A stretch of DNA of 64,000 nt from Acidobacteriota bacterium (GTDB lineage Bacteria > Acidobacteriota > UBA890 > WLXD01). Under the pieces are notes generated by a model. The model did no database searches and had not been told where the DNA came from. It was given only the letters and a program-made list of their open reading frames with translations. Below, piece after piece: positions 1-64,000 of this stretch. The stretch's first letter is position 1; each line of letters begins with the position of its first letter. The stretch is taken from NCBI GenBank assembly GCA_029263335.1, contig JAJCXS010000263.1, positions 6,407 to 70,406 of the forward strand, in the 5' to 3' direction. The position numbers and the translations under genes were made by a program.

Positions 1-152
1 GAATGCCCGCACTTCTGCGATCAGGACTTCATACTCTGTATCGCCATGTGCGGAATAGCCATGGGAGATTGCGACGTGGATCCGGGCACGTGCGAGCGGT
101 CCCCGCTGGGCGTATAGCTCGCCGAACGGCCGTTGACGAACCGGAGCTAGGC

Positions 153-761
153 ATGCAAGCGGAACGCACGTCGCGAACCAGTCTCGCTGGTAGATTCCTG
201 ATCGTGAGTTCGATTGTCGTGGTCAGTGCGGTAGTGGTCGCGCTGGTCGACCAGAACCGACAACTCAAGGCCGCTCTCGGGAGTTCAGGATCGCCACAGG
301 CGCCCACGACCATCTCGTACGAGGCCGGTGACGAGCTGCCCAACATAGAGCTGGTGGGAATCACAGAGCCCGAATCGTCCGCTGGGCCACGCCTTCTGCG
401 AGATGTGGTCGGCGGAGCGGGCGTAGCGGCCTTTATGACGACGACCTGCCCGTACTGCGAGGAGGCGATTCCTAACTGGCAGCGGCTTGCGGAGGAAGTT
501 CGCGCGGATGGTTACAGGTTCGTGGCGATATCCCTCAGCATGCCAGATGTAACCGCTAGCTACGTTCGTGAACACGGCATTCGATACCCCGTTTGGGCGA
601 TCAACAGTCGATTTGCCTACGACAAGCTTCAGCTACGAGCGGTCCCGGCAACCCTATTGCTGGGCGAAGGGGCTTCCATCTTGGAGATAATGTACGGCGA
701 GCTACTCGGCGGAGACATTCGCGAACTCCGGGAGCGCCTGCTCGCAGTCGCGCCGAAGTGA
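153..761 (+). CDS. TlpA-like thiol-disulfide oxidoreductase (thioredoxin fold), membrane-anchored
   Basis: The ORF is 3..761; ATG at 153 precedes an N-terminal TM helix (FLIVSSIVVVSAVVVALV). It has a CPYC redox motif (TTTCPYCEEAIPNW). The stop overlaps the GTG start of the next gene (GTGA). The start could also be the ATG at 3. Confidence 0.65.
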   Translation: MQAERTSRTSLAGRFLIVSSIVVVSAVVVALVDQNRQLKAALGSSGSPQAPTTISYEAGDELPNIELVGITEPESSAGPRLLRDVVGGAGVAAFMTTTCPYCEEAIPNWQRLAEEVRADGYRFVAISLSMPDVTASYVREHGIRYPVWAINSRFAYDKLQLRAVPATLLLGEGASILEIMYGELLGGDIRELRERLLAVAPK

Positions 762-1906
762 GCGAGCACAGCGTCCCACTCAGCGACGGGCCGATCGGCG
801 TCAGGGTATTGGCGGCGCTGACATCAACGACCCTCCTGATGGCGGCGTGTGCGACGGGGCCGGAGATCCCGAGACCAGAGCCGCTCACTTATGAGCTGGA
901 ACGAATGTGGTCGGTTGGATGCACAGAATGCGATGGTCCTGCCCAATTCGGACGTCTAATAGACCTAGAGCTTGATCCCAGAGGTACGGTTCTCGCGTTG
1001 GACGCTAGAACTCCCTTCGTCCGTCGCATCACGGCTGATGGGAGCGCCGTTCAGGCCTTCGTTCACGATGGACAAGGCCCCGGAGAGGTCGAGTCCCCGC
1101 GGCTGGCCTTCAACACGGCCACCGGGGGGTTCGGTGTTGTTGAGTACTTTCGTCGGACGTTGCTACTCTACGATAGTAGGGGCGAGTATCTTCGGACAAT
1201 AGCTCTTGAAACTGGCCGAATCGTAACGGCCGACTACGCGCACGCGACATCGACGCTGCACGTCCTTCATGTGCCCATTCTAGAACGCGATGCGCCCTTT
1301 ATCCTGACGGCGGTCGGACTGGCACCGGGGGCCAAACCGGTTCGCGAGTTCTCGCAGTCACGTACTCGCGGAGTGGCGGCGCCAAGTTACTTCGTGTCGT
1401 TCGCGCGGGATTCAAACGGACGGGTGGCAATGGGTTTCGGGGATCGATACGAGATCATCCTCCTTGCCGCGAACGGAACGCCTGCCGGAGAGATACGGCG
1501 GTATCTCCCACGACGGCGGCGCCCAGCAGAGGAGGTCGAGCGACAGAGACGGGCAGTCGCAAGCGTCACCGGCACGTCCGGTCGGAACGTGGAGGTTGAC
1601 CTCTTCTATCGCCACTTCTATTTCGATGCGCTTGACTTCGCGTCGGACGGGAGTTTGTGGGTGCTGAGTGCCCGACGCTACGAGAACGGGACACTGTTTG
1701 ACGTCTTCGACGCAGACGGTCGGCTCTTGGGGTCGGCCGCGATCGATGGTTACGTGAAGCCCACATGTTCGTGTTTCGCTGTGGCCGGTCACCGGCTGGT
1801 GGCTGCAACGACAGGCTCGGACGGAGTTGATCGGGTTAGGGCCTGGCGAATTCCCGATTCACTGCGGTCCCGGACCCCGATCGATGCAGGGGCGAACTCT
1901 GGCTGA
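758..1906 (+). CDS. NHL-repeat 6-bladed beta-propeller lipoprotein (paralog 1)
   Basis: GTG at 758 is in frame with ORF 593..1906 and overlaps the TlpA stop. Lipoprotein-like signal (…TSTTLLMAAC). It has a CxxC (GCTECDG) and NHL-type motifs (GQGPGEVESP). The C-terminus ends VFDADGRLLGS, shared with the paralogs at 11233 and 15784. Confidence 0.55.
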   Translation: MSEHSVPLSDGPIGVRVLAALTSTTLLMAACATGPEIPRPEPLTYELERMWSVGCTECDGPAQFGRLIDLELDPRGTVLALDARTPFVRRITADGSAVQAFVHDGQGPGEVESPRLAFNTATGGFGVVEYFRRTLLLYDSRGEYLRTIALETGRIVTADYAHATSTLHVLHVPILERDAPFILTAVGLAPGAKPVREFSQSRTRGVAAPSYFVSFARDSNGRVAMGFGDRYEIILLAANGTPAGEIRRYLPRRRRPAEEVERQRRAVASVTGTSGRNVEVDLFYRHFYFDALDFASDGSLWVLSARRYENGTLFDVFDADGRLLGSAAIDGYVKPTCSCFAVAGHRLVAATTGSDGVDRVRAWRIPDSLRSRTPIDAGANSG

Positions 1907-2145
1907 GTCCGGCGACTCGCGAGTCGACTTTGGTGATGCGACTAGTATCAGTTGGTCGGTTGGATCTGATGTGCATGGAGCACGTCGAGTTCAGCGGCCG
2001 GTTCGGAGGGCGGGCTACTCGGTTCTTCTGGCACACCGCGTCGACAGCCGTGATGCGCTTCCGCGGTCGGCCGAATCTAGCACTCCGCGTCACCGCCTCA
2101 ACAGCTTTCGCACATGTGGATGCTGCACACCCAAGCGAGGATAGC

Positions 2146-2364
2146 ATGTTCAATATCAAGTACGCCGGATTGTTTATCTATTTCGGAATCGCTCTCGTGG
2201 CACTGTTCAACGCGGCGACCGCGATCAAGACTCGCTCGTGGACCGGATTCGGGCGCGACCTGCAGGGCTATCCCGCCTTGATCGCCGGTGGGGTCTTTCT
2301 ATTGGTGGGTGTGACTGCGCTAGTACAGCTTGGGCGTCTCGTACAGGTGGCGTTCACCGGCTAG
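2146..2364 (+). CDS. small hypothetical membrane protein (2 TM)
   Basis: ATG at 2146 has a GAGG 5 nt upstream. It encodes two hydrophobic helices (GLFIYFGIALVALF; LIAGGVFLLVGVTALV). It ends 7 bp before the IS end. Confidence 0.3.
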   Translation: MFNIKYAGLFIYFGIALVALFNAATAIKTRSWTGFGRDLQGYPALIAGGVFLLVGVTALVQLGRLVQVAFTG

Positions 2365-2535
2365 CTCGTTTGGGGTTACCTCACTTTGGTGGACACCTGA
2401 ACGCTTGGATCCAAGGGGCTGTGCGGATCGCGAAGCGATCTGCATGGTCACGGCAGTTTCCACCACCGTCGCCGGGTCTGATCCATGCCTCCGCTCGTAC
2501 TGGATCGGTGAGATACCGCCGAGCGCGGGGTGGCG

Positions 2536-3318
2536 TCAACGTGGGTTGTAGAAGCCTTCGATGAGCTCGAAGATCGCCATCCGCGCCTCCGCATGGGTGC
2601 GGAACGTGTTGCGCCACAGCAGCTCCGTCTCGAGCGTCGCGAAGAAGCTCTCGGCCATCGCGTTGTCGTGCGCATCGCCGACTGAGCCGATCGAGGGCCC
2701 TACGCCGAGCTGTTTGCATCGCTTCCCGAACTGGATCGAGGTGTACTGCGTTCCCTGGTCGCTGTGGTGGATCACCTGGTCGGGACGACGCTGCCAGATA
2801 GCCATGTTGAGCGCCTCGAGCAGCAACTCTGTGCGCAGGTGGTTGGCCATCGACCAACCCACCACGCGGCGGGAGTAGGCATCCAGAACGATGGCCAGGT
2901 ACAAGAACCCCGCCCAGGTTGAGACATACGTGATGTCCGAGACCCACAGCTGGTTGGCAGCCTCCGCGCGGAAGTTTCGCTTCACGAGATCCGGTACAAC
3001 CCGGGCATCATTGCCACGGCGCGTCGTCCGAGAGCGTCGCCGTCGGCTCACGCCTTCCAGTCGTGCCTGCTTCATCAGCTTCGCCACACGGCGCCGAGAG
3101 ATCCGCACTCCGGCTTCGGCCAGCTCGGCGTGCACGCGCGGAGAACCGTTCGTGACACGGCTCTCGGTGTGGATCGTCTCGATCCGGGCACGCAGGCGCG
3201 CATCTTCGCGCGCCCATGGACTCAGCGGCCGTTGGCGCCACGCGTAGTACCCGCTGGTGGAGATCTCCAGCACGCGGCACATCGTGGCAACCGGGTAGTG
3301 TACCTGGTGCTCGCTCAC
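2536..3318 (-). pseudogene. IS3 OrfB (DDE transposase), C-terminally truncated by nonsense codon
   Basis: A TGA follows …FYNPR where copy 2 reads CGA (R) and continues ~70 aa further. The DDE residues are still present. Confidence 0.5.
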
Positions 3319-3398
3319 GAACTCGAACGCTTCTTGGGCACCGAGTCCGTCTCCTGTGCGAACCAGGCCGCGGCTTTTGCGAGGATTTCTCGCTCTAC

Positions 3399-3626
3399 CT
3401 AGAGCTGACGGTTCTCTCGACGTAGGCGCCGGATTTCCTCGCGCTCCTTGGTGCTCAGCCTCTCAGCTGTGTGCCCATCGTCGCGGTCCGCCTGCTTGAT
3501 CCACTGATGGATCGTCCAGTACGACGGCTCGAACTCCTGAGCCAGTTCGTAGGCGCTGCGGCCGGCTCTCGCCAGCTCGATGATCTGTTGCCGATATTCC
3601 GGCGGATACGGTTTCGTTCTTGCCAT
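3399..3626 (-). pseudogene. IS3 OrfA (HTH), prematurely terminated
   Basis: The start MARTKPYPPEYRQQ has a GGAGG 9 nt upstream. It ends …RRENRQL at TAG where copy 2 reads AAG (K) and continues ~33 aa further. The track ORF 3399..3740 over-extends 5' past the IS end. Confidence 0.5.
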
Positions 3627-3697
3627 GGTGGACATCCTCCACCCCAAGCTCGAGACCGTCCACGTAACCGAGGCAACTCCACCCTTGGAGATGGATT

Positions 3698-3744
3698 GGA
3701 GTTTGACTCGGCTATGTGCAGCTCCGCATAGCCGAGTCAACTCC
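3698..3744. repeat. stem-loop (18-bp arms, 10-nt loop) 17 bp outside the IS right end
   Basis: Arms are GGAGTTTGACTCGGCTATG and CATAGCCGAGTCAACTCC. The arm sequence resembles the IS terminal IR (GGAGTTGCCTCGG…). Confidence 0.5.
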
Positions 3745-3825
3745 AGGGGTTCTCCATGGCTGCACCCTACCAGCGTCTCGGTTGAGCTGATAGGACCCGA
3801 GACAGGAGTTGCAGCCGGGCAGCGC

Positions 3826-4086
3826 CTAGATCGCGAACCGACACGCCTTCACTGTCACATGGTTTGGCGCGCTGTCGTACCATTGCGAGCACGTATCGCC
3901 GCTGGTCGAGCAGCTTTGCGCCGGGCCGCCACACGAGAGGATGTAGCCTGGACAATCTACTTCACAATTACCGCCCTGCGCCTGAGCCGTTGGCGCCGAG
4001 AGGAGCACGAAGCTGCTCGCAACAAGACAAAGACACGCGATCGGTACGTATAGCGCCTCGCGGAAACGGGTGCGTAATCGGTTCAT
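3826..4086 (-). CDS. small cysteine-rich secreted protein (86 aa precursor, ~49 aa mature, 6 Cys)
   Basis: It has a signal peptide (MNRLRTRFREALYVPIACLCLVASSFVLLSAPTAQAQ/G). The mature part is GGNCEVDCPGYILSCGGPAQSCSTSGDTCSQWYDSAPNHVTVKACRFAI. GAGG lies 7 nt upstream of the ATG. It sits between the two IS copies. Confidence 0.45.
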   Translation of the reverse strand: MNRLRTRFREALYVPIACLCLVASSFVLLSAPTAQAQGGNCEVDCPGYILSCGGPAQSCSTSGDTCSQWYDSAPNHVTVKACRFAI

Positions 4087-4139
4087 TTCGGGACCCTCAA
4101 TGTTGGGGCGGGCGTGTCAGTTCACATGATCCCCACCGC

Positions 4140-4176
4140 CTGCCGGGACAATATGGACACCAGGTTAGCCCGGCAG
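4140..4176. promoter_or_regulatory. 8-bp inverted repeat (CTGCCGGG…CCCGGCAG) upstream of the small Cys-rich peptide gene
   Basis: A perfect 8-bp IR with a 21-nt spacer lies ~55-90 bp upstream of the minus-strand start at 4086. Confidence 0.3.
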
Positions 4177-4504
4177 ACAGCGTCGCCGCGCGTCGTCGCG
4201 GAAGAGATTCGCGACACTATTCGACACCCCGCGCAGAAGCCCGCAGTAGCGTCCGCGACGTGGCGCGTGAAGGAGTAGTAGGGGGGCATTGGGAACTCGT
4301 GTGAGACGCGGAGCGTTTTTCACAGTTTCCGCGTTGGGCGGCATGTTTGAAGAAAGATGGCCACTGATCCAGTCTTGGGTGGCACCAGAGGATCTTCTGA
4401 CAAGCATAACGACCACTGACCAAGCCCAAGATGCTCGCTACCAAGTGGGCTCGTAGAGGCTGGCGGAACACGGAGGCCAGCTCCGCGAGGAGTAGCAACT
4501 GGAG

Positions 4505-5503
4505 TTACCTCACTTTGGTGGACACCTGAACGCTTGGAGTTTGGGTACTCGTAGTAGTAGTGAAGTGGGAACTCGTGGGAGCCGCAGGGCGGCTTCCAAG
4601 GGGCTGTGCGGATCGCGCAGCGATCTGCATGGTCACGGCAGTTTCCACGTCCGTGACCGGCTCTGATCCATGCCTCCGTTCGTACTGGATCGGGGAGATG
4701 CCGCCGAGCGCGGAGTGGCGTCGACGTGGGTTGTAGAAGCCTTCGATGAACTCGAAGATCGCCATCCGCGCCTCCGCATGGGTGCGGAACGTGTTGCGCC
4801 ACAGCAGTTCTGTCTCCAACGTTGCGAAGAAGCTCTCGGCCATGGCGTTGTCGTAGGCATCGCCGACGGAGCCCGTCGAGGGACGCACCCCGAGCTGCTT
4901 GCATCGCTTCCCGAACTGGATCGATGTGTATTGCGTTCCCTGATCGGAGTGATGGATTACGTCCCCCGGCTGCCTTTGCCAGATGGCCATGTTGAGCGCC
5001 TCGAGCACCAACTCTGTGCGCAGATGGTTAGCCATCGACCAACCGACCACGCGGCGGGAGTACGCATCCAGAACGATGGCCAGGTACAAGAACCCCGCCC
5101 AGGTTGAGACATAAGTGATGTCCGAGACCCACAGCTGGTTGGCAACCTCCGCGCGGAAGTTCCGTTTCACGAGGTCCGGTACAACCTGGGCATCATTGCC
5201 GCGGCGCGTCGTCCGAGAGCGTCGCCGTCGGCTCACCCCTTCCAGTCGTGCCTGCTTCATCAGCCTTGCCACACGGCGCCGAGAGATCCGCACTCCGCCC
5301 TCGGCCAGCTCGGCGTGCACGCGCGGAGAGCCGTACGTGCCACGGCTCTCGGTGTGGATCGTCTCGATCCGGGCACGCAAGCGCGCATCTTCGCGCGCTC
5401 GTCGGCTCAGCGGCCGTTGGCGCCACGCGTAGTACCCGCTGGTGGAGATCTCCAGCACGCGGCACATCGTGGCAACCGGGTAGTGGACCTGGTGTTCGCT
5501 CAC
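4505..5503 (-). CDS. IS3 OrfB (DDE transposase/integrase), full-length frame
   Basis: 332 aa with the integrase core motifs. In the intact element it would be expressed as an OrfAB fusion by -1 frameshift, but orfA in this copy has a nonsense codon. Confidence 0.55.
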   Translation of the reverse strand: MSEHQVHYPVATMCRVLEISTSGYYAWRQRPLSRRAREDARLRARIETIHTESRGTYGSPRVHAELAEGGVRISRRRVARLMKQARLEGVSRRRRSRTTRRGNDAQVVPDLVKRNFRAEVANQLWVSDITYVSTWAGFLYLAIVLDAYSRRVVGWSMANHLRTELVLEALNMAIWQRQPGDVIHHSDQGTQYTSIQFGKRCKQLGVRPSTGSVGDAYDNAMAESFFATLETELLWRNTFRTHAEARMAIFEFIEGFYNPRRRHSALGGISPIQYERRHGSEPVTDVETAVTMQIAARSAQPLGSRPAAPTSSHFTTTTSTQTPSVQVSTKVR

Positions 5504-5811
5504 GAACTCGAACCCTTCTTGGGCACCGAGTCGGTCTCCTGTGCGAACCAGGCCGCGGCTTTTGCGAGGATCTCTCGCTCGACCTTGAGTTGACGGTTCT
5601 CTCGACGCAGGCGCCGGAGTTCCTCGCGCTCCTTGGTGCTCAGCCCCTCAGCTGTGTGCCCGTCGTCGCGGTCCGCCTGCTTGACCCATTGATGGATCGT
5701 CCAGTACGACGGTTCGAACTCCTGGGACAGTTCGTAGGCGCTGCGGCCGGCCCTCGCCAGCTCGATGATCTGTTGCCGATACTACGGCGGATACGGTTTC
5801 GTTCTTGCCAT
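5501..5811 (-). pseudogene. IS3 OrfA with nonsense codon at codon 10
   Basis: It reads MARTKPYPP then TAG (5782-5784), where copy 1 has GAA (E). Otherwise the frame is full length, ending …KKGSSS*. Confidence 0.5.
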
Positions 5812-5866
5812 GGTGGACATCCTCCACCCCAAGCTCTAGACCGTCCACGTAACTGAGGCAACTCCA

Positions 5867-6553
5867 GCCTATGGCTTTGGCGACCTCGAGGGGGCTGCGG
5901 AGGGGTTCGGCCGCGCGGCCGAGGCAGCGCCGACGGTGGGGGACCCATTCTTTGGGTTGGCGTTGACCTACGAGGCGCTCGGAGAATGGGAGGACGCTGC
6001 GGTTGCCTACGAGTCCGCGCTCTGGTCGCGGCCAGGTTCGCCGGTCTTCCATGCAGGCTTGGGCGCTGCTCTTCAGCACTCCGGAGACACGGCCCGGGCC
6101 GCCTTGCACCTGGTGCGTGCGATCCGAGGGGGGATGTCGGGGGAGCAACTACGCGTAGGGCCGTTGGATGCCGTGGCCTCCACCGAGCAATCCCGGCGGC
6201 TGGCCGGCGTTCCGGTGCTTCACTGGCGGAGACCCAACGTGGCTAGCCTTGAATCGCAGGTAGCAGTTCGTGGAGCGGTTCTCGCCATAGGTCGGTTGCT
6301 GGACACTTCGCCGGAAGTGGTGCTGACGGAATGGCCAATCCAGGGCGTCCGGTCGCTGCACCTGCGCGTTGAATCTGTCGACGGAGCCGGGAATCGTGCC
6401 GAGACGGAACTCGAGCTGTACGACGTGACCGGCAAGCGTGTCGCGACTTGGCCGGTGCAGTTTGATGACCTGCGGGATGCAGATGAGGTGGCGCGTCTGG
6501 CGCGGGACGTGGTGACACGACTCCTTCGGCACGTGTCCGACGGAGAGTTGTGA
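5867..6553 (+). pseudogene. 3' fragment of a vWA-TPR family gene (paralog of 13683..15728), 5' end cut by IS copy 2
   Basis: The frame is open from the IS boundary, with no start. TPR-like repeats and a C-terminal region align with the C-terminus of the 681-aa protein (…DADEVARLARDVV… vs …NLDEVADELEASF…). Confidence 0.5.
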
Positions 6554-6557
6554 TCAA

Positions 6558-7095
6558 TTGTCCACCTTCGGATACCGCGAACGGGTACTGTGCCTGACGA
6601 CGGCTGATCGGGCTCGGCGTCGGTTCTCAGTCCGTTTAACGCCGCGCACCCCTCGAGCCTTCATTCTAGGGCTCTTCTTTGCCGTCACATCTTTCGTGGC
6701 CTGGCCGCAGGAGCGCCAGGGACCATTTCGTTCGACCGCGGGGGCCGTGACCATCGGCGTAGGCGTTGTTGATGGAGACGGCCGACTCGTGGCCGGCCCG
6801 GGCCCTGACAGCTTCTCCGTCCGTGTCGGAGGATCGCTCCGAGAGATCATCGACGTTCGCGAGATCGGCACCCCGCGCACGAGCGACGAGGTGGGGCGGG
6901 ACTTTGTCCTTCTGTTCGACCTCTGGACAGGGTTCCCGCGTCGTGGAAGAACGATCTCGCGACTCGTATCTGGTCACTTTTGCCACGGTTCCCGGCGACT
7001 CCGGGCTGCTGGCTGTCGATGTCCAGGTGAACGGTCCGGGCGTGAGCTTGTCGTGGGCCCCGCTGGAGATCTCAGTCCTGGCCCCGACTCGTTGA
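6558..7095 (+). pseudogene. frameshifted N-terminal fragment of an FRS-module/vWA family gene
   Basis: It begins with a signal-like segment, then QGPFRSTAGAVTIGVGVVDGDGRLVAGPGPDSFSVRVGG (the same module as in 8850..11048 and 13683..15728), then FVLLFDL. The frame breaks after that; a second frame continues to 7095. Confidence 0.4.
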
Positions 7096-7216
7096 CCCAT
7101 CGCAAGATCTTGCTTCGTCGAGCTCGCCCCAGAGCCGTACTAGAACGCGCGTGGACTGCTGTAACTGGCTGATCGGCACGGGCTCTACGTGGGAGTAGCG
7201 TCGCGCACGGCCCCGC

Positions 7217-7738
7217 TCAGTGCTGCTCGGGCGTAAACAGGACCTCGAAACTGTCGATGAGGCGGCCCTCGTCGTCGGAGCCGGCCGTGATCGCCATCAA
7301 CTCGCCAGCGTCCGTCAGGCGGTATGTGATTCGGCGCGGGGAGTCTTGGTCGGGAACGTCGCTGTGGAAGACGGCTTCGCGATCGGATGCACTTAGCAGC
7401 GTGAACTCGAGCGGCCGATCTTCTTCCCAGGTCGAGTAGTCAGGTCGGAAGTGCTTGAAACGCATCACCACGCGCTCCGCCTCCTGGGAGATCATCAAGT
7501 ACTCGACGAGAGAAACCCCATCGTCTTGAACAAGCCGGAAGATGCCCAGCATCGTTCCTCCGGCTGCCGGAGTCCAATGCTCCTCAAAGCTCCCCCCGAG
7601 ACCCTTGCCGTACCAGGAGCCGGCAAGCCAGTCGACGTCGCTGAGAACGGGCGTTGGTGTACCCATGCCGAGGCTGTACGCAGGGCAGGTGAGGAGGGCT
7701 GCAAGGGCGATGATCGCGGTTGCCGTCTTTCCGTACAT
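7217..7738 (-). CDS. secreted hypothetical protein
   Basis: Signal peptide (MYGKTATAIIALAALLTCPAYS). No recognised catalytic motifs. Confidence 0.4.
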   Translation of the reverse strand: MYGKTATAIIALAALLTCPAYSLGMGTPTPVLSDVDWLAGSWYGKGLGGSFEEHWTPAAGGTMLGIFRLVQDDGVSLVEYLMISQEAERVVMRFKHFRPDYSTWEEDRPLEFTLLSASDREAVFHSDVPDQDSPRRITYRLTDAGELMAITAGSDDEGRLIDSFEVLFTPEQH

Positions 7739-7768
7739 GGCCGTCTCCTGAAGGGTCGGCGGCGAGGG

Positions 7769-8152
7769 TCAGCCCTGCTGTGAGAGGTCCTGGTAGAACA
7801 TGAGCTTGTTGCCGTCCAGGTCGTAGAAGGTCGCGAGTCGAACCATGCCCGGAATGGTTAGCGTGTCGCCGTCGAACGCGATGCCGCGTGCCTCGAGCGT
7901 CGTTCGTGCAGCGTCGACGTCGGACACGCCAAAGGTCAGAGTGGCGCCACCTTGTACGGCCGGCTGTTCGACCTGCGAGAGACCGACGCTGACCTTCTCC
8001 ACAGGGGAGCGCAGCTCGCACCAGCCGATATCGTCGACGCGAAAGAGAGGCTCGAAGCCCAGCGTGTCTTTGTACCAGGCGATGGCACGGTCGAGATCGC
8101 TGCACTCGAGGGCGCACGTGAGTCCGCCGTCGAAACTGATGTCGGTGGTCAT
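7769..8152 (-). CDS. VOC-family (glyoxalase/bleomycin-resistance fold) protein
   Basis: Start MTTDISF has AAGGAA upstream. The VOC-like sequence includes LECSDLDRAIAWYKDTLGFEP…FYDLDGNKLMF. Confidence 0.6.
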   Translation of the reverse strand: MTTDISFDGGLTCALECSDLDRAIAWYKDTLGFEPLFRVDDIGWCELRSPVEKVSVGLSQVEQPAVQGGATLTFGVSDVDAARTTLEARGIAFDGDTLTIPGMVRLATFYDLDGNKLMFYQDLSQQG

Positions 8153-8198
8153 GGGTCTGAGTTCCTTTTGGAGAGGTGCGGAGATTTGACGACTGAAA

Positions 8199-8215
8199 GT
8201 ATAGTACCTATACTT
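8199..8215. promoter_or_regulatory. palindrome AGTATAG-TAC-CTATACT in divergent VOC/HxlR intergenic region
   Basis: A perfect 7-bp inverted repeat with a 3-bp spacer lies between the divergent starts. It is a likely operator for the HxlR-type regulator. Confidence 0.4.
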
Positions 8216-8217
8216 GC

Positions 8218-8802
8218 GTGTCAATGATGGCGAACGACCTTCCCCCCACATCTGCCAGCGGCTTACCGATGCTCTTCAAACATCGGTGGACGATCCCCGT
8301 TCTGGCGGCTCTCGATGAGCTCGACGGTGGTGCGAAGTTCGTCACGTTGCAGAGGCGGCTCGGAGTAAGTCGTGACTCACTGCAACGAACGCTGACCACC
8401 CTGGTTGATACGGGACTGGTGGGCCGCAATCCGGGCTACGGACATCCGATGAGGCCCGAATACACGCTGACGACACGGGGATCCCGGCTGGCACCAGCAT
8501 GCGCTGCTCTCCTAGAAGGGCTCCGCGACCTGGGTGTCGAGGACATCGGCCTCAGGAAATGGTCCCTGCCGCTGACCTACTCGCTGGCGCAGGGGTCCGG
8601 ACGCTTCAACCGATTGTGCGACGATCTAGACGTGACCCCTCGGGCCCTGGCGCAGGCACTCAAAGAGCTGCAGCACGCCGGCCTCGTCGAGCGCCTACTG
8701 GTAGAAGACAGCCCGCCGCGGACGGAATACCGTCTCACGGGCAAGGGAAAGCGCCTGACGCCGCTGATATCCGCCTTGGCGCGCGAGTACATCGCGACCT
8801 GA
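8218..8802 (+). CDS. HxlR-family winged-helix transcriptional regulator (tandem duplicated domain)
   Basis: Two HxlR-like wHTH units (…RWTIPVLAALDE…EYTLT…; …RFNRLCDDLDVTPRALAQALKELQHAGLVERLL…EYRLTGKG). It is divergent from the VOC gene. Confidence 0.6.
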   Translation: MSMMANDLPPTSASGLPMLFKHRWTIPVLAALDELDGGAKFVTLQRRLGVSRDSLQRTLTTLVDTGLVGRNPGYGHPMRPEYTLTTRGSRLAPACAALLEGLRDLGVEDIGLRKWSLPLTYSLAQGSGRFNRLCDDLDVTPRALAQALKELQHAGLVERLLVEDSPPRTEYRLTGKGKRLTPLISALAREYIAT

Positions 8803-8849
8803 CTCAACTGTCGCCACCCAAGCGATTCTGCGCGAGAGCACCGAGTCCA

Positions 8850-11048
8850 TCACTGGCCCTGGACCCATACCGGCAGCTCCGCAGTTGCCCGCGTGCCCGC
8901 CACGAGATCGTGGACGGTCATCTGGATCGTGTGGAATGACGAGGTCAGCGTGTGGGGCAGTTCGACGCCTGCTAGCACCTGGATGGCGCCGGTGGCCGGG
9001 TCGCGGTCTTGCTCGATCACCCGTGCGCGTTCTACCGCCACCACGTTGCCCGTGGGGTCGAGTAGTCTGATCTTGACCTCCCAGGTTGGCTGCAGCGTAG
9101 ATGGGTTGAGGGCGAATCCGTGCATCTGGGAGTAGAACTGCACGACGTCTCCCGGGGCCGCCGTGGCGATCGCCGCCGGGGTGAGCTCGAAGTCGCCGAG
9201 CGCGAAGGGGAACGCCACCGGGCCGTCTTTCTTGTGCTCCGGAGGGTTGTCTGGGTCGAAGCCTCGAAGCATGAGACCGGGGTGCTGCCAGTCGATCGCC
9301 ACCGGCCCGTCGATGAATAGCCCTGCACGTGACCGGTGCGGCACGGGCACATCGTCGGTGCGCGCGCTGATCAGGCCGACCTCCGCATCGCGGATAATCG
9401 TGCGCACCTGGTTGAGCCCGGGACCCGACCACATCAGGTTGTAGTAGTGGAAGGGCAGCCCCGCGCTGCTGCTGTTTCGCATTCGCGCGAGATCGAGGAT
9501 CACCTGGCCGTCCGCCAAGTCCATCATCGTGCCCGAGCTGTTTAGCAGGTAGCTGAACATCTCGAGCTCGACCGTGTCATCGTTGCCGGCCCCCGCTAGC
9601 GCTTCGAGTTGTTCCCATGGCACCTCCACGATCACCGCCACTCGGCTGATGTCGTTCTCGCCCGCGAACGGGGTCACGGCGGTCTCGAACGCCAGTGAGC
9701 TATCCACCAACCCCTTGCTGATGAACTCGGCTAGCTGCGCCTGTTGCTGCATGGGCGACATGGTCTCGAACTTGCCCGGCACGGTCAGCCGCGAAGCGGC
9801 CGAGGTCACGACCGCGGCGTCGCGCCGGACGCTAACGTCGATGTCGAAGCTATCCGGGTCCTCGGGGCGGCGGGGTACGGCCAGCACGTAGTAATTGCGG
9901 GCAGCACGCTCGATGTCGCTCAGCCCGCTCACGATCTTGTTGGTGTTCCAGACGACCGAGCCACCGGTCCCATCGGCCCATATCGTCAGCGAGTTTCGTC
10001 CTGACCTGGTCCTTGCGCCCAGGAGCGAGGGCCTGAAGTTCCCCGGGTCACTGCCCCGGTCGCGTCCACCGGCGAGGCCTGACACGTCGATCATATGCAG
10101 CAATGCGTCCGCTTCCCTCAGGTCCCCGACGGCATCGTCGATCGCGTCGCGCACGTCGGCGCTGCCAAAGCGCTCCTCCGACCCAATCGAAGCGAGGCCT
10201 TCGCCAGGGTTCGTCTGGATCCGATTGGAATCGGCCGCTAGCTCATCGAGAGACTTGCCCACGAGCACTCGGTCCTCGAACCCCTCGGTGAAGAACAGCA
10301 CATGCTTGCGCCCGCGGATGACTTGCATCAGTTCGCCTAGCTGTTGGAGCTGGCTCGCGTAGCGAGCGACGAAGTTGGTGTATTGGGCGAACTCGGACCG
10401 TTTCACCATTCCTATGATCTCCTCGATCGCAACATCGGCCTCGGTCTTGCCACCCGAGGCATCGCCCGCCCCGGCCGCCCCCTCCATAAGATCGGCGATG
10501 AAGCCGGCGCGGTCGATGTTGCGAGTGGCCTGGGTCAGTCCGAGCCCGTCGATCGCGGTCCGGATCTGCACGCGGTCGCGCGTCAGGGGCACGATCGTGC
10601 GAACACCTTCGACCACGTTGTAGGTGACGACACTGACGAGGTCCTCGGGCAGCACGCTCTCGTCGAGAAACGCCAACGCGGCCTTGCGCGCCTCGAGAAC
10701 ACCGCGCGGGGAGTTGAACGCGGCATCGAACAGCATGACCCACTGACGCCAGGCCGCCGCGGGCAACGAGGAGTAGGGGAGCGGCCCGCCGTCCCTGGTG
10801 CCCCGGGGCGCGCGATTGACCTCGTAGGCGAGGACAAGCTCCCGCGGCTCACCGTCGACCCGAACCTCGAAGTCCTGAGTCACCAGCCCGGGAACGAACA
10901 GGCCTTCGTCGTCGGCTACGTTCACCTGAAACTGGATCAGTTCCACGTTGCTGCGGAACTGTGGCCGGGGCAGCGACTGTGCCCATCCGACCGTCTTCGG
11001 GAGGCATGCCAGCAACACTAGAACCGTAACTCGCGCGCGCCAGGCCAT
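8850..11048 (-). CDS. exported vWA-domain protein with conserved N-terminal 'FRS' module (resembles the VWFA-related Acidobacterial domain family)
   Basis: Signal peptide (MAWRARVTVLVLLACLPKTVGWAQS). The N-terminal module is PQFRSNVELIQFQVNVADDEGLFVPGLVTQDFEVRVDGEPREL. A vWA core (VMLFDAAFNS…) follows, then a long C-terminal region. Confidence 0.65.
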   Translation of the reverse strand: MAWRARVTVLVLLACLPKTVGWAQSLPRPQFRSNVELIQFQVNVADDEGLFVPGLVTQDFEVRVDGEPRELVLAYEVNRAPRGTRDGGPLPYSSLPAAAWRQWVMLFDAAFNSPRGVLEARKAALAFLDESVLPEDLVSVVTYNVVEGVRTIVPLTRDRVQIRTAIDGLGLTQATRNIDRAGFIADLMEGAAGAGDASGGKTEADVAIEEIIGMVKRSEFAQYTNFVARYASQLQQLGELMQVIRGRKHVLFFTEGFEDRVLVGKSLDELAADSNRIQTNPGEGLASIGSEERFGSADVRDAIDDAVGDLREADALLHMIDVSGLAGGRDRGSDPGNFRPSLLGARTRSGRNSLTIWADGTGGSVVWNTNKIVSGLSDIERAARNYYVLAVPRRPEDPDSFDIDVSVRRDAAVVTSAASRLTVPGKFETMSPMQQQAQLAEFISKGLVDSSLAFETAVTPFAGENDISRVAVIVEVPWEQLEALAGAGNDDTVELEMFSYLLNSSGTMMDLADGQVILDLARMRNSSSAGLPFHYYNLMWSGPGLNQVRTIIRDAEVGLISARTDDVPVPHRSRAGLFIDGPVAIDWQHPGLMLRGFDPDNPPEHKKDGPVAFPFALGDFELTPAAIATAAPGDVVQFYSQMHGFALNPSTLQPTWEVKIRLLDPTGNVVAVERARVIEQDRDPATGAIQVLAGVELPHTLTSSFHTIQMTVHDLVAGTRATAELPVWVQGQ

Positions 11049-11104
11049 GTGCGTTCCGCTCCTCAGGGGACGAGGTGGATCGTATTCGTCGCGAGTGAAC
11101 TCAA

Positions 11105-11130
11105 CAACAGGAACCCGGTGATTCCCTGTT
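11105..11130. promoter_or_regulatory. inverted repeat AACAGG-N14-CCTGTT in divergent promoter region
   Basis: It lies between the divergent vWA gene (8850..11048) and NHL gene (11233..12597). Confidence 0.25.
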
Positions 11131-11232
11131 TTACGGGATGCGCGGCCCCGTGTCGTAGATTTCCTCCTGATGCGGTCTTACTAGGCAGGACGCGGACCGA
11201 GGCTGACGGTCGTCCCTACGCAGGAGGGCGAG

Positions 11233-12597
11233 ATGAGTTCACGAGACAGGTGGGGGGGGCTTTGTCGCGGGCGGCGGCTCGTCCGGATGAACGCACTTGC
11301 CGTTGCCGCCCTGGCAGCCTCGGCATGTTGGGCTCCGGAGTCAGGGACAAGCGTGAGCGGTCCGGGCAGCTGGCGCGGCGAAATCCTGTCGGGCGAGGTG
11401 ACAACCGTACGTACCTTGGATGGTCTCGCCTGGGACGTGCCATACAGCCTTGACCTCTCGTTCAGCCTGGGTGCGGAAGAAGGCGCCGATGGCCCACTCT
11501 TCGGGGCACTGGGCGGGGTGGCCGTTGGTGAATCCAGAATCTACGCCGTCGATAACGAAGCCCAGGTGGTCAGGGTCTACGACCTTGGCGGAAGGTACGT
11601 GGGCGATATCGGCGGACCCGGCGAAGGACCCGGAGAGTTTCGATATCCGAAAGGAGTGGGGCTCACCGCCGATGGACGTCTGCTCGTTCAGGACAATTCA
11701 GCCCGAGAGATCCACGTGTTCGATGCGAGCGGGCAGTTCCTCGAATCGTGGCGCCGGCCGCTCATCACCAAGATCTGGGACGACCGGTTCCTCGTGACTC
11801 CCGAGGGGAAGGCCTTCATCTGGGAACTCCAGAACCCGGGCGAGGCCGACAGTGACGACTGGGCGATGACGCGGTATGGCCAGGACGGGCTCGAGGATCT
11901 GACCATCGCGACGCCCGCCTTTGGAGAGAACGAGGATTATGTGCGCTGGGGGCTCGGATGGGACGCTGGCGCAGCTGCTGAGCCGTTCGCCATGATCCGA
12001 CAGTGGGCGATGACTCCTGATGGAACGCTGGTGGTGGCGCCCGCTGATGAGTACCAGCTGGAAATCCGTCCTCTCGGCGGGGCTGCCTGGCACATAGAGC
12101 GCGCTGTTGATCGTGTCGCTGTGCAGCCAGGGGAGTTCGAATGGGCAGTCCGCAACATCGTTCTCGCGGCGCGCGCGCAAAGCCCGGGATGGGAGTGGAC
12201 CGGCTCGACATCGCCGGATACCAAGCCCTTCGTGAAGAGGGTGTACTGGGGCGGGAGCGGAACGCTCTGGGTTCTTCGCGAGCTGGAGGCTACGAGGGTT
12301 GCGGGCTGTGCGACCGCTTCCGAGGACCTGACCCAACGACTCGAACGACCGTGCTGGAAAGCGAACCAGGTATTCGAGGTCTTCGATGCCGACGGCCGTC
12401 TGGCGACGGTTGTCCCGTACACCGGCAGGATCCACCAGTTCGTGCCCCCGGTGATCTCGGACGACGCGGTCCTGATGGCAGAGGAAGACGCGAACGGGAA
12501 CGCGATCCTGTCGTGGTATCGCCTGGTGCCGGGACCGGGTGATGAGGGTCCCGCTCGGCGTTACGAGCGGCTAGACGGCGGTTCGGGGATCAGGTGA
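11233..12597 (+). CDS. NHL-repeat 6-bladed beta-propeller lipoprotein (paralog 2)
   Basis: AGGAGG lies 5 nt upstream of the ATG. Signal/lipobox (…LAVAALAASAC). NHL motifs (GGPGEGPGEFRYPKGVGLTADGRLLVQDNSAREIHVFD). The C-terminus carries a …RPCW…VFDADGRL motif. Confidence 0.6.
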   Translation: MSSRDRWGGLCRGRRLVRMNALAVAALAASACWAPESGTSVSGPGSWRGEILSGEVTTVRTLDGLAWDVPYSLDLSFSLGAEEGADGPLFGALGGVAVGESRIYAVDNEAQVVRVYDLGGRYVGDIGGPGEGPGEFRYPKGVGLTADGRLLVQDNSAREIHVFDASGQFLESWRRPLITKIWDDRFLVTPEGKAFIWELQNPGEADSDDWAMTRYGQDGLEDLTIATPAFGENEDYVRWGLGWDAGAAAEPFAMIRQWAMTPDGTLVVAPADEYQLEIRPLGGAAWHIERAVDRVAVQPGEFEWAVRNIVLAARAQSPGWEWTGSTSPDTKPFVKRVYWGGSGTLWVLRELEATRVAGCATASEDLTQRLERPCWKANQVFEVFDADGRLATVVPYTGRIHQFVPPVISDDAVLMAEEDANGNAILSWYRLVPGPGDEGPARRYERLDGGSGIR

Positions 12598-13257
12598 CGG
12601 CCGTCGGGCTGCCGCACTCGTCAGGTGGAGCATGCGGACGAGGCCGGCGAACACCCACGAGCCGACGATGCTCTGGACGAGAACGAGTGCCACATAAACG
12701 TACGCTGGCGCCGACGGTGCCCCGGGACTTTGGAGCGCAGCGTAGAGAGCCACGCACGAGATCGTGACCGAGCTGACGAGCAGGTAGGCAGGGTAGATGT
12801 CGCGCAGCTCCCATCCAAGGCCTCGCCGGCGGAGGATCACTGGCCCGAAGGCCATCATCGCCAGCAGCGGGAGCGTCTGTAAGTGGCCGTTCGTGGTGAG
12901 CTTGGCAACGATGATTATGGCGAGCCCGCCAGCCAAGCCGAGGGCGCATTCTGCGCGGAGGAGAGTCTTCTTTGTCGAGTCCATTGGTAGCTCCGAGTTG
13001 AGTGAGCCGCAAGCATCGCGCCAGGTTGCCCCCTCCCGCGCGGCGCGATGCTGGGCGCGTAGAAGGTCGAGGTCGCCCAGCTCTAGCTTGGCGACCTTTC
13101 TCGCGTTGTCCGGGGCCATTCCCGCGGCACGCTTGTCAGCGGTCAGTTCCCGGAGGTGCGTTCGCAGTTCCGCTTCGAAGTCGCGGTCAAGCTGCACGCG
13201 GTTGAGCCGGCACCATATCTGATGGCCCAGGCGTCGAAAGGCCAGCCAGCTCATCAC
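12571..13257 (-). CDS. PadR-associated membrane protein (permease-prefix-like N-terminal domain + 4 TM, no FtsX domain)
   Basis: The N-terminus (LAFRRLGHQIW…DFEAELRTHLRELTADKRAAGMAPDNARKVAKLELGD) resembles the prefix region of Acidobacterial PadR-linked permeases. Four TM helices follow. It overlaps the PadR gene by 4 bp. Confidence 0.5.
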   Translation of the reverse strand: MMSWLAFRRLGHQIWCRLNRVQLDRDFEAELRTHLRELTADKRAAGMAPDNARKVAKLELGDLDLLRAQHRAAREGATWRDACGSLNSELPMDSTKKTLLRAECALGLAGGLAIIIVAKLTTNGHLQTLPLLAMMAFGPVILRRRGLGWELRDIYPAYLLVSSVTISCVALYAALQSPGAPSAPAYVYVALVLVQSIVGSWVFAGLVRMLHLTSAAARRPSPDPRTAV

Positions 13258-13592
13258 TGACTTCCAGCCGGGACGAGCGCTGTTTGCATGATCGCCGCAA
13301 GGCGCTGCCAGGCATCTGTCTCGCGTGCCAACTGCCTGCTTCCCGGGCCAGTGATCAGGTAGAACTTAGCGCGGCGATTGTTGTCGGAAAGCCCCCACTC
13401 GGAACGAATCCAGCCATTCTGTTGGAGGCGCACGAGCGAGGCGTACACGGTGCCGGGGTTTAGCGAGAGCTGATGGGAACTCATCTCCTCCAGCAGCTTC
13501 CCAATGCCATATCCGTGCATGCGGCCCTGTGCTGCCAGCGTCTGCAGTACGAGGAGATCGAGGGTGCCGGGCAGTAGGTCGAGCTTGTCCAT
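13254..13592 (-). CDS. PadR-family transcriptional regulator
   Basis: MHGYGIGKLLEE…LNPGTVYASLVRLQQNGWIRSEWG…NNRRAKFYLITGPG is a canonical PadR wHTH. Confidence 0.8.
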   Translation of the reverse strand: MDKLDLLPGTLDLLVLQTLAAQGRMHGYGIGKLLEEMSSHQLSLNPGTVYASLVRLQQNGWIRSEWGLSDNNRRAKFYLITGPGSRQLARETDAWQRLAAIMQTALVPAGSQ

Positions 13593-13682
13593 AGCGCCTC
13601 CATTGGTTGGGCCAAAGGTACAGCTACGACCTCTCTTTGGTCAAGCCAAAGATAGGGGATACGGAAATCTGCTGATCCGGGT

Positions 13683-15728
13683 CTATTCGGGACGCTGGTG
13701 GATCCCTCGCACGGCCTCTTCGATCGTGCGGAACGACGCTTCCAGCTCGTCTGCGACCTCGTCGAGGTTCTGGGTGTCGTGTATTCGAAATGAAGTGGTC
13801 GCCCACTCGCGGCCCACGGGATCTTCCACGACCAGCTGTCCTTGAACGGCGATCCAGGGGCCGTTCGCGCTCGCTTCGGTGATTCGTATCCTCAGCAGGA
13901 GGTCACTGGACTCCAGTGCCCAACCGGTCTGCATGACATCTGACCTCTCGGCGAGGTTTACAACCGCGGCCGTCAATCGAGGTGATGCGAGCATCGCGAT
14001 GAGGCCCCCGGACGTTTCGGCTTGGACGGCGATCCGCGGGTTAACCGGTGGCTTCGTCAGGTCGACCGGACGGGCCGCTACGAGCTGCAGCTTCTCGATG
14101 AGTTCCGCGACTTCCGAACCTCGGTAGTGAGCGCTCAGGGCGCGTTCCCAGGCGACCTCGAAGTTCCCCACTTCGAATTGCGCGTGAGCGACTCGAGCAT
14201 TCAGATCGGGAAGCCACGGGGCATGTTTGCGGGCCTCCTCGAACGCCGGGAGACTCTCCTCGTGGCGGTACAAGCCAGCGAGAGCGAGAGCCCGGCCGTA
14301 GTGCGTGAGCCCAAGCGCCGGTCCTAGCGATACCGCTGTGCCGAACCGCTGTAGCGCCCGCTCGGTCTCTCCTTCCGCCAGTTCTCGAAAACCACGCAGG
14401 GCGACATCCATCGCCGCGCCTTCTGACTTGCCCTGACCTGTCACGAGATCCGCTACGGTCAGAACCTCCACGTCGTTGCGATCGACACGGACCTCGATTT
14501 CCGATTCCTGGATGAGAGCAGTTGCGTTCTCAGGGTCGGTGGTTGGCACGAAGCCGAGGACGTAATGCCCACGCAGCGCCTGCCCTAGACGTTCCATACC
14601 TTGAATAGCGGTGCGTTGTCCTCGTAGTTGCGTCTGGACGTACTTTCCGGTGTGCCTCTCGAACCTGCCCTTGATGGCCCGAAGGACGATTCCGCCCGTG
14701 TACTTGGCCAGGGTCTGGAGCGGGCCCACGTACGCGTCGTTTGCGTTCGCCAACCGCTGTCTCGTGCGGACGCTCGCGGTGGCGCGAGGCTGCATGGGAC
14801 CTACGGCGAGTGCGAAGACCGGGATGCCGCTGCCCCAGGCGCTTAGCAGCACGTCCTCCAGGCGTGCCTGGCTCGCGGTGTCTCGCTCGTCGGTCACCAT
14901 CACCACGGCGCGGCGGACTTCTTCGCCTTGCTGTTGCGGTCGGGTAACTACGCAGCTGCCCTGCGCGGGCATCGACGGCGTGATTCGGGCCGCGGGCGAC
15001 CGAAAGCGCATCAGCTGGGCGAAGTCTAGCGGCGAGGTGATTGTCACCGATGCGCCCGATCGTGCTCTCAGGGCCGTGAATGCAGCGATAAGGGAGTCGT
15101 ATGCAGCCTCACTCGGTCCGACCTGGGGTATCTGGTCGATCGTGTTCCTGAGTTGTGGATCTGAAGGATGCCCCCAAATGCCCTGGGCCACGCGCTCACG
15201 GAATGGGAGAAGGAGCACGCAACTCGATGGGTGAAGTTCGTCCAGAAGCGTATGGAAGACATCCCGTGACGACCATTTCATCATGCTCCCGCTGGCATCC
15301 ATGGCAATGGCCACTTCGAGGGGTCCGTTCTCAGGACCGAAGAACACCGACAAGGGGCGTTCTTGACCGTCCTGCAGAACGACGAAGTCCGACGGGTCCA
15401 GGTCCGTAACCGGACCGCCGTCCCTCGCGAACACCGCCACTTGAAGGCGGACGATCTCCGCTGTGGAGCGGAACGTCGGCCGATCCTGCATCCCCTGCGC
15501 AGTGGTGCTGTGCAGAAGAAGGGCCGCGGCAAGCAGACACGTCCTGTGCCGCTGGCGCTGCCCTGCGCGGGGGCGCCCCGCTTTCATGGGGGATGGGGTC
15601 TCGTCGGCGAGTCCCCAGACGACGAAACCACTGGCGACGCTCAGAAGCGACACGATGGCCGTGATGGCCCAGTTGGATAACAACGGCCGGCCACTAGTCT
15701 CGTCTGCCGCCGGCTCCCTACCGTTCAC
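13683..15728 (-). CDS. membrane-anchored FRS-module/vWA/TPR protein (paralog of 8850..11048)
   Basis: It has an N-terminal TM/signal, then the module DRPTFRSTAEIVRLQVAVFARDGGPVTDLDPSDFVVLQDGQERPLSVF. It has vWA (VAIAMDASGSMM), TPR-like repeats and a C-terminal domain. It is co-directional with the NHL gene 55 bp upstream. Confidence 0.65.
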   Translation of the reverse strand: MNGREPAADETSGRPLLSNWAITAIVSLLSVASGFVVWGLADETPSPMKAGRPRAGQRQRHRTCLLAAALLLHSTTAQGMQDRPTFRSTAEIVRLQVAVFARDGGPVTDLDPSDFVVLQDGQERPLSVFFGPENGPLEVAIAMDASGSMMKWSSRDVFHTLLDELHPSSCVLLLPFRERVAQGIWGHPSDPQLRNTIDQIPQVGPSEAAYDSLIAAFTALRARSGASVTITSPLDFAQLMRFRSPAARITPSMPAQGSCVVTRPQQQGEEVRRAVVMVTDERDTASQARLEDVLLSAWGSGIPVFALAVGPMQPRATASVRTRQRLANANDAYVGPLQTLAKYTGGIVLRAIKGRFERHTGKYVQTQLRGQRTAIQGMERLGQALRGHYVLGFVPTTDPENATALIQESEIEVRVDRNDVEVLTVADLVTGQGKSEGAAMDVALRGFRELAEGETERALQRFGTAVSLGPALGLTHYGRALALAGLYRHEESLPAFEEARKHAPWLPDLNARVAHAQFEVGNFEVAWERALSAHYRGSEVAELIEKLQLVAARPVDLTKPPVNPRIAVQAETSGGLIAMLASPRLTAAVVNLAERSDVMQTGWALESSDLLLRIRITEASANGPWIAVQGQLVVEDPVGREWATTSFRIHDTQNLDEVADELEASFRTIEEAVRGIHQRPE

Positions 15729-15783
15729 CAGATTACTCAGTTTGCGCGAAGGACCCTCCCACGGCGAGAAGCCGCGGCCATCC

Positions 15784-17142
15784 TCAGTCGGGGACGATCA
15801 AGCGATACAGCTGTAGAAACGAGTTGCCGTCGCGCCCTTTCATGTGAATGAGCACGAGGTCCCGGCGAACTACCGGATGCGGGATCAGCTGTGCGCCGAC
15901 GGGCAGGGCCACGGTTCCAACGTACGTTCCGTCCACGCGGAAAGCGTCCATAGAGTACGTATCTTCCCAACACGGCGACTCCCTGAATTCGTCCACCGTG
16001 TCCGCCGCATCGTTGCAGGCCGACCAACGCTTTCCCCTGCCAGCTCGAATCACCCAGAAACGACCGCGATCGTCCGCAGCGATACCGGCGAAGAAGGGCT
16101 TGCGCAATGGGAACGCGTCCCTGTTCGGTAGCCAACCCGACGCTGCAGTCCCCCGTTTGATCGCCGCCGCGACCCTTCCGCGATGCCAGTTGCCCTCGCC
16201 GAAGGCGATGGCCGATGCCTGTCCGCGAAGTTCAAGGTGGGCGCTTTGCAGCGTCCCGCCGTAGTGCAGGTCGATCAGCGGATCGTTCGCGATCCCGATC
16301 GCGATGCTGCCTGAGGGCGCCACCGCCCAGTGGGCCCGTGGGAAGAACGGCGCATCTATTAGGACCGTGTGTCGTTCGTTTAGCTGCAACTCGACGCGCG
16401 TCGCCTCGAAGCCGAGATGCGGTACGGCGCGTGTCTGTAGCTCTCCTCGCAAGTCGCCAGCGTAGGTGACGATAGACCACTTGTTCTGGTACGGACCTGG
16501 CCCTAGTCGTTCCATGACCGCTGGCAGCAAGACCGACCCGTCGGCAGCTACCACGAAAGCTACGTTGTCGACCGCCGTCGACCTCGTATCGGTCCGCGTC
16601 GATTCCAGGTGCGCTCCATTGGCGTCGAATTCGAGAAAGGACATCCGATCGCGGACCCAGACGTGACCCGCCGAGTCGGTCGTGATCACTCTTGGCGCCC
16701 CGTACTCCCCGGGCCCTTCTCCCTGACGTCCGACGAGGCCTGCATGAGTACCCCGAAAGTCAAAAGCATGGACGACCTGGTTGGCCGCAGCACCGTCAAG
16801 GGCATAGATACGGGTTGGGCCGACCGACATACTCTTCACGCTATTGAAGAAGTACTCTGGCCGGTTCTCCCCAGGCCCACCGATTGTTGCGATCAACTCC
16901 AGAGCGGCACGGGCACCCCACTCCGAGTCAGCCATTGAGCTGCCCGCCGCTACGTCTCCCCAGTCGCCGGCAACGCCGTCTTCCGGAGAGCCGTAGTCCT
17001 CGCGCCCCGCGAGCAAGGAGCCGACCGGCTCCGACTCGTCAGCACACGAGGCCATCAGCAAACTAGCAACCAGCAGAAGCCCGGCGAAGCGTTGCGAATC
17101 CAAACCACAAGTTGCGACTCCTCGCCAGACTTGATTTGACAA
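15784..17142 (-). CDS. NHL-repeat 6-bladed beta-propeller lipoprotein (paralog 3)
   Basis: Lipobox (LLVASLLMASC). NHL motifs (GGPGENRPEYFFNSV…; GRQGEGPGEYGAPRVITTDSAGHVWVRD). C-terminal …SPCW…FRVDGTYVGTV as in paralog 2. Confidence 0.6.
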   Translation of the reverse strand: MSNQVWRGVATCGLDSQRFAGLLLVASLLMASCADESEPVGSLLAGREDYGSPEDGVAGDWGDVAAGSSMADSEWGARAALELIATIGGPGENRPEYFFNSVKSMSVGPTRIYALDGAAANQVVHAFDFRGTHAGLVGRQGEGPGEYGAPRVITTDSAGHVWVRDRMSFLEFDANGAHLESTRTDTRSTAVDNVAFVVAADGSVLLPAVMERLGPGPYQNKWSIVTYAGDLRGELQTRAVPHLGFEATRVELQLNERHTVLIDAPFFPRAHWAVAPSGSIAIGIANDPLIDLHYGGTLQSAHLELRGQASAIAFGEGNWHRGRVAAAIKRGTAASGWLPNRDAFPLRKPFFAGIAADDRGRFWVIRAGRGKRWSACNDAADTVDEFRESPCWEDTYSMDAFRVDGTYVGTVALPVGAQLIPHPVVRRDLVLIHMKGRDGNSFLQLYRLIVPD

Positions 17143-17348
17143 TGGAGTTGTCTCACAGATCAGGGGGGTGATTTGGAGCGATGTCCGCGGGCGCCACTGG
17201 CCTGCGTCGTCATAAACAGCGGGAGCGGTGTGTTTACGAGATTCGGACGCCGTCTGACCGTGGCGACAGGTGCCCTATCGTCCAATAACGGCTCAATAAT
17301 GATTAGATGATTGTGAAAGGGACTGTAAACAGTCAAAATTGATCTGTT

Positions 17349-17702
17349 GTGAAGAACCAACGTGGCACGGATAAGGTCGTTCTCGAGGACTTGGGAACCC
17401 GGATAGCCCGGCATCGCCTCAATCGCGACTGGACGCAGCGACGGCTGGGCGACGAAGCCGGCGTGTCGTTGCCGACCGTTTCGCGGCTCGAGCGGGGCGA
17501 GTCGACGAGTTTGGTGAACCTCGTCCGTGTGTTGCGCGCGCTAGGTCTGCTGGACAATGTCGCCGATCTGGTTCCGGACATTCCTTTGAGTCCAGTGCAG
17601 CAACTTCGCAGCAGCCGGCCGACGAAGCAGCGTGCGTCGCGGCGACGGCAACCCGACAAGGTCACTCGGCCGCGCCCCTGGCAATGGGGTGACTCACAAT
17701 GA
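17349..17702 (+). CDS. hipB: HipB-like XRE-family HTH antitoxin
   Basis: HTH_XRE (…RLGDEAGVSLPTVSRLERGE…). Its stop overlaps the hipA start (ATGA). It is preceded by an AT-rich region. Confidence 0.6.
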   Translation: MKNQRGTDKVVLEDLGTRIARHRLNRDWTQRRLGDEAGVSLPTVSRLERGESTSLVNLVRVLRALGLLDNVADLVPDIPLSPVQQLRSSRPTKQRASRRRQPDKVTRPRPWQWGDSQ

Positions 17703-18991
17703 CGCTGGCCGAGGTGCGGCTCTGGGGCCGGACGATTGGCGCTGTTTCTTGGGTCCCGGCGCAGAAGCTGGCGTTCTTCGAGTACACGCCTGAGTTCCGC
17801 GACAGTACGGTTGAGGTCGCGCCGTTGATGATGCCGTTGGGAGGTCAGATCCACTCGTTCCCCGGACTGGCCCACGAGACATTCCGGGGCCTGCCGGGGA
17901 TGTTGTCGGACTCGCTTCCCGATCGTTTTGGCAACGCGCTCATCGACGCCTGGCTCGCGCGTCAAGGTAGGGCGAACGACTTCAACCCGGTCGAACGGCT
18001 CTGCTACACCGGGGCGCGCGGCATCGGGGCGCTGGAGTTCCGACCTGCCATTGGTCCGGACCCGAATGACGGAGACGGGCTGGAAGTGGGACGCCTGGTC
18101 GAACTCGCCGCGATGGTGATCTCAGAACGCCGCGGCGTGGATCGTCGGCTCGATGAGGACGGCCTGGCGGAGATCCTGGGCGTGGGCACTTCCGCCGGTG
18201 GCGCGCGCGCCAAAGCCGTGGTGGGGTGGAACCCCGAGACCAACGAGGTGCGGTCCGGCCAGCTTGATCTGCCCGAGGGGTTCGCCCATTGGATCCTCAA
18301 GTTCGACGGGGTCAGGGGTAACCGCGATCGTGAGCTCGATGATCCTGCAGGCTACGGGCTCATCGAGTACGCGTACTCCCACATGGCACGCGCCGCCGGC
18401 ATCGCAATGAGCGAGTGCCGCATTCTCGAGGACGGCCCGCGCCGTCACTTCATGACGCGACGATTCGATCGCACCGACACCGGCGACAAGCTACACATGC
18501 AGTCATTGGGAGCGGTGGCGCACTTTGACTACAACCAGCCGGGGGCGGCCTCCTACGAGCAGGCGTTCGAGGTGCTGGCGCGGTTGGAGACGCCAGCTGT
18601 CGCGCGCGAGCAGTTGTTCCGGCGCATGGTGTTCAACATCGTGGCGCGCAATCAAGACGACCACGTGAAGAACACCGCCTTCCTGATGGACCGGGCAGGG
18701 AACTGGACACTGTCGCCTGCCTACGATGTGGTCTACAGCTACAACCCGACGGGCGCATTCACATCGCGCCACCAGATGAGCGTCAACGGCAAGCGCGATG
18801 GGTTCACGGTGTCCGACCTGGTGACGGTCGGCAAGCGGGCCCTGCTGAAGCGTGGCCAGGCCCAAGCGATCCTCGATGAGGTGATTGCGGTGGTCACGCG
18901 GTGGCCCGAATTCGCGGCCACCGCCAAGGTCGCCGAAGAGCACGTTCGCGCCGTAGCCGCCGCGCATCGACTGCGATGGCTCGACGCCTGA
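17699..18991 (+). CDS. hipA: HipA-family type II toxin (Ser/Thr kinase)
   Basis: HipA N- and C-terminal domains, with catalytic motif …NQDDHVKNTAFLMD…SPAYDVV. 430 aa. Confidence 0.8.
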   Translation: MTLAEVRLWGRTIGAVSWVPAQKLAFFEYTPEFRDSTVEVAPLMMPLGGQIHSFPGLAHETFRGLPGMLSDSLPDRFGNALIDAWLARQGRANDFNPVERLCYTGARGIGALEFRPAIGPDPNDGDGLEVGRLVELAAMVISERRGVDRRLDEDGLAEILGVGTSAGGARAKAVVGWNPETNEVRSGQLDLPEGFAHWILKFDGVRGNRDRELDDPAGYGLIEYAYSHMARAAGIAMSECRILEDGPRRHFMTRRFDRTDTGDKLHMQSLGAVAHFDYNQPGAASYEQAFEVLARLETPAVAREQLFRRMVFNIVARNQDDHVKNTAFLMDRAGNWTLSPAYDVVYSYNPTGAFTSRHQMSVNGKRDGFTVSDLVTVGKRALLKRGQAQAILDEVIAVVTRWPEFAATAKVAEEHVRAVAAAHRLRWLDA

Positions 18992-19052
18992 TCTCCAAGC
19001 ATGGAGGGGAGGTCGTGGCCGGACGGGCGGTGATGGCCTTCAGGACCGTGAG

Positions 19053-19439
19053 CTACAGCAGGTACAAGTCGAGTCCCACCGCCTCGGCGGCCGTCGCCAT
19101 CTGACGATCGTAGGTGGCCACCTCAATCTGCTCGCCGTGGTCGCGCAAGAAGAGCGCCGAAGCGAGGTGCAGGGCATCGAGGGTTCTGACGGGTTCGGGG
19201 AAAGGGTGACGGGCGCGTTCGAGAACCGTCGGATCAAGTTCCAGCCAGGCGAACCGCGCGAGCATCTGTCGGGCGTAGTCGCCGTGCGAGCGACCGAGGC
19301 TGCGTGCGTGCAGCCTGCTCCACATCTCGTACTCGAGGAGGCGACTGGTGACCAGATCGGCCTCCCAGAGATCATCGGGCGGCCTGCGGTCCTCGGCTAG
19401 CAAATGAGCAAGGGCGACGGAGGTGTCGACGTAAATCAC
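19053..19439 (-). CDS. vapC: PIN-domain toxin VapC
   Basis: MIYVDTSV… with conserved acidic residues (D5, D in TLDALHLASA, D in ATYDRQ). 4-bp overlap with the upstream antitoxin. Confidence 0.75.
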   Translation of the reverse strand: MIYVDTSVALAHLLAEDRRPPDDLWEADLVTSRLLEYEMWSRLHARSLGRSHGDYARQMLARFAWLELDPTVLERARHPFPEPVRTLDALHLASALFLRDHGEQIEVATYDRQMATAAEAVGLDLYLL

Positions 19440-19720
19440 CGCTGGGCGCGGTCTTCAGACAGCTCGGTGAGAAGCTCGTCGATGGGGGCAACGGGCGCCG
19501 ATGGCGGCGGCGCGCCAGGCCCGGTCGCAGGCGCCGTGACGATGCCGCGTTCCACCAAGTCCCTGAGCACGAGCGAGCGGCCCTCCTGCCCAAGGGCGTG
19601 GACCCCCTGGCGCAGCACCTCAGAGCGGGATACGCCGCGCTCGTTCGCAACGCGGTCGAGTTCGGCGCGCTCCTTGGCAGTGAGATAGGTCTGGATGGGT
19701 TCTCGAACGGTTCGTTCCAT
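19436..19720 (-). CDS. vapB: VapB antitoxin (ribbon-helix-helix/CopG-like)
   Basis: TYLTAKERAELDRVANERGVSRSEVLRQGV is an RHH motif. Confidence 0.65.
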   Translation of the reverse strand: MERTVREPIQTYLTAKERAELDRVANERGVSRSEVLRQGVHALGQEGRSLVLRDLVERGIVTAPATGPGAPPPSAPVAPIDELLTELSEDRAQR

Positions 19721-19721
19721 G

Positions 19722-19733
19722 CGGTAAATTTAC
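19722..19733. promoter_or_regulatory. perfect palindrome GGTAAATTTACC immediately upstream of vapB start
   Basis: A 12-bp palindrome 2 bp upstream of the vapB ATG. It is a candidate VapB/VapBC autoregulatory operator. Confidence 0.4.
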
Positions 19734-19769
19734 CACGCAGAAATCCAAATTCATAACGCCAAATGCGCC

Positions 19770-20879
19770 TTAGATCTCATCGAGTTCCTGCGCCAAGTGG
19801 ACGAGGCGGCGTGGGTCGAGGTTGTCTCCGCTCAGCACGACGGCGATCTCGTCGCCAACATGTGGTGCGAGTCTCCCCGAGAGCAGGGCGCCGATGCCGA
19901 CGGCGCCACCGCCTTCCAGTACCTGCCGCTCGTGAAGCAGCGCCCAGACCATGGCCTCGGCGATCTCCTCCTCAGATAGCAGGACGATTTCGTCAATGAG
20001 GTCGCGGCAGAGAGCGAACGTGTAGCGATTGGGCTCGGGGAGGCCACCCTGGAGGGCGTCGGCCAGGCTCGGCTCCTCCTCGACCTCGACGATTCCGCCG
20101 GCGCGGATGCTGTCGTGCATCGCCGGCCCGAGCTGTTGGGACACGCCGATCAGCCGGATGTTCGGCCGCAGCGCTCGCGCGGCTACGCCGATGCCACTGA
20201 TCAACCCGCCGCCACTGAGTGGCACGATCAGGGTGTCAACGCTCGGGGCCTGCTCCAGAATCTCGAGCGCGATCGTTCCTTGTCCGGCGATCACGCTCGC
20301 TTCGTCGAACGGCGAGATGAAACTCAGGCCTCGCTCGGCGGCGAGGTGTAGCGCCCGCTCGGTGGCGACGTCCTGGTCCGGCCCCGCAATCACGACTTCG
20401 GCTCCGCGCCGCCGAATTCCGTCGACCTTGGCCTGCGGTACCTGCTCGCTCACACAGATCACCGACGGGATTCCCAGTTGGCCTGCGACGTACGCGAGCG
20501 CCTGGCCGTGATTGCCGCTCGACATCGTGATCACACCACGCTGGCGTGCGTCTTCGGGAAGGCTCAGCACGGCATTGGCGGCGCCACGGAGCTTGAAGGC
20601 ACCGGTAGGTTGAGCCGTTTCCAGTTTCAGCCGTACCGGGCAGCCGACAAGATCGGACAGGGCGTAGGCGGGCTTGAGGGGGGTCTCAACGGCCAATCCG
20701 CGAATGCGCTCCTGGGCGGCGCGAATGTCGTCGAGGCTAATCGGTGTCGCAGGCGGGCTTGGAGGGCGCAACAGGGAGGCCTCGTCTTCTGGGGCCAGCT
20801 CACGCCGGCATCGTTGGCGTCGTCGCGGTCTTCTCGATCGAGCGGGTAACCAACCGGATTCTGCTGGATCGTAGTACAT
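19770..20879 (-). CDS. PLP-dependent threonine/serine dehydratase-like enzyme
   Basis: PLP-lysine region (…VETPLKPAYALSDLVGCPVRLKLETAQPTGAFKLRGAAN…; SSGNHGQALA). The start is uncertain (MYYD at 20879 vs ATG at 20930). The N-terminus has an unusual basic/Pro-rich extension. Confidence 0.65.
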   Translation of the reverse strand: MYYDPAESGWLPARSRRPRRRQRCRRELAPEDEASLLRPPSPPATPISLDDIRAAQERIRGLAVETPLKPAYALSDLVGCPVRLKLETAQPTGAFKLRGAANAVLSLPEDARQRGVITMSSGNHGQALAYVAGQLGIPSVICVSEQVPQAKVDGIRRRGAEVVIAGPDQDVATERALHLAAERGLSFISPFDEASVIAGQGTIALEILEQAPSVDTLIVPLSGGGLISGIGVAARALRPNIRLIGVSQQLGPAMHDSIRAGGIVEVEEEPSLADALQGGLPEPNRYTFALCRDLIDEIVLLSEEEIAEAMVWALLHERQVLEGGGAVGIGALLSGRLAPHVGDEIAVVLSGDNLDPRRLVHLAQELDEI

Positions 20880-20941
20880 GAAGATCCTGATATTGCCGCG
20901 CTGCGCGACGCGGCGCTGCACTGCTATCAACGGGAGCGATC

Positions 20942-21460
20942 ATGAAGATGGGAAGCGAGACCGTGAGCCCGTGGCGAAGGCGACTGCGCTGGGCGGCAGC
21001 CGGCCTGCTCACGCTGGTAGGGCTCCTGCTGATCGGTGCGGTGTTCGGCTCGCCGACGCTCCCGCCCGGGGCTCCGCCGTTGGCGGCTCTCGTGCCGGTC
21101 GATAAGGATGCAGCGGGCCTCGCGCTGAGCGGCTACGATCCCGTTGCCTATCATCAGGAGGGTGCGGCTCGGCTCGGCTCGGCGGATGTCTCGTACCGGT
21201 GGAACGGTGCCACCTGGCTCTTCGCGAGCGACGCAAACCGACAGATGTTCGTTTCCGACCCGGTTCGTTATGGTCCGTTGTTCGGCGGCCACTGCGCCTT
21301 CGCTGCCAGCATGGGGAAGGTCGTTCCATCCGATCCCGAGGTATGGAGCATCGTCGACGGCCGCCTCTTCCTCAACGCGGATATCGTTGCGCGAGGACTC
21401 TTTCGCGCCGTTCCCGGTGCCGGGCGGCGAGCCTTCGAGAACTGGCCCGGCGCCAACTAG
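20942..21460 (+). CDS. exported YHS-like domain protein
   Basis: Signal/TM, then …GYDPVAYHQEGAARLG…YRWNGATWLFASDANRQMFVSDPVRYGPLFGGHCA…, which resembles tandem YHS-type motifs. Confidence 0.4.
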   Translation: MKMGSETVSPWRRRLRWAAAGLLTLVGLLLIGAVFGSPTLPPGAPPLAALVPVDKDAAGLALSGYDPVAYHQEGAARLGSADVSYRWNGATWLFASDANRQMFVSDPVRYGPLFGGHCAFAASMGKVVPSDPEVWSIVDGRLFLNADIVARGLFRAVPGAGRRAFENWPGAN

Positions 21461-22194
21461 CCTCCAGGCATCGTCAGGGTGCCGGTGATCGCGGCGAGCA
21501 CCAGCCACGGCTCGATGATGAGATTGATGGCGGCGTGGAGGATCAACGGCGGCAGCAGGCGCCGTCCTGAGAGGACATAGACGACGCCCAGGACCAGCCC
21601 GAGAACGGTCGTGCCTGCCATGGCGAAGAGGCCCGCGCGCCATTCTCCCGAGAGCAGCCCCCAACCGGCGTGGGCCAACCCGAACATGGCAGCGGTGAGG
21701 ATGACTCTCGGAACGATCTTCCAGCCGCCCCATGCGAGCAGGCTCATGAGCAGGCCGCGAAAGATGATCTCTTCAGCCGCTCCTGCTCCAGGTCCGGCCA
21801 GTAGGGAGCCGAGGATGTTGAAGCCGCTCAGCTCCAAAACCTCGATGCCCTCGGGCGCCTGGATGATCAGAGGTAGCGCCCACACCATCCACATCACACC
21901 AGCCGCGATCCATCCGGCGCGTCGCGCCCGCTCAGCCAGCGGATGCTCAAACGGCGGCAGGCCGTATCTCCGGAAGACGATCAGCGCGACGGCGATGACG
22001 CTCCCCTCAGCAATGAGGGCGCCGGCGATTTTCACGAGGGCAAGACTCCGATCGGGGGCGCCGGCCAGGAGCGCGGCTTCGAAGGAAGCCAGCAGCTGCA
22101 GCGTGAGTACGAGTAGCACCGTGAGGCCGATAGCCCCTGCGGCAGTGCGGGCCCGCCGCCTCGGCCCAACGGTGTTCGTGGCGAATGTAGTCAT
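21457..22194 (-). CDS. CPBP-family intramembrane metalloprotease (CAAX protease-like)
   Basis: Multi-TM protein with EEIIFRGLL, FGLAHAG and HAAINLI motifs. Confidence 0.65.
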   Translation of the reverse strand: MTTFATNTVGPRRRARTAAGAIGLTVLLVLTLQLLASFEAALLAGAPDRSLALVKIAGALIAEGSVIAVALIVFRRYGLPPFEHPLAERARRAGWIAAGVMWMVWALPLIIQAPEGIEVLELSGFNILGSLLAGPGAGAAEEIIFRGLLMSLLAWGGWKIVPRVILTAAMFGLAHAGWGLLSGEWRAGLFAMAGTTVLGLVLGVVYVLSGRRLLPPLILHAAINLIIEPWLVLAAITGTLTMPGG

Positions 22195-22446
22195 GTGCCG
22201 TACTCCCTGTGCGATCGTCGCTCGAGCCATCGATCGCAGTGTGACGCCTCACGTAGCGTGAGGGTCACGGGCGGCTACTCGCAGCGACGGAAAGTCCGTG
22301 ATCGCCTGGTGGAGACCTGTGATAATGCCTGCGCGGTCGCCGCTTTCGCGCGGCTCGCCGGAACTCATGCGGCCTGGAACAGACCCGAGCACAGTCGGAG
22401 TACGGCGCGGACCGCGCTGCTTCGCTGCCAACACGGTGGAAACAGA

Positions 22447-23868
22447 ATGAGATCAAGTGCGCGCACCTTCGTCGTCCGGTCGTTGGTCCCTGGGGCCCTG
22501 ATGGTTGTCGTCGCGGTGCTCGTGTCGGCCTGTGGCGGTGGCGGCGCCGCGAGCATGGACGATGAGGCGGTGACTTCGGGCTCATGGGCGGAGGCGACCG
22601 CGGCGATGGCCGACGGGCGCTTCGACGAGGCGGCGCGGTACTTCGAGCAACGAGTCGAACTCGGCCCCGACCGATTCTTGATTTCGTACAACCTGGGGCT
22701 GGCGCTGCACGGCGCGGGCCGTTACTCGGAGGCACTGCAGGCTCATTTTGTGGCGGCGGCTTATAGCCAGAACCGCGGTGCCGCGCTGTTCAACGCGGCC
22801 CGTACCTTCGCGCAAATGGGCGACGGTGAGCGTGCTCTGCGCTGGTTGGATCTTGCCGTCGCCAGCGGCTTTGACGATCAGGATGGTGCGCGCAACGAGT
22901 CGGACCTGGCCGCGCTCCACGACGATCCACGCTTCGTTCGCATCCTGGCCACCATTCCCGTCGTTGGCGGTCGAGGCATGCCCGCGGACCACCCGGCCTA
23001 TCGCTCACCCTGGCATGCGAGTTCCGAGCGCATCGAGGTTCGAACGCTGGGTGGCCCGATTCCGGGCCGCACCGGCGGATTGGCATTGGCGCCGAACGGC
23101 GACCTGGTCGCGGGCGATTTCGCCAGCACGGTCCATCGAGTGTCGCCCGAGGGGGCGCGCGAAACGCTGCTTGTGGATGTCGAGGGAGCCTCGGGCAACG
23201 TCTTCGATCGGGAAGGCAATCTCTACCAGGCACACTTCAGCGGCAACACACTGACGGTCACCACGCCCGGGGGCGAAACGCGGACGCTCATCGGCGAAGG
23301 CCTTGCGGGTCCGGTAGGGGTCGTGTTCGACAGCGCTGGCGCGCTCTATGCCGCCAACTGTGACGGCCAGTTCATTTCGAAGTGGACACCCGGGGGAGAG
23401 AACGAGAGGTTCTCGTCGGGGCCGTTGTACTACTGCCCCAACGCCCTCGCGGTGGACGATGAAGACAACCTGTACGTGGCCAATTTTCACGATGGCGTGA
23501 TCGTGAAGGTGACCCCCGATGGTGAGGCCACATTCCTGGCCAACATTCCTGGCGGGGGCGCCAGCTATATCGTCTACCTGGACGGAGTTCTCTACGTCAA
23601 CGGCAACAAGTCGCTTCGGGTCTATCGTCTGACCTTGGACGGCGAGTTGTCCGTGATCGCCGGAACGGGCGAGCGCGGTGGAACCGACGGACCTGCGCGG
23701 CAGGCCACCTTCGCCAAGCCCAACGGCCTCGCCGTGAGCCCCACAGGTGCTTGCCTGTACGTCAACGACAACCGTGGAGACTGGCGCGATGGTGCCAACG
23801 AGGAGGGGCTCCTCCAGGAGAGCACGATCCGCGTCATTCATCTCGACCCGGATCGCGCCTGCCAGTGA
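22447..23868 (+). CDS. lipoprotein with N-terminal TPR region fused to a 6-bladed (NHL/SMP-30-like) beta-propeller
   Basis: GGTGGA lies upstream of the ATG at 22447. Lipobox (AVLVSAC). TPR-like segment (YNLGLALHGAGRYSEALQAHF…). Propeller repeats (GPVGVVFDSAGALYAANCDGQ…; NALAVDDEDNLYVANFHDG…). Confidence 0.55.
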   Translation: MRSSARTFVVRSLVPGALMVVVAVLVSACGGGGAASMDDEAVTSGSWAEATAAMADGRFDEAARYFEQRVELGPDRFLISYNLGLALHGAGRYSEALQAHFVAAAYSQNRGAALFNAARTFAQMGDGERALRWLDLAVASGFDDQDGARNESDLAALHDDPRFVRILATIPVVGGRGMPADHPAYRSPWHASSERIEVRTLGGPIPGRTGGLALAPNGDLVAGDFASTVHRVSPEGARETLLVDVEGASGNVFDREGNLYQAHFSGNTLTVTTPGGETRTLIGEGLAGPVGVVFDSAGALYAANCDGQFISKWTPGGENERFSSGPLYYCPNALAVDDEDNLYVANFHDGVIVKVTPDGEATFLANIPGGGASYIVYLDGVLYVNGNKSLRVYRLTLDGELSVIAGTGERGGTDGPARQATFAKPNGLAVSPTGACLYVNDNRGDWRDGANEEGLLQESTIRVIHLDPDRACQ

Positions 23869-23926
23869 CACGCTCGGGGCGGCGTCCGCCGAACGCTACT
23901 CCGCCGATCGCGGGCGGGATCAGCGA

Positions 23927-24709
23927 TTAGGTGTCGCCGATTGTAGCCAGTATCCAAGCACGGAATTCCGACACGCGGGTGTAGTACTCGTAGGCGCCAT
24001 ACAGCCCCTCGGTTCTCGCGCCGCGACGATCCTGGTGGGAGCTTACGCCGACGATGTAGGCCTGGCCATCCTCGAACAGTAGCGCGGGGCCGCCGCTGTC
24101 ACCGGGGCCGCTGATTCCCTCCAGGGGAAGGGCGCCCGGCGAGTCGGGTGCGTCGAAGGTGAAACGAAGATAGCCGGGCTTGCTGCCGTCCGCACGGTTC
24201 TGCGCCGCGCGAAGTCTGGGCGCCTTGTCGATGGCTCCGTCGACCATGCCGGTGTCTCCGGTACCCGCCCAGCCCGTACCCAGGAAAACGATCTGCTTGC
24301 CGACCTCGTCGGACTCGCCGTAGAGTCGCGCGGGTTCGATGTCTGGCACGGCCCGATCGAGCTCCAATAGCGCAATGTCGTTGAGCACGGCACGGTCGAT
24401 CTCGAACTCGGGATGAATCACCCTGCGCTTGATTGCATAGTCGATCCCGTTGACGGTCACGTGGCGACCGACCCGTACGGTACGCGCGACGTGGGCCGCG
24501 GTGAGAATCCAGGCACGTCGAATGAAGGTGCCGCAGCCACCGCCGACGGCCGCGAATGAGCCCCCGGATTCTCGCGCCAATTCCAGGTATCTGGCCCGGT
24601 CCACATCGTGGCGCATCACGATCGGAGAGGCGGATTCGAGCAATAACAGCCCGACGAGGAGTGGCGTGGCGGACAGGTGCATGGTCGCGGTGGTCTGAGG
24701 GAGTGTCAT
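23927..24709 (-). CDS. trypsin-like (S1) serine protease, secreted
   Basis: Signal peptide; catalytic motifs LTAAHV and GDSGGP. Confidence 0.7.
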   Translation of the reverse strand: MTLPQTTATMHLSATPLLVGLLLLESASPIVMRHDVDRARYLELARESGGSFAAVGGGCGTFIRRAWILTAAHVARTVRVGRHVTVNGIDYAIKRRVIHPEFEIDRAVLNDIALLELDRAVPDIEPARLYGESDEVGKQIVFLGTGWAGTGDTGMVDGAIDKAPRLRAAQNRADGSKPGYLRFTFDAPDSPGALPLEGISGPGDSGGPALLFEDGQAYIVGVSSHQDRRGARTEGLYGAYEYYTRVSEFRAWILATIGDT

Positions 24710-24749
24710 CCAGGTCAGCAGCCAGCGTACCTGTCGTGCCCGGTGCGAT

Positions 24750-27524
24750 CTAGGACGGGCGGCGGCGACTCTGCCCTGCTTCCTGTTCGCCGGCTTCGTC
24801 CGTTTCTTCGTCGGGTTCGGCCGGCGGTTCCCAGAATCCCGGGGTACCGGTCGCTCCCGCGGCGCGCTCGCCGTGCAACAGCGTCGCGTTGAAGAGCGCG
24901 CGGAAGGTGCCGAAGGGCTGGCCGCGCCATTGCGGCCTGAAGCCGAAGAGAATCACCTGACCGTCGCCGTGCTTCACGTCGAGAGCGGCGGCGTATCCGT
25001 GGAGGTGTTCTTCACCCAGCAGGAAGCCGGACATCAGCGGTGAGCCCGAGTCCTGATACTTGGCCAGGGCGGCGCCCTCGAAACCCTCGGTGGTGGTGAA
25101 CACCGGGCTGTTGGTTACCGTGATGTTGGCGCGCTCAGGCATACCCGCCATCACCGGATGGCGCGTGTCGACCTGGACCTGCATGATCGAGCCGCTGGAG
25201 AAGAACTCGGTACGTTCGAGATCGCCCACCGCGTTGCGCACCGGCAGGCTCAGCTCCTCGATGGCAAACAAGCTACTGCTGTCGAGGCATACCAGCGTGC
25301 CGCCGTCGCGCACGAACGCATCGAGCGCCCGCACACCCTCGCGACCGATGCCGCCGGCGTAGCGGGGCGGTACGGTTCCGATGGCGGCGCCTTCGAGAAT
25401 CTGCCTGCCGCGCATGTCGGCCAGCACGATGACGTCGTAACGGTCGCGCAGGTTCCCGGCGCGCACGTCGGCGTTGTACAGACTGCGGAAGTTGAAATCG
25501 AACATCTCGAGCAGCCACCGCGTCCAGCCCTCATCCATGCTGGTAGACCACGGCCGGTAAAGGCCAACGCGGGCCTGCTCGATCGGCGCGCCGGTGGCAT
25601 TGGTGCGCTCGGCCTGCAGCGCCAGTTCCGCCACCAGCCGCTCGGCCGCGGCATTGTCGAGACCGCTAATCAGATAGCGGCCATCGTCGGCAACGCTGAC
25701 GCGGGCTCCCGCGGCCCAGGCCTGATTGATCGCTCGAAAGGCATTGTTCTGTGTCGGGTCGACCGCCAGTGCAGAACCGTTGCCGGTAACTCGGCCAGAC
25801 GGCGGTTTGATCCCTGCGGCAATGGCGTTGGTGTCGAAGCCGACGCCGGGTGCGCTATCGAACAGGGAGGTGTCGGGCTCGACGCCGGCTCCATCCACCG
25901 TCTCCCACGGCGTGGGGTCGATTCGTACGGGCTCGAGCGCCTCGCGCACCGCGTCCGGCAACGGTGAGCCGGCTGCCACGGTGCGCACGCCGAACTGATA
26001 GGGCAGCGTCCACCCGGCGTGGTCGTAGGGCAGATCCGGCGGTCCGTCGGGATATTGGCGGAGGTCGGGGTACTGCTGTATCGACAGCATCGACTGGGCG
26101 AAGTTGGCGCTGGCCTGGTCCATCGGGATGACCCACGTGCCGGCAGGGAAATCCTGCTGCTCCACGGTGGTGTCGGCGGTGAGCCGGTAGACCTCGATGT
26201 TCTGGTAGGCGATACGACGCAGCATCTCGACGGCAGCGACGGGGTCACGCTGATCCTGTGGAATGAAGTACGCATAGGGCGGCCCCTCGCGGAAGGCCTG
26301 GATGACATCGCGGGCTGCCTGGTAGCGGTTGTAGAGGATGTCTTCTCTGTACTTCGCGGCGACGTCCAGGGTCGAGGTCGAGGTCGCCAGCATGTAATCG
26401 ACCGAGTCGCGCAGTCGCCACCAGCCCCCGCGCCAAAGGCTTGCATGCAGCGTTCCAGGTTGCAGCGCGCGGTCGCTCTGGGGGAAGTCACGTACGGTGT
26501 AGAAACGCGGCGTCGGCGAACCGTGGATGCCGGTCTCGCTGAACATGATCACGATGTTGTGGAAGAAGTTGATGAAGTCGATGTAGCCGGGATACCAGGC
26601 GTCGAAGACTTCGCCCTTGTGCTCGGCGCCGGGCAGGCCACGCTCGTCGAGCGCTGCTGCGGCTGCCGTACCCATCAGATTGACCATCCGGTTCATCAAC
26701 GGGTGGATGTTCGGGTAGATCGGCTCGCCATAGGGAGGCAACCAGATCGTGGCCGGCATGCGCGCCGTCTGATGATGGCTGTACAGGACCTGCGGTTCCC
26801 AGTGGCGGTTGGTGCGCACCGCGACGCGCGACTCGATCATGTTGAGGCCGTAGCCGTCGCGATTGTTGTCGTGCCCGATGTACTTCTGGTACAGCTGCGG
26901 CAGTCGTGAGGTCTCGTAGGGCGTGCCTACATTCGCCCCGTACCACTCCGCCACCATGTTCTGGCCGTCGGGGTTGATCGACGGCCACAACACCAGAATG
27001 ACCTCGTCGAGAATGGCCCGACCTTCGTCGCCCTCTTTCTCGGTGACGATGTCGTAGGCGAGCTGGATGGTGTGTTGCGCATGAGCCGTTTCGGTGGCGT
27101 GCAGTCCGCCGTCGATGGCAACGATCGCCTTGCCGGTGCGGGCTAGCTGGTGGGCCTCGTCCTCGGTCATCCCGTCGGGGTGAGCCAGCCGCTGTGAGAT
27201 CTGGCGATACTCCTCCACCCGCGCGAGGTTCTCGGGCGACGAGATCAGCGCGATGTACCAATCTCGTCCTTCGGAGGTACGCCCCACCTGCCGTAGTTCG
27301 ACCCGGTCGGATGCTGCCGCCAGCGCCTTGAAGTACTCGATGGACTGATCGTACGAAGCCAGCTTGAAGTCGTCGCCGACGCGAAAGCCGAGCACGGACT
27401 CGGGGGTCGGGACTCCGGTCGTAGCGTCCTGGGGCAGGGCGCCGACGGCAGCCGGTAGCAGGGCAGCGCTGACCACTGCCGCGGCCACGAATCGCGAAAC
27501 TACGTGTACGGTTACCAAGCGCAT
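24750..27524 (-). CDS. large secreted M14-family zinc carboxypeptidase (924 aa)
   Basis: Signal peptide; M14 zinc-binding region (…IDGGLHATETAHAQH…LWPSINPDGQ…). Confidence 0.7.
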   Translation of the reverse strand: MRLVTVHVVSRFVAAAVVSAALLPAAVGALPQDATTGVPTPESVLGFRVGDDFKLASYDQSIEYFKALAAASDRVELRQVGRTSEGRDWYIALISSPENLARVEEYRQISQRLAHPDGMTEDEAHQLARTGKAIVAIDGGLHATETAHAQHTIQLAYDIVTEKEGDEGRAILDEVILVLWPSINPDGQNMVAEWYGANVGTPYETSRLPQLYQKYIGHDNNRDGYGLNMIESRVAVRTNRHWEPQVLYSHHQTARMPATIWLPPYGEPIYPNIHPLMNRMVNLMGTAAAAALDERGLPGAEHKGEVFDAWYPGYIDFINFFHNIVIMFSETGIHGSPTPRFYTVRDFPQSDRALQPGTLHASLWRGGWWRLRDSVDYMLATSTSTLDVAAKYREDILYNRYQAARDVIQAFREGPPYAYFIPQDQRDPVAAVEMLRRIAYQNIEVYRLTADTTVEQQDFPAGTWVIPMDQASANFAQSMLSIQQYPDLRQYPDGPPDLPYDHAGWTLPYQFGVRTVAAGSPLPDAVREALEPVRIDPTPWETVDGAGVEPDTSLFDSAPGVGFDTNAIAAGIKPPSGRVTGNGSALAVDPTQNNAFRAINQAWAAGARVSVADDGRYLISGLDNAAAERLVAELALQAERTNATGAPIEQARVGLYRPWSTSMDEGWTRWLLEMFDFNFRSLYNADVRAGNLRDRYDVIVLADMRGRQILEGAAIGTVPPRYAGGIGREGVRALDAFVRDGGTLVCLDSSSLFAIEELSLPVRNAVGDLERTEFFSSGSIMQVQVDTRHPVMAGMPERANITVTNSPVFTTTEGFEGAALAKYQDSGSPLMSGFLLGEEHLHGYAAALDVKHGDGQVILFGFRPQWRGQPFGTFRALFNATLLHGERAAGATGTPGFWEPPAEPDEETDEAGEQEAGQSRRRPS

Positions 27525-27634
27525 GCCATCGCCTCGTTGAAGCTAGAGTTGTGCCGATCCGGGGCTGATTGTCGGTTACGGCGACTACAAAGTGAAGCTG
27601 GCACCCGCGCGTGAACCCAGGCACAGGAGGGACC

Positions 27635-28606
27635 ATGTGGGATTTTGACATCGGCGAAGCGATGGGAGCGATGGCCAAGACTGCGCCGTTTCTGATCCTG
27701 AGGCTGGTCGTCTATCTTGGGATCGCGATCGGTTATGTCGTCGCCACGGGCGTGGGAGCTGGCCTTGGCGCGGCCTTCGGCCTACTCGGCGGTATCGCTG
27801 GAGGCGGCGCCTTTTGGGGTGGCATCGCGGGCTTCGGGCTCACCAGCGCTGTCCTGTATTGGGCGCGAGAGTATTTGCTCTATTTGGTGAAGGCCGGCCA
27901 CATCGCCGTGCTCGTTGAACTCCACGACGGCAACGAGCTTCCGGCGGGCAGGGGGCAGATCGACTACGCCCAGGGCGTCGTGCGCGAGCGCTTTGTCGAA
28001 GCCTCGGTTCTGTTTGGCCTCGACCGCCTGATCCGCCTGGTGGTGCGCGCTATCAACCGCCTGTTGTTCACGGTAGCGAACTTCATTCCCATCCCGTTTC
28101 TGCGCAGCCTGGCCTCGCTTGCCACCAAGGTAATCAACCTGTCGCTCGTGTACACCGACGAGTTGATCCTCGCGTACAACATGCGCATACGCTCGACCAA
28201 TCCGTGGGCCTCGAGCCAGGATGCTCTGATTCTCTACGCGCAGAACTACCGGCAGATACTCAAGAACGCTTTGTTCCTGCTGTTCATCATGTGGGGCATC
28301 ACGTTCGTGGTGTTCGCGGTCTTTCTGGCGCCCGCAGCGGCGCTGGCGGCGTTTCTGCCCGGCCAGGTCGGCACAATCGGCGTCCTGGTGGCGCTCGTCT
28401 TTGCCTACGCCGTCAAGGCCGCCCTGCTCGAGCCCTTCGCGGTGGCGGCCATGATGCAGGTCTACTTCAGGGCCATCGAAGGCCAGGTGCCGGACGCCGA
28501 GTGGGACGAGCGCCTATCGAAGGCATCCGGGAAGTTCCGGCAGATCAAAGATCAGGCGGCGGGTTGGGGAGGTAGGGGAGCCTCGGCGCCGACCGGTGTC
28601 TCCTAG
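27635..28606 (+). CDS. hypothetical multi-pass membrane protein
   Basis: AGGAGG lies 5 nt upstream of the ATG. It has Gly-rich N-terminal TM helices, a cytoplasmic region and further TMs. No recognised family. Confidence 0.45.
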   Translation: MWDFDIGEAMGAMAKTAPFLILRLVVYLGIAIGYVVATGVGAGLGAAFGLLGGIAGGGAFWGGIAGFGLTSAVLYWAREYLLYLVKAGHIAVLVELHDGNELPAGRGQIDYAQGVVRERFVEASVLFGLDRLIRLVVRAINRLLFTVANFIPIPFLRSLASLATKVINLSLVYTDELILAYNMRIRSTNPWASSQDALILYAQNYRQILKNALFLLFIMWGITFVVFAVFLAPAAALAAFLPGQVGTIGVLVALVFAYAVKAALLEPFAVAAMMQVYFRAIEGQVPDAEWDERLSKASGKFRQIKDQAAGWGGRGASAPTGVS

Positions 28607-28644
28607 GATTCGGCCAACGGGAGGGTGCACAGTGGGGATGGCCA

Positions 28645-29640
28645 TTGGAGGATAGGCCCTTGAAGAGAAGACACGGTGGCGCCCATCGGGCGCGGACGAT
28701 CATCGCTTTCCTGGGGATTCTGATCGCGGCGACGGTGCCGACGTCTCCGGCCGCGCGCGCCAGCTCGACCGCCGGACAACAACTCGACGATCTGCTCGGC
28801 ACCCTCGCGCGTGTGAGCGAACTGTACGGAGACTCCGCGCTGAACTTCACCTGCGTCGAGCGCATCACGCAGACACGGTTTCGGAGTCTTGACCGGATCG
28901 GCGAGCGGTCGAGCCACGCCTTCGACTACTTCTACGTGTTCAATACGGCCGAGGAGGCCGCCGCCAGCGATGGTGCGATTCGGGCCGGGTTACGGGATTA
29001 CCGTACCGAGCCCGGGGTCGCCCTCGATGGCGAGGCCGGCCGGGTTAACCCCTCGGACCTGGGTCTTGCGCACCTGTCGCGAGCCTACTCCTGGATCTTC
29101 GTTTTTGGTGCCGACGCGAGTTCGAGCTATGTCTTCATTCAGGAGCCCGACGGGCGCGCCCAGGGAAAGCCAGCCCACGTCGTCGGGTTCGAGCCGCGGC
29201 AGCCGATTCGTATGGGCCTGAACGACTGGTCGGGGCGGGCCTGGATCGACAAGGAAACCACGCAGCTGCTGCGGGTCGAAGCCGTGACCTCAGCGGAGTA
29301 TCTGGCGTCCGCCGGAGGGCGAGCGGCGAACCGGACCGAGGGCGGACTGAACGTCAGCACGGCCAGCGATCTATACGGCATGACCCATGCCGAGGTGGAC
29401 TTCGGCGAGGAAAAGAACGGTCTGCGGTTCCCGAGCCGGGCGATGCTCACGGGTACGCTGATACGACTCGACGCATCGGACCCTGGCACCTATCGCGAGG
29501 CAACACGCCAGATCCTGGATCGGGGCATCAAAATGAACCGAACGTTTCGGGTTGAGCAGACCTATCGCGACTACAGGTTCTTCAGCGTTCGCACCGAGGC
29601 GGAGGTCCAACGGCGTCTGCGTGACCAAGGGCCACTGTAG
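28645..29640 (+). CDS. secreted hypothetical protein
   Basis: N-terminal signal/anchor (RTIIAFLGILIAATVPTSPAARA). No recognised motif. Confidence 0.4.
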   Translation: MEDRPLKRRHGGAHRARTIIAFLGILIAATVPTSPAARASSTAGQQLDDLLGTLARVSELYGDSALNFTCVERITQTRFRSLDRIGERSSHAFDYFYVFNTAEEAAASDGAIRAGLRDYRTEPGVALDGEAGRVNPSDLGLAHLSRAYSWIFVFGADASSSYVFIQEPDGRAQGKPAHVVGFEPRQPIRMGLNDWSGRAWIDKETTQLLRVEAVTSAEYLASAGGRAANRTEGGLNVSTASDLYGMTHAEVDFGEEKNGLRFPSRAMLTGTLIRLDASDPGTYREATRQILDRGIKMNRTFRVEQTYRDYRFFSVRTEAEVQRRLRDQGPL

Positions 29641-29729
29641 GCCCGGCCGACGTGTAGGGTTGAGGCCGGCACGGCGGATGCACGGAGTACTGAGGCAACC
29701 TGGAACACCGATAGCCAGCGAGCGGGACT

Positions 29730-32060
29730 TTGACACTAACGATCGGCGGACTGTTCGCGCTGCTGGTCGTCATGGTCTACCTGTTTCTCACTGAGAAACT
29801 GCCGGTCGACCTGACGGCCTTTCTGGGGCTCGTCGTCCTGATCTTCGCGGGGTACGTGACTCCCGACGAGGCGTTTCAGGGCTTCTCGTCACCGGCGGTG
29901 ATGACGATGCTTTCGGTCTTCATCGTCGGGGCCGCGCTGCTCGAGACGGGCGTGGCCGACATCATCGGTGGACAGATTCACCGGCTCGTCGGGGACAGCG
30001 AAGCTCGTCTTCTGATTACGCTGATGCTCGTTGCCGGCGTCCTGTCGGCATTCATGAACAACATCGCCGCAGTTGCGGTGCTGATGCCGGCGGTGGCGTC
30101 GCTGGCCCCGCGGGTTGGCCTGTCGCCGTCGCGACTCTTCATGCCGCTGGCCTTCGGTGCCATCTTGGGCGGCACGACGACGCTGGTGGGCACGCCGCCC
30201 AATATCGTGGCCGCGCAGATGATGAGCGACCGCGGCCTGGAGCCCTTTCAGCTATTCGACTTTACGCCGATCGGCCTGGCCATCATGGCGCTGGGCACCC
30301 TCTACATGCTGACCGTCGGCAAACGGCTGCTGCCGGCCGGCACAATTCGTGGGCCCGCCTCTGGCGGTGGCAAGGGACTGGCCGAGATCTATCAGCTGCA
30401 GGACCGACTCTTCTCGCTGCGCCTGCCCGAGGACGCTACCTTGGGCGGACGGACGCTGGCGGAAACTCGTCTCGGCAACGCGCTCGGTTTCAAGGTGCTT
30501 TCGATTCAGCGCGGCAGCGAGCACTTCGTCGCCGAGGGGAGCTCCCAACTTCAGGGTGGCGACGTGCTGGTGGTCGACGGCGATGCGGCGAAGGTGCGGG
30601 AGTTCCTCGGTATGGAGCGGCTCGATGTTCGCCGCATGGAGGTGGACTCGGTCCCGGGTCTGTCGCCGGGCGTCGACGGAGTGCGCATTCGCGTGGCCTC
30701 AGGGGCCGCGATTGCCGGCAATACGCTGCGCGAGCTGGCGTTCCGCAATCGTTTCGGCGTGGTCGTGCTGGGCATCTACCATCGTGGCCAGCTGTTCAGC
30801 GAACATCTGGCGGAGCAGACGCTGAGGGTGGGGGACGAGGTCCTCGCGGTCGGCCGCACCGAGGACCTGGAGCGCTTTGCCGCCGAGCCTGGCTCGGAAC
30901 TCGTTGACCGTGGCCTGATGGCACTGGCGGAGCTCCAGGAGCGTCTGTCCGTGATCCGGGTGCCGGACGGGTCGTCGCTGATTGGCGGGACGATTCAGGG
31001 GAGTCGCCTCGGCGATGTCGTTGGCCTGACCGTCGCCGGCATCGTGCGCGGCGACCAGACGCTCCTCGCGTTGGCGCCCGACGAGACGATTCAGCAGGGT
31101 GATTGTCTGCTGGTGGCGGCCGACCCCACCGTGGTCCAGAGCCTCGGCAGCGCCGCCGAGGTCGAGTTCGGCGATGTCGTTGGCGAGGAATCGCTGGAGG
31201 CCGATGAGACCTCCATGGTGGAAGTCGCGGTGGCGCCGCGCTCGGCGGCCGAGGGTCGCACGCTGTATGAACTCGAGTTCACTCACCGCTACGGTTTGCT
31301 GGCCTTGGCGTTGTGGCGCGGAGGACACCCCGTGCACGCCGACCTGGCCCATGTTGCTTTGCGGTTTGGCGACGCATTGCTGTTGCGCGGCCCGCAGGAG
31401 CGAATACGCAAGCTGGCCTCCGACGCCGACTTCGTGGTGCTCTCCGACACCGATCAGGCGCAGCGACGAACGGGTAAAGCGCCGTTCGCCGTCGGCGCCC
31501 TGGTGCTGATGGTCCTGCTGGTGGCGACCGGTGTGCAGCCCATTCACGTGGCCGCCTTCACCGCGGCATCGCTGAGCCTCCTCGCCGGGGCTCTGACCAT
31601 GAAGGAGGCGTATCGTGTGATCGAATGGCGCGCGATCTTCCTGGTTGCGGCCGTGCTGCCGGTCGGGTTTGCGATGGAACGTTCGGGGGCGGCCGGCTTC
31701 CTGGCCGATACCGTCGCTTCAACGGCGGGCTCAGCGGGCCCGTACGCGGTGCTGGCCGCGCTGATCGTCCTCGCCAGCCTCCTCAGTCAGGGCCTCGATG
31801 GCGCTCCCGCGGTGGTGCTGCTGGCACCGGTGGTGTTCGAAATGGCCGAGCTGCTGCAACTCAGTCCGTATCCGCTGATGATGGGCGTGAGTCTGGCGGC
31901 GTCGGCGGCCTTCATGACACCGTTCAGTCACAAAGCCAACCTGCTGGTGATGGGCGCTGGAGGCTACAGCTCGCGCGACTATCTCAGGGTCGGGACCCCC
32001 CTGACACTGCTGATTCTGGCCATGCTCGTCTTGCTCGTTCCGGTCTTCTTTCCCTTCTAG
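29730..32060 (+). CDS. SLC13/DASS-family anion permease with internal TrkA-C regulatory domains
   Basis: Permease halves (…AVLMPAV…FMTPFSHKANLLVMGAGGYS…) flank TrkA-C-like soluble repeats. Confidence 0.7.
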   Translation: MTLTIGGLFALLVVMVYLFLTEKLPVDLTAFLGLVVLIFAGYVTPDEAFQGFSSPAVMTMLSVFIVGAALLETGVADIIGGQIHRLVGDSEARLLITLMLVAGVLSAFMNNIAAVAVLMPAVASLAPRVGLSPSRLFMPLAFGAILGGTTTLVGTPPNIVAAQMMSDRGLEPFQLFDFTPIGLAIMALGTLYMLTVGKRLLPAGTIRGPASGGGKGLAEIYQLQDRLFSLRLPEDATLGGRTLAETRLGNALGFKVLSIQRGSEHFVAEGSSQLQGGDVLVVDGDAAKVREFLGMERLDVRRMEVDSVPGLSPGVDGVRIRVASGAAIAGNTLRELAFRNRFGVVVLGIYHRGQLFSEHLAEQTLRVGDEVLAVGRTEDLERFAAEPGSELVDRGLMALAELQERLSVIRVPDGSSLIGGTIQGSRLGDVVGLTVAGIVRGDQTLLALAPDETIQQGDCLLVAADPTVVQSLGSAAEVEFGDVVGEESLEADETSMVEVAVAPRSAAEGRTLYELEFTHRYGLLALALWRGGHPVHADLAHVALRFGDALLLRGPQERIRKLASDADFVVLSDTDQAQRRTGKAPFAVGALVLMVLLVATGVQPIHVAAFTAASLSLLAGALTMKEAYRVIEWRAIFLVAAVLPVGFAMERSGAAGFLADTVASTAGSAGPYAVLAALIVLASLLSQGLDGAPAVVLLAPVVFEMAELLQLSPYPLMMGVSLAASAAFMTPFSHKANLLVMGAGGYSSRDYLRVGTPLTLLILAMLVLLVPVFFPF

Positions 32061-32222
32061 AGGGGGCGCTGCCGGGGGGAACTCTTGCACCGGATCAAGA
32101 GGTGATTCACGTCCAGCCGCGGCCGCTGCTACCATGCACCGTGGGCCGGCGCGTGGAGTCTCCGTCCGAAGGCCCGCCCAGCCGCGCCGCCAACGTGTCT
32201 TATAACGCCGAGTAGCCAACCG

Positions 32223-32969
32223 ATGAGCTTCCGCGATGACCTCGAACGTCTCGTACGGTTGCAGGCCGCCGAACTCGAGGTCCGCGACCTACAGGCAGAT
32301 CTCGATGGCCTCCCGGCCGCCCGCGAGGCGTGCCAGGGGCGTGTGCGCGCCGCCGAGGATGCCGTACAGGGCGCCGAGGATGATCGCGACGAGTCGAACA
32401 AGGAGCATCGTCGGCTCGAAGGTAAGTTGCAGGAAGCCGAGGCGCAGATCGACAAGTACCGCGAGCACGAGATGCAGGTCAAGACCAACCAGCAGCTCTG
32501 GGCGCTGCAGGACGAGATCAAGACCGTCCAGGATCGTATCGGCAGAACCGAGGAGGCGATCCTCGAACAGCTCGAGGCCGCCGACACCTTGACCGCGGCG
32601 ATCGGACAGCGCAACGAGGAACTGGTGGCGGCGAAGGCGGAGACCGCGGTCGAGACCACCGAGATCGATGTCCATGAGAAAGAACTGGCGGGCCAGCTCG
32701 AACACGGTCGTGGAGAGGTGCAGCAGCTGCGCGGAGAAATCGCGCCGGACCATCTGGGTCTATACGAGCGCATCGCGGCGGTTCGCGGTGGCGTTGCAAT
32801 TGCCGAGGGCATCGAGGGCAGATGCAACGCCTGCAACGTCCGGCTGCGACCGCAGATCTGGGTGCAGGTGCTCAATGTTGGGGAACCGCAGCAGTGCGAC
32901 GCCTGCAAACGTATTGTTTTCTGTCGCGACACACTGACGCTTCCGTCATCGGTGAGCGTCGACAGCTAG
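32223..32969 (+). CDS. zinc-ribbon coiled-coil protein (COG1579/DUF164-like)
   Basis: A long coiled coil, then a C-terminal C4 ribbon (CNACNVRL…CDACKRIV). Confidence 0.7.
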   Translation: MSFRDDLERLVRLQAAELEVRDLQADLDGLPAAREACQGRVRAAEDAVQGAEDDRDESNKEHRRLEGKLQEAEAQIDKYREHEMQVKTNQQLWALQDEIKTVQDRIGRTEEAILEQLEAADTLTAAIGQRNEELVAAKAETAVETTEIDVHEKELAGQLEHGRGEVQQLRGEIAPDHLGLYERIAAVRGGVAIAEGIEGRCNACNVRLRPQIWVQVLNVGEPQQCDACKRIVFCRDTLTLPSSVSVDS

Positions 32970-33697
32970 GCCAGGGCGATCCCGCTTGTCATTCGTCCGG
33001 CTGCCTCGCCGTCGCGACGGTACGAATGGAATCTCTCGGCCTCGGTGAACGTGCAGCGGTTTGCCAGCCAAATCGCAGCGTCGGGCAGGCCGCAGCTGCG
33101 CAGCTGAAGCGCTGCTGCTCGCCCGAGGTCACACAGCCACGCTGACGGGTTGCCTTGCGCATCGCGCTCCGCCACGCGGAACAGATCCTCGGGCAGCCCG
33201 GTGGCGCGAAAAGCGTTGAACACCTCGGAGCCCACTCGGTATATGGATGGTCCCACACAGGGCCCGATGGCGGCGCGGCAGCGACCAGGCCGGGCGTCGA
33301 ACCTCTCCACCATCGCGTTCACCGTGGTGCCGATCACGTCTGCCGCGATGCCGCGCCAGCCCGCATGGGCCGCACCCACCACGGCTCCGACGGGATCGTG
33401 GATGAGCACTGGCACACAGTCGGCCGTTGCCACCGCGATGCTGATGCCGGGTCGTGCTGTTACCAGCGCGTCACCGGCCGGACGATCGTCGACGGAAGCG
33501 GCGGTATAGCTATCGATCACCGTGTCCGCGCCGATGATGTGAACCTCTTTGCCGTGTACTTGCCGCAGACGGAGCACGGGGTCGGGCAATGCCGAGGTCA
33601 GATGAGAGTGTTTGGTCTCAAAGGCATGTGGGGTGCCAAGCCCGCGCCATTGCAGCAGGGCGTCATGCATTGGCCGAAGGGGCCGCGACAGGGGCAT
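32966..33697 (-). CDS. pgeF: peptidoglycan editing factor PgeF (YfiH/laccase-domain protein)
   Basis: …TADCVPVLIHDPVGAVVGAAHAGWRG… is characteristic of the YfiH family. Confidence 0.75.
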   Translation of the reverse strand: MPLSRPLRPMHDALLQWRGLGTPHAFETKHSHLTSALPDPVLRLRQVHGKEVHIIGADTVIDSYTAASVDDRPAGDALVTARPGISIAVATADCVPVLIHDPVGAVVGAAHAGWRGIAADVIGTTVNAMVERFDARPGRCRAAIGPCVGPSIYRVGSEVFNAFRATGLPEDLFRVAERDAQGNPSAWLCDLGRAAALQLRSCGLPDAAIWLANRCTFTEAERFHSYRRDGEAAGRMTSGIALA

Positions 33698-35339
33698 CGG
33701 CGATCACGCTGGCCCGATTCCACTGATTGGTGAGGGCCGGGGTCCCCGGGCCCACGCGCAGGTGACTCCAGGGGCAGGGCTCCAGGGGATCGCGCTCGCG
33801 CAGGAATTCCTCGAGCGGTGGCCCGCCGCGGTCGCTCCAATCGCGTAGCGCCGCGCTCCAGTCATCGTTCTCGACCCAGATCTCGAGCAAGTCGGCCACG
33901 CGCCGGTCGCCGCGTGACATCACCGCCTGAATCTCGGCCGTGCGTGGGGGCATGGCATCGAGCACGAGATTGGGAATCGCGGCGACTCGTTTGCGCAGCC
34001 AACGAAGCCGCCGACGGTATTCTCTGGCGCTCAGCTGCGGAGCCCACTGAAAGGGCGTGCCGGGTTTGGGGATCAGGCAGTTGATCGACAGCGTGACGGT
34101 ACCGATTCGCCCACGCTGGCGACCCTCCTCGATCATGATCTCGCGCATGCTCTGGCCGAGATCGATGATGGCTTCGAGGTCTTCCTCGGTCTCGCCCGGC
34201 AGGCCAACGATGAAGTAGTTCTTCAGATTCACCGCTCCGGCGCGGAAGATGAGGCGCACCTTGTCGAGAATCTCCTCGTTGGTGATCTTCTTCATCACCA
34301 CCTGCCGCATACGATCGCTACCCGCCTCCGGTGCGATGGTGATGGTCTCCTGGCCAGACTCCACCACGGCCCTCAGTAGTGACTCGCGCAAGGTGGAGAT
34401 GATCAGACTGGGGCTGAATACCTTGAATCCGGCGGCGCGCAGGCGCAGGGCAATCTGCTCGATATCGGGGTGGTCCAGCAGTGCCGTGGCAACCAGGCCG
34501 ATGCGATCGGTGTGTTCGCGCCACGGCATGGTGGCTTGCAGCACGTCGTCGGCGGTGTGTACGCGGAACGGCAGGATTGAGTAGCCGACCCAGCAGTACC
34601 GACAACCCTTCGTGCAGCCGCGTGCCACCTCTGCCGTGATGCGGTCGCCGAACTCGGTGTCGGGCGTCCGTATGGCGGTCACGGCCACGCGCTCGACCCC
34701 TTGCAGCGACGCGCGCACCTTGGTGACGGAACTGGGCGCCGCCGCGATGGGAGTCAGCGCGGCAAATCGCTCGGTACCGGTACCGCTGGCAGCAGCGTAG
34801 CTGTCCTGGTAGAGAGCAGGCACGTAGAAACCTGGCCTTGTCGCCAGGCGGTGGAGCACGTCCTGGCGGGAATCGGCCGCGAAGCAATCGTCGACGAGCG
34901 GCTGCACCAAGTCCTCACCTTCGCCGACGCAACAGACATCAAGAAACGGCGCCACCGGCTCCGGGTTGATCGATACGGCAGCTCCGCCCATCAGCACGAG
35001 CGGCTCGTGCTGTGTGCGGGCCGCGGCGCGGCGCGCCATCCCGGCCAGATCGAGCATGGCGAGCAGGTTGCGATAGTCGTTCTCGAACGAGGCGGAGAAC
35101 GCCAGGAGGTCGAAGTCGGCGACCGGTTGTTGACTCTCCAGCGCGAACAGGCGCGTGCCGGTGCGTCGGTGCTGTTCCAGGTCCGCCGGATCGGGAAGAA
35201 ACACGCGTTCGCAGCGCACGCCCGGAAGGCTGTTGAACAGTCGGTACATCGTGTGGATACCGAGATTGCTCATACCCACGCCATACGTGTTGGGGTAGGC
35301 GAGGGCCACGCGCAGCCGCGCATCCGCTCCCGGATGCAC
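33663..35339 (-). CDS. B12-binding-domain radical SAM protein (TIGR03960-like)
   Basis: Radical SAM Cx3Cx2C (CTKGCRYC). N-terminal B12-binding-like region. Located immediately downstream of ftsZ. Confidence 0.65.
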   Translation of the reverse strand: MHPGADARLRVALAYPNTYGVGMSNLGIHTMYRLFNSLPGVRCERVFLPDPADLEQHRRTGTRLFALESQQPVADFDLLAFSASFENDYRNLLAMLDLAGMARRAAARTQHEPLVLMGGAAVSINPEPVAPFLDVCCVGEGEDLVQPLVDDCFAADSRQDVLHRLATRPGFYVPALYQDSYAAASGTGTERFAALTPIAAAPSSVTKVRASLQGVERVAVTAIRTPDTEFGDRITAEVARGCTKGCRYCWVGYSILPFRVHTADDVLQATMPWREHTDRIGLVATALLDHPDIEQIALRLRAAGFKVFSPSLIISTLRESLLRAVVESGQETITIAPEAGSDRMRQVVMKKITNEEILDKVRLIFRAGAVNLKNYFIVGLPGETEEDLEAIIDLGQSMREIMIEEGRQRGRIGTVTLSINCLIPKPGTPFQWAPQLSAREYRRRLRWLRKRVAAIPNLVLDAMPPRTAEIQAVMSRGDRRVADLLEIWVENDDWSAALRDWSDRGGPPLEEFLRERDPLEPCPWSHLRVGPGTPALTNQWNRASVIADAPVAAPSANA

Positions 35340-35386
35340 GTGGGCCGTCTCTCGCGCCAGCCGAGCCCGAGCTTTGTCGTGGAGCG

Positions 35387-36631
35387 TCAGTCTCGCTGTT
35401 GGCGCAGGAATGCTGGCACCTCGAGGTCGTCCTCTTCGAGGTCGACGTTGGCGAAGCCAGATTCAGCGCCGGAGGTCGCCGGGTCGGCGCCGGTCTCCGT
35501 GAGGAGCGGGTCGTGGCCTGAGGGCGCTCCGTACCCCGGGGCGATGCTAGCGCGCTGCGACAGGACGGAGTCGCGCATGGTCGGGTAGGGCTCGAATCCG
35601 GTGGCGATGACGGTGATCTTCACCTTGCCCTCCAGAGCCTCGTCGATGACCGCGCCGAACAAGATGTTGGCGTCCTCGTCGGCTGCGCTCTGGACGATCG
35701 CGGCGGCCTCGTTCACCTCGTGGAGTGTCATGCCCGGACCACCGGAGATGTTGATCAGCACACCGCGCGCCCCCTCGATGGTTGTGTCCTCGAGCAGTGG
35801 CGAGTGGATCGCCGAGTGCGCAGCTTCGGCTGCCCGGTCGTCGCCATCGCGCAGTGCGGTGCCCATGATCGCCATGCCCATGCCGGACATGACGGTGCGC
35901 ACGTCGGCGAAGTCGAGGTTGATCAGGCCCGGTACGAGAATGAGATCGGCGATGCCCTGGACACCCTGGTGCAGCACCTGGTCGGCGTGCTTGAAGGCAT
36001 CGATCAGCGGCGTCTCGGCCGGGACCGTCGCCAACAGGCGATCGTTGGGTACGGCAATCAGCGTGTCGACGGACTCCTGCAGTTCCTTCAGCCCCAGGTC
36101 CGCCTGCATCATGCGGCGCCGGCCCTCGAAGGTAAACGGCTTGGTCATGACGGCAACCGTCAGCGCGCCCAGTTCGTTGGCGAGCCTGGCGATCACGGGG
36201 GCCGACCCCGTTGCCGTGCCGCCGCCGAGTCCGCCGGTCACGAACACCATGTCCGCCCCTTCGAGCACCTCGACAATGCGATCGGTGTCTTCGAGTGCCG
36301 CCTGGCGACCGATCTCCGGATTGGCACCCGCGCCGAGACCGCGAGTGAGGTTGGCTCCGAGCTGGAGTTTTACGGGCGCAGTATTGGATTCGAGCGCCTG
36401 AAGGTCGGTGTTGGCGGCGATGAACTCGACCCCGTTGAGGCCGGCCATCATCATGCGCGTAATCGCGTTGCCGCCACCGCCCCCGACGCCGACGACCTTG
36501 ATGTTCGCCGTGTGGCGCAGCTCGTCAATGCCGTCGAGGAGATCGTCTATCGGCAGCGAGTCGGACTCATTCGCTCCCAAGGTGAGTCGCGGCGCGTCTG
36601 CCCCGAGATCCGGTTGCCGGTCGTCACTCAT
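35387..36631 (-). CDS. ftsZ: cell division GTPase FtsZ
   Basis: Tubulin signature GGGTGTG. 414 aa. Confidence 0.9.
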
Positions 36632-36682
36632 GCCATTTCCTCCTGCACCCCTGTTAGCGCCGGACTGGCCGACGTACCACCC

Positions 36683-37921
36683 TCAGAAGAGATCCCCAAA
36701 CCATCGCGCGAAGCGACCCCGGACCCGACGAGCAAACGTCGGATCCTTCAGCTCGAAACGCGACTGTTCCCCACTATTCCTGTGACCGTAGAGCGCTAGC
36801 CCCACCGCCGTCGAATAAACCGGCCCCGATACAACATCCGCAAGCCCGGTTACGCCGCTCGGTACGCCCACTCGTACCGGCAACCCGAACCTCTGCTCAG
36901 CGGCCTCTGCGAGACCTTCGAGCAGTGCGCCACCCCCGGTCAGGACGATACCAGCATGTAGCTCGTCCGCGAATCCGGCGCGACGCAGCTCGTCACGTAC
37001 CAAGTCCAACATCTCCACAGCCCTAGGCCTAAGAATCTCACAAAGTTGGCGCCGAGGCACTAGCGTCGGTGCTCTTCCTCCGATGCCGGCGACTTCGATT
37101 GTCTGATCGGAGGGGACCAGTTCCGACAGAACGGCGCCATAACGCAGCTTGATCCGCTCGGCATCGGGCAAGGGTGTCTTGAGCACGACCGACAGATCGT
37201 TGGTGAAGTTCTCGCCGCCTATGGGAAAGACGGCGGTGTGGTTGACGGTGCCGCCCTGGTAGCAGACTAGGTCGCTGGTGCCACCACCAATGTCCAGCAG
37301 AGCGACGCCGAGTTCGCGCTCATCATGCGAGAGCGCCGCCTCGTTGGAGGCGAGCGACTCGAGCACCACGGCCTGTACCTCGATGCCACCCTTGTTGGCA
37401 CAGGTGACGAGATTCTGGAGGGCCGACACCGAGGCGACCACCAGGTGGAGATTCACTTCGAGTCGCATGGCCGACATGCCAACCGGGTCGACGATGTTCT
37501 CCTGGCCGTCGACCAGGAACTGCTGCGGTAGCAGGTGTACGGCCTCGCGGTCGGCGGGGAGGTCGAGGTCACTCGCGGCGTCGATCACGCGGCGAACGTC
37601 TTCTTCGCTGATCTCGCGCGAGCGCCCTTCGAGGGTGATGGCACCGCGGCTGTTGATTCCACGGATGTGAGTGCCCGTTGCCGAGATCCAGGCGCGGTCG
37701 ACGCTGACGCCGGCCATCAACTCGGCTTCTTCGACTGCGGTCTTGACCGCGGCGACGGTGCTTTCGATGTCCACCACGACGCCCTTTTTCTGGCCCGTCG
37801 AGGGTGCCAGCCCGGCGCCGAGGATCTGCAGGTCCCCGTCGTCGTGAGCCTCGGCGATCACCGCACACACCTTCGTTGTGCCGATGTCCAGGCCTACGAT
37901 GTACCGTTCCAGTCGAGCCAA
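36683..37921 (-). CDS. ftsA: cell division protein FtsA
   Basis: Actin-like ATPase (IVGLDIGTTKVCAV…). Start assigned to the TTG at 37919-37921, which has AGGAG 5 nt upstream. The track ORF extends 5' with no internal ATG. Confidence 0.8.
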   Translation of the reverse strand: MARLERYIVGLDIGTTKVCAVIAEAHDDGDLQILGAGLAPSTGQKKGVVVDIESTVAAVKTAVEEAELMAGVSVDRAWISATGTHIRGINSRGAITLEGRSREISEEDVRRVIDAASDLDLPADREAVHLLPQQFLVDGQENIVDPVGMSAMRLEVNLHLVVASVSALQNLVTCANKGGIEVQAVVLESLASNEAALSHDERELGVALLDIGGGTSDLVCYQGGTVNHTAVFPIGGENFTNDLSVVLKTPLPDAERIKLRYGAVLSELVPSDQTIEVAGIGGRAPTLVPRRQLCEILRPRAVEMLDLVRDELRRAGFADELHAGIVLTGGGALLEGLAEAAEQRFGLPVRVGVPSGVTGLADVVSGPVYSTAVGLALYGHRNSGEQSRFELKDPTFARRVRGRFARWFGDLF

Positions 37922-37923
37922 GC

Positions 37924-38760
37924 CTACTCCTGTGAATCGTCCGTGCTGTCGGCCGCGTTGACCACCACCATGTTTCCGTAGCGCAGGTCGATGAGCGAGC
38001 GGGGTTCGGGAGGTTCGACCCTCAGGATAGACACCATACCTGCCAATTTGGCGTCGAGGCGGCTCGCATCCCCGAAGATAATCTCCCAGTGGGGAGTGTC
38101 GAGGACGGCGACGACACCGCGTGGCTCCAGCCTGACGTGGTCCAGCCTTCGGTACAGGGCCAGATCCGCCTGCGGCAACCATTCGAGGATAGCCGCGGCG
38201 TTGTCGAATCTCGTGGCTACGTCACCCTGGAGTCGGCGGTCTTTCCCGACCTCGAAGGCTCCGGCCACGCGCACCACTGGCAGGCCCATGGTCGGACTCT
38301 CGGCCCCGAGGACCACGCCACCGCGCGATACGGCTCGCGACACGTTTCCAGCTTCGACGCGCGCGAAGGCAGCGCGCACCTGTACCGAAACACGGATGGT
38401 GTCGGGCAGCACGCGACGAACCGTCGTCGCATGCACCGCCGGGATGCTCCGTACCTGGCGCTGTACCCAGTCCATCTCGAGGGTGAGCAGGTTGGCGCCA
38501 AGAGCCGGCTGCAGCACGCTTTCAACCGCCAGCTGCACATCTGGCGGCACCTCGTCGACGCGCAAGTGGCGCACGCGGAACGTCTCGTTGCGCTGCACAT
38601 ACTCGTTGCCGAGCCAACCGATGACGCCGCCCACGGCTATGCCGAGAGAAATCAGCGAGAGCTGCAGAAAGACTGCCAGGTTGCTCCGGCGCCGCAGTGC
38701 GGGGCGGTTGCGCACGCGGCGCATGAATTGAGGTGGGCGGCCGCGCCCCGGGTTCACCAT
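37924..38760 (-). CDS. ftsQ: cell division protein FtsQ/DivIB
   Basis: Single TM plus POTRA. Position between murB and ftsA. Confidence 0.7.
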   Translation of the reverse strand: MVNPGRGRPPQFMRRVRNRPALRRRSNLAVFLQLSLISLGIAVGGVIGWLGNEYVQRNETFRVRHLRVDEVPPDVQLAVESVLQPALGANLLTLEMDWVQRQVRSIPAVHATTVRRVLPDTIRVSVQVRAAFARVEAGNVSRAVSRGGVVLGAESPTMGLPVVRVAGAFEVGKDRRLQGDVATRFDNAAAILEWLPQADLALYRRLDHVRLEPRGVVAVLDTPHWEIIFGDASRLDAKLAGMVSILRVEPPEPRSLIDLRYGNMVVVNAADSTDDSQE

Positions 38761-39701
38761 CGGCGAACCTCCGGCTGCAGGTCGATGCCCTCCGTCCGGC
38801 GCGCGGCGGCGACCAACTGGTCGATTAAGCCTTCGACATCCTCGCAGGTGGCACCACGATCGTTGACGATAAAGTTCGCGTGCTGCTCCGAGACCACCGC
38901 CCCGCCTACGCGCATGCCCTTGCAGCCGGCCGCGTCGAGAACGGCCCCGGCAGCCCTGCCCTCCGGGTTGCGGAAGACGCAGCCGGAGTTGCGCGCGCCG
39001 ACCGGCTGTTTGTCGCGCTTGCGCGTCTGCAGCTCTTCATAGCTCGTGCGCAGCGCCAGCGGATCGCCTTCCTGAACTCGGACGGCAACCGCGACCACGA
39101 ACCAGGGGGAAATCACAGAGCGTGGCATGGCCAGCGAGCGGTACTCCCAGCCGAGGTCGGCTGTCGCCACTCGATGGAGCTGGCCGCGACCATCGACGAC
39201 ATCGAGGTATTCGGTGCAGGAGGCCATGTCGCCGCCCCAGCAGCCGGCGTTGCCAGCGGCGGCCCCGCCGAGGGTGCCGGGTAGCCCAGCAGCCCAGACC
39301 AGGCCGTCGAGTCCCGCTGCGACCGTCTTGTGCAGCGCGCGCGCCGTCGGCAGCCCGGCGGCGAACACGGCGCGATCGCGCTCGAACCTGGTTTCGAGAG
39401 TCATGCGGGTCGTGTTGATAACAGGCTCGGCCACTCCCGCATCGCCAACGAGAAGGTTCGTGCCGCCCCCGAGGATCCGGCAGCACAGCGCCCGCTGTCC
39501 CGCCCATTGCGCCAGATCGACGACCTGCTCGGGACGCTCGGGAAACAACATCAACGGGCACGGACCCCCGACCCCGAAGGAGGTGTGACGCCGCAGGGGC
39601 TCCAGGTGACGACTCGCGACGCCGATCGTCTCGGCCATGCGCTCCAGATCCGCCAGTGCCGCGGATGTCCAGCGCTCTGTCGTGTGGTCGGCCGTTGTCA
39701 C
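38754..39701 (-). CDS. murB: UDP-N-acetylenolpyruvoylglucosamine reductase
   Basis: FAD-binding MurB motifs (GGGTNLLV…). Confidence 0.8.
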   Translation of the reverse strand: MTTADHTTERWTSAALADLERMAETIGVASRHLEPLRRHTSFGVGGPCPLMLFPERPEQVVDLAQWAGQRALCCRILGGGTNLLVGDAGVAEPVINTTRMTLETRFERDRAVFAAGLPTARALHKTVAAGLDGLVWAAGLPGTLGGAAAGNAGCWGGDMASCTEYLDVVDGRGQLHRVATADLGWEYRSLAMPRSVISPWFVVAVAVRVQEGDPLALRTSYEELQTRKRDKQPVGARNSGCVFRNPEGRAAGAVLDAAGCKGMRVGGAVVSEQHANFIVNDRGATCEDVEGLIDQLVAAARRTEGIDLQPEVRRW

Positions 39702-39707
39702 GATCGG

Positions 39708-41123
39708 TCAGTCCTGAGAGGTGCTCGTCGAGTTGGGATCGGGCGTGGTTTCTTCGCCGAGCCAGGCGCCGAGCTGATGAGAGATCTTCCATACATCGCC
39801 GGCGCCGAGGGTCATCACCAGGTCCGCCGCCTGCACACGTTCCTTGAGATGTTCCAGCAGAGCTGCAGGATCGTCGGCGAAGTGCACGTTCTTGTGGCCG
39901 TGCTCGCGTACCGCCGCAGCGAGATCCTCTCCGGTTACGCCCGGGATGGGCGCTTCGCTGGCAGCGTAGATCGGGAGTACGTAGACCTCGTCTGCGTCGT
40001 AGAAGGCGCGGCCGAAGTCGTCGCGAAGTAGCTGCGATCGCGAGTACCGGTGCGGTTGAAAGACGACAATGCGGCGACGGTCCGGGAACGCTTCGCCGGC
40101 AGCGCCCAGGACGGCGCGGATTTCAGTCGGGTGGTGCGCGTAGTCATCGACAACCAGCACGTCGCGGGCGTCCTGAATACGCTGGAAGCGTCGGGCCGTG
40201 CCGGCGTAGGACGCGAGCGCGTCGGCGATGGTCTCGAACGGCAAGTCGAGATCGAGGCCGACAGCCACACAGGCGAGCGCGTTGAGGGCGTTGTGCCGGC
40301 CCAGCACCTGCAAGCGGAACGTGCCGAGCTCCTTGTCGCCGGCGTAGCAGAGAACCTCGGTCCCGTCGTCGTCGACCCGGATGTCTGCGGCCCGAATATC
40401 CGCCTGCGGATTCTCGCCATAGGTGACGAGCCGGCGCGTGACGCGCGGCATGACCTCCTGAACCTCGGGGTCGTCGAGACAGACCACGCCGGTGCCGTAG
40501 AAGGGCACCTTGTTCAGAAACTCCACAAACGCGTCGCGCAGTTCGTCGAAATCGCGGTAGTGATCGAGATGTTCGAGGTCGATGTTGGTGACGACTGCGA
40601 TGGTTGGCGACAGGCGCAGGAAGGAACCGTCGCTCTCGTCGGCCTCCGCCACCATGAACTCGCCGCGGCCAAGGCGCGCATTGGTGCCCCAGGCCTCCAG
40701 CTTGCCTCCGATAACGACCGTCGGGTCGAGACCGGCAGCTTCGAACACGGTGGCCATCATCGAGGTCGTGGTGGTCTTGCCGTGCGATCCCGCCAGCAGG
40801 ATGCCGTGTCGCATCCGCATCAACTCGGCCAGCATTTCGGCGCGCGGGATGACCGAGATACCCGCCTGGTGAGCGGCAACAACCTCGGGGTTGTCGCGGT
40901 TGACCGCCGAGGAGGTGATCACCACATCGGCGCCCGCAACGTTCTCCTCGGCGTGGCCGATGGTTACGACCCCACCGAGACCTTCGAGTCTCTCGGTTAC
41001 CGGCGACGCCTTCAGATCCGAGCCCGACACCTCATAATCCAGATTCAGCAGGAGCTCGGCGATGCCGCTCATGCCGATGCCTCCGATGCCGACAAAGTGG
41101 AGTCGGCGCACTCGTTGCAGCAT
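39708..41123 (-). CDS. murC: UDP-N-acetylmuramate--L-alanine ligase
   Basis: Mur ligase motifs (HFVGIGGIGMSG…GSHGKTTTT). Confidence 0.85.
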   Translation of the reverse strand: MLQRVRRLHFVGIGGIGMSGIAELLLNLDYEVSGSDLKASPVTERLEGLGGVVTIGHAEENVAGADVVITSSAVNRDNPEVVAAHQAGISVIPRAEMLAELMRMRHGILLAGSHGKTTTTSMMATVFEAAGLDPTVVIGGKLEAWGTNARLGRGEFMVAEADESDGSFLRLSPTIAVVTNIDLEHLDHYRDFDELRDAFVEFLNKVPFYGTGVVCLDDPEVQEVMPRVTRRLVTYGENPQADIRAADIRVDDDGTEVLCYAGDKELGTFRLQVLGRHNALNALACVAVGLDLDLPFETIADALASYAGTARRFQRIQDARDVLVVDDYAHHPTEIRAVLGAAGEAFPDRRRIVVFQPHRYSRSQLLRDDFGRAFYDADEVYVLPIYAASEAPIPGVTGEDLAAAVREHGHKNVHFADDPAALLEHLKERVQAADLVMTLGAGDVWKISHQLGAWLGEETTPDPNSTSTSQD

Positions 41124-42317
41124 TCAGATCACCTCGCTCGCTCTGGCCGGGTCGTTTTGGGTCGGGACGGCCGTGTCGTTTGGGGTTGTTGGTGCGGCGG
41201 CGGCGTCAACGCCGCGACCAACCAGAGAAAGGGCCAGATCAGCAACCGCGGCAGCTGCACCCGGACGGCCCGCGTCCGCGGCTGCCTTGCCCATGCGATC
41301 GCGCTTGTCCAGATCGCCGGCGATCTCGATGATCGCTGCCGCCAGCGGAGTGCCGTTCATCTCCTCCTCAACGAGCACCGCGGCACCGACGCGTTCCAGC
41401 GCCCGCGCGTTGTCGTGCTGGTGCTGGCCCGCGGCCGCCGGGAAGGGGACCAGGATCGACGGTAGGCCGCAGTACGCGATCTCGGCGCAGGTCGTTGCTC
41501 CGGCGCGTGAACAAACCAGGTCGGCCCGGGCATACGCCTCGCCCATGGAATTGATGAACGGCGCCACCGTTGCTGGAATCCCGTACTTGCTCCAGGCTTC
41601 CCGCAGATGCTCCAGGTCACACTTGCCGGTCTGATGGGTCACGGTAAGGGCTACGTCGGCCTCGGCGAGCTGCGGAATGGCCAGCTCCAGCATGGAGTTC
41701 AGCCCGCGCGCGCCCTGGCTGCCGCCCAGAATCAGCAGGTGCGTCGCCTTGCGCGCGCGTAACGAAGCGCGCTCCGCCGGCAGTGCCGCCCGGATGGGGT
41801 TGCCGGTGACCACAGCCTTGGCGCCGAGTCGGGCAACGGTCTCGGCGAAGGAAACGGCCACAGCGCGGGCGAGAGGGCGCAGCATCCGTGTGGTCAGACC
41901 CGGCATGGCGTTCTGCTCCAGTACCAGAAGGGGAATGCCAGACAGCCAGCTGGCGAGTCCTGTGGGACCGCAGACGTAGCCTCCCGTGGCGATAACGATG
42001 TCGGCGCCGAAGCTTTGGAGATGACGTCGAGCGCGCAGAACAGCGCTCGGGAGCTGGGCGGCGGTGCGGAGCTTGCCCAGCAGTCCACGGCCCATGAGCG
42101 GCTGCACGGACACCTCGACGACCGGGTAGGGCACGATGCCGCGAAGCTGGCGTTCATTGGTTCGTGGCGAGCCAATCACGAGGAATTCGCAGGGAGTCTT
42201 CGCCTCAAGGGCCTCGGCGGTGGCCAGCGCAGGCATCAGGTGCCCGCCCGTGCCCCCGGCGGCCAGTGCCACGCGCAGGGGCCGAGCAGCGGCGGAAGAG
42301 TGGTGTCGTGAACTCAT
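41124..42317 (-). CDS. murG: undecaprenyldiphospho-muramoylpentapeptide beta-N-acetylglucosaminyltransferase
   Basis: LAAGGTGGHLMPALA. Start at ATG 42317 (MSSRHH…), overlapping the ftsW stop by 4 bp. The track ORF is 5' over-extended. Confidence 0.8.
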   Translation of the reverse strand: MSSRHHSSAAARPLRVALAAGGTGGHLMPALATAEALEAKTPCEFLVIGSPRTNERQLRGIVPYPVVEVSVQPLMGRGLLGKLRTAAQLPSAVLRARRHLQSFGADIVIATGGYVCGPTGLASWLSGIPLLVLEQNAMPGLTTRMLRPLARAVAVSFAETVARLGAKAVVTGNPIRAALPAERASLRARKATHLLILGGSQGARGLNSMLELAIPQLAEADVALTVTHQTGKCDLEHLREAWSKYGIPATVAPFINSMGEAYARADLVCSRAGATTCAEIAYCGLPSILVPFPAAAGQHQHDNARALERVGAAVLVEEEMNGTPLAAAIIEIAGDLDKRDRMGKAAADAGRPGAAAAVADLALSLVGRGVDAAAAPTTPNDTAVPTQNDPARASEVI

Positions 42318-43444
42318 GTGTGGGCGTGCTGCGAGATGTTCAGGAGGATGCCGACGGCGATGCAGCTGGCCAGCATCGAGGAGCCACCGTAGCTGATCAT
42401 CGGCAAGGGGATGCCGGTCGTAGGCAGGAGGTTGACCACGATGCTCATGTTGATCAGGGCTTGCACGACCAGAAAACACGTCAGACCCATGCCCAGGTAG
42501 AAACCGAAGCGGTCGGGAGCTCGCAGCGAGGCTCGCACGCCGCGCCAGAGCAACACGACAAACAGGGCAACAACAACAACCGCACCCACCAGGCCGAACT
42601 CCTCGGCCATCACCGCGTAGATGAAATCGGTGTACGGATCCGGGAGGAAGCCGGTCTTCTGCTGGCCGGCCGCGAAGCCGACGCCCGTGAGCCCGCCCGA
42701 CCCGACTGCCGTTAACGACTGCACCGTCTGATAGCCCGATCCACGGTGATTACCCCAGGGGTCGAGAAACGCGATGATGCGTTGCGACTGGTAGCCGGAG
42801 CGGAGAATCTGAGTCGTCGCCGCGATCACGGCGATGGCGCCGATGTTGGCGACGTATTTCCATGACAGGCCGCCCACCCACAGCATGGCTCCGGCGATGG
42901 CGCTGATCATGCACGCCGTGCCCAGATCGGGTTCGACGGCGACCAACAGCACGATGGTCCCCACCACCAGCAGGATCGGAAGAATGCCCCGGCGGAATTC
43001 ATTGAGTCGGTCGTCCTTGCGCGCCAGAAACGAGGCTAGGAACACGATCACGGCCAGCTTGGCGAATTCCGAGGGCTGCGCGTTGAACACGCCGAGCGAG
43101 ATCCAGCGCTGGGACCCGCGCGAGGCTGGCAACAACAGGACGAGAACGAGGGCGCCGATGATTCCCAGAACGGCGACCGCCACGTAGACCGGCTTCTGGT
43201 ACTGGCGGTAGTCGATCAGCATGGCCGCCAGCAGCAGGGCCAGACCCAGGGCCATAGCGATGCCCTGGCGGCTGACGAAGTGCAGATCGTGGCTGTAGTC
43301 CCGCTGCGAGATCGCGAACGAAGCCGAATACACCATCACCAGACCAATGGCCATGAGGGTAGAGACTGCCAAGAAGAGATACCTGTCCACTGCAAGCCAG
43401 CGACTCGCCATGCTGTCTTCCCCGGTGTCAGTCAGTTGCCGCAC
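42314..43444 (-). CDS. ftsW: peptidoglycan glycosyltransferase FtsW (SEDS family)
   Basis: 10-TM SEDS protein, in the canonical position. Confidence 0.8.
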   Translation of the reverse strand: MRQLTDTGEDSMASRWLAVDRYLFLAVSTLMAIGLVMVYSASFAISQRDYSHDLHFVSRQGIAMALGLALLLAAMLIDYRQYQKPVYVAVAVLGIIGALVLVLLLPASRGSQRWISLGVFNAQPSEFAKLAVIVFLASFLARKDDRLNEFRRGILPILLVVGTIVLLVAVEPDLGTACMISAIAGAMLWVGGLSWKYVANIGAIAVIAATTQILRSGYQSQRIIAFLDPWGNHRGSGYQTVQSLTAVGSGGLTGVGFAAGQQKTGFLPDPYTDFIYAVMAEEFGLVGAVVVVALFVVLLWRGVRASLRAPDRFGFYLGMGLTCFLVVQALINMSIVVNLLPTTGIPLPMISYGGSSMLASCIAVGILLNISQHAHT

Positions 43445-44807
43445 GGGCGGCGATCAGAGTCCTGAAGTGTCGGCCTCGTTGCTCGAAATCATCGTATTGG
43501 TCAAAACTGGTACAGGCCGGCGCCAATAACAGCACGTCGCCTGGCGCGGCTGCTCGCAGCGCCGCATCGACGGCGGCTTCGAGCGTCCCGCATTCATCCA
43601 GCTCCACCTGACCACCAAGCGACGATGCGATGCGCGCGGTGGCCTCGCCCACGAGCAGGACGCGTCGAACCTTGGAGCTAAGGTGTGGCAGTAGGGCGTC
43701 GAAGTCGGAATCCTTGTCGCGCCCTCCCAGGATGAGCCAAATGGGCGCATCAACACCGGACAGGGCCGCCGCCGTGGCGCCGACGTTCGTTGCCTTGGAG
43801 TCGTTCACGCAACGCACGCCATCGACGGTGCCGCATGGCTCCATCCGGTGAGGCAGCCCGCGAAACGCACTGAGCGCCTTGGCGGCATCGCTGGTGCTCG
43901 CCCCGGCCAGGCATGCAATCGCCGTAGCCGCCGCGGCGTTGAGATGGTTGTGCCGTCCCAACACCTGCAGATCGTTGGTGTCCAGAACGTTCGTGCTCCG
44001 GGCTTCGGGACCGCGCCAGCGAAGCGTCTCGCCTTCCAGCCAGGCGGCGGGTCCGGTGTTGGTGGCCGAAGTTCCGAACGGCACGAGTCTGGGGCCGGTG
44101 GGGAGATGATCCGCCAGGTAGGTGTCGTCGCTGCCGTAAACGAGCCAGTCTGCGTCGGTGCAATTGACGCAGATGCGGAGTTTGGCGGCGGCGTAGGCGT
44201 CCAGCGTCTGGTGCCGGTCGAGGTGGTCGGCGCTGATGTTCAGAATCGCGCTCCAGCGCGGGCGGAAGCTGCCGATGGCCTCCGTTTGAAAGGACGAAAG
44301 CTCGAGCACGTAACGCTCGGGCGCGACATCGCCCCGCAGCGCGGCGGCAACGACGCTCGACCAGGGTCGGCCGATGTTGCCGCACACCGGGGCCTCGAAC
44401 TCGGCCTTTTGCAGGATCGCGCCCACCATGGCGGTCACGGTGCTCTTGCCGTTGGAGCCTGTGATGGCAACGCAAGGTGCTGTGGCGAACTCCGCTGCGA
44501 GTTCTATCTCGGATATGACTGGGAGTCCTCTCGCGCGCGCGGTCGCGAGCGGCGGTGCCTGCGGCGGGATACCGGGGGAGGCCACGACGGCGTCGGCCTG
44601 GTCCCACAGTGCGGCCGGATGCCCACCTAGCGCGAGCTCGGCTCCCAGATCGGCGACGCGGGAAAGGTCGGTGGCAAGCTCGCTCGCCGGGTGGCTGTCG
44701 GTGAGGGTCACCCGGGCGCCGAGGTGCAGGAGCAGCTCGGCGGCGGCCGCGCCACTACGGCCGGCACCGACCACCGCGACATGCCGCTGCTTCCAGGGAG
44801 AAGTCAT
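43428..44807 (-). CDS. murD: UDP-N-acetylmuramoylalanine--D-glutamate ligase
   Basis: MTSPWKQRHVAVVGAGRSG… Start ATG at 44805-44807 overlaps the mraY stop (ATGA). The 731-aa track ORF is an artefactual 5' extension through mraY. Confidence 0.8.
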   Translation of the reverse strand: MTSPWKQRHVAVVGAGRSGAAAAELLLHLGARVTLTDSHPASELATDLSRVADLGAELALGGHPAALWDQADAVVASPGIPPQAPPLATARARGLPVISEIELAAEFATAPCVAITGSNGKSTVTAMVGAILQKAEFEAPVCGNIGRPWSSVVAAALRGDVAPERYVLELSSFQTEAIGSFRPRWSAILNISADHLDRHQTLDAYAAAKLRICVNCTDADWLVYGSDDTYLADHLPTGPRLVPFGTSATNTGPAAWLEGETLRWRGPEARSTNVLDTNDLQVLGRHNHLNAAAATAIACLAGASTSDAAKALSAFRGLPHRMEPCGTVDGVRCVNDSKATNVGATAAALSGVDAPIWLILGGRDKDSDFDALLPHLSSKVRRVLLVGEATARIASSLGGQVELDECGTLEAAVDAALRAAAPGDVLLLAPACTSFDQYDDFEQRGRHFRTLIAARAATD

Positions 44808-45889
44808 CTTAGTTTGAGCGTGGCCAGAGACAACATGGCGAAAAGCATGGCGAGAATCCAGAACCGCACGATGACCTTGGACTCGCTCCAGCCGGCCAGC
44901 TCGAAGTGATGATGCAAGGGCGCCATACGAAATACGCGCTTGCCTCGGGTTCGAAAACTGCCCACCTGAACGATCACGGAGAGCGCCTCGAGGCAAAACA
45001 CTCCCCCCACCAGGATCAGCACGATCTCCTGCTTGATCAGCAACGCGATCAGCCCAACCGCGGCGCCTAGCGCCAAGGAGCCGGTGTCCCCCATGAACAC
45101 CTGTGCCGGATGACAGTTGTACCAGAGAAAGCCGAGGCAGGCGCCGACAATCGCGCCCGCAAAGATGGTTATTTCGGCGATTCCCGGCACGAAGATGATG
45201 TCCAGGTAGTCGGCAATCACGGCATGGCCCGCGACGTAGGCGAACGCGGTGTACGCGATGGCGGAAATCATCACGCAGCCCGTCGCCAGCCCATCGAGGC
45301 CGTCGGTCAGGTTCACGGCGTTGGATGCAGCGACGAGAACCAGCGCGGCGAACGGCACGTACAGGGCATTCAGGTGGGGGCTGACGTTCTTGAATAGCGG
45401 CAGCGACAGCTGGGTGGTGAAGACACCGATGGAGGCAAGCCACCACAGGACTCCGCCAACCGCGAGGGAGAGCGCGATCTGTGCCAGGAACTTCGAGCGC
45501 GCCGACAGGCCGCGGCGGCGCGAATGCACCGTGCCCATGTAGTCGTCGAGGAAACCCAGCGCGGCGAAACCGGCCGTGCCGGCCAGAGCCAACCAGATGA
45601 AGACGTTGGTGGGATCGGCCCACAGGATGGTCGAGACGAGAATCGCCGTGATGATCAGAACTCCGCCCATGGTCGGCGTGCCCTGTTTGGCGGCGTGGCT
45701 GGCGGGCCCCTCGGAACGAATCTGCTCACCGATTTGCGCGGCGCGCAGGCGAGCAATCACCACCGGACCAAGAAGCAGGGTCAGCGCCAGCGCCGTCGAG
45801 GCGCTCATCGCGGTTCGGAAGGTCAGGTAGCGGAATACGTTCAGGGGCGACCACGCGTCGGCCAGCGAAACGAGCAGTTCATAGAGCAT
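44804..45889 (-). CDS. mraY: phospho-N-acetylmuramoyl-pentapeptide transferase
   Basis: MraY motifs (…DDYMG…NAVNLTDGLDGLA…). Confidence 0.9.
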   Translation of the reverse strand: MLYELLVSLADAWSPLNVFRYLTFRTAMSASTALALTLLLGPVVIARLRAAQIGEQIRSEGPASHAAKQGTPTMGGVLIITAILVSTILWADPTNVFIWLALAGTAGFAALGFLDDYMGTVHSRRRGLSARSKFLAQIALSLAVGGVLWWLASIGVFTTQLSLPLFKNVSPHLNALYVPFAALVLVAASNAVNLTDGLDGLATGCVMISAIAYTAFAYVAGHAVIADYLDIIFVPGIAEITIFAGAIVGACLGFLWYNCHPAQVFMGDTGSLALGAAVGLIALLIKQEIVLILVGGVFCLEALSVIVQVGSFRTRGKRVFRMAPLHHHFELAGWSESKVIVRFWILAMLFAMLSLATLKLR

Positions 45890-45892
45890 TGG

Positions 45893-47311
45893 CTAGTCCG
45901 TCCCGGTCGCGGCGTCGAGAAGGGCTTGGGTGACGCGTTCCATACGAATCCCTCGTGAGCCCTTGATCAGTACAGTGTCGCCCGGACGGGCGATGTCTCG
46001 GATGACGTCGGCGGCTTCGTGCGACGTCCCAAACGTGTGGATTGCGGCCTCTTTCATGCCGCCGGCGGTAGCGCCGAGAGCTATGTCGCGGGCCAGAGGG
46101 CCCACCGTGACCAGAGTGTCAATGCCCACTGCCGCGGCGTGCAGGCCGACCTCGCGGTGGGCTTCCTCGGCCCAGGCGCCGAGTTCGAGCATGTCTCCCG
46201 CGGCGAGGATGCGCCTGCCGGCGGTGATGCTGCCGGCAAGCGTATCGATGGCGCTCAGCATCGCCGCGGGCGAGGCGTTGTAACTATCGTCGATCACGGC
46301 GATGCCGTCGCCGGTGCGTCGCATCTGCCCGCGCATCGTCGGCAGCGCCAGGCCACTCGTCCGCTCCGCTACGGTCTGCGCTTCGATTCCGACCGCGTGA
46401 GCGACCGCGGCGGCGGCCAGGAAATTCGACAGCGAATGCTCGCCCGCCAGTGGCAGTTGCGCCGGGACCGGATCGGCGCCGGGAAGGCCAAGCGTGAAGC
46501 GCCAGCCGCCCTCGATAGCTTCGGCGTCGGATGCCTGAATGTCCGCCTTCGGCCCGGTCCCGAAACGCAGCACGCGAGCCACGCGATCATCGAACTCGTC
46601 GCCGATGGCGGCTGTCCAGGCGTTGTCTGCGTTGACGATCAGCGTGCCATCGCTGCGCAACGCCTCGGCCAGTTCGCGCTTGGCCGCGGCAACGCCAGCG
46701 ACATTATCGAAGTTCTCCATGTGTACGGGTGCCACATTGGTGATGACCGCGATCTGTGGTTGGGCGAGGGCCGCGAGCAGTCGGATCTCGCCAGGGCCGC
46801 TCATGCCCAACTCGGCCACCATCCACTGGTGGTCGGGCTCGAGTCCCAACAGCGACAGCGGCAATCCCCAGTGATTGTTGAAGTTGCCGGGGGTGGCGAG
46901 AGTGGCGGCGCTGTCTCGCAGCAGGCCATACGTGAGCGCCTTCGTGGTGGTCTTCCCGACGCTGCCGGTGATTGCCACCACTAGCGGGTCGATGGTCTGG
47001 CGCACATGAGCGGAGAACGCCTGCAGGGCAGCAGTCGTATCGTCGACCAGGATGATCGCAGCGCTGGTGAGATTCTCCAGATGAGGGAGGGCTTCGGGTC
47101 GCTGAATGACGACCACGCTGGCCCCGGCCGCGATGGCTTGAGGCAGGTAGCGGTGCCCGTCGTCCCGTGGTCCGACGATGGCGAAGAAGCACACCTCCGG
47201 GCCAACCTGGCGCGAGTCGATGACCACGCGGCAGCAGCGCTTGTCGCCGTCGCCGTCGACGAGCTTGCCGTTGAGAATCGCCGTGAGTTCGGTACCTGTG
47301 GTGGCGATCAT
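45893..47311 (-). CDS. murF: UDP-MurNAc-tripeptide--D-Ala-D-Ala ligase
   Basis: Mur ligase (ITGSVGKTTTK). Confidence 0.8.
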   Translation of the reverse strand: MIATTGTELTAILNGKLVDGDGDKRCCRVVIDSRQVGPEVCFFAIVGPRDDGHRYLPQAIAAGASVVVIQRPEALPHLENLTSAAIILVDDTTAALQAFSAHVRQTIDPLVVAITGSVGKTTTKALTYGLLRDSAATLATPGNFNNHWGLPLSLLGLEPDHQWMVAELGMSGPGEIRLLAALAQPQIAVITNVAPVHMENFDNVAGVAAAKRELAEALRSDGTLIVNADNAWTAAIGDEFDDRVARVLRFGTGPKADIQASDAEAIEGGWRFTLGLPGADPVPAQLPLAGEHSLSNFLAAAAVAHAVGIEAQTVAERTSGLALPTMRGQMRRTGDGIAVIDDSYNASPAAMLSAIDTLAGSITAGRRILAAGDMLELGAWAEEAHREVGLHAAAVGIDTLVTVGPLARDIALGATAGGMKEAAIHTFGTSHEAADVIRDIARPGDTVLIKGSRGIRMERVTQALLDAATGTD

Positions 47312-48798
47312 GATGGCGCTGTCACCTGGTGGAGCGATTGTGTCGCCACGCGCACGTCGTCGAAGGGCACGGTGTGGTCGGCGAAGATCTGGACGGTTTC
47401 GTGTCCCTTGCCGGCGATGAGGACGCAGTCGCCGGGTTCGGCACTGCGTATTGCCTGGCGAATGGCGCGTGCTCGATCCAGTTCGATTCGGACGTGGGCC
47501 ATGTCGGCCTCCGCTATGCCGTCCACGATGGCGTCGACGATGGCCTGCGGCGACTCGCCGCGCGGATTGTCCGAGGTGGCGATCGCGAGATCGGCGCCGG
47601 CCGCGACGACCTTACCCATCATCGGCCGCTTGCCGCGATGGCGGTCGCCACCACAGCCGAAGACGACGATCACGCGGCCCGCATCGACGATGCTTCTGGC
47701 CGCCTCGAGGGCCGCCGCAAGAGCGCCTGGCGTGTGGGCGAAGTCGACGAGCACGGAAAACGCCTGGCCTTCATCCACCAGCTGCAGGCGGCCTGGTTCC
47801 CCGGCGAACTCGCCCGCAACCTCGACAACGCGGCCCGCCGAGACGCCGAGCTCGAGCGCGGTGACCGCCGCCGCGGCCAGGTTTTCGGCGTTGGCTCGGC
47901 CGAACAGTGGGGTGGCCATGGTCACCGGTCCGGTCGGCGTTGCCAGAGCCAGCCGAGAGCCGCGCGGCGACGATTCGAAGGCTGTGATGCGATACGCAGC
48001 ATCGGCGTCGCCCTCCCAGCAATAGCCTACGGCGCGCCCCGACGTGCGCGCTGCGAGCTGCGCGCCGCGCGGGTCGGACAGGTTGATAATGGCGGGCGCG
48101 TCGCCCGCGAGGCCTTCGAAGAGGGTGGCCTTGGCGTCGAAGTAGTCCTGCATGTCGGCGTGAAAGTCGAGATGGTCCGGCGACAGGTTGGTGTAGGTTG
48201 CCGACGCGAATCGCGTCTCTGCGGTGCGGTAGAGACGCTGGGCATGTGACGAAACCTCGATGACCACGTCTTCGCAGCCAGCTTCGAGCATTTCGCCGAG
48301 CGCTGCCTGTAGCTCCAGCGCTTCCGGAGTTGTGCGCGGCGTCGGGGCGGAGCGGCCCGCGATGCTCACCTGGGTGGTGCTCCATCGCCCGCTGGGGTGA
48401 GGCCCCTCGAGCATGGCTTCCAGCAGGGCCGTCACCGTGGTCTTGCCGTTGGTTCCGGTGACCGCAGCGACGCGCAGCCGGTGGCTGGGGTTGCCGTACC
48501 AGGCGGCAGCAAGGGTTGCCAGGGTGCGACGGGCGGATACGACCTTGACGGTGGTGAGTACGCCACAGGCCTCTGGCAACAGGTCTGTTTCCGACAGTAC
48601 GGCGACGGCGCCGCGGCTGACAGCCTCGGGCACGAAGTCCAGGCCGTCGTAAACGAAACCCGGGACCGCGACGAAGACGAAGCCCGGTTCGACACGCCGC
48701 GAATCGTAGGCGACGCCCGTTACCGCCACGCCGACATCGCCGGCGACGGTGTACTCGGCTTTGCCGAGTAGTTCGCTCAGCGCTCGTGAGTTCTCCAT
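47308..48798 (-). CDS. murE: UDP-MurNAc-L-Ala-D-Glu--2,6-diaminopimelate ligase
   Basis: Mur ligase (VTGTNGKTTVT). It overlaps murF by 4 bp. Confidence 0.8.
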   Translation of the reverse strand: MENSRALSELLGKAEYTVAGDVGVAVTGVAYDSRRVEPGFVFVAVPGFVYDGLDFVPEAVSRGAVAVLSETDLLPEACGVLTTVKVVSARRTLATLAAAWYGNPSHRLRVAAVTGTNGKTTVTALLEAMLEGPHPSGRWSTTQVSIAGRSAPTPRTTPEALELQAALGEMLEAGCEDVVIEVSSHAQRLYRTAETRFASATYTNLSPDHLDFHADMQDYFDAKATLFEGLAGDAPAIINLSDPRGAQLAARTSGRAVGYCWEGDADAAYRITAFESSPRGSRLALATPTGPVTMATPLFGRANAENLAAAAVTALELGVSAGRVVEVAGEFAGEPGRLQLVDEGQAFSVLVDFAHTPGALAAALEAARSIVDAGRVIVVFGCGGDRHRGKRPMMGKVVAAGADLAIATSDNPRGESPQAIVDAIVDGIAEADMAHVRIELDRARAIRQAIRSAEPGDCVLIAGKGHETVQIFADHTVPFDDVRVATQSLHQVTAPS

Positions 48799-48920
48799 TG
48801 GACCTTTCTACAGTGCGTGCCGCCGTCGCGCGAGCGCAGGCGGAGCCAGAGCATCCATGAGAGCGGTCCTACCAGGACCGCTCGCCGCACGCTCACACTC
48901 GAGTTCCCTGCTAGCCGTTG

Positions 48921-50810
48921 CTAGGGCAGGGGAGATATCTGCTGTGGTGCTGTTCCCAGCCCGTCAGCGACCACGGTCGACGGTGCACTTGCGGCGTCAG
49001 GCGCGAGGCGCAGAATCCGGATTGCCGCTTCAGCAATCGCATGAAAGACGGGCCCGGCCGCCGCACGCCCACCGTGTCCGCCGCGCGAGCCCTTCTGCGG
49101 CTCGTCGATGGCCACGAAGATCACCACGCGCGGATCGCTCACCGGCAAAAACCCACCGAACCCGGCCACGAAGCCGCCGTACTTTCCCGCGTCATTATCG
49201 TACTTCTGCGCCGTTGAGGTTTTGCCGGCCACGCGGTAGCCCGGGATCCTGCCGGTGCTGCCGGTGCCGTCGTCCACGACCGCTTCCATCATCAGGGCGA
49301 CACGCTCGGCGATGCGCGGATCGAGGACTCGATGGCGGACGAGAGAACTGCCCACAGGGGTGCCATCAAAAAGCAGGCGGTCGGTTCGCGTAGCTCCGGA
49401 GCGGTCGCGGACCTCCTGAATGATTCGCGGACGCATGAGCTTGCCGCCATTGGCGATGGCCGCGAGCGCCGCCGTTACCTGCAGCGGAGTGGCGCTGATC
49501 TCCTGGCCGAACGCGATCGTCGGTTGCGTGCGGCGGGACCATGCCGGCGTGCCGGGCCGTGCCAGGTAGCCGCCCACTTCGCCCGGCAGTCCGATCTGGG
49601 TCGGGGTAGTGAAACCGAAGTCGAGCAGCCACTGGCGGTGCTGCGTCGGTTCCATGCGAACGGCGACCTTGGCCGTGCCGACGTTGCTCGAGTGCATCAA
49701 CACTTCGCGTACCGTCAGATGCTGGTAGCCGAGCTTCCAGTCGCGAATGACACCACCGGGGACGGCGAGAAGGCCGCCCTGGCAGTCGATTAGTTCGTCC
49801 TCGGTGACCAATCCTTCATGCAGGGCGGCCGCAACCGTGACCACCTTGAGCACCGAACCCGGCTCGATCGCGTGGGCAACCGCTCGATTGGTCTGGTTGT
49901 CGCGAAAGTTGTCGTGGTCGTTGTCGTTGAGGTCGAAGGTCGGGTAGTTCGCGATGGTAAGGATGTTGCCGGTCACCGGATCCATCGCCACCGCGACACC
50001 GCCCAGGGCCTCACTGTTCGTCACCGCCTCGCGGAGGGATTCCTCGGCGACGTACTGCAGGCCCCAGTCGATCGTGAGCACGACATCATCACCCCGGGTC
50101 GGGTTGTTCATGATCGCGCCGCGGCTGCCAAGCACATTGCGGAATCCGTCCCGAACCGCGTAGTGCGTGCCCTGTTCCCCAGCGATCCAGCGCTCGTAGG
50201 CGCGCTCGACGCCGAAGAGCCCCTCGTTCTCCATGTTCACGGCGCCGATCATCTGCGCCCCGAGGCTCTTGTGCGGATAGAAGCGCTTCGATTCCTTGTG
50301 ATAGTTGATCCCGGCGAGCTCGTGCTCGTCCACCAGGGCGCGCACCGCCATAGTCATCTCGGGGGGGGCCTTGCGCCGCAGGTAGGCGAAGGTGTCGCCC
50401 TGCAGGCGTTTGCGCAGTTCGGCGTTACCCATTTCCAGCGCGGGCGCCAGAATCGCGGCTACGCGATCGGGGTCGTCGATCTCGCCGCGCTGCGCGTAGA
50501 TCGAATCGAGTTCAATGCTGGTGGCTAGCCGCTCGCCTCCGCGCGCGAAAATATCGCCGCGCAGCCCAGCCTGGACAAGCGCCATGGTGCGATTCTGTCG
50601 CGCGCGCTCGACCAGCCGGTCGTGCTCGTAAACCTGGAGCTGTACCAGGCGTCCCACCACAACAGCTCCCCACAGCGAGATCGCGGCGAGCGCAACCAGG
50701 GCGCGGGTTCGTTGGATGCTCCGGGCGGGATTTCGGCGAAGCCTACCGATTACCATCGACGAGCTCCGACGCCAACAGCACGCGCTCGCCAAAGTCGGAT
50801 TCGGGCGCAA
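48921..50810 (-). CDS. ftsI: penicillin-binding protein (FtsI-type transpeptidase)
   Basis: PBP dimerisation plus transpeptidase motifs (…SVLKVVT…, SSN, KTG). The true start may be the internal Met at ~50756. Confidence 0.8.
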   Translation of the reverse strand: MRPNPTLASACCWRRSSSMVIGRLRRNPARSIQRTRALVALAAISLWGAVVVGRLVQLQVYEHDRLVERARQNRTMALVQAGLRGDIFARGGERLATSIELDSIYAQRGEIDDPDRVAAILAPALEMGNAELRKRLQGDTFAYLRRKAPPEMTMAVRALVDEHELAGINYHKESKRFYPHKSLGAQMIGAVNMENEGLFGVERAYERWIAGEQGTHYAVRDGFRNVLGSRGAIMNNPTRGDDVVLTIDWGLQYVAEESLREAVTNSEALGGVAVAMDPVTGNILTIANYPTFDLNDNDHDNFRDNQTNRAVAHAIEPGSVLKVVTVAAALHEGLVTEDELIDCQGGLLAVPGGVIRDWKLGYQHLTVREVLMHSSNVGTAKVAVRMEPTQHRQWLLDFGFTTPTQIGLPGEVGGYLARPGTPAWSRRTQPTIAFGQEISATPLQVTAALAAIANGGKLMRPRIIQEVRDRSGATRTDRLLFDGTPVGSSLVRHRVLDPRIAERVALMMEAVVDDGTGSTGRIPGYRVAGKTSTAQKYDNDAGKYGGFVAGFGGFLPVSDPRVVIFVAIDEPQKGSRGGHGGRAAAGPVFHAIAEAAIRILRLAPDAASAPSTVVADGLGTAPQQISPLP

Positions 50811-51171
50811 GCACCGCCGGCTGAGTGTCGGAAGCTGATAGTCCTGCCAGGCGCTGCGCGCGTTCGGTTAGGCTACGCGGTTCGAGCAAACGCTGTAGAT
50901 CGAGCTCGATGAACTCGCGCTCTTGTTGAATCGCGAGAAGTTCTGATTCGAGGTCGCCGACCCGTTGGCTAGCCTCGAGGCTGTCGGCGCGCTGGGCGGC
51001 GTAGAAGAACGCAGGAACCAGGAGAAGTAGGATGGCCCCAAGAACCTGGGCCAGGTCGGTGAACCGGTGCGGGTCGGTAGCCTTGGTCAAGGGCCGATTC
51101 GCGATCCGGGACACGAGCTGCTCTCCGTATGTTCGAGGGCGACCGGGAAAGGCGGGGGTCTGTGGCTCCAT
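50743..51171 (-). CDS. ftsL: FtsL-like cell division protein
   Basis: Short bitopic protein with TM (LGAILLLLVPAFFYAA) plus coiled coil. Position between rsmH and ftsI. Confidence 0.5.
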   Translation of the reverse strand: MEPQTPAFPGRPRTYGEQLVSRIANRPLTKATDPHRFTDLAQVLGAILLLLVPAFFYAAQRADSLEASQRVGDLESELLAIQQEREFIELDLQRLLEPRSLTERAQRLAGLSASDTQPAVLAPESDFGERVLLASELVDGNR

Positions 51172-51285
51172 GAGCCTTGGGGCGAAAGCTAGCCAGGGTT
51201 GTAAAGGGAGGCATTTCTTACAACGCATGGGTTACTAGCTGGCCATGGAGCCACAGATCCCTGTCCTTCTCGGTGCGGTCCTCCT

Positions 51286-52236
51286 TCAGATCTTCTCGAG
51301 CACGCGGAGCTTGGCGCTCCGTGCGCGGGGATTGGCCGCCACCTCGGCCTCGTCGGCCTGCAGTGGCTTAGAACTCAACAGCTTCACTTCGGCGCGCTTG
51401 TCGCAGACGCAGGTCGGGATCTCGGGCGGACACTCGCAGTTCGAGGCGAGGTAGCGGAAAGCCCGTTTCACGGCGCGATCTTCGAGCGAGTGGAACGCGA
51501 TGATTGCCAGACGACCACCAGGCGCGAGCTGGCGCGCAGTGGCGATGGCGAACTCTTCGATGCCGTCGAGTTCGCGATTGACGGCGATGCGCAATGCCTG
51601 GAAGGTCCGGGTAGCGGGATGGATGCGGCGCGGACCCCGCTGCGGGATGGCCTGCTCGACGAGGTGGGCGAGTTCGCCGGTCGAGGTGATCGGGCCGCTC
51701 TCGCGGGCCACCACGATGGCTCGGGCAATGCGTCCCGCGTGCGGATCCTCACCGTAGTCCCTGATCAGCGCGCGCAGTTCGCCGGCGTCGAGGCGGTTGA
51801 CTAGTTCGGCCGCCGTTCGCCGTTCACGCCGGTCCATGCGCATATCGAGCGGGCCTTCGAGGCGAAACGAGAAGCCGCGGTCGGGATCGTCCAGTTGTAG
51901 CGACGAGACGCCCATGTCCACGAGTACCGCCGAGAGGGGAGCCCATCCGCGGCGCTCGCTCAGCTCGGGCAGGGCCCGGTAGTCGGAGTGGCATAGCTCG
52001 TAGCGGCCGGCCCACCGGGCCAGCTTCAGGTCGGCCAACTCGAGAGCCGCGTCATCGCGGTCCAGACCGACAAGGCGAATATCGGCTCGCTGCGCGAGAA
52101 TTGCGTCGGCGTGGCCGCCGAGGCCGACCGTGGCGTCGACGAACAGGCCGGCCGGGGCGGTTGCGAGGTGCTCCACCACCGTATCGAGCAGCACGGGGCG
52201 GTGTAGATCGTCCGGATTGCGGTGCTGGCGTGCCAT
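51286..52236 (-). CDS. rsmH: 16S rRNA (cytosine1402-N4)-methyltransferase
   Basis: HRPVLLDTVVEHL…DATVGLGGH… Start at MARQHRN. Confidence 0.8.
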   Translation of the reverse strand: MARQHRNPDDLHRPVLLDTVVEHLATAPAGLFVDATVGLGGHADAILAQRADIRLVGLDRDDAALELADLKLARWAGRYELCHSDYRALPELSERRGWAPLSAVLVDMGVSSLQLDDPDRGFSFRLEGPLDMRMDRRERRTAAELVNRLDAGELRALIRDYGEDPHAGRIARAIVVARESGPITSTGELAHLVEQAIPQRGPRRIHPATRTFQALRIAVNRELDGIEEFAIATARQLAPGGRLAIIAFHSLEDRAVKRAFRYLASNCECPPEIPTCVCDKRAEVKLLSSKPLQADEAEVAANPRARSAKLRVLEKI

Positions 52237-52306
52237 CAGGAAATCTCCTTGGCCGACCGGCTGCTGCGTTGCCAGACTCACCGGAATGCTGCGCCCGAGG
52301 ACCATG

Positions 52307-52747
52307 TCAGATACCCATGTCGGCGAGGACCTGCAGGTCGTCCTCGGTCAGCGGCGCGTCGCTCAGACGGCCGCGGAAGATGTCGTGGTTCCACACTTCG
52401 AGGTGCGTCAGCTGACCCATCACCACGACCTCGCCGTCGATGTGGGCGCTCTCGCGCAAGAGCTGGGGCACCAGGAGACGGCCCTGGCGGTCCATCGAAC
52501 CGGCGCCACCGAAGTAGTTCACGCGCGACATGAGTCTCTGGCGCGACGGGTTCATCGACGGGATCCTCTGGAGGCGCTCTTCCATGCGGCTCCACTCAGG
52601 CATCGGGTAGACAAGCACGTTGTCGCCCGTGAAGCTGGTAAGGAAGAGGTCATCACCGTACGTCTCGCGGATGAGGTTCCTGAAGGCGGTAGGAACCTTG
52701 ATTCGGGACTTGGCGTCGACAGTCGCCTGATGATTTCCCCTGAGCAT
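52307..52747 (-). CDS. mraZ: division/cell wall cluster transcriptional regulator MraZ
   Basis: Tandem SpoVT/AbrB-like halves (MLRGNHQATVDAKSRIKVPTAFR…). Confidence 0.8.
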   Translation of the reverse strand: MLRGNHQATVDAKSRIKVPTAFRNLIRETYGDDLFLTSFTGDNVLVYPMPEWSRMEERLQRIPSMNPSRQRLMSRVNYFGGAGSMDRQGRLLVPQLLRESAHIDGEVVVMGQLTHLEVWNHDIFRGRLSDAPLTEDDLQVLADMGI

Positions 52748-52808
52748 CGCTGTTGCGACTCCAAATCAAGGTTTCTACCGCTTTTCAGGTCCGAGTTACC
52801 ACCATCGC

Positions 52809-52827
52809 CCACTTTGGACCACTTGGC
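52809..52827. promoter_or_regulatory. candidate MraZ boxes (direct repeats AAGTGG spaced 10 bp on minus strand)
   Basis: Minus-strand sequence GCCAAGTGGTCCAAAGTGGG lies ~60-80 bp upstream of the mraZ start. MraZ is known to bind GTGG-type direct repeats at its own promoter. Confidence 0.4.
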
Positions 52828-52955
52828 GGACTATAAGGACCCCCGGGAGGAGTGTCAAGTGGGGGCGCGATTCCGTCGGAAAAAGCTGTTTCTGACGACG
52901 AGGGCGCGGTCCTGCGCAGAGTCAGTCAGTTTTCGACAACGGGAGGGGTCGGGTG

Positions 52956-53780
52956 CTAGCGGTAAGCCCCGAGACGCCGAATTCGCTCTTCCATCGGAGG
53001 ATGCGTCGAGAATAGCCCCATCAGGCCGCCAGAGAACGGCTTGACGATGAACATGTGGGCAGTGGTCGGTGAAGCGTTCGTGGGCCTACGGCGTGCAGAG
53101 GATTCGAGCTTTTGCAGCGCGCTCATCAGTCCCTGCGGGTGTCCGACCATCGCCGCACCCGTGGCGTCGGCCTTGTACTCCCGGGTTCTGGAGACGGCCA
53201 TCTGGATCACCATCGCCGCCAATGGCGCGACGATCATCATGGCCAGGGCCGACAACCCGCCTCCATCGCGGTCCCGGCTACCTCCGAACATGGCCGAATA
53301 TCCGATGATGCGGGCCAGCATGGTGACGGCGCCAGCCATTGTTGCCGCCAACGACGAGATGAGGATGTCGCGGTTCTTGATGTGCGCCAGCTCATGGGCC
53401 ACGACGCCCTCGAGCTCCTGTTCGTCCATCATGCCTAGCAGGCCGCTGGTTACGGCGACCGCCGCATGGCTGGGGTTACGACCTGTCGCGAAGGCGTTGG
53501 CACCGTCGTCCGGCAGGACATAGAGCGCGGGTTTCGGCAGGCCGGCGCGGCTCGTCAGCCGTTCGACGATCTCGTGCAGACGCGGGTACTGCGCCGGGTC
53601 GGCAGGTTGAGCCCGATACATCCGCAGGACGATCTTGTCGGAGAACCAGTAGCTGCCGAAATTGAACACCGCGGCGAACACCAGCGCAATGAATAGTCCC
53701 TGGTTGCCGAAGGACGAGCCGATGGCCAAAAACAGGCCCGTCATTGCCCCCAGCAGCAGGGTCGTCTTGAATCCGTTCAT
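52956..53780 (-). CDS. htpX: M48 zinc metalloprotease HtpX
   Basis: HELAHIKNRD plus TM helices. Confidence 0.8.
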   Translation of the reverse strand: MNGFKTTLLLGAMTGLFLAIGSSFGNQGLFIALVFAAVFNFGSYWFSDKIVLRMYRAQPADPAQYPRLHEIVERLTSRAGLPKPALYVLPDDGANAFATGRNPSHAAVAVTSGLLGMMDEQELEGVVAHELAHIKNRDILISSLAATMAGAVTMLARIIGYSAMFGGSRDRDGGGLSALAMMIVAPLAAMVIQMAVSRTREYKADATGAAMVGHPQGLMSALQKLESSARRRPTNASPTTAHMFIVKPFSGGLMGLFSTHPPMEERIRRLGAYR

Positions 53781-53891
53781 CTCTTGAGTGTAGCCTGCCG
53801 CGCAGGCGGCGTCCTGTCCGGTGCCAGGGCGCTCCGCGGCCCGGACGCCGGCCGGGCTGGTTGCCGACAGAGGCGACCGCCAGGCGGGCTG

Positions 53892-54578
53892 CTACGGCAG
53901 CGCGGCGGCGAGGGCCGCCGCAAATACGGCAGCGAATCCTCCGGCGCCGAGCACCAATCCGGGCCGGCCGCGGAAGACAAAGTCGGACACGGCCGCGCCT
54001 AGCGCAGCACCCACAACGGCCAGGGCGGGCTCGCCGGGACCGAGCAAACCGAAACCCACGGCGGCGGCGGACAAGGTGATCGCCAGCGATAGCCCGGCGA
54101 CGACCCCGGGCCCGTTGATGCCGGCCCTGACGGCGGGTCGCAAGGTCAGCATGCGCAGTTTCGCACCCGACCAGCGGCTGCTGCCCGCCCTGCCTGCCCA
54201 GGCGCACGCAGCGCCGGCCAGTCCGCCTGCCAGCCCCGCGTTCCAGTAGGCGGGCGTACTAGCGGCGAAGGCTCCCCATACCACCACCACGCTGGCAGCG
54301 GTCAATGCGACCACGTCGCGCATCCGCAGACGGTGGTTGGGCAATAGCAGACGTCCGGCGCAGGCTGTTAGCGCGACCTGGGTCGTCACCAGCATCGTGG
54401 CGGGCCAGCGTGCAGCCAGGAAGACGAGCGCCAGCACCATCGCGCAGGTTAACGCTGCCCGTTTTCGCAGGAGTCCGATGAGCCACAGCAGCCCGCCGGT
54501 GGCGAGTCCGAATAGTGCCGCTGGCAGGACGCGGGTGATGAGCAGATCAACCATCGAGATTCTGCTCTTCCCGAACAC
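53892..54578 (-). CDS. hypothetical polytopic membrane protein
   Basis: Several hydrophobic helices; no recognised motif. Confidence 0.35.
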   Translation of the reverse strand: MFGKSRISMVDLLITRVLPAALFGLATGGLLWLIGLLRKRAALTCAMVLALVFLAARWPATMLVTTQVALTACAGRLLLPNHRLRMRDVVALTAASVVVVWGAFAASTPAYWNAGLAGGLAGAACAWAGRAGSSRWSGAKLRMLTLRPAVRAGINGPGVVAGLSLAITLSAAAVGFGLLGPGEPALAVVGAALGAAVSDFVFRGRPGLVLGAGGFAAVFAAALAAALP

Positions 54579-55515
54579 GCTGTCGCCACCATTCCAAGGT
54601 GTCCGCCAGGGTACGGGCGAATGGTATCTGCGGCTGCCATCCCAGCTCCGCGGCCGCCAGCGCGTTGCTGCCAGCGAATCGAGGCATGTCGGAAGGACGC
54701 AGGCGTTGCAGATCGGCCTCGACCTCGATGGCCACCGTGGCCGCGTCGAGGAAGGTGGTCAGGACGTGCTGGACCGCCACTGCCTGGCCGCTGCAAAGAT
54801 TGTAAGCGGCGCCGCGGGTGCCGCGGTCGGCCGTGCTGATCAAGCCCTCCACCAGGTCGCGGACATCGGTGAAGTCGCGCTCCGCCGCGAGATTGCCGAC
54901 TCGGATGCGTGGTTCGGCGAGCCCGGCTTCGATGCGAGCGATCTGGCAGGCGAAATCGGCGGTGACGAAGCCGAGTCCCTGACCCGGGCCGCTGAAGTTG
55001 AAAGGGCGGGCGATGACCAGGTCGATATCGTGCGAACCGCAGAACTCGGTGGCCAGGATTTCGGCACACGCCTTACTCGCCGCGTAGGGGCTACGCGGAC
55101 TGCGCGCGTGGTCCTCGGCAACCGGCAGGTCGGCGGCGTCGACGTGTCCATACACCAGGCCGCTCGAGACCAGCACGACGCGCGCCGATGGCGCCGCCGC
55201 CGCTACCGCTTCGAGACAGGCCCCAGTGCCGAGAGTATTGACCTCGTAGACCTTGCGCCGTTGATTCCATGCGTCACCAACCGCGGCCAGCCCCGCCAGG
55301 TGGTAAACCACTTCCGGGGGGTGCGCCGCCATGACTTCGGCCAAACGGTCGGTGTCGCCGATGTCGCCGTAGTCGCTGACGGCATGGAACTCCACGTTGC
55401 CTTCCGCGCTCAGCGTGAAACCGCGTACATCGGTGGCACGGCTGCGCAGGGTGCGCGCGAGGTGCTGGCCGGCGAAGCCTCCGATCCCCGTAATCAGGGC
55501 GCGCGAGTTACCGAT
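54547..55515 (-). CDS. NAD-dependent epimerase/dehydratase family protein (start codon not evident)
   Basis: The frame is open from the TGA at ~55580. Rossmann motif ALITGIGGFAGQHLA is encoded at 55460-55505 and the catalytic YxxxK at SPYAASK. The first ATG/GTG/TTG in frame is the GTG at 55395, downstream of the NAD-binding motif. Confidence 0.5.
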   Translation of the reverse strand: MGNSRALITGIGGFAGQHLARTLRSRATDVRGFTLSAEGNVEFHAVSDYGDIGDTDRLAEVMAAHPPEVVYHLAGLAAVGDAWNQRRKVYEVNTLGTGACLEAVAAAAPSARVVLVSSGLVYGHVDAADLPVAEDHARSPRSPYAASKACAEILATEFCGSHDIDLVIARPFNFSGPGQGLGFVTADFACQIARIEAGLAEPRIRVGNLAAERDFTDVRDLVEGLISTADRGTRGAAYNLCSGQAVAVQHVLTTFLDAATVAIEVEADLQRLRPSDMPRFAGSNALAAAELGWQPQIPFARTLADTLEWWRQRVREEQNLDG

Positions 55516-55543
55516 GGGGGTCTCCCCGCTGAACCATCGAGGA

Positions 55544-57826
55544 TCAGCGACGATTGTTGTCGAATCCGAGTGATCCGACCTGAGCCAGGTTCAAAAGAAC
55601 GGCGAATTGGGTCTCGGCTCGGTCGGCGAAGTTGAGCCGCCTGACGTCCACACCGATGGAGCAACACTGGAGGTTCCACTCCAGCGATGCCGTGGAACTC
55701 CGTACCGTGTTCTGGAACACGTCCAGCTGGATCCCGGCGCCGGCGGTCAGGACATGGTCGAACAGGTCCGTCCTGGCGTTGGCGTTGACTGTGTTCTGGG
55801 TCTCCTCGACGACCACGAGGGTCAGATCGTCCGGGTCGAGGAAATCACGCACGCCGCGGAACCAGGTCAGATCCAGGCGGCTGTAGTCGGATCGCGCGCT
55901 GATACTCACACGGAAGCTGGCCGGCTTGAAATCCGGCGTGAAGCGCATGTTGCCGTCGAGCTGAAGCCTGTCGGTCGGCGTGATTCGCGACGAGATGAAC
56001 CAGGGTAGGCGAACACGCGGCGCCCCGGCCGCCTCCAGCACCTTGTTGCCCGGGTCGAGATCGTAGTTGCGGCCGAAGGTGAATTCGGCGATCTGCGACA
56101 CCATGCGCTCGTCGGCATTTCGGGTCGGGTAGCGCTTGCCGAACAGGCGCGTGGTGATTTCGGCCGTGAGCTCCTGTCGGTCGCCGCCCTGCGAGTCGAT
56201 CTCGTCGAAACGGATCACCCGATTACTGCCGTCGAAATCCAACGTGCGAATGCGCCGGTAGGTCAGTCGCGGCTGAATCAGATGTTTCATGCGCGGCGAG
56301 TACTCGCTGCCCGGATTGTCGAAGATCTTGAAGATCGACGGTCCCACCATCTCGACGCCGGTCTCGTAGAAGTTACGGAATACCGACTTGGCTTCGAATT
56401 CGTCGGTCTTGGCCAGCTCTCGCTGGCTCCACCAGGTGGATCGCCAGCGGAAGAAGGGGCTGAACGTGAGCCACGGGATCTGGGTGAGCTGTACCGATAC
56501 CTCGGGGAACGCGTCGAGGCGACTGTAACTGCCGCCTTCCTCGAAGGCCTCACCCTTGACCTCGAACCGCGACAGCTTCTGCAATCGCGCGGCGGAGGAC
56601 TGCATGCTGACGTAAAGCGGCCCGGCAGCCTGCGTACTACGCAGGCTGTAGCGTGCCATCGGCAGTTTGCGACCGACAGTCGAGTTGGTGTTCGAGTTGA
56701 ATCGCTCCGTGCTGTTGGCGACGACCGAGATGGTGCTGGCGCCCCAGCTCTTGGTGACCTCGCCGTTGATGTAGGAGCTACGCTGCAGGAAGCGGTTCAC
56801 ATCGTCCTGGAAATCGCGCGCGAACTGGGTGCTGCTGATGAAATCGGCGCCGAGCCGAATTACGAACTCTCCGGGCAGCGTCTGGTTGTGCTCGCCCGAC
56901 AGCGCGAAGCCGCTCTCGAAGGAACGCAGGCCCTCAGCCTGTTCTTCGGGGGTGCGCTCTCTGCCCGGGAAATAGTAGGCCTTCAGATTGCCGTTGGCGC
57001 TGTCGGCCAGGGTGTGTCGGAATTCGCCGCCAAAGCCGCTCCCGGCCTGAGCGAAGTGCTCGTACGTCAGGGTCAGATCGGCGGTGCGGCTGATAGCCCA
57101 GAAGAAAGCCTCGGAGAACATGAAGCCCCGGCGACTGGAACTGCCGATGGTGGGGATCATGAGCCCCGTTTGCCGTCGCTGATCCTGCAGCGGCCAGTAG
57201 ATCCATGGCAAACCGAAGACCGGCAACCCCTTCACCCGCAGGTGCGGCCACGACATCTTCATGTAGCTGCCCGGCTTGAACGTGGTCTTGCCGGAACGGA
57301 AATCCCAGATCGCGTTGGTCTGGTTACAGGGGGTGAACACGCCCCCTTCGGCCTCGAACTTGCCGGGCTCGATCTGCCGCAGCACACGGGCGCGGATGTA
57401 GAAAGGGCCGGGCGCGACGCCGATCGCGTCGTTCATTTCGAGCGTTGCGTCATCAATGTCACCGCGCATTGAGGACCCGTTCAACAGCAGGCCGCCCTGC
57501 TCGAACGAGACGTTGCCCGTGGCCTCGAAGCTGCCCTCGTCCATGTTGACGCTGATCTCATCGGCCAGCAGACGCAGGCCGCGACCGGAGTGCGAAATGT
57601 CGACATCGCCCACCATGTGCCAGAGGGCGCCCTCTACACGAATGGAGTCGTAGACGACCTCGAGGTCGTCGGCGAGCGAAGTGATGTTGGCGGCACGACC
57701 CGTCTCCTGGGCTGTCGCCGACGGCGCCACGACCCATGCTCCGATCAGACCGACGGCAGCCAACACACTCAGGCGGCGCGAACCGCAACAAGCAGCTGTG
57801 CGCAAGACTATGCCCCTGTGATGCAC
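55544..57826 (-). CDS. lptD: LPS-assembly outer-membrane protein LptD (OstA family)
   Basis: Signal peptide, N-terminal OstA-like region, large C-terminal beta-barrel. 760 aa. Confidence 0.7.
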   Translation of the reverse strand: MHHRGIVLRTAACCGSRRLSVLAAVGLIGAWVVAPSATAQETGRAANITSLADDLEVVYDSIRVEGALWHMVGDVDISHSGRGLRLLADEISVNMDEGSFEATGNVSFEQGGLLLNGSSMRGDIDDATLEMNDAIGVAPGPFYIRARVLRQIEPGKFEAEGGVFTPCNQTNAIWDFRSGKTTFKPGSYMKMSWPHLRVKGLPVFGLPWIYWPLQDQRRQTGLMIPTIGSSSRRGFMFSEAFFWAISRTADLTLTYEHFAQAGSGFGGEFRHTLADSANGNLKAYYFPGRERTPEEQAEGLRSFESGFALSGEHNQTLPGEFVIRLGADFISSTQFARDFQDDVNRFLQRSSYINGEVTKSWGASTISVVANSTERFNSNTNSTVGRKLPMARYSLRSTQAAGPLYVSMQSSAARLQKLSRFEVKGEAFEEGGSYSRLDAFPEVSVQLTQIPWLTFSPFFRWRSTWWSQRELAKTDEFEAKSVFRNFYETGVEMVGPSIFKIFDNPGSEYSPRMKHLIQPRLTYRRIRTLDFDGSNRVIRFDEIDSQGGDRQELTAEITTRLFGKRYPTRNADERMVSQIAEFTFGRNYDLDPGNKVLEAAGAPRVRLPWFISSRITPTDRLQLDGNMRFTPDFKPASFRVSISARSDYSRLDLTWFRGVRDFLDPDDLTLVVVEETQNTVNANARTDLFDHVLTAGAGIQLDVFQNTVRSSTASLEWNLQCCSIGVDVRRLNFADRAETQFAVLLNLAQVGSLGFDNNRR

Positions 57827-57843
57827 TTTGGGGGGTGAGTCGT

Positions 57844-57882
57844 CCAGGCTTCGGTTTCTCCCCCCCGGCGAACGAAGCCTGG
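57844..57882. terminator. stem-loop (10-bp arms CCAGGCTTCG/CGAAGCCTGG, 19-nt C-rich loop) between folC and lptD
   Basis: A perfect inverted repeat downstream of folC and upstream of lptD. No U-tract follows, so its role is uncertain. Confidence 0.3.
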
Positions 57883-57973
57883 CCCATTGTATGGGTTAAC
57901 GGGGTGCGCGTGCAGTAGCGTCACCCTGTCGCGGTTCGACGGGAGGGGGATGGCCCCGGGTCTGACCGTGGCT

Positions 57974-59191
57974 CTAGCCGCCAGCCTGCAGGAGCGGCCT
58001 CAGGTGGCCGAGCAGATAGAGCGAGCCAGTGAGGCAAATCGCGTCACCTTCTGCGGCGAGATCGTAGGCGGCGGCCAACGCTGCCTCCGGGTTGTCGACT
58101 GCCTGGCGGGTCTGACCGTCGGCGCTCGGTACGAGCGCCAGCAGCTCGGCCGGTTCGGCGCTGCGAACCGAGGGCACCCGCGTCGTCGTGATGGTGTCGG
58201 CGCACGGGAAAAGGTGTTCGGCGATGCCGTCGGCGTCCTTGTCATGCAGTACACCGATGACCAGGTGCAGGCGGTCGAAGCGCTTTCGATCGCGTAGTGC
58301 ATTGAGGTGGCGGGCGAGCACGGCGGCCGCGGCCGGGTTGTGGGCACCGTCCAGCAAGGCGGAGGGGCGCCCCTCGATCCACTCGCAGCGCCCCGGCAGC
58401 GACGCGCGGCGAAGTCCCGCCCAGATGGCGTCGGAGCTGATTCGCAGGCGCCGCCGATCGAGGGCCTCGGCAGCCAACACCGCACAGCGGGCGTTATCGA
58501 GCTGATGGCGCCCCGGCAAAGGGATCTCCAGGCCGCCGTAGTTGCGCAAGCGCCCCATGAGGTCGACGGCGTGGTCGTCACGCTCGTTGAGCGGGTACCG
58601 GGTGCTGTCGATCACGGTGATTCCGCGTTCGCGCGCGAGTTCCCGGATCGCGGACATGACGGCCGGCTCCTGCGGCGCGACCACCGCGATGCCTCCCGGC
58701 GGGACGACGGCGAACTTCTCGCCTGCGATGGTGCGGATGTCGTCGCCGAGCCAGTCGGTATGTTCGAGAGAGATCGGGGTAATCACCGCCACGCGGGGCG
58801 CGGTCACGTTGGTGGCGTCCAGCCGGCCGCCGAGCCCCACCTCGAGCACCGCCACATCGGCGCGCGCCTCCGCGAAGTAGCGGAACGCGACGGCGGTGAG
58901 CGTTTCGAAGTAGCTCAGGTGTTCGTGAAGTAGCCCACTGTCGACCATCACCTGTGTCGCGGTCAGGACCGCGTCCAGGTGGGATTCGAGGCCGGTACGG
59001 GAGATCGGGTGCCCGTCGATCGTGAAGCGTTCTTCGAGGTCGACAAGGTGAGGGGAGGTGTAGGCGCCCACTCGCAGCCCGGCGGCACGAGCGATCGATG
59101 CGAGCATGGCGACCGTCGATCCCTTGCCGTTGGAACCGGCGACGATGGCGGTCGGGTACGCGAGCTGCGGATTGCCCATCTGCTCGAGCAC
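57974..59191 (-). CDS. folC: bifunctional folylpolyglutamate synthase/dihydrofolate synthase
   Basis: Mur-ligase fold (…LLEQMGNPQLAYPTAIVAGSNGKGST…). Start is a GTG; no upstream ATG/GTG/TTG in frame. Confidence 0.75.
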   Translation of the reverse strand: MLEQMGNPQLAYPTAIVAGSNGKGSTVAMLASIARAAGLRVGAYTSPHLVDLEERFTIDGHPISRTGLESHLDAVLTATQVMVDSGLLHEHLSYFETLTAVAFRYFAEARADVAVLEVGLGGRLDATNVTAPRVAVITPISLEHTDWLGDDIRTIAGEKFAVVPPGGIAVVAPQEPAVMSAIRELARERGITVIDSTRYPLNERDDHAVDLMGRLRNYGGLEIPLPGRHQLDNARCAVLAAEALDRRRLRISSDAIWAGLRRASLPGRCEWIEGRPSALLDGAHNPAAAAVLARHLNALRDRKRFDRLHLVIGVLHDKDADGIAEHLFPCADTITTTRVPSVRSAEPAELLALVPSADGQTRQAVDNPEAALAAAYDLAAEGDAICLTGSLYLLGHLRPLLQAGG

Positions 59192-59268
59192 GGCCCGGAT
59201 TCTGTCGAGCCCGGGTCGAATGGCATCCGGCCCGAGTTGTTGCAGCCGTTCGCGTGGCGGCGGGGTAG

Positions 59269-60165
59269 TCAGGATGTCGCCTGTTCGGCCGCGGCCGTGA
59301 CGGCTGCGACACTCGCCGCAGTCTTGCCGGTGAGGTGCCGCAGGGTGGTGGCCAGCGTAGCCTTGAGTTCGCTCCGCGGCACGACCATATCGAGCATTCC
59401 GTGTTCGAGCAGAAACTCGCTACGCTGGAACCCCTCGGGCAGCTTTTCGCGGATCGTCTGTTCGATCACCCGCGGTCCGGCAAAGCCGATCAGTGCCCGC
59501 GGTTCGGCGACGTTCACGTCGCCGAGCATCGCGTACGAGGCCGTCACGCCCCCGGTCGTGGGGTCGGTAAGTACCGAGATGAACGGAATCCCCGCGGCCC
59601 GCAGTCGGCCCAGAGCAGCGGAGATTTTGGCCATCTGCATGAGCGACTGCGCACCTTCCTGCATGCGCGCCCCGCCGGAACACGAGACCACGATCAATGG
59701 CACCCGGCGCTCGGTTGCCCGCTCCGCGGCGCGAGCGATCTTCTCGCCAACGACGGATCCCATCGAGCCACCCATGAAGGAGTACTCCATGACGGCCATG
59801 ACGACCTCGAGGTCGTGCAGCCTGGCGTCGGCGGTGATGACGGCATCCTTGAGACCGGTCCGCTCCTGGTACTGGGCGAGTCGCTCCGTGTAGCGCTTTT
59901 GATCGCGAAACTGGAGTCGATCCACCGGGGCCAGTTCGGCACCGAACTCCGTCCACGTGCCGTTGTCGCAGAGCGACGCCAGCCGTTCGTTTGCGGATAT
60001 GCGAAAGTGATAGCCGCACTTCGGACAGACGCTTGCGTTCCGCAGGATCTCCTTGCGGTAGACGATCTCCCTACAGTTGTTGCACTTGGTCCATAGGCCC
60101 GCTGTGTCGAGTTCGCGGTCACCCACGGGCCGCTTGGCGCGACGTTGCTTACGAAACCAGGACAT
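59269..60165 (-). CDS. accD: acetyl-CoA carboxylase carboxyltransferase beta subunit
   Basis: N-terminal Zn ribbon (CNNC…CPKC) plus a carboxyltransferase domain. Conserved accD-folC adjacency. Confidence 0.85.
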   Translation of the reverse strand: MSWFRKQRRAKRPVGDRELDTAGLWTKCNNCREIVYRKEILRNASVCPKCGYHFRISANERLASLCDNGTWTEFGAELAPVDRLQFRDQKRYTERLAQYQERTGLKDAVITADARLHDLEVVMAVMEYSFMGGSMGSVVGEKIARAAERATERRVPLIVVSCSGGARMQEGAQSLMQMAKISAALGRLRAAGIPFISVLTDPTTGGVTASYAMLGDVNVAEPRALIGFAGPRVIEQTIREKLPEGFQRSEFLLEHGMLDMVVPRSELKATLATTLRHLTGKTAASVAAVTAAAEQATS

Positions 60166-60299
60166 ACCGAAGTGAGGCTGAAGGGAAGATGGGGGGTCGG
60201 CGATGCAAGGCCGAAACCGCAGTGGGAGAGCAGAGATCGTACTTAGCGTTCCAGAATGGCGTCAACCAACGCCGTGACGGCCGACTGGAGACGAGGTCC

Positions 60300-61346
60300 A
60301 TGATCCAACCGATTGTCTTCCGTGACAACACCCTGAGGTTACTCGATCAGCGACGGTTACCTGCCCGCGAGGAGTGGTTGGAGCTTACCGACCCGCAGCA
60401 GGTGATCGATGCCATCCGTGATCTGGTGGTGCGCGGCGCACCGGCGATCGGTGTCACAGCTGCCTACGGGCTTGTTCTGGGCGCCGGTCGGCTGCGGGAG
60501 AGTCGCCCTGAATTCGACCAGGACTTCGCCGCGCTGTGCGACCGCATGACCGTCGCCAGGCCGACGGCGGTGAACCTCGCCTGGGCCGTGCGGCGCATGC
60601 AGGCGGTGGTGGCGGAACACCCGGAGGCCGCGGTGTTGGCTCTGCGCGCGGCGCTGCTCGACGAAGCGTGTGCGATGCAGGTCGCGGATGTCGAAGCCAA
60701 CCGGGCGCTCGGGCACCACGGCGCGACATTGTTGAGCGACGGCGCCACGGTGCTGACCCACTGCAATGCCGGGGCGTTGGCGACCGCCGGTTATGGCACT
60801 GCTCTTGGCGTGGTGCGGGCTGCCGTCGAGCTGGGCAAGTCGATTCGGGTGATTGCCGACGAGACGCGCCCCTACCTGCAGGGGGCGCGGTTGACCGCCT
60901 GGGAGCTACAGCGTGATGACATCCCGTGCACGGTGATCACCGACAGCATGTCGGGGCACCTGATGCAGCGGGGTGCAGTGGACGCCGTGGTCGTGGGTGC
61001 CGACCGCATCGCTGCAAATGGCGATGTCGCCAACAAGATCGGCACCTACATGGTGGCGGTGCTGGCACGCGAGAACGGGATTCCGTTCTACGTGGCAGCG
61101 CCGACCAGCACCATCGACCTCGAGTTGGCGACCGGAGCCGAGATTCCGATCGAGGAGCGCGACGGCGAGGAGGTCCTGGTGATAGGCGATCAGCGCATGG
61201 CCCCGGAAGGTGTGCCGGCCGCGTATCCCGCCTTCGACATCACGCCTGCGCATCTGGTGGACGCGATCATTACCGAGACGGGTGTCGCCAGGGGCCCCTA
61301 CGACACGTCGCTGCGCGCTTGCTGCACGGCGACCGAGGGCGGCTAA
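60300..61346 (+). CDS. mtnA: S-methyl-5-thioribose-1-phosphate isomerase (eIF-2B alpha/beta/delta-like)
   Basis: ATG at 60300 with GGAG upstream. Motifs GAPAIGVTAAYGL, CNAGALAT, ADRIAANGDVANKIGTY. The track ORF is 5' over-extended. Confidence 0.7.
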   Translation: MIQPIVFRDNTLRLLDQRRLPAREEWLELTDPQQVIDAIRDLVVRGAPAIGVTAAYGLVLGAGRLRESRPEFDQDFAALCDRMTVARPTAVNLAWAVRRMQAVVAEHPEAAVLALRAALLDEACAMQVADVEANRALGHHGATLLSDGATVLTHCNAGALATAGYGTALGVVRAAVELGKSIRVIADETRPYLQGARLTAWELQRDDIPCTVITDSMSGHLMQRGAVDAVVVGADRIAANGDVANKIGTYMVAVLARENGIPFYVAAPTSTIDLELATGAEIPIEERDGEEVLVIGDQRMAPEGVPAAYPAFDITPAHLVDAIITETGVARGPYDTSLRACCTATEGG

Positions 61347-61349
61347 CAG

Positions 61350-62366
61350 GTGATCGTCCTCGGGATCGAGACGTCGTGCGACGATACCGGCGTTGCGGTG
61401 GTTCGGGATGGCCACGAGATTCTCGCCAATCTCGTCTCGAGCCAGCCTGAACACGCCCGCTTCGGCGGCGTGGTCCCCGAAATCGCCGCCCGCAAACACG
61501 TCGAGGTGTTGCCGGCGATGTTGCAAGCGGCGCTCGAGCGCGCGCAGGTAGATCTCGACGACCTGGATGGCGTGGCGGTGACACGTGGTCCCGGCCTCAT
61601 CGGCGCGTTGCTGGCGGGGTGGTGCTTTGGTCGTGGTCTGGCGCAGGCTCGCGGGCTGCCGTACGTCGGCGTGCATCACCTGGCGGCCCACGTGCACGGT
61701 GCGCTGATGCCCGCTCTGGCGGCGGCAGAAGCGGTGCGGTATCCGCTTACCGCGCTGGTCGTGTCCGGCGGGCACACGGCTCTGTACCGGGTAACTGCGG
61801 CCGATACGTTCGTGCCGCTGGGGCAGACGCGCGACGACGCTGCGGGGGAAGCATTCGACAAGGTGGCCAAGCTACTGGAGCTGGGCTATCCGGGCGGGCC
61901 GATCATCGATCGGCTGGCGACCCAGGGGAATGCCGACGCCTGGCAGCTGCCGCGTTCCGACCTGGGCCTCGACTTTACATTCTCCGGCCTCAAGGCGGCC
62001 GTTCGCCGGCTGGCGATCGAGCAGAAGATCGACCCGGGCAACGCCAGCGACGGGCGCATTCGCGACATCGCGGCTGCGTTTCAGGCAGCCGTGATCGACA
62101 TGCTCGCGGCCACCACCGAGAGGGCCCTGGAGGAGTTCTCCAGCGAGGGGGTCGTGCTGTGCGGTGGTGTGGCAGCCAACCGCGCCTTGAGGGCCCGCTT
62201 CGCCGCCCTGGCCCAACGCCGAGCGCTGCCGCTGTACGTCTCGCCGCCACCGCTGGCGACCGACAACGGAGCCATGATCGCGGGTGCGGGGCATCGTCGC
62301 ATCAGTTTGGGGGACTTCGATCCCCTGGAGCTCGCCGCGCGCTCTACCTGGCCGCTCGGTAGCTAA
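61350..62366 (+). CDS. tsaD: tRNA N6-adenosine threonylcarbamoyltransferase
   Basis: MIVLGIETSCDDTGVAVV…VGVHHLAAH… (Kae1/TsaD). Confidence 0.85.
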   Translation: MIVLGIETSCDDTGVAVVRDGHEILANLVSSQPEHARFGGVVPEIAARKHVEVLPAMLQAALERAQVDLDDLDGVAVTRGPGLIGALLAGWCFGRGLAQARGLPYVGVHHLAAHVHGALMPALAAAEAVRYPLTALVVSGGHTALYRVTAADTFVPLGQTRDDAAGEAFDKVAKLLELGYPGGPIIDRLATQGNADAWQLPRSDLGLDFTFSGLKAAVRRLAIEQKIDPGNASDGRIRDIAAAFQAAVIDMLAATTERALEEFSSEGVVLCGGVAANRALRARFAALAQRRALPLYVSPPPLATDNGAMIAGAGHRRISLGDFDPLELAARSTWPLGS

Positions 62367-62461
62367 CCGGTGGTCACCAGTTGCCACGCTAGCGGTACGC
62401 TGAGCAGAGGTTCGCATACCCGCTGGTACAATGAGACATTGTCGTTCGCCCCTGCCAGGCC

Positions 62462-63121
62462 GTGAATCCGATGCACAAGTCCACACTGCGCGAGTACGTC
62501 GAGTCGATTCTCATCGCGGCGATTCTCGCGTTGTTCATTCGGACCTTCGTCTTTCAGGCCTTCAAGATTCCGACCGGCTCGATGGAGCCGAATCTGCTCG
62601 TTGGCGACCACATCGTCGTGAACAAGTTCATGTTTGGCGCCGGCGGTGATGACAGCTGGCTGGTACCGATGCGTCCGATCGAGCGCGGCGACGTAGTGGT
62701 CTTTCGCGCGCCCGAGCAGCCCGACGAAGACTTCATCAAGCGTGTCGTGGCGGTGGGGGGCGACAAGATCGAGATTGCCGACGGTGTGGTGCGAGTCAAT
62801 GACGAAGTCGTTGACGAGCCCTATGCCCACCATTCGTCGAGCTTTGGCAGCCGGCGCAACTATGGGCCCTTCCATGTGCCCGACGGACACTATTTCTGCC
62901 TGGGCGACAACCGCGACAATAGTCGCGACTCGAGATATTGGGGAACGGTGCCGCGGCACCTGGTCAAGGGGCGTGCGGTGATGGTGTACTGGTCGTACGA
63001 CGTTCCGTCGTTCAGCCACTACGGTGGCTCGATGGCGCAGGGCTGGGCCGACTTCGCCAGGTCGTTGCCGGCCTACTTGACCGAAACAAGGTGGGCTCGA
63101 ACCTTCACGATGATTCGCTGA
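62462..63121 (+). CDS. lepB: signal peptidase I
   Basis: N-terminal TM, catalytic Ser region (IPTGSMEPNL) and Lys region (KRVVAVGGD). Confidence 0.8.
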   Translation: MNPMHKSTLREYVESILIAAILALFIRTFVFQAFKIPTGSMEPNLLVGDHIVVNKFMFGAGGDDSWLVPMRPIERGDVVVFRAPEQPDEDFIKRVVAVGGDKIEIADGVVRVNDEVVDEPYAHHSSSFGSRRNYGPFHVPDGHYFCLGDNRDNSRDSRYWGTVPRHLVKGRAVMVYWSYDVPSFSHYGGSMAQGWADFARSLPAYLTETRWARTFTMIR

Positions 63122-63137
63122 CGATGTTGGGGGCCAG

Positions 63138-63551
63138 ATGAGAAGGAACAAGTTCGGGCGCGAAGACAGCACGTCGACGGGATGGCGCGGCGACAGCGGC
63201 AAGACGAATGTCGGTGCCCTCCTGGCGATTCTGGTGCTGGTAGGCGGCGTTTACCTGGGCATGAAGTTCGTGCCGACGCGCGCCTCCGCGTACCGCTTTG
63301 ATGACACCGTTCGTGAACAGGTCGTCTATGCGGGTGCGCGGCGTCGCAAGATGGGGGACGAGGAGGTCATGCGCAACCTGATGATGCGCGCCGAAGAACT
63401 CGGTCTGCCGATCAGCAAGCGCAACGTCCGGATTACGCGCCGCTCCAAGACCATTCGCATCCAGGTCGCGTATAGGGTCCCGATCGAGCTGCCGTTCGAC
63501 AACACCTACGAGTGGACGTTCATCTCCGACCACGAGGGGCCTTCGTTCTGA
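63138..63551 (+). CDS. hypothetical membrane-anchored protein
   Basis: Single N-terminal TM (ALLAILVLVGGVYLGM), then a ~95-aa soluble domain. Confidence 0.4.
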   Translation: MRRNKFGREDSTSTGWRGDSGKTNVGALLAILVLVGGVYLGMKFVPTRASAYRFDDTVREQVVYAGARRRKMGDEEVMRNLMMRAEELGLPISKRNVRITRRSKTIRIQVAYRVPIELPFDNTYEWTFISDHEGPSF

Positions 63552-63573
63552 GGCGCCGAAGCACCACAGGCTG

Positions 63574-63867
63574 CTAGAGACGGGCGGCGACGTCGAACAG
63601 CGAACGCACCAGGAAGCCCCGCAGGAAGACGATTACCAGCAGCAGGATCATTGGCGACAGGTCGAGGCCGCTGTAGATCCCTACGCGCCTCCGGATCGGT
63701 CGCAGGACGGGCTCGGTGGTCTGATAGAGGAGTTGCACGATCGGGTTGTGTGGGTCGGCGCTGACCCACGACAGGATGATGCGCGCGAAGATCAGCAGCG
63801 TGTACAGCCCCAACGCCATGTCGAGGATGGTGGCTGTGGTGGCGATAAGATTGCTCAGGACGAACAT
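63574..63867 (-). CDS. yggT: YggT-family membrane protein
   Basis: Two-TM YggT/Ycf19-like sequence (…LLIFARIILSWV…). Confidence 0.65.
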   Translation of the reverse strand: MFVLSNLIATTATILDMALGLYTLLIFARIILSWVSADPHNPIVQLLYQTTEPVLRPIRRRVGIYSGLDLSPMILLLVIVFLRGFLVRSLFDVAARL

Positions 63868-63930
63868 CGTGGGCCTACTTTCTCATAGCGGCCCCGTCTT
63901 GCGGGGCACGGTTCAAACTTCCAAGTTGGG

Positions 63931-64000
63931 CTACTGCCGCTGAACTCTGGGTCCGAAGATCGTGGTGCCGACACGAACGATGGTGGCACCCTCCTCGATA
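63931..64000 (-). CDS. C-terminal end of a YggS-family PLP-binding protein (partial, runs off window)
   Basis: The reverse-strand translation …IEEGATIVRVGTTIFGPRVQRQ* matches the conserved YggS C-terminus. It is adjacent to yggT, as is common. Confidence 0.4.
   Translation of the reverse strand, partial: IEEGATIVRVGTTIFGPRVQRQ

Follow-up and report, generated by a model that had tools for sequence, protein, structure and literature searches.

We tentatively read the two genes at the left end of the window, the 64,000-nucleotide stretch of DNA analyzed here, as the second and third members of an extracytoplasmic cassette of three genes, in which a redoxin may service the cassette's own secreted cysteine-bearing products and a beta-propeller lipoprotein may act as its partner or scaffold; we give this interpretation somewhat less than an even chance. 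The gene order, consisting of a Cys-rich secreted peptide, a redoxin with a predicted transmembrane (TM) anchor, and a predicted propeller lipoprotein, is found twice on L002, a 7.6-kb contig that extends the window leftwards (L002 5245-7652 matches the window with 0 mismatches). The peptide, redoxin, and propeller genes are located at L002 782-1018, 1102-1665, and 1670-2812 in the first cassette and at 5041-5361, 5397-6005, and 6002-7150 in the second, which contains the window pair. The two copies are deeply diverged, with redoxins 28% identical and propellers 23% identical. This combination of Cys-rich peptide, TlpA-like redoxin, and NHL propeller lipoprotein, kept through deep divergence, has not been described, and literature searches on DUF5128, on NHL with TlpA, and on NHL with Cys-rich peptides returned nothing specific. 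The kind of system is ordinary, since dedicated periplasmic thiol-disulfide enzymes beside their clients are well known; the ResA, TlpA, CcmG, and StoA enzymes are typically encoded beside specific clients.

The window begins within the first gene of its cassette. Bases 1..117 (+ strand, frame 1) encode the C-terminal 38 codons (ECPHFCDQDF...SPLGV, then stop) of a 106-aa secreted Cys-rich protein with 13 Cys in all, as identified by ORF, translation, and gene call; the whole ORF is complete at L002 5041-5361 and has a GC3 of 0.78. The first-pass annotation had placed the redoxin and propeller together at 3-1906. While the pair is real, the redoxin starts at ATG 153 rather than at position 3. 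Two independent gene callers (NCBI and Logan) give the identical 202-aa product, the GC3 of positions 3-152 in the redoxin frame is only 0.50, and a GGAG Shine-Dalgarno-like motif, read from the sequence, is present at 143..146 (+), 6 nt 5' of the ATG. The redoxin gene spans 153..761 (+) and the propeller gene 758..1906 (+), and the cassette genes are co-directional with gaps of 35 nt and -4 nt. The cassette contains no terminator-like site; the propeller gene that precedes it is followed by one. Further Shine-Dalgarno motifs are found on L002 ahead of the first-cassette peptide and of the second propeller. In addition, the ORF list includes a small predicted two-TM protein at 2146..2364 (+; 72 aa, no Cys), which the Logan gene caller gives as 142 aa from 1936. 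Its gene may close the operon, although it is uncertain whether it belongs to the cassette, and the protein has no significant family match in Pfam, NCBIfam, or PADLOC.

As the first-pass annotation observed, the stop of the CPYC redoxin gene overlaps the propeller start. The sequence GTGA at 758..761 (+) contains the redoxin TGA (759-761) and the propeller GTG (758-760), in frame, and is the proposed site of termination-reinitiation coupling. GTG 758 is in the frame of the 593-1906 ORF and has no Shine-Dalgarno motif within 5-12 nt, the nearest GGAG being 23 nt upstream. It is taken as the propeller start on the basis of GC3, a conserved lipobox, and an equivalent overlap in the homologue P0002. 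GC3 is coding-like (0.78) at 758-904 compared to 0.42 at 593-757 in the same frame. The lipobox Cys and other N-terminal residues of the propeller are conserved in P0002, which has ATGA at the equivalent redoxin/propeller junction and an ORF that cannot begin upstream of the ATG overlapping the preceding stop. The Logan gene caller likewise starts the propeller at GTG 758 (382 aa), whereas NCBI starts it at ATG 905 (333 aa). The public NCBI annotation appears to start the propeller 49 codons too late, which removes the predicted signal peptide and lipobox. Overlaps of 4 nt between stop and start are the commonest among same-strand bacterial genes, so the GTGA overlap in itself is unremarkable, yet it recurs as ATGA in P0002. 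Judged from sequence, the redoxin and propeller form a tight pair that is probably translationally coupled. The propeller would be translated through reinitiation by ribosomes terminating on the redoxin, and its output would be tied to that of the redoxin.

By sequence comparison, the redoxin is a thiol-disulfide oxidoreductase of the ResA/TlpA type, predicted to be membrane-anchored, with matches in Pfam, NCBIfam, and the PDB. It matches Pfam AhpC-TSA (PF00578) at 34.7 bits (cut-off 26, E 2e-8), in agreement with the precomputed Pfam annotation of the redoxin entry P0007. The closest solved structure is ResA (E 2e-7 in the PDB search), and a word-indexed protein search found no close homologue. 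Like ResA, TlpA, CcmG, and StoA, which are its best sequence matches and carry an N-terminal membrane anchor, the protein has a thioredoxin fold that includes both a CxxC and a cis-Pro loop. Judged by inspection, a TM anchor is predicted at approximately residues 15-32 (nt 195-248; RFLIVSSIVVVSAVVVALV), with three Arg in front of it. The active site is TCPYC (Cys codons 447-449 and 456-458) and the cis-Pro motif AVPAT; the HMMER alignment places TCPYC opposite the ResA CxxC and A-V-P opposite the ResA L-P. C99, C102, and P165 are all invariant in the redoxin alignment A5. The redoxin differs from the named enzymes in its CPYC site, a glutaredoxin-like dipeptide in place of CEPC, CVPC, or CPxC, and in its neighbours, a Cys-rich peptide and a propeller instead of the cytochrome c or copper-centre genes of the ResA family. 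It also scores far below the equivalog cut-offs for ResA (NCBIfam subfamily NF002854, 1.3e-9, 38.2 bits against a cut-off of 170), StoA (22.3 against 210), and MauD (11.3 against 188.6).

The pair had been described as a split NHLRC2-like architecture. According to this reading, it would be a split NHLRC2/SOQ1 orthologue, an ancestral Trx-NHL protein encoded as two genes with conserved NHLRC2 function. The same two fold classes are indeed present, a TlpA-like Trx module beside a six-bladed NHL propeller, and as in SOQ1 both domains would reside in an extracytoplasmic-type compartment. SOQ1 shares the topology of a TM helix followed by a lumenal Trx domain and then NHL (bioRxiv 10.1101/2021.03.16.435614), and both NHLRC2 and SOQ1 turn up in the redoxin and propeller profile searches. 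However, the active-site motif that defines the NHLRC2 family is CC(I/V)NC, in a Trx8-like domain (PMC6107167), and the redoxin has TTCPYC in its place, with no Thioredoxin_8 match in Pfam at E <= 1. NHLRC2 and SOQ1 rank far below ResA/TlpA with the redoxin profile (ResA 2.5e-29, NHLRC2 2.3e-11, SOQ1 1.5e-10) and far below TRIM/Brat NHL with the propeller profile; the two modules do not show, in sequence or structure, a specific kinship with NHLRC2/SOQ1 that exceeds the one with other Trx and NHL proteins. The C-terminal beta domain is absent. Furthermore, the redoxin and propeller are separate genes in different frames, whereas in NHLRC2 and SOQ1 the Trx-like domain is fused to the NHL domain, and the bacterial NHLRC2 homologues are likewise described as fused proteins (PMC6107167). 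The search for Trx-NHL fusions in relatives, recommended in the first-pass annotation, came back empty, with a Trx domain in 0 of 83 propeller relatives. The split-orthologue reading is already largely refuted at the level of membership and is highly improbable.

The propeller is a predicted lipoprotein with a six-bladed fold of the NHL/DUF5128 type, and its nearest structures are NHL domains. Its designation as an NHL propeller comes from the fold and from profile searches, and not from a Pfam match of the protein itself, which matches neither NHL (PF01436) nor DUF5128 (PF17170) at E <= 1. Its profile relatives carry PF17170/PF01436, and the family profile matches the TRIM71 NHL at 9e-62. The nearest family is that of the DUF5128/DUF4221 six-bladed propeller lipoproteins of Bacteroidota and Acidobacteriota (PDB 3S9J, 4RAA), to which no function is assigned; the window propeller is below Pfam detection, carries a CxxC/CxC quartet, and, unlike most members, is probably coupled to a redoxin. 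A signal peptide with the lipobox LLMAAC is predicted (nt 833-850; ...VRVLAALTSTTLLMAA followed by C), and its C31 is invariant and aligns with the P0002 lipobox Cys (AMIG followed by C). The protein ends 18 residues past the last blade strand. The invariant residues of the family are almost all Gly/Pro, plus E110, and do not include a catalytic-looking His/Cys/Asp cluster, so that a role as a binding scaffold fits.

Four further cysteines are found in the window propeller. The CxxC in GCTECDG (C55/C58, nt 920-931) is in the blade 6-to-1 NHL loop and the CxC in TCSC (C337/C339, nt 1766-1774) at the start of blade 6, and their closeness is argued from strand topology and the secondary-structure map. 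In this copy, the quartet is probably a staple at the blade-6 closure, formed by two disulfides or a Cys4 metal site. Both the CxxC and the C-terminal cysteines noted in the first-pass annotation are thus present, but their conservation is confined to the single close homologue P0002 (45% identity); they are absent from P0003-P0006 and from both propeller paralogues in the same locus.

These cysteines bear on a second proposal of the first-pass annotation, that the redoxin serves the propeller as a dedicated oxidoreductase; it would form or repair the CxxC and CxC disulfides, or else the propeller CxxC would itself be redox-active. The GTGA coupling would tie together the synthesis of both proteins, all four Cys are conserved together in P0002, and they map to the blade 6-to-1 loop and the opening strand of blade 6, where a staple would lock the closure, as inferred from the secondary-structure map. 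There is also a precedent of a dedicated Dsb pair for a six-bladed propeller (PMC13426309, citing Grimshaw 2008). The overlapping pair stands, but the role assigned to it is weakened in several respects. On L002, the quartet is missing from the paralogous propeller that is linked to a redoxin, and the redoxin-adjacent propellers of two other genomes, L063 and L087, have just 1-2 Cys, within the normal range of the family. P0002 retains its four Cys though the neighbouring redoxin is missing residues 1-139, including the CxxC. In addition, a far more Cys-rich candidate client, equally obvious or better, is encoded directly upstream of each redoxin. We consider a dedicated propeller oxidoreductase rather unlikely. 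The precedent also differs in its components: DsbL of Escherichia coli CFT073 is DsbA-like and has a DsbB-like membrane partner, DsbI, whereas no DsbB/MauE-like partner is found here, and arylsulfate sulfotransferase, the propeller enzyme of the DsbL/DsbI system, has one essential disulfide and involves no Cys-rich peptide. The small two-TM protein is not a MauE/DsbB-like oxidase, as it has no cysteine.

Each redoxin is preceded by the gene of a secreted peptide with 6-13 Cys. Three such peptides are found in the locus and have in common a signal peptide and a CxxxC..C..C pattern. The third paralogue, identified by ORF and pattern, is encoded at 3826..4086 on the - strand; it is 86 aa long, has 6 Cys after a signal peptide ending in APTAQA (followed by Q), and shows weak similarity to the product of L002 782-1018 (BLASTP E 0.007). 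The peptide genes are unannotated small ORFs, recognized on the basis of signal peptides, high GC3, Shine-Dalgarno motifs, and weak mutual similarity. Neither the peptides nor the extra propellers have significant matches in Pfam, NCBIfam, or PADLOC. The sole match, to a CxxxC-repeat rSAM target (15 bits against a cut-off of 50), is regarded as compositional.

The composition of the peptides allows another interpretation, in which they are periplasmic metal binders (e.g. of Cu(I) or Zn), the redoxin keeps their thiols reduced as TlpA does for ScoI/CoxB, and the propeller Cys4 is a metal site. CxxxC/CxxC/CC spacings are repeated in the 106-aa protein and the propeller has its four-Cys cluster. 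TlpA-family enzymes are typically reductants that keep metal-ligand Cys reduced, as stated by Abicht 2014, cited in PMC6107167. Against this, the searches gave no match to families of copper-storage, metallothionein, or Sco proteins, the locus shows neither a metal transporter nor a metal sensor, its regulators being AraC-type, and the two peptides with 6 Cys have more the look of disulfide-knotted peptides. Metal handling is rated as very unlikely.

The locus also resembles the mau cluster, which encodes a small Cys-rich secreted subunit with six disulfides (MauA), a propeller (MauB), a TlpA-like protein (MauD), and a small membrane protein (MauE). MauD and MauE are implicated in maturing the methylamine dehydrogenase small subunit (bioRxiv 10.64898/2026.03.05.709764). 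The MauB propeller is seven-bladed, in contrast to the six-bladed NHL propeller here, and the locus has no MauG or MauE. Homology to MauD/MauE was rejected: with the MauD model the score is 11 bits where the cut-off is 189, none of the peptides matches Pfam, and the downstream TM protein has no Cys.

We surveyed relatives and their neighbourhoods for the recurrence of the pair. The word-indexed protein search found just one close homologue of the propeller, P0002, and patterns derived from the window/P0002 alignment had no matches in GTDB genomes or JGI metagenomes. Given this sole close homologue and the empty pattern scans, the propeller subfamily is rare, and its close relatives do not allow synteny statistics. 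The synteny of the two genes in relatives, called for in the first-pass annotation, is borne out in P0002, the only close relative, and in the paralogous pair 4 kb upstream of the window pair. The P0002 locus is rearranged and without a peptide. The family at large is extensive, with 6,859 full-length propellers at E <= 1e-30. Redoxin adjacency was surveyed by hmmsearch and phmmer in 80 genome loci and 7 contig contexts of distant propellers, and the only positives were L063 (adjacent, twice) and L014 (within 2 kb). L063 is an unrelated low-GC MAG in which TlpA-like genes (Pfam AhpC-TSA, 1e-25) directly precede family propellers on both occasions. L087, an Aminicenantes MAG, has a possible cassette of peptide, CPKC protein, and propeller; its CPKC membrane protein is a candidate thioredoxin only, with the CxxC in register but no Pfam match and an hhalign probability of 0.4. 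Across approximately 90 distant loci, redoxin adjacency does not track the Cys content of the propeller; redoxin-adjacent propellers have 1-4 Cys compared to typically 0-3 across the family.

These surveys inform the possibility that the adjacency is meaningless, with a general periplasmic reductase for cytochrome c or copper-centre maturation (ResA/CcmG/TlpA-like) that by chance sits in the same mobile-island operon as an unrelated lipoprotein. Most propellers of the family lack a neighbouring redoxin, the best named relatives of the redoxin are ResA, StoA, CcmG, and TlpA, 4-nt overlaps are common, and the locus is compositionally atypical and next to IS3 copies. Nevertheless, the locus contains the pairing twice, with the copies sharing only 23-28% identity, and it recurs in the homologue with 45% identity and in L063. 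Genes for cytochrome c maturation, Sco, or Cox were seen neither among the called genes of L002 nor among the 20 window ORFs scanned, and with the ResA model the redoxin scores 38, far short of the cut-off of 170. Chance adjacency is judged unlikely. For the cassette interpretation itself, the triad is present in two deeply diverged copies and the TlpA-like/propeller adjacency recurs independently in L063; against it, the triad is secure only in this genome and about 85 of the 90 distant propeller loci have no redoxin nearby.

In the proposed cassette, the three products would come together in the periplasm or at the inner membrane's outer face, as all carry predicted export or anchor signals; the LptD and dcw genes within the window point to a diderm host. 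The redoxin CPYC site would set the thiol/disulfide state of the cassette's own secreted Cys-bearing products. It would chiefly serve the 6-13-Cys peptide, isomerising or reducing it as it folds, and the propeller's own Cys quartet may be a secondary client. The propeller may present the client, in the role of a scaffold or docking partner; a scaffold at the face of the Trx active site is what has been suggested for the NHL domain in SOQ1 (bioRxiv 10.1101/2021.03.16.435614) and NHLRC2 (PMC6107167). If the three proteins cooperate, they would provide a first functional context for one branch of the DUF5128/NHL propeller lipoproteins, a very large and uncharacterised family, and a separable two-protein system for the NHL scaffold role proposed in NHLRC2 (FINCA disease) and SOQ1.

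A bolder claim is that the triad constitutes a distinct, undescribed extracytoplasmic system, in which a membrane-bound TlpA-like oxidoreductase would mature, or control the activity of, a family of secreted disulfide-rich peptides (toxins, signals, or bacteriocin-like), with the propeller as an obligatory partner that recruits its substrates. This is doubtful, and we would not expect it to hold. If true, the triad would be a two-gene functional analogue of NHLRC2/SOQ1 and a genetically simple bacterial model for the role of an NHL propeller beside a thioredoxin active site. It would likewise represent, in bacteria resembling Gemmatimonadota/Acidobacteriota, a new class of loci for ribosomal Cys-rich peptides. 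The locus as a whole has an atypical composition and abuts IS3 copies; the third peptide gene (3826..4086) is stranded between two IS3-family copies.

The first 2.4 kb of the window coincide with the right end of L002, a 7,652-bp Logan contig (0 mismatches over 2,408 nt, with L002 5245 equal to window position 1), which supplies the upstream context that the window is missing. The open reading frame at 3-761, initially annotated as one gene, does contain a redoxin but holds two products in different frames. Frame 1 of positions 1-117 encodes the C-terminal end (38 residues, ECPHFCDQDF...SPLGV) of a 106-aa protein whose whole gene lies at L002 5041-5361; this protein has a signal peptide (ending ...LMAAPAQA before QSQ) and 13 cysteines in total. 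The redoxin itself starts at ATG 153, with GGAG at 143-146, and the NCBI and Logan gene callers agree on its 202-aa product (P0007). GC3 in its frame is 0.67 over 153-761 compared with 0.50 over 3-152.

The redoxin stop codon (TGA, 759-761) overlaps a GTG (758-760) as GTGA, in frame with a long open reading frame that ends at 1906 (+). For the propeller encoded there, NCBI calls a start at ATG 905 (P0001, 333 aa), whereas the Logan caller uses GTG 758 (P0235, 382 aa). The overlap and GTG start proposed in the first-pass annotation are both upheld. Propeller-frame GC3 is 0.78 over 758-904 versus 0.42 in the upstream stretch 593-757, and the 49 additional residues form a putative signal peptide closing in a lipobox (VRVLAALTSTTLLMAA followed by Cys). 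P0002, the single close homologue (45% identity; L001 10001-11086), starts at an ATG overlapping the preceding stop as ATGA; a start further upstream is impossible there because this is the first start codon following a stop. Its lipobox (AMIG, then Cys) aligns with C31 of the window propeller. GTG 758 has no Shine-Dalgarno sequence at a spacing of 5-12 nt, and the closest GGAG is 23 nt upstream, an arrangement compatible with termination-reinitiation. The Logan call, GC3, and the homologue thus support the longer 382-aa form, and the NCBI model appears to strip the signal peptide and lipobox. Redoxin and propeller are probably translationally coupled; a 4-nt overlap is the commonest between same-strand bacterial genes.

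Against the Pfam AhpC-TSA model the redoxin reaches 34.7 bits, clearing the cut-off of 26, and its nearest named relatives are ResA, StoA, DsbE/CcmG, and TlpA. It falls far under all NCBIfam equivalog cut-offs (for example, 38 against 170 for ResA and 11 against 189 for MauD). An N-terminal hydrophobic anchor (RFLIVSSIVVVSAVVVALV) with three Arg just before it, a TCPYC active site (nt 447-458), and an AVP motif aligned with the cis-Pro of ResA, together with the family scores, place it in the TlpA/ResA superfamily, as a predicted membrane-anchored, outward-facing thiol-disulfide oxidoreductase that is orthologous to no characterised member. Proteins of this superfamily are mostly reductive, and sequence alone does not separate reductases, oxidases, and isomerases; CPYC is the classical glutaredoxin dipeptide motif.

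The propeller by itself gives no Pfam NHL match. A profile built from its relatives retrieves PF17170 (DUF5128, six-bladed propeller) and PF01436 (NHL) proteins, and matches the TRIM71 NHL domain in the PDB at 9e-62. An AlphaFold2 model from 43 input sequences (pLDDT 78.7, pTM 0.79) predicts six four-stranded blades and leaves an N-terminal strand (48-53) available for closing blade 6; a single helix (257-271) lies between blades 4 and 5. The top Foldseek matches of this model are the NHL domains of Brat, TRIM2, and Thin (E ~1e-12). The protein is a divergent NHL/DUF5128 propeller and putative lipoprotein, and neither it nor the redoxin belongs to a curated functional family. Its wider family numbers 114,033 proteins at E <= 1e-3, mostly matching the first two NHL blades. 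Alignment of the 43 sequences leaves almost only Gly and Pro residues invariant, plus E110, with nothing like a catalytic metal or nucleophile cluster among them, which favours a binding scaffold as the likely role.

The propeller cysteines are conserved only in part: C55/C58 (GCTECDG) and C337/C339 (TCSC) are kept in P0002, as GCVACDG and TCAC, but are absent from P0003-P0006 and from two paralogues on L002. Placed on the canonical NHL motif, the CxxC falls in the loop running from the blade-6 N-terminal closing strand to blade 1, and the CxC in the first strand of blade 6. This quartet probably has a structural role, plausibly stapling propeller closure as two disulfides or as a Cys4 metal site. 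A cassette that handles metal could accommodate such a site; we consider that function improbable. The quartet might also be a substrate of the redoxin, which for this copy would then act as the propeller's private oxidoreductase, an option raised in the first-pass annotation and comparable to DsbL/DsbI with ASST (PMC13426309). The gene overlap would suit this arrangement; across the family, propeller cysteine count does not track redoxin adjacency (1-4 if redoxin-adjacent; family mode 1-2), and we regard it as unlikely.

The L002 cassette genes all share one strand. They begin with a secreted 78-aa peptide (782-1018; GTG start, GGGAGA 7 nt upstream) whose mature part has 6 Cys, a further TM-anchored redoxin, this one with CPFC (1102-1665), and a second propeller lipoprotein (1670-2812; GGAGG overlapping the redoxin's stop). 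An AraC-type regulator (2864-3568, +) and a third propeller (3553-4719), with a terminator-like hairpin after it, separate these from the triad at the right end, which consists of the 106-aa Cys-rich protein and, after it, the CPYC redoxin and the propeller under study. The two redoxins share 28% identity (E 7e-11) and the propellers 18-23%, and the peptides are alike in their signal peptide and in a CxxxC..C..C pattern. With identities this low and gene order the same, the order peptide-redoxin-propeller has been maintained across deep divergence. A third peptide paralogue is present at window 3826-4086 (-), between two IS3-family copies. With the regulator already mentioned, a second of AraC type (L002 22-855, -) brackets the first cassette, and in each only a short stretch precedes the HTH. 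The 22-855 gene as called begins inside the 78-aa peptide ORF, with an overlap of ~70 nt, which means that one of these models must be adjusted.

Our preferred reading, tentative and at somewhat under even chances, is that the redoxin sets the thiol state of proteins secreted from the cassette itself, above all the Cys-rich peptide, and that the propeller is its docking partner. The peptide would be the client because it is common to both redoxin-bearing modules and the propeller cysteines are not. A docking propeller is preferred by analogy with SOQ1 and NHLRC2, which fuse Trx and NHL modules: there the NHL part has been proposed as a scaffold, free of Cys, that packs onto the Trx active site (PMC6107167; bioRxiv 10.1101/2021.03.16.435614, 10.1101/2024.11.01.621559). 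The pair has the same two modules as NHLRC2 and was first read as a split version of it; the features that define NHLRC2 are absent, and orthology is essentially excluded. As first described, the pair is ordinary and would belong to a known kind, the client-linked periplasmic thiol-disulfide oxidoreductases; it is the conserved triad that deserves attention. Its closest organisational analogues, neither of them homologous, are the ASST-DsbL/DsbI operon and the mau cluster, which combines a Cys-rich small subunit, a propeller subunit, TlpA-like MauD, and MauE (bioRxiv 10.64898/2026.03.05.709764).

In L001 the redoxin/propeller junction is conserved within a rearranged locus. What precedes P0002 (L001 9279-10004) is a chimeric ORF of ~170 unrelated residues joined in frame to the redoxin's last ~62 (residues 140-201, 46% identity); the CxxC half is missing there in all frames, and the locus has genes for type I restriction-modification, recombinases, and transposases around it. 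No other close relatives were found in GTDB genomes or JGI metagenomes. Distant relatives were surveyed at 80 genome loci, mostly of Aminicenantes and Gemmatimonadota, and in seven contig contexts. Upstream of a family propeller there is most often a further propeller (52/166), and clear TlpA-like genes occur only at L063 and L014. At L063 (1203-8294; MAG CAZJXZ010000070.1), a 1,176-aa TPR protein that carries a pair of TlpA-like domains and then a 407-aa DUF2092/LolA-like-plus-TlpA protein are each followed by a propeller, on a single strand with gaps of 15-118 nt; at L014, a TPR-TlpA gene lies <2 kb from the propeller. The redoxin-propeller link is therefore recurrent yet sporadic. Such sparseness would be expected of a merely coincidental operon, and recurrence and the duplicated triad would not; coincidence seems distinctly unlikely.

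Two further loci resemble parts of the triad. L087 (657-7207; Aminicenantes MAG JAMOVU010000135.1) is AT-rich and carries four tandem family propellers, with two secreted Cys-rich ORFs (121 and 87 aa) and then a CPKC TM protein overlapping a propeller lipoprotein start. Searches with the CPKC protein gave no demonstrable thioredoxin likeness, and the locus may be a distant counterpart with a candidate redoxin only. SPASM domains occur in radical-SAM peptide maturases. In a Delongbacteria MAG (L086), a fragment weakly matching this domain (2-748; Pfam E 0.017) immediately precedes a family propeller (892-2046), which hints that some propellers of the family reside in peptide-modification loci.

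The cassette region (window 1-2400/L002) is atypical in composition, with GC of 61% and GC3 of 0.63-0.70 against 65% and 0.75-0.85 in the rest of the window. It is flanked by two tandem IS3-family copies (HTH_Tnp_1 + rve; 2371-~3800 and 4500-~5950, with minus-strand genes at 2536-3318, 3399-3740, and 4505-5503), ~91% identical across the 300-nt repeat compared. Their common 39-nt terminal sequence (97% identical) starts 7 nt past the last cassette ORF, and L002 ends just within the first copy, at window 2408; this copy has a shortened transposase ORF (260 against 332 aa). Composition and flanking elements suggest a horizontally acquired island.

Beyond it are two DUF5128-type propeller paralogues of ~450 aa (11233-12597, +; 15784-17142, -) and a TPR-NHL protein (22195-23868, +), none of them next to a redoxin. 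These genes are adjoined by large ORFs that lack annotation and Pfam matches (8850-11048 and 13683-15728). The window also encodes a HipA-like toxin kinase (17699-18991, +), a B12-binding radical SAM protein (33663-35339, -), a partial dcw cell-division cluster with FtsA, a Mur ligase, and a PBP transpeptidase (36683-50810, -), and an LptD-like protein (55544-57826, -). As it carries LptD and dcw genes, the window is chromosomal and from a diderm.

Follow-up and report, generated by a model that had tools for sequence, protein, structure and literature searches.

Insertion sequences (IS) of the IS3 family are divided into the IS2, IS3, IS51, IS150 and IS407 subgroups, and IS3 itself uses an A AAA G slippery motif. 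Members of the family are found inserted near inverted repeat (IR)-like or palindromic sequences, as in the IR-targeting of IS911 and the insertion of IS1397 in REP/BIME, and directly repeated IS copies are known from composite transposons such as Tn9 (IS1-cat-IS1). The family is recognised by imperfect inverted repeats of the form 5′-TG...CA-3′, together with general family features (PMC6211511). Here, two neighbouring copies of an element of this type were analysed in the window, which is the whole 64-kb stretch of DNA under study and derives from a metagenome-assembled contig. The evidence set out below makes it very probable that the pair represents two distinct variants of one IS3-family element, which inserted independently, with matching orientation and a gap of ~0.8 kb, into a chromosomal region of low conservation in an uncultured bacterium.

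Two IS3-family copies and their lesions

Copy 1 (2371-3681, 1311 bp) is an old pseudogene and copy 2 (4500-5866, 1367 bp) is full length; both are located on the minus strand, at the positions and in the direct orientation described in an earlier note on this DNA. Comparison of the two copies showed 92.7% identity over 1272 bp by blastn and 92.8% identity, with 94 mismatches, in a MAFFT alignment, the longest identical run being 80 bp. The copies are closely related, as had been claimed, although this base-by-base identity is slightly lower than the ~94% given previously. No third copy, intact or not, was found within the 64-kb window. The shared terminal inverted repeats were confirmed as 26-bp sequences (TGGAGTT...AACTCCA) that start with TG and end with CA, and IRL and IRR match at 20/26 positions. 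The two outer repeats are those with private substitutions, an A-to-G change at position 4 of the copy 1 IRR (2371-2396) and a G-to-A change at position 13 of the copy 2 IRL (5841-5866), whereas the inner repeats (copy 1 IRL, 3656-3681; copy 2 IRR, 4500-4525) have the consensus sequence.

The repaired, frameshifted OrfAB matched the NCBIfam model NF033516 (IS3 family transposase) over its full length (1-369/369) and scored 416 bits, well over the model's cut-off of 160. Pfam analysis identified HTH_Tnp_1 (PF01527, E = 5e-8) in OrfA, and rve (PF00665, 8e-27), HTH_21 (PF13276, 8e-18) and rve_3 (PF13683, 4e-13) in OrfB, while three-frame translation and codon mapping showed that orfB overlaps orfA and is read in the -1 frame. 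Together with the TG...CA ends, these matches bear out the assignment to the IS3 family that had been made from the sequence. In its full-length form the element is 1367 bp, with 26-bp inverted repeats and an orfA of 103 aa. The continuous full-length NF033516 match was obtained when the frames were joined at the slippery A AAA G motif (3374-3378 in copy 1 and 5559-5563 in copy 2); frameshifting at this site is predicted, and would yield an OrfAB fusion of ~436 aa. The AAAAG sequence is the same in the aligned relatives, except for a 1-nt gap in L087 (on a contig with ~2x coverage), and single-sequence folding detected no significant frameshift-stimulating RNA structure downstream of the motif (z = -0.96). 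By analogy with other members of the family, transposition would be copy-out, paste-in, via a figure-of-eight and a circular intermediate. Exact-protein look-ups of both orfB products returned no record; both products are nevertheless on record in a cluster listing, from an NCBI contig.

In copy 1, orfA starts with an ATG at 3624-3626 and is interrupted at codon 76 by a TAG (3399-3401; AAG at 5584-5586 in copy 2), and orfB is interrupted by a TGA (2536-2538; CGA at 4721-4723 in copy 2). In copy 2, orfA extends from an ATG at 5809-5811 to a stop at 5500-5502 and is interrupted at codon 10 by a TAG (5782-5784), where copy 1 has GAA (3597-3599) and the relatives have GAG. This is the sole lesion of copy 2, which is one G-to-T change from intact; its orfB is intact and ends in a TAA (4505-4507) that falls within the IRR. 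All three nonsense codons lie where the earlier note had placed them. That note did not mention a 56-bp indel between the copies, which corresponds to a segment located between the orfB core and the IRR (4539-4594, minus strand, in copy 2) that is missing from copy 1 at the junction of 2409 and 2410. Because all other relatives carry this segment, the indel is a deletion in copy 1, and it is private to that copy. Neither copy is able to encode OrfAB, since orfA is broken in both and orfB is also broken in copy 1. As the note had pointed out, the copies are inactivated at different sites and together hold every segment intact. Both copies are now dead.

Divergence of the copies and assembly support

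The pair had previously been described as mutually decayed copies of one element. Comparison of copy 1 with copy 2 gave dN/dS values of 0.14 for orfA and 0.21 for orfB, and copy 1, copy 2 and an outside variant, L003, were mutually equidistant (92.5-93.5% identity), both of which contradict that description. Copies 1 and 2 resemble each other no more than they resemble L003 and L005, which come from other samples, and parsimony-informative sites are distributed 6 / 6 / 2 across the three possible groupings of copy 1, copy 2 and L003. Because most of the 7% divergence is synonymous, and because of the equidistance to L003, the copies are read as pre-diverged variants that were inserted separately. 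The substitution pattern indicates that their divergence built up under purifying selection, before inactivation.

The decay was lopsided, and not symmetrical as the previous description would have it. Among private orfB substitutions, copy 1 has a non-synonymous to synonymous ratio of 14:10 and a stop in addition, compared with 8:17 for copy 2 and 6:16 for L003 (Fisher p = 0.024). Three lesions and relaxed constraint in copy 1 stand against one point change in copy 2. Of the two, copy 1 has been defunct for longer: both of its ORFs contain a nonsense codon, 56 bp are deleted, non-synonymous changes are in excess and the IRR is mutated. In copy 2, one recent G-to-T substitution, at codon 10, put orfA out of action.

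An alternative that we consider very unlikely is that the locus is in part an assembly artefact, in which the IS sequences are consensus mosaics and the copy 2 stop or some of the junctions are not real. The source is a metagenome-assembled contig, and a second assembly confirms just one of its junctions, that at which copy 2 meets the right flank. This independent Logan assembly breaks off 60 bp into copy 2, informative sites common to copy 2 and L003 are concentrated at IS positions 891-993, and other assemblies contain pairs of copies that share a left flank yet differ in their right flank. However, the 94 differing positions and the 56-bp indel mean that reads can separate the copies, with an identical run of just 80 bp at most, and in copy 1 relaxed constraint provides a signal that is independent of the lesions found there. 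Furthermore, the one junction was reproduced exactly, as Logan assembly L001 contains the copy 2/right-flank junction at 100% identity, including two IRL bases that are specific to copy 2. The copy 2 TAG and the mosaic at IS positions 891-993 could still reflect consensus or chimeric assembly of several copies.

Target duplications, flanks and spacer

All flank pairings were checked for a target duplication, and none of 3 bp or 4 bp was found, either at the individual copies or around the pair as a unit, in agreement with the earlier failure to recognise target-site duplications at either copy. Copy 1 is flanked by CGTT and CCCT and copy 2 by CAAC and GCCT, leaving CGTT and GCCT as the outer flanks of the unit. 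Relatives of the element include ten identical 1367-bp copies (L092-L101) in which orfA and orfB are intact; in L092 the copy occupies positions 1138-2504. Among the relatives, 3-bp duplications were present at five sites (GTG, CAC, CGG and CGG among L092-L101, and GCC in L004), and a 4-bp duplication, CCAC, was present at one site (L092/L096, also L087). Four of the identical copies (L093, L094, L097 and L100) have no duplication, and two of these, L094 and L100, share one left flank. Because relatives of the same element make these duplications, their absence from the window is taken to be secondary, and not a mismatch with the family. In published work, the main causes given for missing duplications are adjacent deletions and recombination among IS copies (PMC11708052).

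On the left of the pair, a plus-strand ORF (1930-2364), a probable small membrane protein if its start is at 2147, stops 6 bp ahead of the copy 1 IRR and is left uninterrupted by the IS. On the right, a plus-strand ORF with weak TPR matches (5867-6553) has a frame that is open up to the copy 2 boundary. The TPR matches start upstream of the first start codon (GTG, 5936), where the open frame comprises 23 codons, and on the basis of these weak matches and this open frame the ORF is probably 5′-truncated by an IS-associated rearrangement. The missing target duplications and the apparent truncation of the ORF abutting copy 2 suggest that adjacent deletion, or recombination involving other copies, probably reshuffled the flanks after insertion. 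The right-flank ORF matched itself alone among ~5.8 billion proteins, and no empty site was found through this search or through relatives of the neighbouring 732-aa protein. The latter is encoded on two JGI contigs at 79-81% amino-acid identity, where synteny ends at the edges of the 732-aa gene on both sides, so that these contigs show no pre-insertion state. The related contig L090 carries a solo IRR remnant of 59 bp, and its synteny breaks down directly next to the shared 732-aa gene. As no empty site was found, we infer in what order the events took place and where the spacer came from.

The spacer between the copies (3682-4499, 818 bp) contains an orphan ORF (3826-4086, minus strand) whose putative 86-aa product has a signal-peptide-like N-terminus and six Cys among its last 50 residues; a GAGGG precedes the ATG by 7 nt. 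The earlier note had presented it as a secreted Cys-rich peptide gene; the ORF exists at this position, but it has zero homologues and is absent from public gene calls. No homologue emerged from a word-indexed search covering ~5.8 billion proteins, from phmmer run against 1.84 billion representatives, or from JGI metagenome DNA scanned with tblastn confirmation; no Pfam or NCBIfam family was matched, and an exact-protein look-up in the public gene-call collection was negative. Matches to sequences in the PDB were to gp120 only and were rejected as spurious. A scan of the spacer for sigma-70 promoters found none, and its other ORFs matched no Pfam family. The spacer is what was left between the copies, and not a demonstrable cargo.

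A 49-bp palindrome (3697-3745) sits 15 bp outside the copy 1 IRL and consists of two IRL-like arms with TGGAG...CTCCA outer ends. An arm matches the IRL at 16/19 positions (0/100 shuffles were as good), and the hairpin has a predicted energy of -42 kcal/mol (z = -8.3). A MITE was considered, which would show inverted repeats resembling those of its parent IS, a target duplication and several dispersed copies. The flanks of the palindrome, GAT and GGG, show no target duplication, and neither the window nor a scan of 19 closely related loci yielded a second copy. Rfam searches of the region and of the whole window returned nothing real, a miRNA-shaped match to the palindrome being spurious. Within the spacer, a 41-bp stretch (4275-4315) shows 78% identity to a portion of the 56-bp segment in copy 2 and is borderline (blastn E = 0.006; local alignment score 37, with the best of 200 shuffles also 37); it could be the decayed remains of a third IS, or the similarity could be due to chance.

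The arrangement had been called composite-transposon-like, which would imply that the pair is, or was, a composite transposon in which the 818-bp segment was mobilised via the outer ends, with the Cys-rich gene as cargo and transposase supplied in trans. The geometry supports this description, in that direct copies bracket a short unique segment, and the terminal TG and CA are intact at both outer ends; intact relatives in other metagenomes make transposase in trans possible in principle. Beyond the geometry, the findings point the other way: the unit has no flanking duplication of 3 or 4 bp, nonsense codons in both copies leave no functional transposase from either, the private substitutions fall exactly in the two outer repeats with the inner ones matching the consensus, the copies are diverged variants and not twins, and there is no other copy, intact or not, in the window. 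Because the supposed cargo has no homologue in the protein and metagenome DNA searches, the unit itself is seen nowhere else. A composite transposon is, in our judgement, very improbable. The same low likelihood attaches to a fuller scenario of a fossil composite with a lineage-restricted, secreted, disulfide-rich 86-aa peptide, in which copy 2 would be revivable by a short gene conversion from copy 1 (GAA for TAG at codon 10) and the IRL-like palindrome would have acted as insertion bait.

It is scarcely credible that one original insertion gave rise to both copies by tandem duplication or a local hop, and that these daughters decayed neutrally in place, since, despite the proximity and shared orientation of the copies, neutral decay in place predicts a dN/dS near 1 and not the values observed, the copies are as far from each other as from L003 and L005 of other samples, and the copy 2 lineage was still under strong purifying selection, as its 8 non-synonymous to 17 synonymous changes show.

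Significance and comparison with known systems

Independent insertion of two variants, the reading preferred here, matters little beyond annotation. The analysis defines an unnamed IS3-family element (1367 bp, 26-bp repeats, an A AAA G site and mostly 3-bp duplications) that has active, multi-copy relatives in long-read metagenomes, and the two dead variants in the window mark a chromosomal region that is poorly conserved and probably rearranged. The transposase fragments at this locus should be annotated as pseudogenes, and the 86-aa ORF should not be taken as an established secreted-peptide gene. With a longest identical run of 80 bp, the direct repeats are a potential substrate for deletion and a likely break point for assemblers.

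The locus resembles Tn9-type composites in having two direct IS copies around a short unique segment. It differs from them in that no target duplication surrounds the unit, the copies are defective, 92.8% identical and mutated in their outer repeats, and the cargo is an orphan ORF within a unit not seen elsewhere. The IRL-armed palindrome 15 bp from the copy 1 IRL recalls the targeting seen with IS911 and IS1397; unlike in those systems, the ends do not abut, the IS lies outside the palindrome, and the palindrome is single-copy in the sequences scanned.

With respect to the IS3 family, the transposase is only 59-69% identical to the best matches listed in named genomes and plasmids. The genome matches listed, at 59-69% identity, include Longimicrobiales, other Gemmatimonadota MAGs and many Proteobacteria, while tblastn against plasmids returned only generic "IS3 family transposase" labels at ≤65% identity. 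In further contrast to IS3, orfB here runs through a Thr/Ser-rich tail and stops within the IRR, and both copies in the window are pseudogenes. The element nevertheless shares with IS3 of Escherichia coli and the family at large a length of ~1.3 kb, TG...CA repeats, an HTH-bearing orfA, a DDE rve orfB in the -1 frame, the A AAA G motif and, in its relatives, target duplications of 3 bp and at times 4 bp, and it is an ordinary, unnamed member of the known IS3 family.

The two IS copies and their lesions

The two IS3-family elements lie in the same orientation on the minus strand, copy 1 at 2371-3681 (1311 bp) and copy 2 at 4500-5866 (1367 bp), as an earlier note based on sequence alone had described them, and all of its codon-level statements were verified. 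Blastn aligned the copies at 92.7% identity across 1272 bp, plus a 39-bp end match, and found no third copy in the 64-kb window; a MAFFT alignment gave 92.8% identity with 94 mismatches. The high similarity reported previously stands, at 92.7-92.8% and with a 56-bp deletion in copy 1 rather than at ~94%. The length difference is a single 56-bp indel, located at 4539-4594 in copy 2 and missing between 2409 and 2410 of copy 1. The segment is present in all six full-length relatives initially compared from other assemblies and metagenomes (L003, L004, L005, L087, L088 and L089), and ten further identical relatives also measure 1367 bp; copy 1 has therefore lost it.

Copy 1 carries nonsense codons in orfA (codon 76, TAG at 3399-3401, AAG in copy 2) and in orfB (TGA at 2536-2538, CGA at 4721-4723 of copy 2), and has three disabling lesions in total as well as an altered right inverted repeat (IRR; TGGGG instead of TGGAG). 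The sole lesion of copy 2 is a GAG to TAG change at orfA codon 10 (5782-5784; GAA in copy 1), together with one private change at position 13 of its left inverted repeat (IRL). The main caveat is that the window is a metagenome-assembled contig. A second assembly confirms a single junction out of four, and no stop codon: in the independent Logan assembly of run SRR15505518, contig L001 is identical to the window where copy 2 meets the right flank, and ends 60 bp into the IS.

Divergence, asymmetric decay and active relatives

The earlier note had interpreted the pair as copies of one element decaying mutually in place. Comparison of copy 1 with copy 2 gave dN/dS values of 0.14 for orfA and 0.21 for orfB, indicating that most of their divergence accrued under purifying selection on the transposase, and copy 1, copy 2 and the outside locus L003 are mutually equidistant (92.8%, 92.5% and 93.5%). 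Both results speak against mutual decay in place, and identify the copies as separate variants that arrived separately. Parsimony-informative sites unite copy 1 with copy 2 (six sites), copy 2 with L003 (six) and copy 1 with L003 (two), and those shared by copy 2 and L003 cluster at IS positions 891-993. The three sequences form an unresolved trichotomy, and the clustering hints at mosaicism. The decay is asymmetric. Private changes in orfB of copy 1 comprise 14 non-synonymous and 10 synonymous substitutions and a stop, the ratios being 8:17 for copy 2 and 6:16 for L003 (Fisher p = 0.024), and some of the copy 1 substitutions hit strongly conserved stretches (GTYGSPR to VTNGSPR, GDAYDNA to GDAHDNA).

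The comparison copies came from contigs encoding OrfB relatives at 82-97% identity, recovered by protein search. L003 and L005 match the window copies at 92-93% identity and each other at 99.85%, yet each has a deletion of its own, of 13 bp in orfA (L003) and of 31 bp in orfB (L005). L004 (88% identical) has a 1-nt deletion near the orfB 3′ end, and L089 (87.5%) is apparently intact. Ten loci from long-read metagenome assemblies (L092-L101, IS at 1138-2504 in each) hold 100%-identical copies of exactly 1367 bp, with orfA (103 aa) and orfB (332 aa) intact and 88.6% identity to copy 2. The sequences around these identical, intact copies differ, with at least eight contexts represented, as is characteristic of an active element; this relative is evidently an active IS making mostly 3-bp target duplications: GTG, CAC, CGG and CGG were seen among the identical copies and GCC in L004, with a 4-bp duplication (CCAC) at one site. 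Comparison of the L092-L101 flanks showed no duplication at four loci, among them L094 and L100, which have a common left flank but differ in the right one; L003 and L005 likewise lack a target duplication and have identical left but not right flanks. Duplication loss is thus common in this IS lineage, and may reflect recombination between IS copies or chimeric assembly across the repeat.

In the window (4505-4600) and in all relatives, orfB reads past the conserved SPIQYERRH motif into a Thr/Ser-rich tail, which crosses the 56-bp segment and ends at a TAA inside the IRR. The active relatives have conserved this tail; either protein coding or a DNA end function may account for its conservation.

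Flanks, spacer and the composite-transposon reading

As stated previously, target-site duplications are not recognisable at either copy: no 3- or 4-bp duplication was found for copy 1 (flanks CGTT and CCCT), copy 2 (CAAC and GCCT), the whole unit or the crossed pairings. Point mutation is not a credible way to turn an originally duplicated triplet into three mismatches, and the flanks must have been exchanged or deleted. This accords with the right-flank ORF (5867-6553), whose frame is open up to the copy 2 boundary and whose weak TPR-type matches start at residue 4 of the translation, ahead of the first start codon; its sequence suggests a 5′-truncated gene, the missing 5′ part of which is absent from the spacer and the left flank. 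Missing duplications have been put down mainly to adjacent deletions and recombination between IS copies (PMC11708052).

Only the geometry of the pair fits a composite transposon, which would use the outer ends (the copy 1 IRR and the copy 2 IRL). Besides the lack of a duplication, private inverted-repeat substitutions are found only on these outer ends, at 2374 (copy 1 IRR position 4, A to G) and 5854 (copy 2 IRL position 13, G to A), and the inner ends agree with the consensus of all relatives. Interpretation of the pair as a composite transposon is not supported.

The supposed cargo, a secreted Cys-rich peptide gene, is present in the spacer (3682-4499) as an 86-aa ORF at 3826-4086 on the minus strand, with six Cys within its last 50 residues and an N-terminus that by eye resembles a Sec signal peptide (a basic region, a hydrophobic region, then AQA followed by QG). 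GAGGG lies 7 nt upstream of the ATG, which also counts for a real gene, and GC at codon position 3 is 0.68, the highest among spacer ORFs over 80 aa but towards the bottom of the range for the genome's genes. Its status as a gene is where the claim falls short, as no homologue was found by any method (protein searches, metagenome DNA, Pfam, NCBIfam and PDB sequences); the ORF is also missing from a public gene-call collection that does list neighbouring genes of the same contig. It is possibly an orphan gene, as yet unproven. Searches of the spacer for Rfam families, promoter-like sites and other Pfam matches were negative.

Two further spacer features were observed. A 41-bp stretch (4275-4315) is 78% identical to 4551-4591, part of the segment deleted from copy 1, with a local alignment score of 37 that equals the maximum of 200 shuffles (37). 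A terminator-like hairpin with a T-run (4297-4311) overlaps this stretch. The match may have arisen by chance or may mark a highly decayed third fragment of the IS. A 49-bp near-perfect palindrome (3697-3745; TGGAGTTTGACTCGGCTATGTGCAG|CTCCGCATAGCCGAGTCAACTCCA) lies 15 bp outside the copy 1 IRL and folds at -42 kcal/mol (z = -8.3). Both arms resemble the IS IRL at 16/19 positions, a match reached by 0/100 shuffles, and the TGGAG/CTCCA motifs point outward, the arrangement expected of an IS that has lost its interior. No target-site duplication flanks the palindrome, and neither the window nor the related loci scanned yielded a further copy. Possible identities are a minimal MITE-like relic, an insertion target mimicking the IR, and a terminator hairpin.

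Beyond the pair, a 732-aa gene (8850-11048) has an orthologue on two JGI contigs with nothing else in common on either side, and the ancestral empty site was not recovered from these contigs. On one of them, L090, the orthologue has 83% nucleotide identity, synteny stops at both gene borders, and a 59-bp solo IRR remnant of the window IS lies at 7418-7476, about 1.6 kb from the orthologue. Conservation of this neighbourhood is thus poor, and the IS has inserted there repeatedly. A search of about 5.8 billion proteins with the right-flank ORF found only itself, one with the 86-aa ORF found none, and the whole stretch containing both looks lineage-specific.

Place in the IS3 family

OrfA matches HTH_Tnp_1, and OrfB matches HTH_21, rve and rve_3. 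orfB lies in the -1 frame, and the overlap holds GCA AAA G, an A AAA G slippery motif that is identical in the aligned relatives except for a 1-nt gap in L087, a low-coverage contig. A conceptual OrfAB, built from copy 2 with the TAG reverted and a -1 shift at A AAA G, matched the whole NCBIfam profile NF033516 (IS3 family transposase; 1-369 of 369) at 416 bits (cut-off 160). IRL and IRR match at 20/26 positions, and the IS ends read TGGAGTT...AACTCCA, in agreement with the TG...CA rule of the family (PMC6211511). Among the matches listed, the nearest transposases in named genomes and plasmids are 59-69% identical; those in named genomes include Longimicrobiales and other Gemmatimonadota MAGs (about 67% identity) and many Proteobacteria, a distribution that carries no taxonomic claim. 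Judged by these sequence comparisons, the IS has not been described before and is an ordinary, previously unnamed IS3-family element, present as two independently inserted and unequally decayed variants.

What the first reader, a model, noticed from the sequence alone, without database searches (positions are those of the whole stretch)
3826..4086. Small secreted cysteine-rich protein (6 Cys in ~49-aa mature peptide) in IS-flanked cargo position
The precursor has a signal peptide (cleavage after AQA) and a compact mature domain with a CxxxC…C…C…C…C pattern (NCEVDCPGYILSCGGPAQSCSTSGDTCSQWYD…KAC). This suggests a disulfide-knotted peptide such as a bacteriocin-like toxin, signalling peptide or protease inhibitor. 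It has its own RBS and an upstream 8-bp IR. It belongs to no family I recognise. Its location between IS copies in an accessory region is typical of mobile cargo.
Basis: partly seen in the sequence, partly recalled or inferred. Interest (0 to 1): 0.5.

Follow-up and report, generated by a model that had tools for sequence, protein, structure and literature searches.

The report
Orphan small cysteine-rich exported-peptide ORF
An 86-codon reading frame between two insertion sequences would encode an exported 50-residue peptide with six cysteines, but it has no detectable relative in any database searched, so whether it is a real gene remains close to a coin toss.

Summary
An 86-aa ORF lies at 3826..4086 on the minus strand. 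Its N-terminus looks like a Sec signal peptide: four Arg, a 21-residue hydrophobic core, then P-T-A-Q-A|Q. The 50-aa acidic tail carries six Cys spaced 3, 6, 6, 6 and 15 residues apart. The ORF sits in an 818-bp scrap between two IS3-family copies that are 92% identical.

A signal-like N-terminus plus a Cys-rich tail is rare in chance ORFs. It occurred in 1 of about 103,000 simulated ORFs, and in the window only this ORF has both.

Nothing else supports a gene. No homologue turned up in any protein, genome, metagenome, virus, plasmid, Pfam, NCBIfam or PDB search. The other five frames of the segment have none either. Codon usage falls in the low tail of real genes. AlphaFold gives no confident fold. 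The 8-bp inverted repeat is at chance level, and SD-like motifs precede few ORFs in this window. No target-site duplications support the "mobile cargo" idea.

The peptide fails the cysteine motifs of defensins, knottins, Kazal and EGF domains. No bacteriocin partner genes are nearby.

My estimate:
- about 0.45: real, or recently real, orphan exported disulfide peptide;
- about 0.40: chance ORF;
- about 0.15: truncated relic.

Interest is low to moderate.

The parts
3826..4086 (-). Orphan ORF, 86 codons plus a TAG stop. ATG start at 4086..4084.
   Evidence: It is the best-scoring of the six frames in the inter-IS segment, at -0.004 bits/codon and GC3 0.68.
3979..4086 (-). Predicted Sec signal peptide, residues 1-36. 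The n-region is MNRLRTRFRE (net +3). The h-region is ALYVPIACLCLVASSFVLLSA (21 aa, uncharged). The c-region is PTAQA, with A-x-A at positions -3/-1.
   Evidence: Read directly from the sequence and passed by my heuristic. AlphaFold2 predicts a helix over residues 4-29 at pLDDT 66-79. No lipobox and no Tat motif. SignalP was not available.
3829..3978 (-). Predicted mature peptide of 50 aa and 5.19 kDa, pI 4.66, with six Cys spaced 3, 6, 6, 6 and 15 residues apart.
   Evidence: Three equal consecutive spacings have P of about 0.013 by chance. No DNA tandem repeat lies underneath. No confident fold was predicted: pLDDT 44.
4094..4098 (-). SD-like GAGGG, 7 nt upstream of the ATG.
   Evidence: Weak evidence, because SD-like motifs precede only 16% of likely real ORFs in this window against 10% of shadow ORFs.
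4140..4176 (.). Inverted repeat CTGCCGGG(21 nt)CCCGGCAG, 54-90 nt upstream of the ATG.
   Evidence: At chance level, P of about 0.2. No sigma-70-like promoter was found in 3600..4600.
3697..3745 (.). A 49-bp palindrome made of two arms that resemble the IS3-type terminal repeat. It lies about 80 nt downstream of the ORF stop and 15 bp from the IS1 end. It could form a 19-20-bp hairpin in the transcript, but no U-tract follows.
   Evidence: Each arm matches IRR at 16/19 positions. Rfam returned only sub-threshold miRNA-hairpin matches.
2371..3681 (-). IS3-family copy 1. It has TG...CA ends, OrfA (HTH_Tnp_1) and OrfB (rve, 260 aa). It lacks 56 bp near its left end relative to copy 2.
4500..5866 (-). 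IS3-family copy 2. OrfB is 332 aa and scores 362 bits against NCBIfam transpos_IS3.
   Evidence: The same IS2/TPR junction is present in Logan contig SRR15505518_27941.
3682..4499 (.). The 818-bp inter-IS segment that carries the ORF. It has no protein-level homologue in any of the six frames.

Best explanation
The ORF is a genuine, or only recently inactivated, strain-specific orphan gene for a small exported disulfide-rich peptide.

Inferred mechanism:
1. The 86-aa precursor is targeted to the Sec translocon by its positively charged n-region and hydrophobic core.
2. Signal peptidase I cleaves after A34-Q35-A36. This releases a 50-residue, 5.2-kDa, acidic peptide whose N-terminal Gln may cyclise.
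3. The six Cys are oxidised to three disulfides in the oxidising periplasm. This gives a compact, protease-stable mini-protein that stays in the periplasm or is released.

The 21-residue core is long enough that it could instead remain as an uncleaved N-in membrane anchor. In either case the Cys-rich part faces outward.

The biochemical role is not determinable from the sequence. The acidic charge and the lack of partner genes argue against a classical cationic or ABC-exported bacteriocin. Only the sequence features are shown. Export, cleavage, disulfide formation and expression are all inferred.
For: - The signal-peptide architecture sits exactly at the first start codon, an ATG, 11 codons after the upstream in-frame stop. 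Its c-region, PTAQA|Q, resembles those of clearly exported proteins in the same window, for example ...PSATA|QE at 55544..57826.
- There is an even number of Cys (six) in 50 residues, with a regular C-x6-C-x6-C-x6-C spacing. This spacing has P of about 0.013 by chance and is not caused by a DNA repeat.
- The signal-like N-terminus plus Cys-rich tail occurred in 1 of about 103,000 simulated spurious ORFs. It is the only such ORF among 400 in the window.
- This frame has the highest GC3 and the best codon score of the six frames in the segment.
- The neighbouring propeller-like ORF 593..1906 scores just as poorly (-0.005 bits/codon). It has weak but repeated similarity to a DUF5128 paralogue. 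Low codon scores therefore do not exclude real genes in this accessory region.
- A ResA/TlpA-like thiol-disulfide oxidoreductase is encoded at 3..761. The organism therefore has extracytoplasmic thiol-redox machinery.
Against: - No homologue was found anywhere. The word-index search of 5.8 billion clusters was empty. Exhaustive phmmer against 1.84 billion representatives gave 0 hits at E<=1e-3. The GTDB species genomes gave only a chance 15-residue match inside a low-complexity protein. JGI metagenomes, IMG/VR and plasmids were empty.
- No gene with this exact product is on record in any assembly, although a contig identical over the 200 bp compared is in Logan run SRR15505518.
- The codon score is at the 2.6th percentile of likely real genes and within the top 28-34% of shadow ORFs. 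CAI is at the 10th percentile. Rare codons are frequent: TTA, CTA, GTA x2, CTT x2, CCA x3 and six of eight Cys as TGT.
- No promoter-like site was found.
- AlphaFold2 gave no confident fold. This is a single-sequence run and so uninformative.
- The ORF lies in IS-scrambled DNA.
- The ORF was selected for exactly the features used in my statistics. Across a whole genome, about 0.4 such chance ORFs are expected.
Confidence: 0.45

Rival explanations
1. This is a chance ORF in non-coding, IS-scrambled scrap DNA. In a genome of about 62% GC, long stop-free frames are abundant. One of them happens to begin with a hydrophobic stretch and to be rich in TGT/TGC codons. Nothing is made from it.
For: - There are 400 ORFs of at least 60 aa in 64 kb. 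Several overlapping ORFs of 83-157 aa lie in the same 818-bp segment, including a codon-aligned antisense ORF at 3580..4053.
- Nothing is conserved in any frame.
- The codon score is typical of the upper third of shadow ORFs.
- No gene with this product has been called in any assembly on record.
- No promoter-like site was found, and the inverted repeat is at chance level.
- Cys-rich shadow ORFs do occur in this window: 38217..38600 has 15 Cys in 127 aa.
- About 0.4 such signal-plus-Cys ORFs are expected by chance per 5-Mb genome. The finding was picked for these very traits.
Against: - The joint rate is only about 1e-5 per spurious ORF, or about 0.005 per window.
- The start is an ATG preceded by GAGGG at the correct spacing.
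- The Cys count is even and the spacing is regular.
- This is the best coding frame locally.
Confidence: 0.4
2. This is a relic or 5' fragment of a formerly larger or formerly functional exported-protein gene. The gene was cut or stranded by IS-mediated rearrangement, and the present stop was created by the junction. The signal peptide and the first Cys-rich module survive, but the gene is no longer functional.
For: - The segment is bounded by two IS3 copies without target duplications.
- An IS-end palindrome lies about 80 nt past the stop.
- A patch at 4275..4322 resembles the IS2 left-end region.
- The adjacent TPR gene is demonstrably 5'-truncated at the IS2 end, and its missing part is absent.
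- Together these show that rearrangement and deletion took place here.
Against: - A fragment of a larger family should still hit its intact relatives, and none was found.
- The ORF stop at 3826 is 80 nt away from the nearest recognisable IS-derived sequence.
- The peptide carries an even number of Cys, which suggests a complete unit.
Confidence: 0.15

Closest known systems
Bacterial cis-defensins (CS-alpha-beta peptides such as xanthusin-1 and AdDLP-type myxobacterial peptides; PMC11561630)
   Same: Both are small precursors of fewer than 130 aa with an N-terminal signal peptide and a mature domain of about 40-50 residues holding six Cys for three disulfides. Both are found sporadically in a few bacterial lineages. 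One bacterial defensin was reported from Acidobacteria.
   Different: The defining CS-alpha-beta / CSH cysteine framework (C...CxxxC...GxC...CxC) is absent. Here CxxxC joins Cys1 and Cys2, and there is no GxC gamma-core and no terminal CxC. There is no sequence or profile similarity. No fold could be predicted.
Sec-dependent (signal-peptide-bearing) class II bacteriocins and disulfide-rich bacteriocins such as laterosporulin (from general knowledge)
   Same: Both are ribosomal, small and exported. The size is similar, at about 50 aa with six Cys in laterosporulin.
   Different: No immunity, ABC-transporter or accessory gene is adjacent, because both neighbours are IS elements. The mature peptide is anionic (pI 4.7), not cationic. 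There is no sequence similarity.
Knottin / inhibitor-cystine-knot and Kazal-type small protease inhibitors
   Same: Both have six Cys in a domain of about 50 residues and an extracytoplasmic location.
   Different: The loop lengths 3, 6, 6, 6 and 15 do not fit simplified knottin or Kazal spacing patterns. There are no Pfam hits, even at E<=1.
Composite transposons (two IS copies mobilising the DNA between them)
   Same: The ORF lies between two same-orientation IS3-family copies 818 bp apart.
   Different: The copies are only about 92% identical. One carries a 56-bp deletion and a shortened OrfB. There are no matching target-site duplications at the outer or inner ends, and the adjacent host gene is truncated. 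This looks like rearrangement debris rather than a mobilisable unit.

Membership tests
Sec (type I) signal peptide | A positively charged n-region, an uncharged hydrophobic h-region, and small residues at positions -3/-1 (A-x-A) with a helix breaker before them. | tested here: met
   MNRLRTRFRE (net +3), a 21-aa uncharged core, then P-T-A-Q-A|Q. This rests on a heuristic only, because SignalP and DeepTMHMM were not available. The long core leaves an uncleaved signal-anchor possible.
Lipoprotein (type II) or Tat signal | A lipobox [LVI][ASTVI][GAS]C, or a twin-arginine motif RRxFL. | tested here: not met
   The regular-expression tests were negative.
Bacterial cis-defensins / CS-alpha-beta | The cysteine framework C...CxxxC...GxC...CxC (Zhu-type pattern; CSH motif and gamma-core, PMC11561630). 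| tested here: not met
   The pattern is absent. No profile hit was found.
Bacterial cis-defensins / CS-alpha-beta | A helix packed on a two- or three-stranded sheet by three disulfides. | tested here: inconclusive
   AlphaFold2 single-sequence models gave pLDDT 44-53, with no reliable secondary structure in the mature part.
Knottin / Kazal / EGF / beta-defensin | Family-specific Cys spacing signatures. | tested here: not met
   All simplified signature patterns were negative. Pfam returned 0 families at E<=1.
Bacteriocin locus | An adjacent immunity, export or maturation gene, or a double-glycine leader. | tested here: not met
   The neighbours are IS3 OrfA/OrfB on both sides. No other frame of the 818-bp segment has any homologue. 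There is no GG leader.
Composite transposon cargo | Two IS copies flanking the segment. | tested here: met
   IS3-family copies lie at 2371..3681 and 4500..5866, in the same orientation.
Composite transposon cargo | Near-identical functional IS copies, and a target-site duplication at the outer ends of the unit. | tested here: not met
   The copies are about 92% identical with a 56-bp indel. The flanks are GTT|IS1|CCC and AAC|IS2|GCC, so no duplication is present. The adjacent TPR gene is truncated.
Real protein-coding gene (generic) | Conservation in relatives under purifying selection. | tested here: not met
   No homologue was found in any collection. Sensitivity is limited to roughly 40-45% identity or more for an 86-aa query against 2.4e11 residues. 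That limit is my estimate. It is based on the need for about 54 bits to reach E=1e-3.
Real protein-coding gene (generic) | Host-like codon usage. | tested here: inconclusive
   The codon score is -0.004 bits/codon, at the 2.6th percentile of likely real genes and within the top 28-34% of shadow ORFs. CAI is 0.60 against 0.66 +/- 0.05 for real genes and 0.54 +/- 0.09 for shadow ORFs.
Real protein-coding gene (generic) | Transcription and translation. | not testable with these tools
   No expression data are accessible. No sigma-70-like promoter was found.

The most novel reading that the evidence does not exclude
The ORF is expressed and founds a previously unseen family of bacterial exported mini-proteins with a heptad-spaced cysteine ladder (C-x6-C-x6-C-x6-C). 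The fold or metal- or target-binding mode would be unrelated to defensins, knottins or known bacteriocins. It would be carried in an IS-rich accessory patch of a probable Acidobacteriota-like chromosome.
Probability: 0.12. Interest if true: 0.5.

Novelty: new member of a known kind. Interest (0 to 1): 0.25.

Why it matters
If real, this would be a singleton example of a bacterial Sec-exported, three-disulfide mini-protein with no family. It would come from a lineage probably related to Acidobacteriota, where such peptides are hardly described. Such scaffolds interest people working on peptide natural products and stable mini-protein design.

If it is a chance ORF, it is a useful caution. In high-GC genomes, a signal-peptide-like and cysteine-rich frame arises by chance about once every couple of genomes. 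Intrinsic features alone should therefore not be taken as proof of a gene.

Either way the locus does not bear on any long-standing open question.

Tried and rejected
**Homology searches.** All were empty:
- Pfam, NCBIfam, PHROGs and PADLOC.
- The word-index protein search.
- Exhaustive phmmer against 1.84 billion representatives.
- Plasmid blastn and tblastn.
- IMG/VR and JGI metagenomes.

**GTDB genomes.** The single hit was a 15-residue identity (SAPTSQAQGGNCEV) inside a 665-aa low-complexity Pseudomonadales protein. I rejected it as chance.

**PDB.** The best match was HIV gp120 (GG-LE...NCGGEFFYCNTSG...W), at E=4e-4 only because that chain holds two copies of the matched stretch. The per-domain i-E-values were 13-21, so I rejected it as chance.

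**Relic of another gene on another frame.** I concatenated the translations of the other frames of 3682..4499 and searched them. Nothing scored E<=1.

**Continuation of the truncated TPR gene into the segment.** None of the three plus-strand frames at 4499 is TPR-like.

**RNA gene.** Rfam gave nothing at gathering thresholds. Only sub-threshold miRNA-hairpin matches to the palindrome appeared. No tRNA was found.

**Paralogues in the window.** None by tblastn.

**Recovering the segment from assemblies of the same strain.** Exact-product look-ups failed for the ORF, the overlapping 146-aa ORF, OrfA, both OrfBs and the left-flank ORF. Only the right-flank contig was found, and it ends inside IS2.

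**Structure.** Two AlphaFold2 single-sequence runs gave pLDDT 53 and 44. I did not run fold searches, because they would be meaningless on such models.

**Tandem DNA repeat as the cause of the regular Cys spacing.** None was found.

**Literature.** A look-up of the SRA run accessions returned nothing.

Full report
**What is there**

The window holds an ATG-initiated ORF of 86 codons on the minus strand at 3826..4086. It translates to:

MNRLRTRFREALYVPIACLCLVASSFVLLSAPTAQAQGGNCEVDCPGYILSCGGPAQSCSTSGDTCSQWYDSAPNHVTVKACRFAI

- The gene is on the minus strand.
- Cleavage after A34-Q35-A36 leaves 50 residues, not 49.
- The mature-part cysteines are at residues 41, 45, 52, 59, 66 and 82, giving C-x3-C-x6-C-x6-C-x6-C-x15-C.

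The N-terminus has four Arg (net +3), then a 21-residue uncharged hydrophobic core, then P-T-A-Q-A. This is the textbook arrangement for a signal peptidase I substrate. There is no lipobox and no twin-arginine motif.

The predicted mature peptide is 5.19 kDa and acidic, with pI 4.66 and net charge about -2.

A GAGGG lies 7 nt upstream of the ATG. An 8-bp perfect inverted repeat (CTGCCGGG/CCCGGCAG) lies 54-90 nt upstream.

**Surroundings**

The ORF lies in an 818-bp segment (3682..4499) between two IS3-family insertion sequences, both on the minus strand:

| Copy | Coordinates | Notes |
|---|---|---|
| IS1 | 2371..3681 | Lacks 56 bp near its left end; OrfB is 260 aa |
| IS2 | 4500..5866 | OrfB is 332 aa; NCBIfam transpos_IS3, 362 bits |

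Both have TG...CA ends, an OrfA with HTH_Tnp_1 and an OrfB with an rve domain. They are about 92% identical.

The evidence points to rearrangement rather than a composite transposon:
- Neither copy, nor the pair, is bracketed by a target-site duplication. The flanks are GTT|IS1|CCC and AAC|IS2|GCC.
- The TPR gene to the right of IS2 (5936..6553) is open in frame right up to the IS2 end. It is therefore 5'-truncated.
- Its missing part is not on the other side of either IS.

The segment also holds a 49-bp palindrome at 3697..3745. Its two arms match the IS right terminal repeat at 16 of 19 positions. There is also a 41-48-bp patch about 75-78% identical to the left-end region of IS2.

The region therefore reads as debris from repeated IS activity and IS-mediated deletion. 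"Cargo" is not the right word for the ORF's position.

The window itself is chromosomal. It carries ftsZ, ftsA, murC and murG at 35-42 kb. It also carries families typical of Acidobacteriota-like genomes: TIGR03436 VWA proteins, PadR with permease-prefix proteins, and DUF5128 propellers.

**Is it more than chance?**

ORF length carries no information. The 64-kb window has 400 ORFs of at least 60 aa. The 818-bp segment alone has several of 83-157 aa, including one exactly codon-aligned on the opposite strand (3580..4053).

The 8-bp inverted repeat is expected by chance about one time in five in the 413-bp upstream region. SD-like motifs precede only 16% of likely real ORFs here against 10% of shadow ORFs. 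No sigma-70-like promoter was found.

What is unusual is the conjunction of a signal-peptide-like N-terminus with a tail of at least 10% Cys:

| Test set | ORFs with both features |
|---|---|
| Second-order Markov sequence | 0 of 25,277 |
| Shadow frames of 15 Mb of synthetic coding sequence | 1 of 77,697 |
| ORFs of at least 60 aa in the window | 1 of 400 (the candidate) |

In the window, 16 ORFs pass the signal test and 3 pass the Cys test. About nine of the 16 are evident real exported or membrane proteins.

The implied chance rate is about 1e-5 per ORF. That is roughly 0.005 per window, but about 0.4 per 5-Mb genome. Since the ORF was picked for these very traits, the rate matters.

One further post-hoc oddity is the three equal Cys-Cys spacings. 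Given six Cys in 50 residues this has P of about 0.013. No DNA tandem repeat lies underneath.

**Evidence against a gene**

No homologue was found in any search:
- Pfam, NCBIfam, PHROGs and PADLOC.
- The 5.8-billion-cluster word-index search.
- Exhaustive phmmer against 1.84 billion representatives, with 0 hits at E<=1e-3.
- GTDB species genomes, where the one match is a chance 15-residue identity in a low-complexity protein.
- JGI metagenomes, IMG/VR and plasmids.
- PDB, where the only matches are chance similarity to gp120.

One caveat applies. An 86-aa query against 2.4e11 residues needs about 54 bits for E=1e-3. By my estimate, relatives below about 40-45% identity would therefore be missed.

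The other frames of the segment are equally orphan. The ORF is thus not the shadow of a recognisable gene.

The exact product is not on record in any assembly. Yet a contig identical over the 200 bp compared, including the IS2/TPR junction, exists in Logan run SRR15505518. That contig stops inside IS2, so whether the segment was assembled there is unknown.

Codon usage is poor:
- The score is -0.004 bits/codon. That is the 2.6th percentile of 38 likely real genes and within the top 28-34% of shadow ORFs.
- CAI is 0.60, against 0.66 for real genes and 0.54 for shadow ORFs.
- Rare codons are common, and six of eight Cys are TGT.

Two points soften this. This is still the best of the six local frames. 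The neighbouring propeller-like ORF 593..1906, which has weak paralogue similarity, scores the same.

AlphaFold2 without an alignment gave pLDDT 53 for the full-length protein, with only the N-terminal helix above 65. It gave 44 for the mature part. This neither supports nor refutes a fold, and I did not run fold searches on such models.

**Weighing**

I set prior odds of about 2:1 for a real gene. These compare roughly one real small exported Cys-rich gene per genome (my guess) with about 0.4 chance look-alikes per genome. I then adjusted them:
- down for the lack of any homologue;
- down for atypical codon usage;
- slightly up for the ATG plus GAGGG;
- slightly up for the regular Cys ladder.

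The result is close to even. I commit to these estimates:

| Explanation | Probability |
|---|---|
| Real, or very recently real, orphan gene for a Sec-exported three-disulfide mini-protein | about 0.45 |
| Chance ORF | about 0.40 |
| Stranded fragment of a former larger gene | about 0.15 |

**Mechanism if real (all steps inferred)**

1. The precursor is targeted to Sec.
2. Signal peptidase I cleaves after AQA. Alternatively the long core stays as an N-in anchor.
3. The six Cys are oxidised in the periplasm. A ResA/TlpA-like oxidoreductase is encoded 3 kb away at 3..761.
4. The outcome is a stable acidic 5-kDa peptide.

Its role is unknown. The acidic charge, the absence of partner genes and the failed motif tests make a classical bacteriocin or a defensin-type, knottin-type or Kazal-type molecule unlikely as a family assignment. 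A binding or inhibitory mini-protein remains possible.

**Comparison with known systems**

The closest known kind is the bacterial cis-defensins and other small signal-peptide-bearing disulfide peptides (PMC11561630). The shared features are precursor size, a signal peptide and six Cys. The defining framework CxxxC...GxC...CxC is tested and not met. The ORF is therefore not a member.

It is also not demonstrably composite-transposon cargo.

**Verdict**

The architecture, the lack of any family and the IS flanks hold up. The proposed function, the fold and the cargo reading do not.
- If real, this is a new singleton member of the known kind "small exported cysteine-rich bacterial peptides".
- Interest is low to moderate (0.25). 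Nothing beyond intrinsic sequence features supports it, and a specialist would not be surprised either way.

Noticed in passing
window 3697..3745: A 49-bp near-perfect palindrome lies here. Its two arms (CATAGCCGAGTCAACTCCA) match the right terminal inverted repeat of the flanking IS3-family elements at 16 of 19 positions. It looks like an IR-IR fusion or a minimal MITE-like relic. It sits 15 bp from the IS1 end.
   Followed up: partly
window 2371..3681 and 4500..5866, with flanks: The two IS3 copies are about 92% identical. IS1 lacks 56 bp near its left end and has a shortened OrfB (260 against 332 aa). Neither copy has a target-site duplication. This suggests recombination or deletion after insertion.
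   Followed up: partly
window 5867..6553: The TPR-repeat gene is open in frame right up to the IS2 end, so it is 5'-truncated by the IS. The missing N-terminal part is not found on the other side of IS2 or IS1. The same junction is present in Logan contig SRR15505518_27941.
   Followed up: yes
window 4275..4322: A short patch here is 75-78% identical to IS2 positions 4551..4598. That is the stretch which IS1 lacks. It may be a trace of a third, degraded IS copy.
   Followed up: no
window 3..17142: This stretch is a cluster of paralogous families. It holds a ResA/TlpA-like thiol-disulfide oxidoreductase (3..761). It has three DUF5128/NHL-like six-bladed propellers (593..1906 weak, 11233..12597, 15784..17142). 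It has two TIGR03436 'acidobact_VWFA' proteins (8850..11048, 13683..15728). PadR/HxlR regulators and a permease-prefix protein are also present. This hints at an Acidobacteriota-like source.
   Followed up: partly
window 17699..18991: A HipA-family kinase toxin gene, with Couple_hipA and HipA_C domains (E=7.5e-53). It is presumably part of a toxin-antitoxin pair.
   Followed up: no
window 38217..38600 (-) and 54621..54839 (+): Two other ORFs have at least 9% Cys: 15 Cys in 127 aa and 7 Cys in 72 aa. The first lies in an alternative frame overlapping longer ORFs in the cell-division cluster. The second also overlaps longer ORFs. Neither has a signal-like N-terminus. They show that Cys-richness alone arises in spurious frames of this genome.
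   Followed up: partly
window 3580..4053 (+): A 157-aa ORF lies exactly codon-aligned antisense to the candidate. It starts inside IS1. It has a lower GC3 (0.59) and a lower codon score than the candidate, and no homologue.
   Followed up: yes
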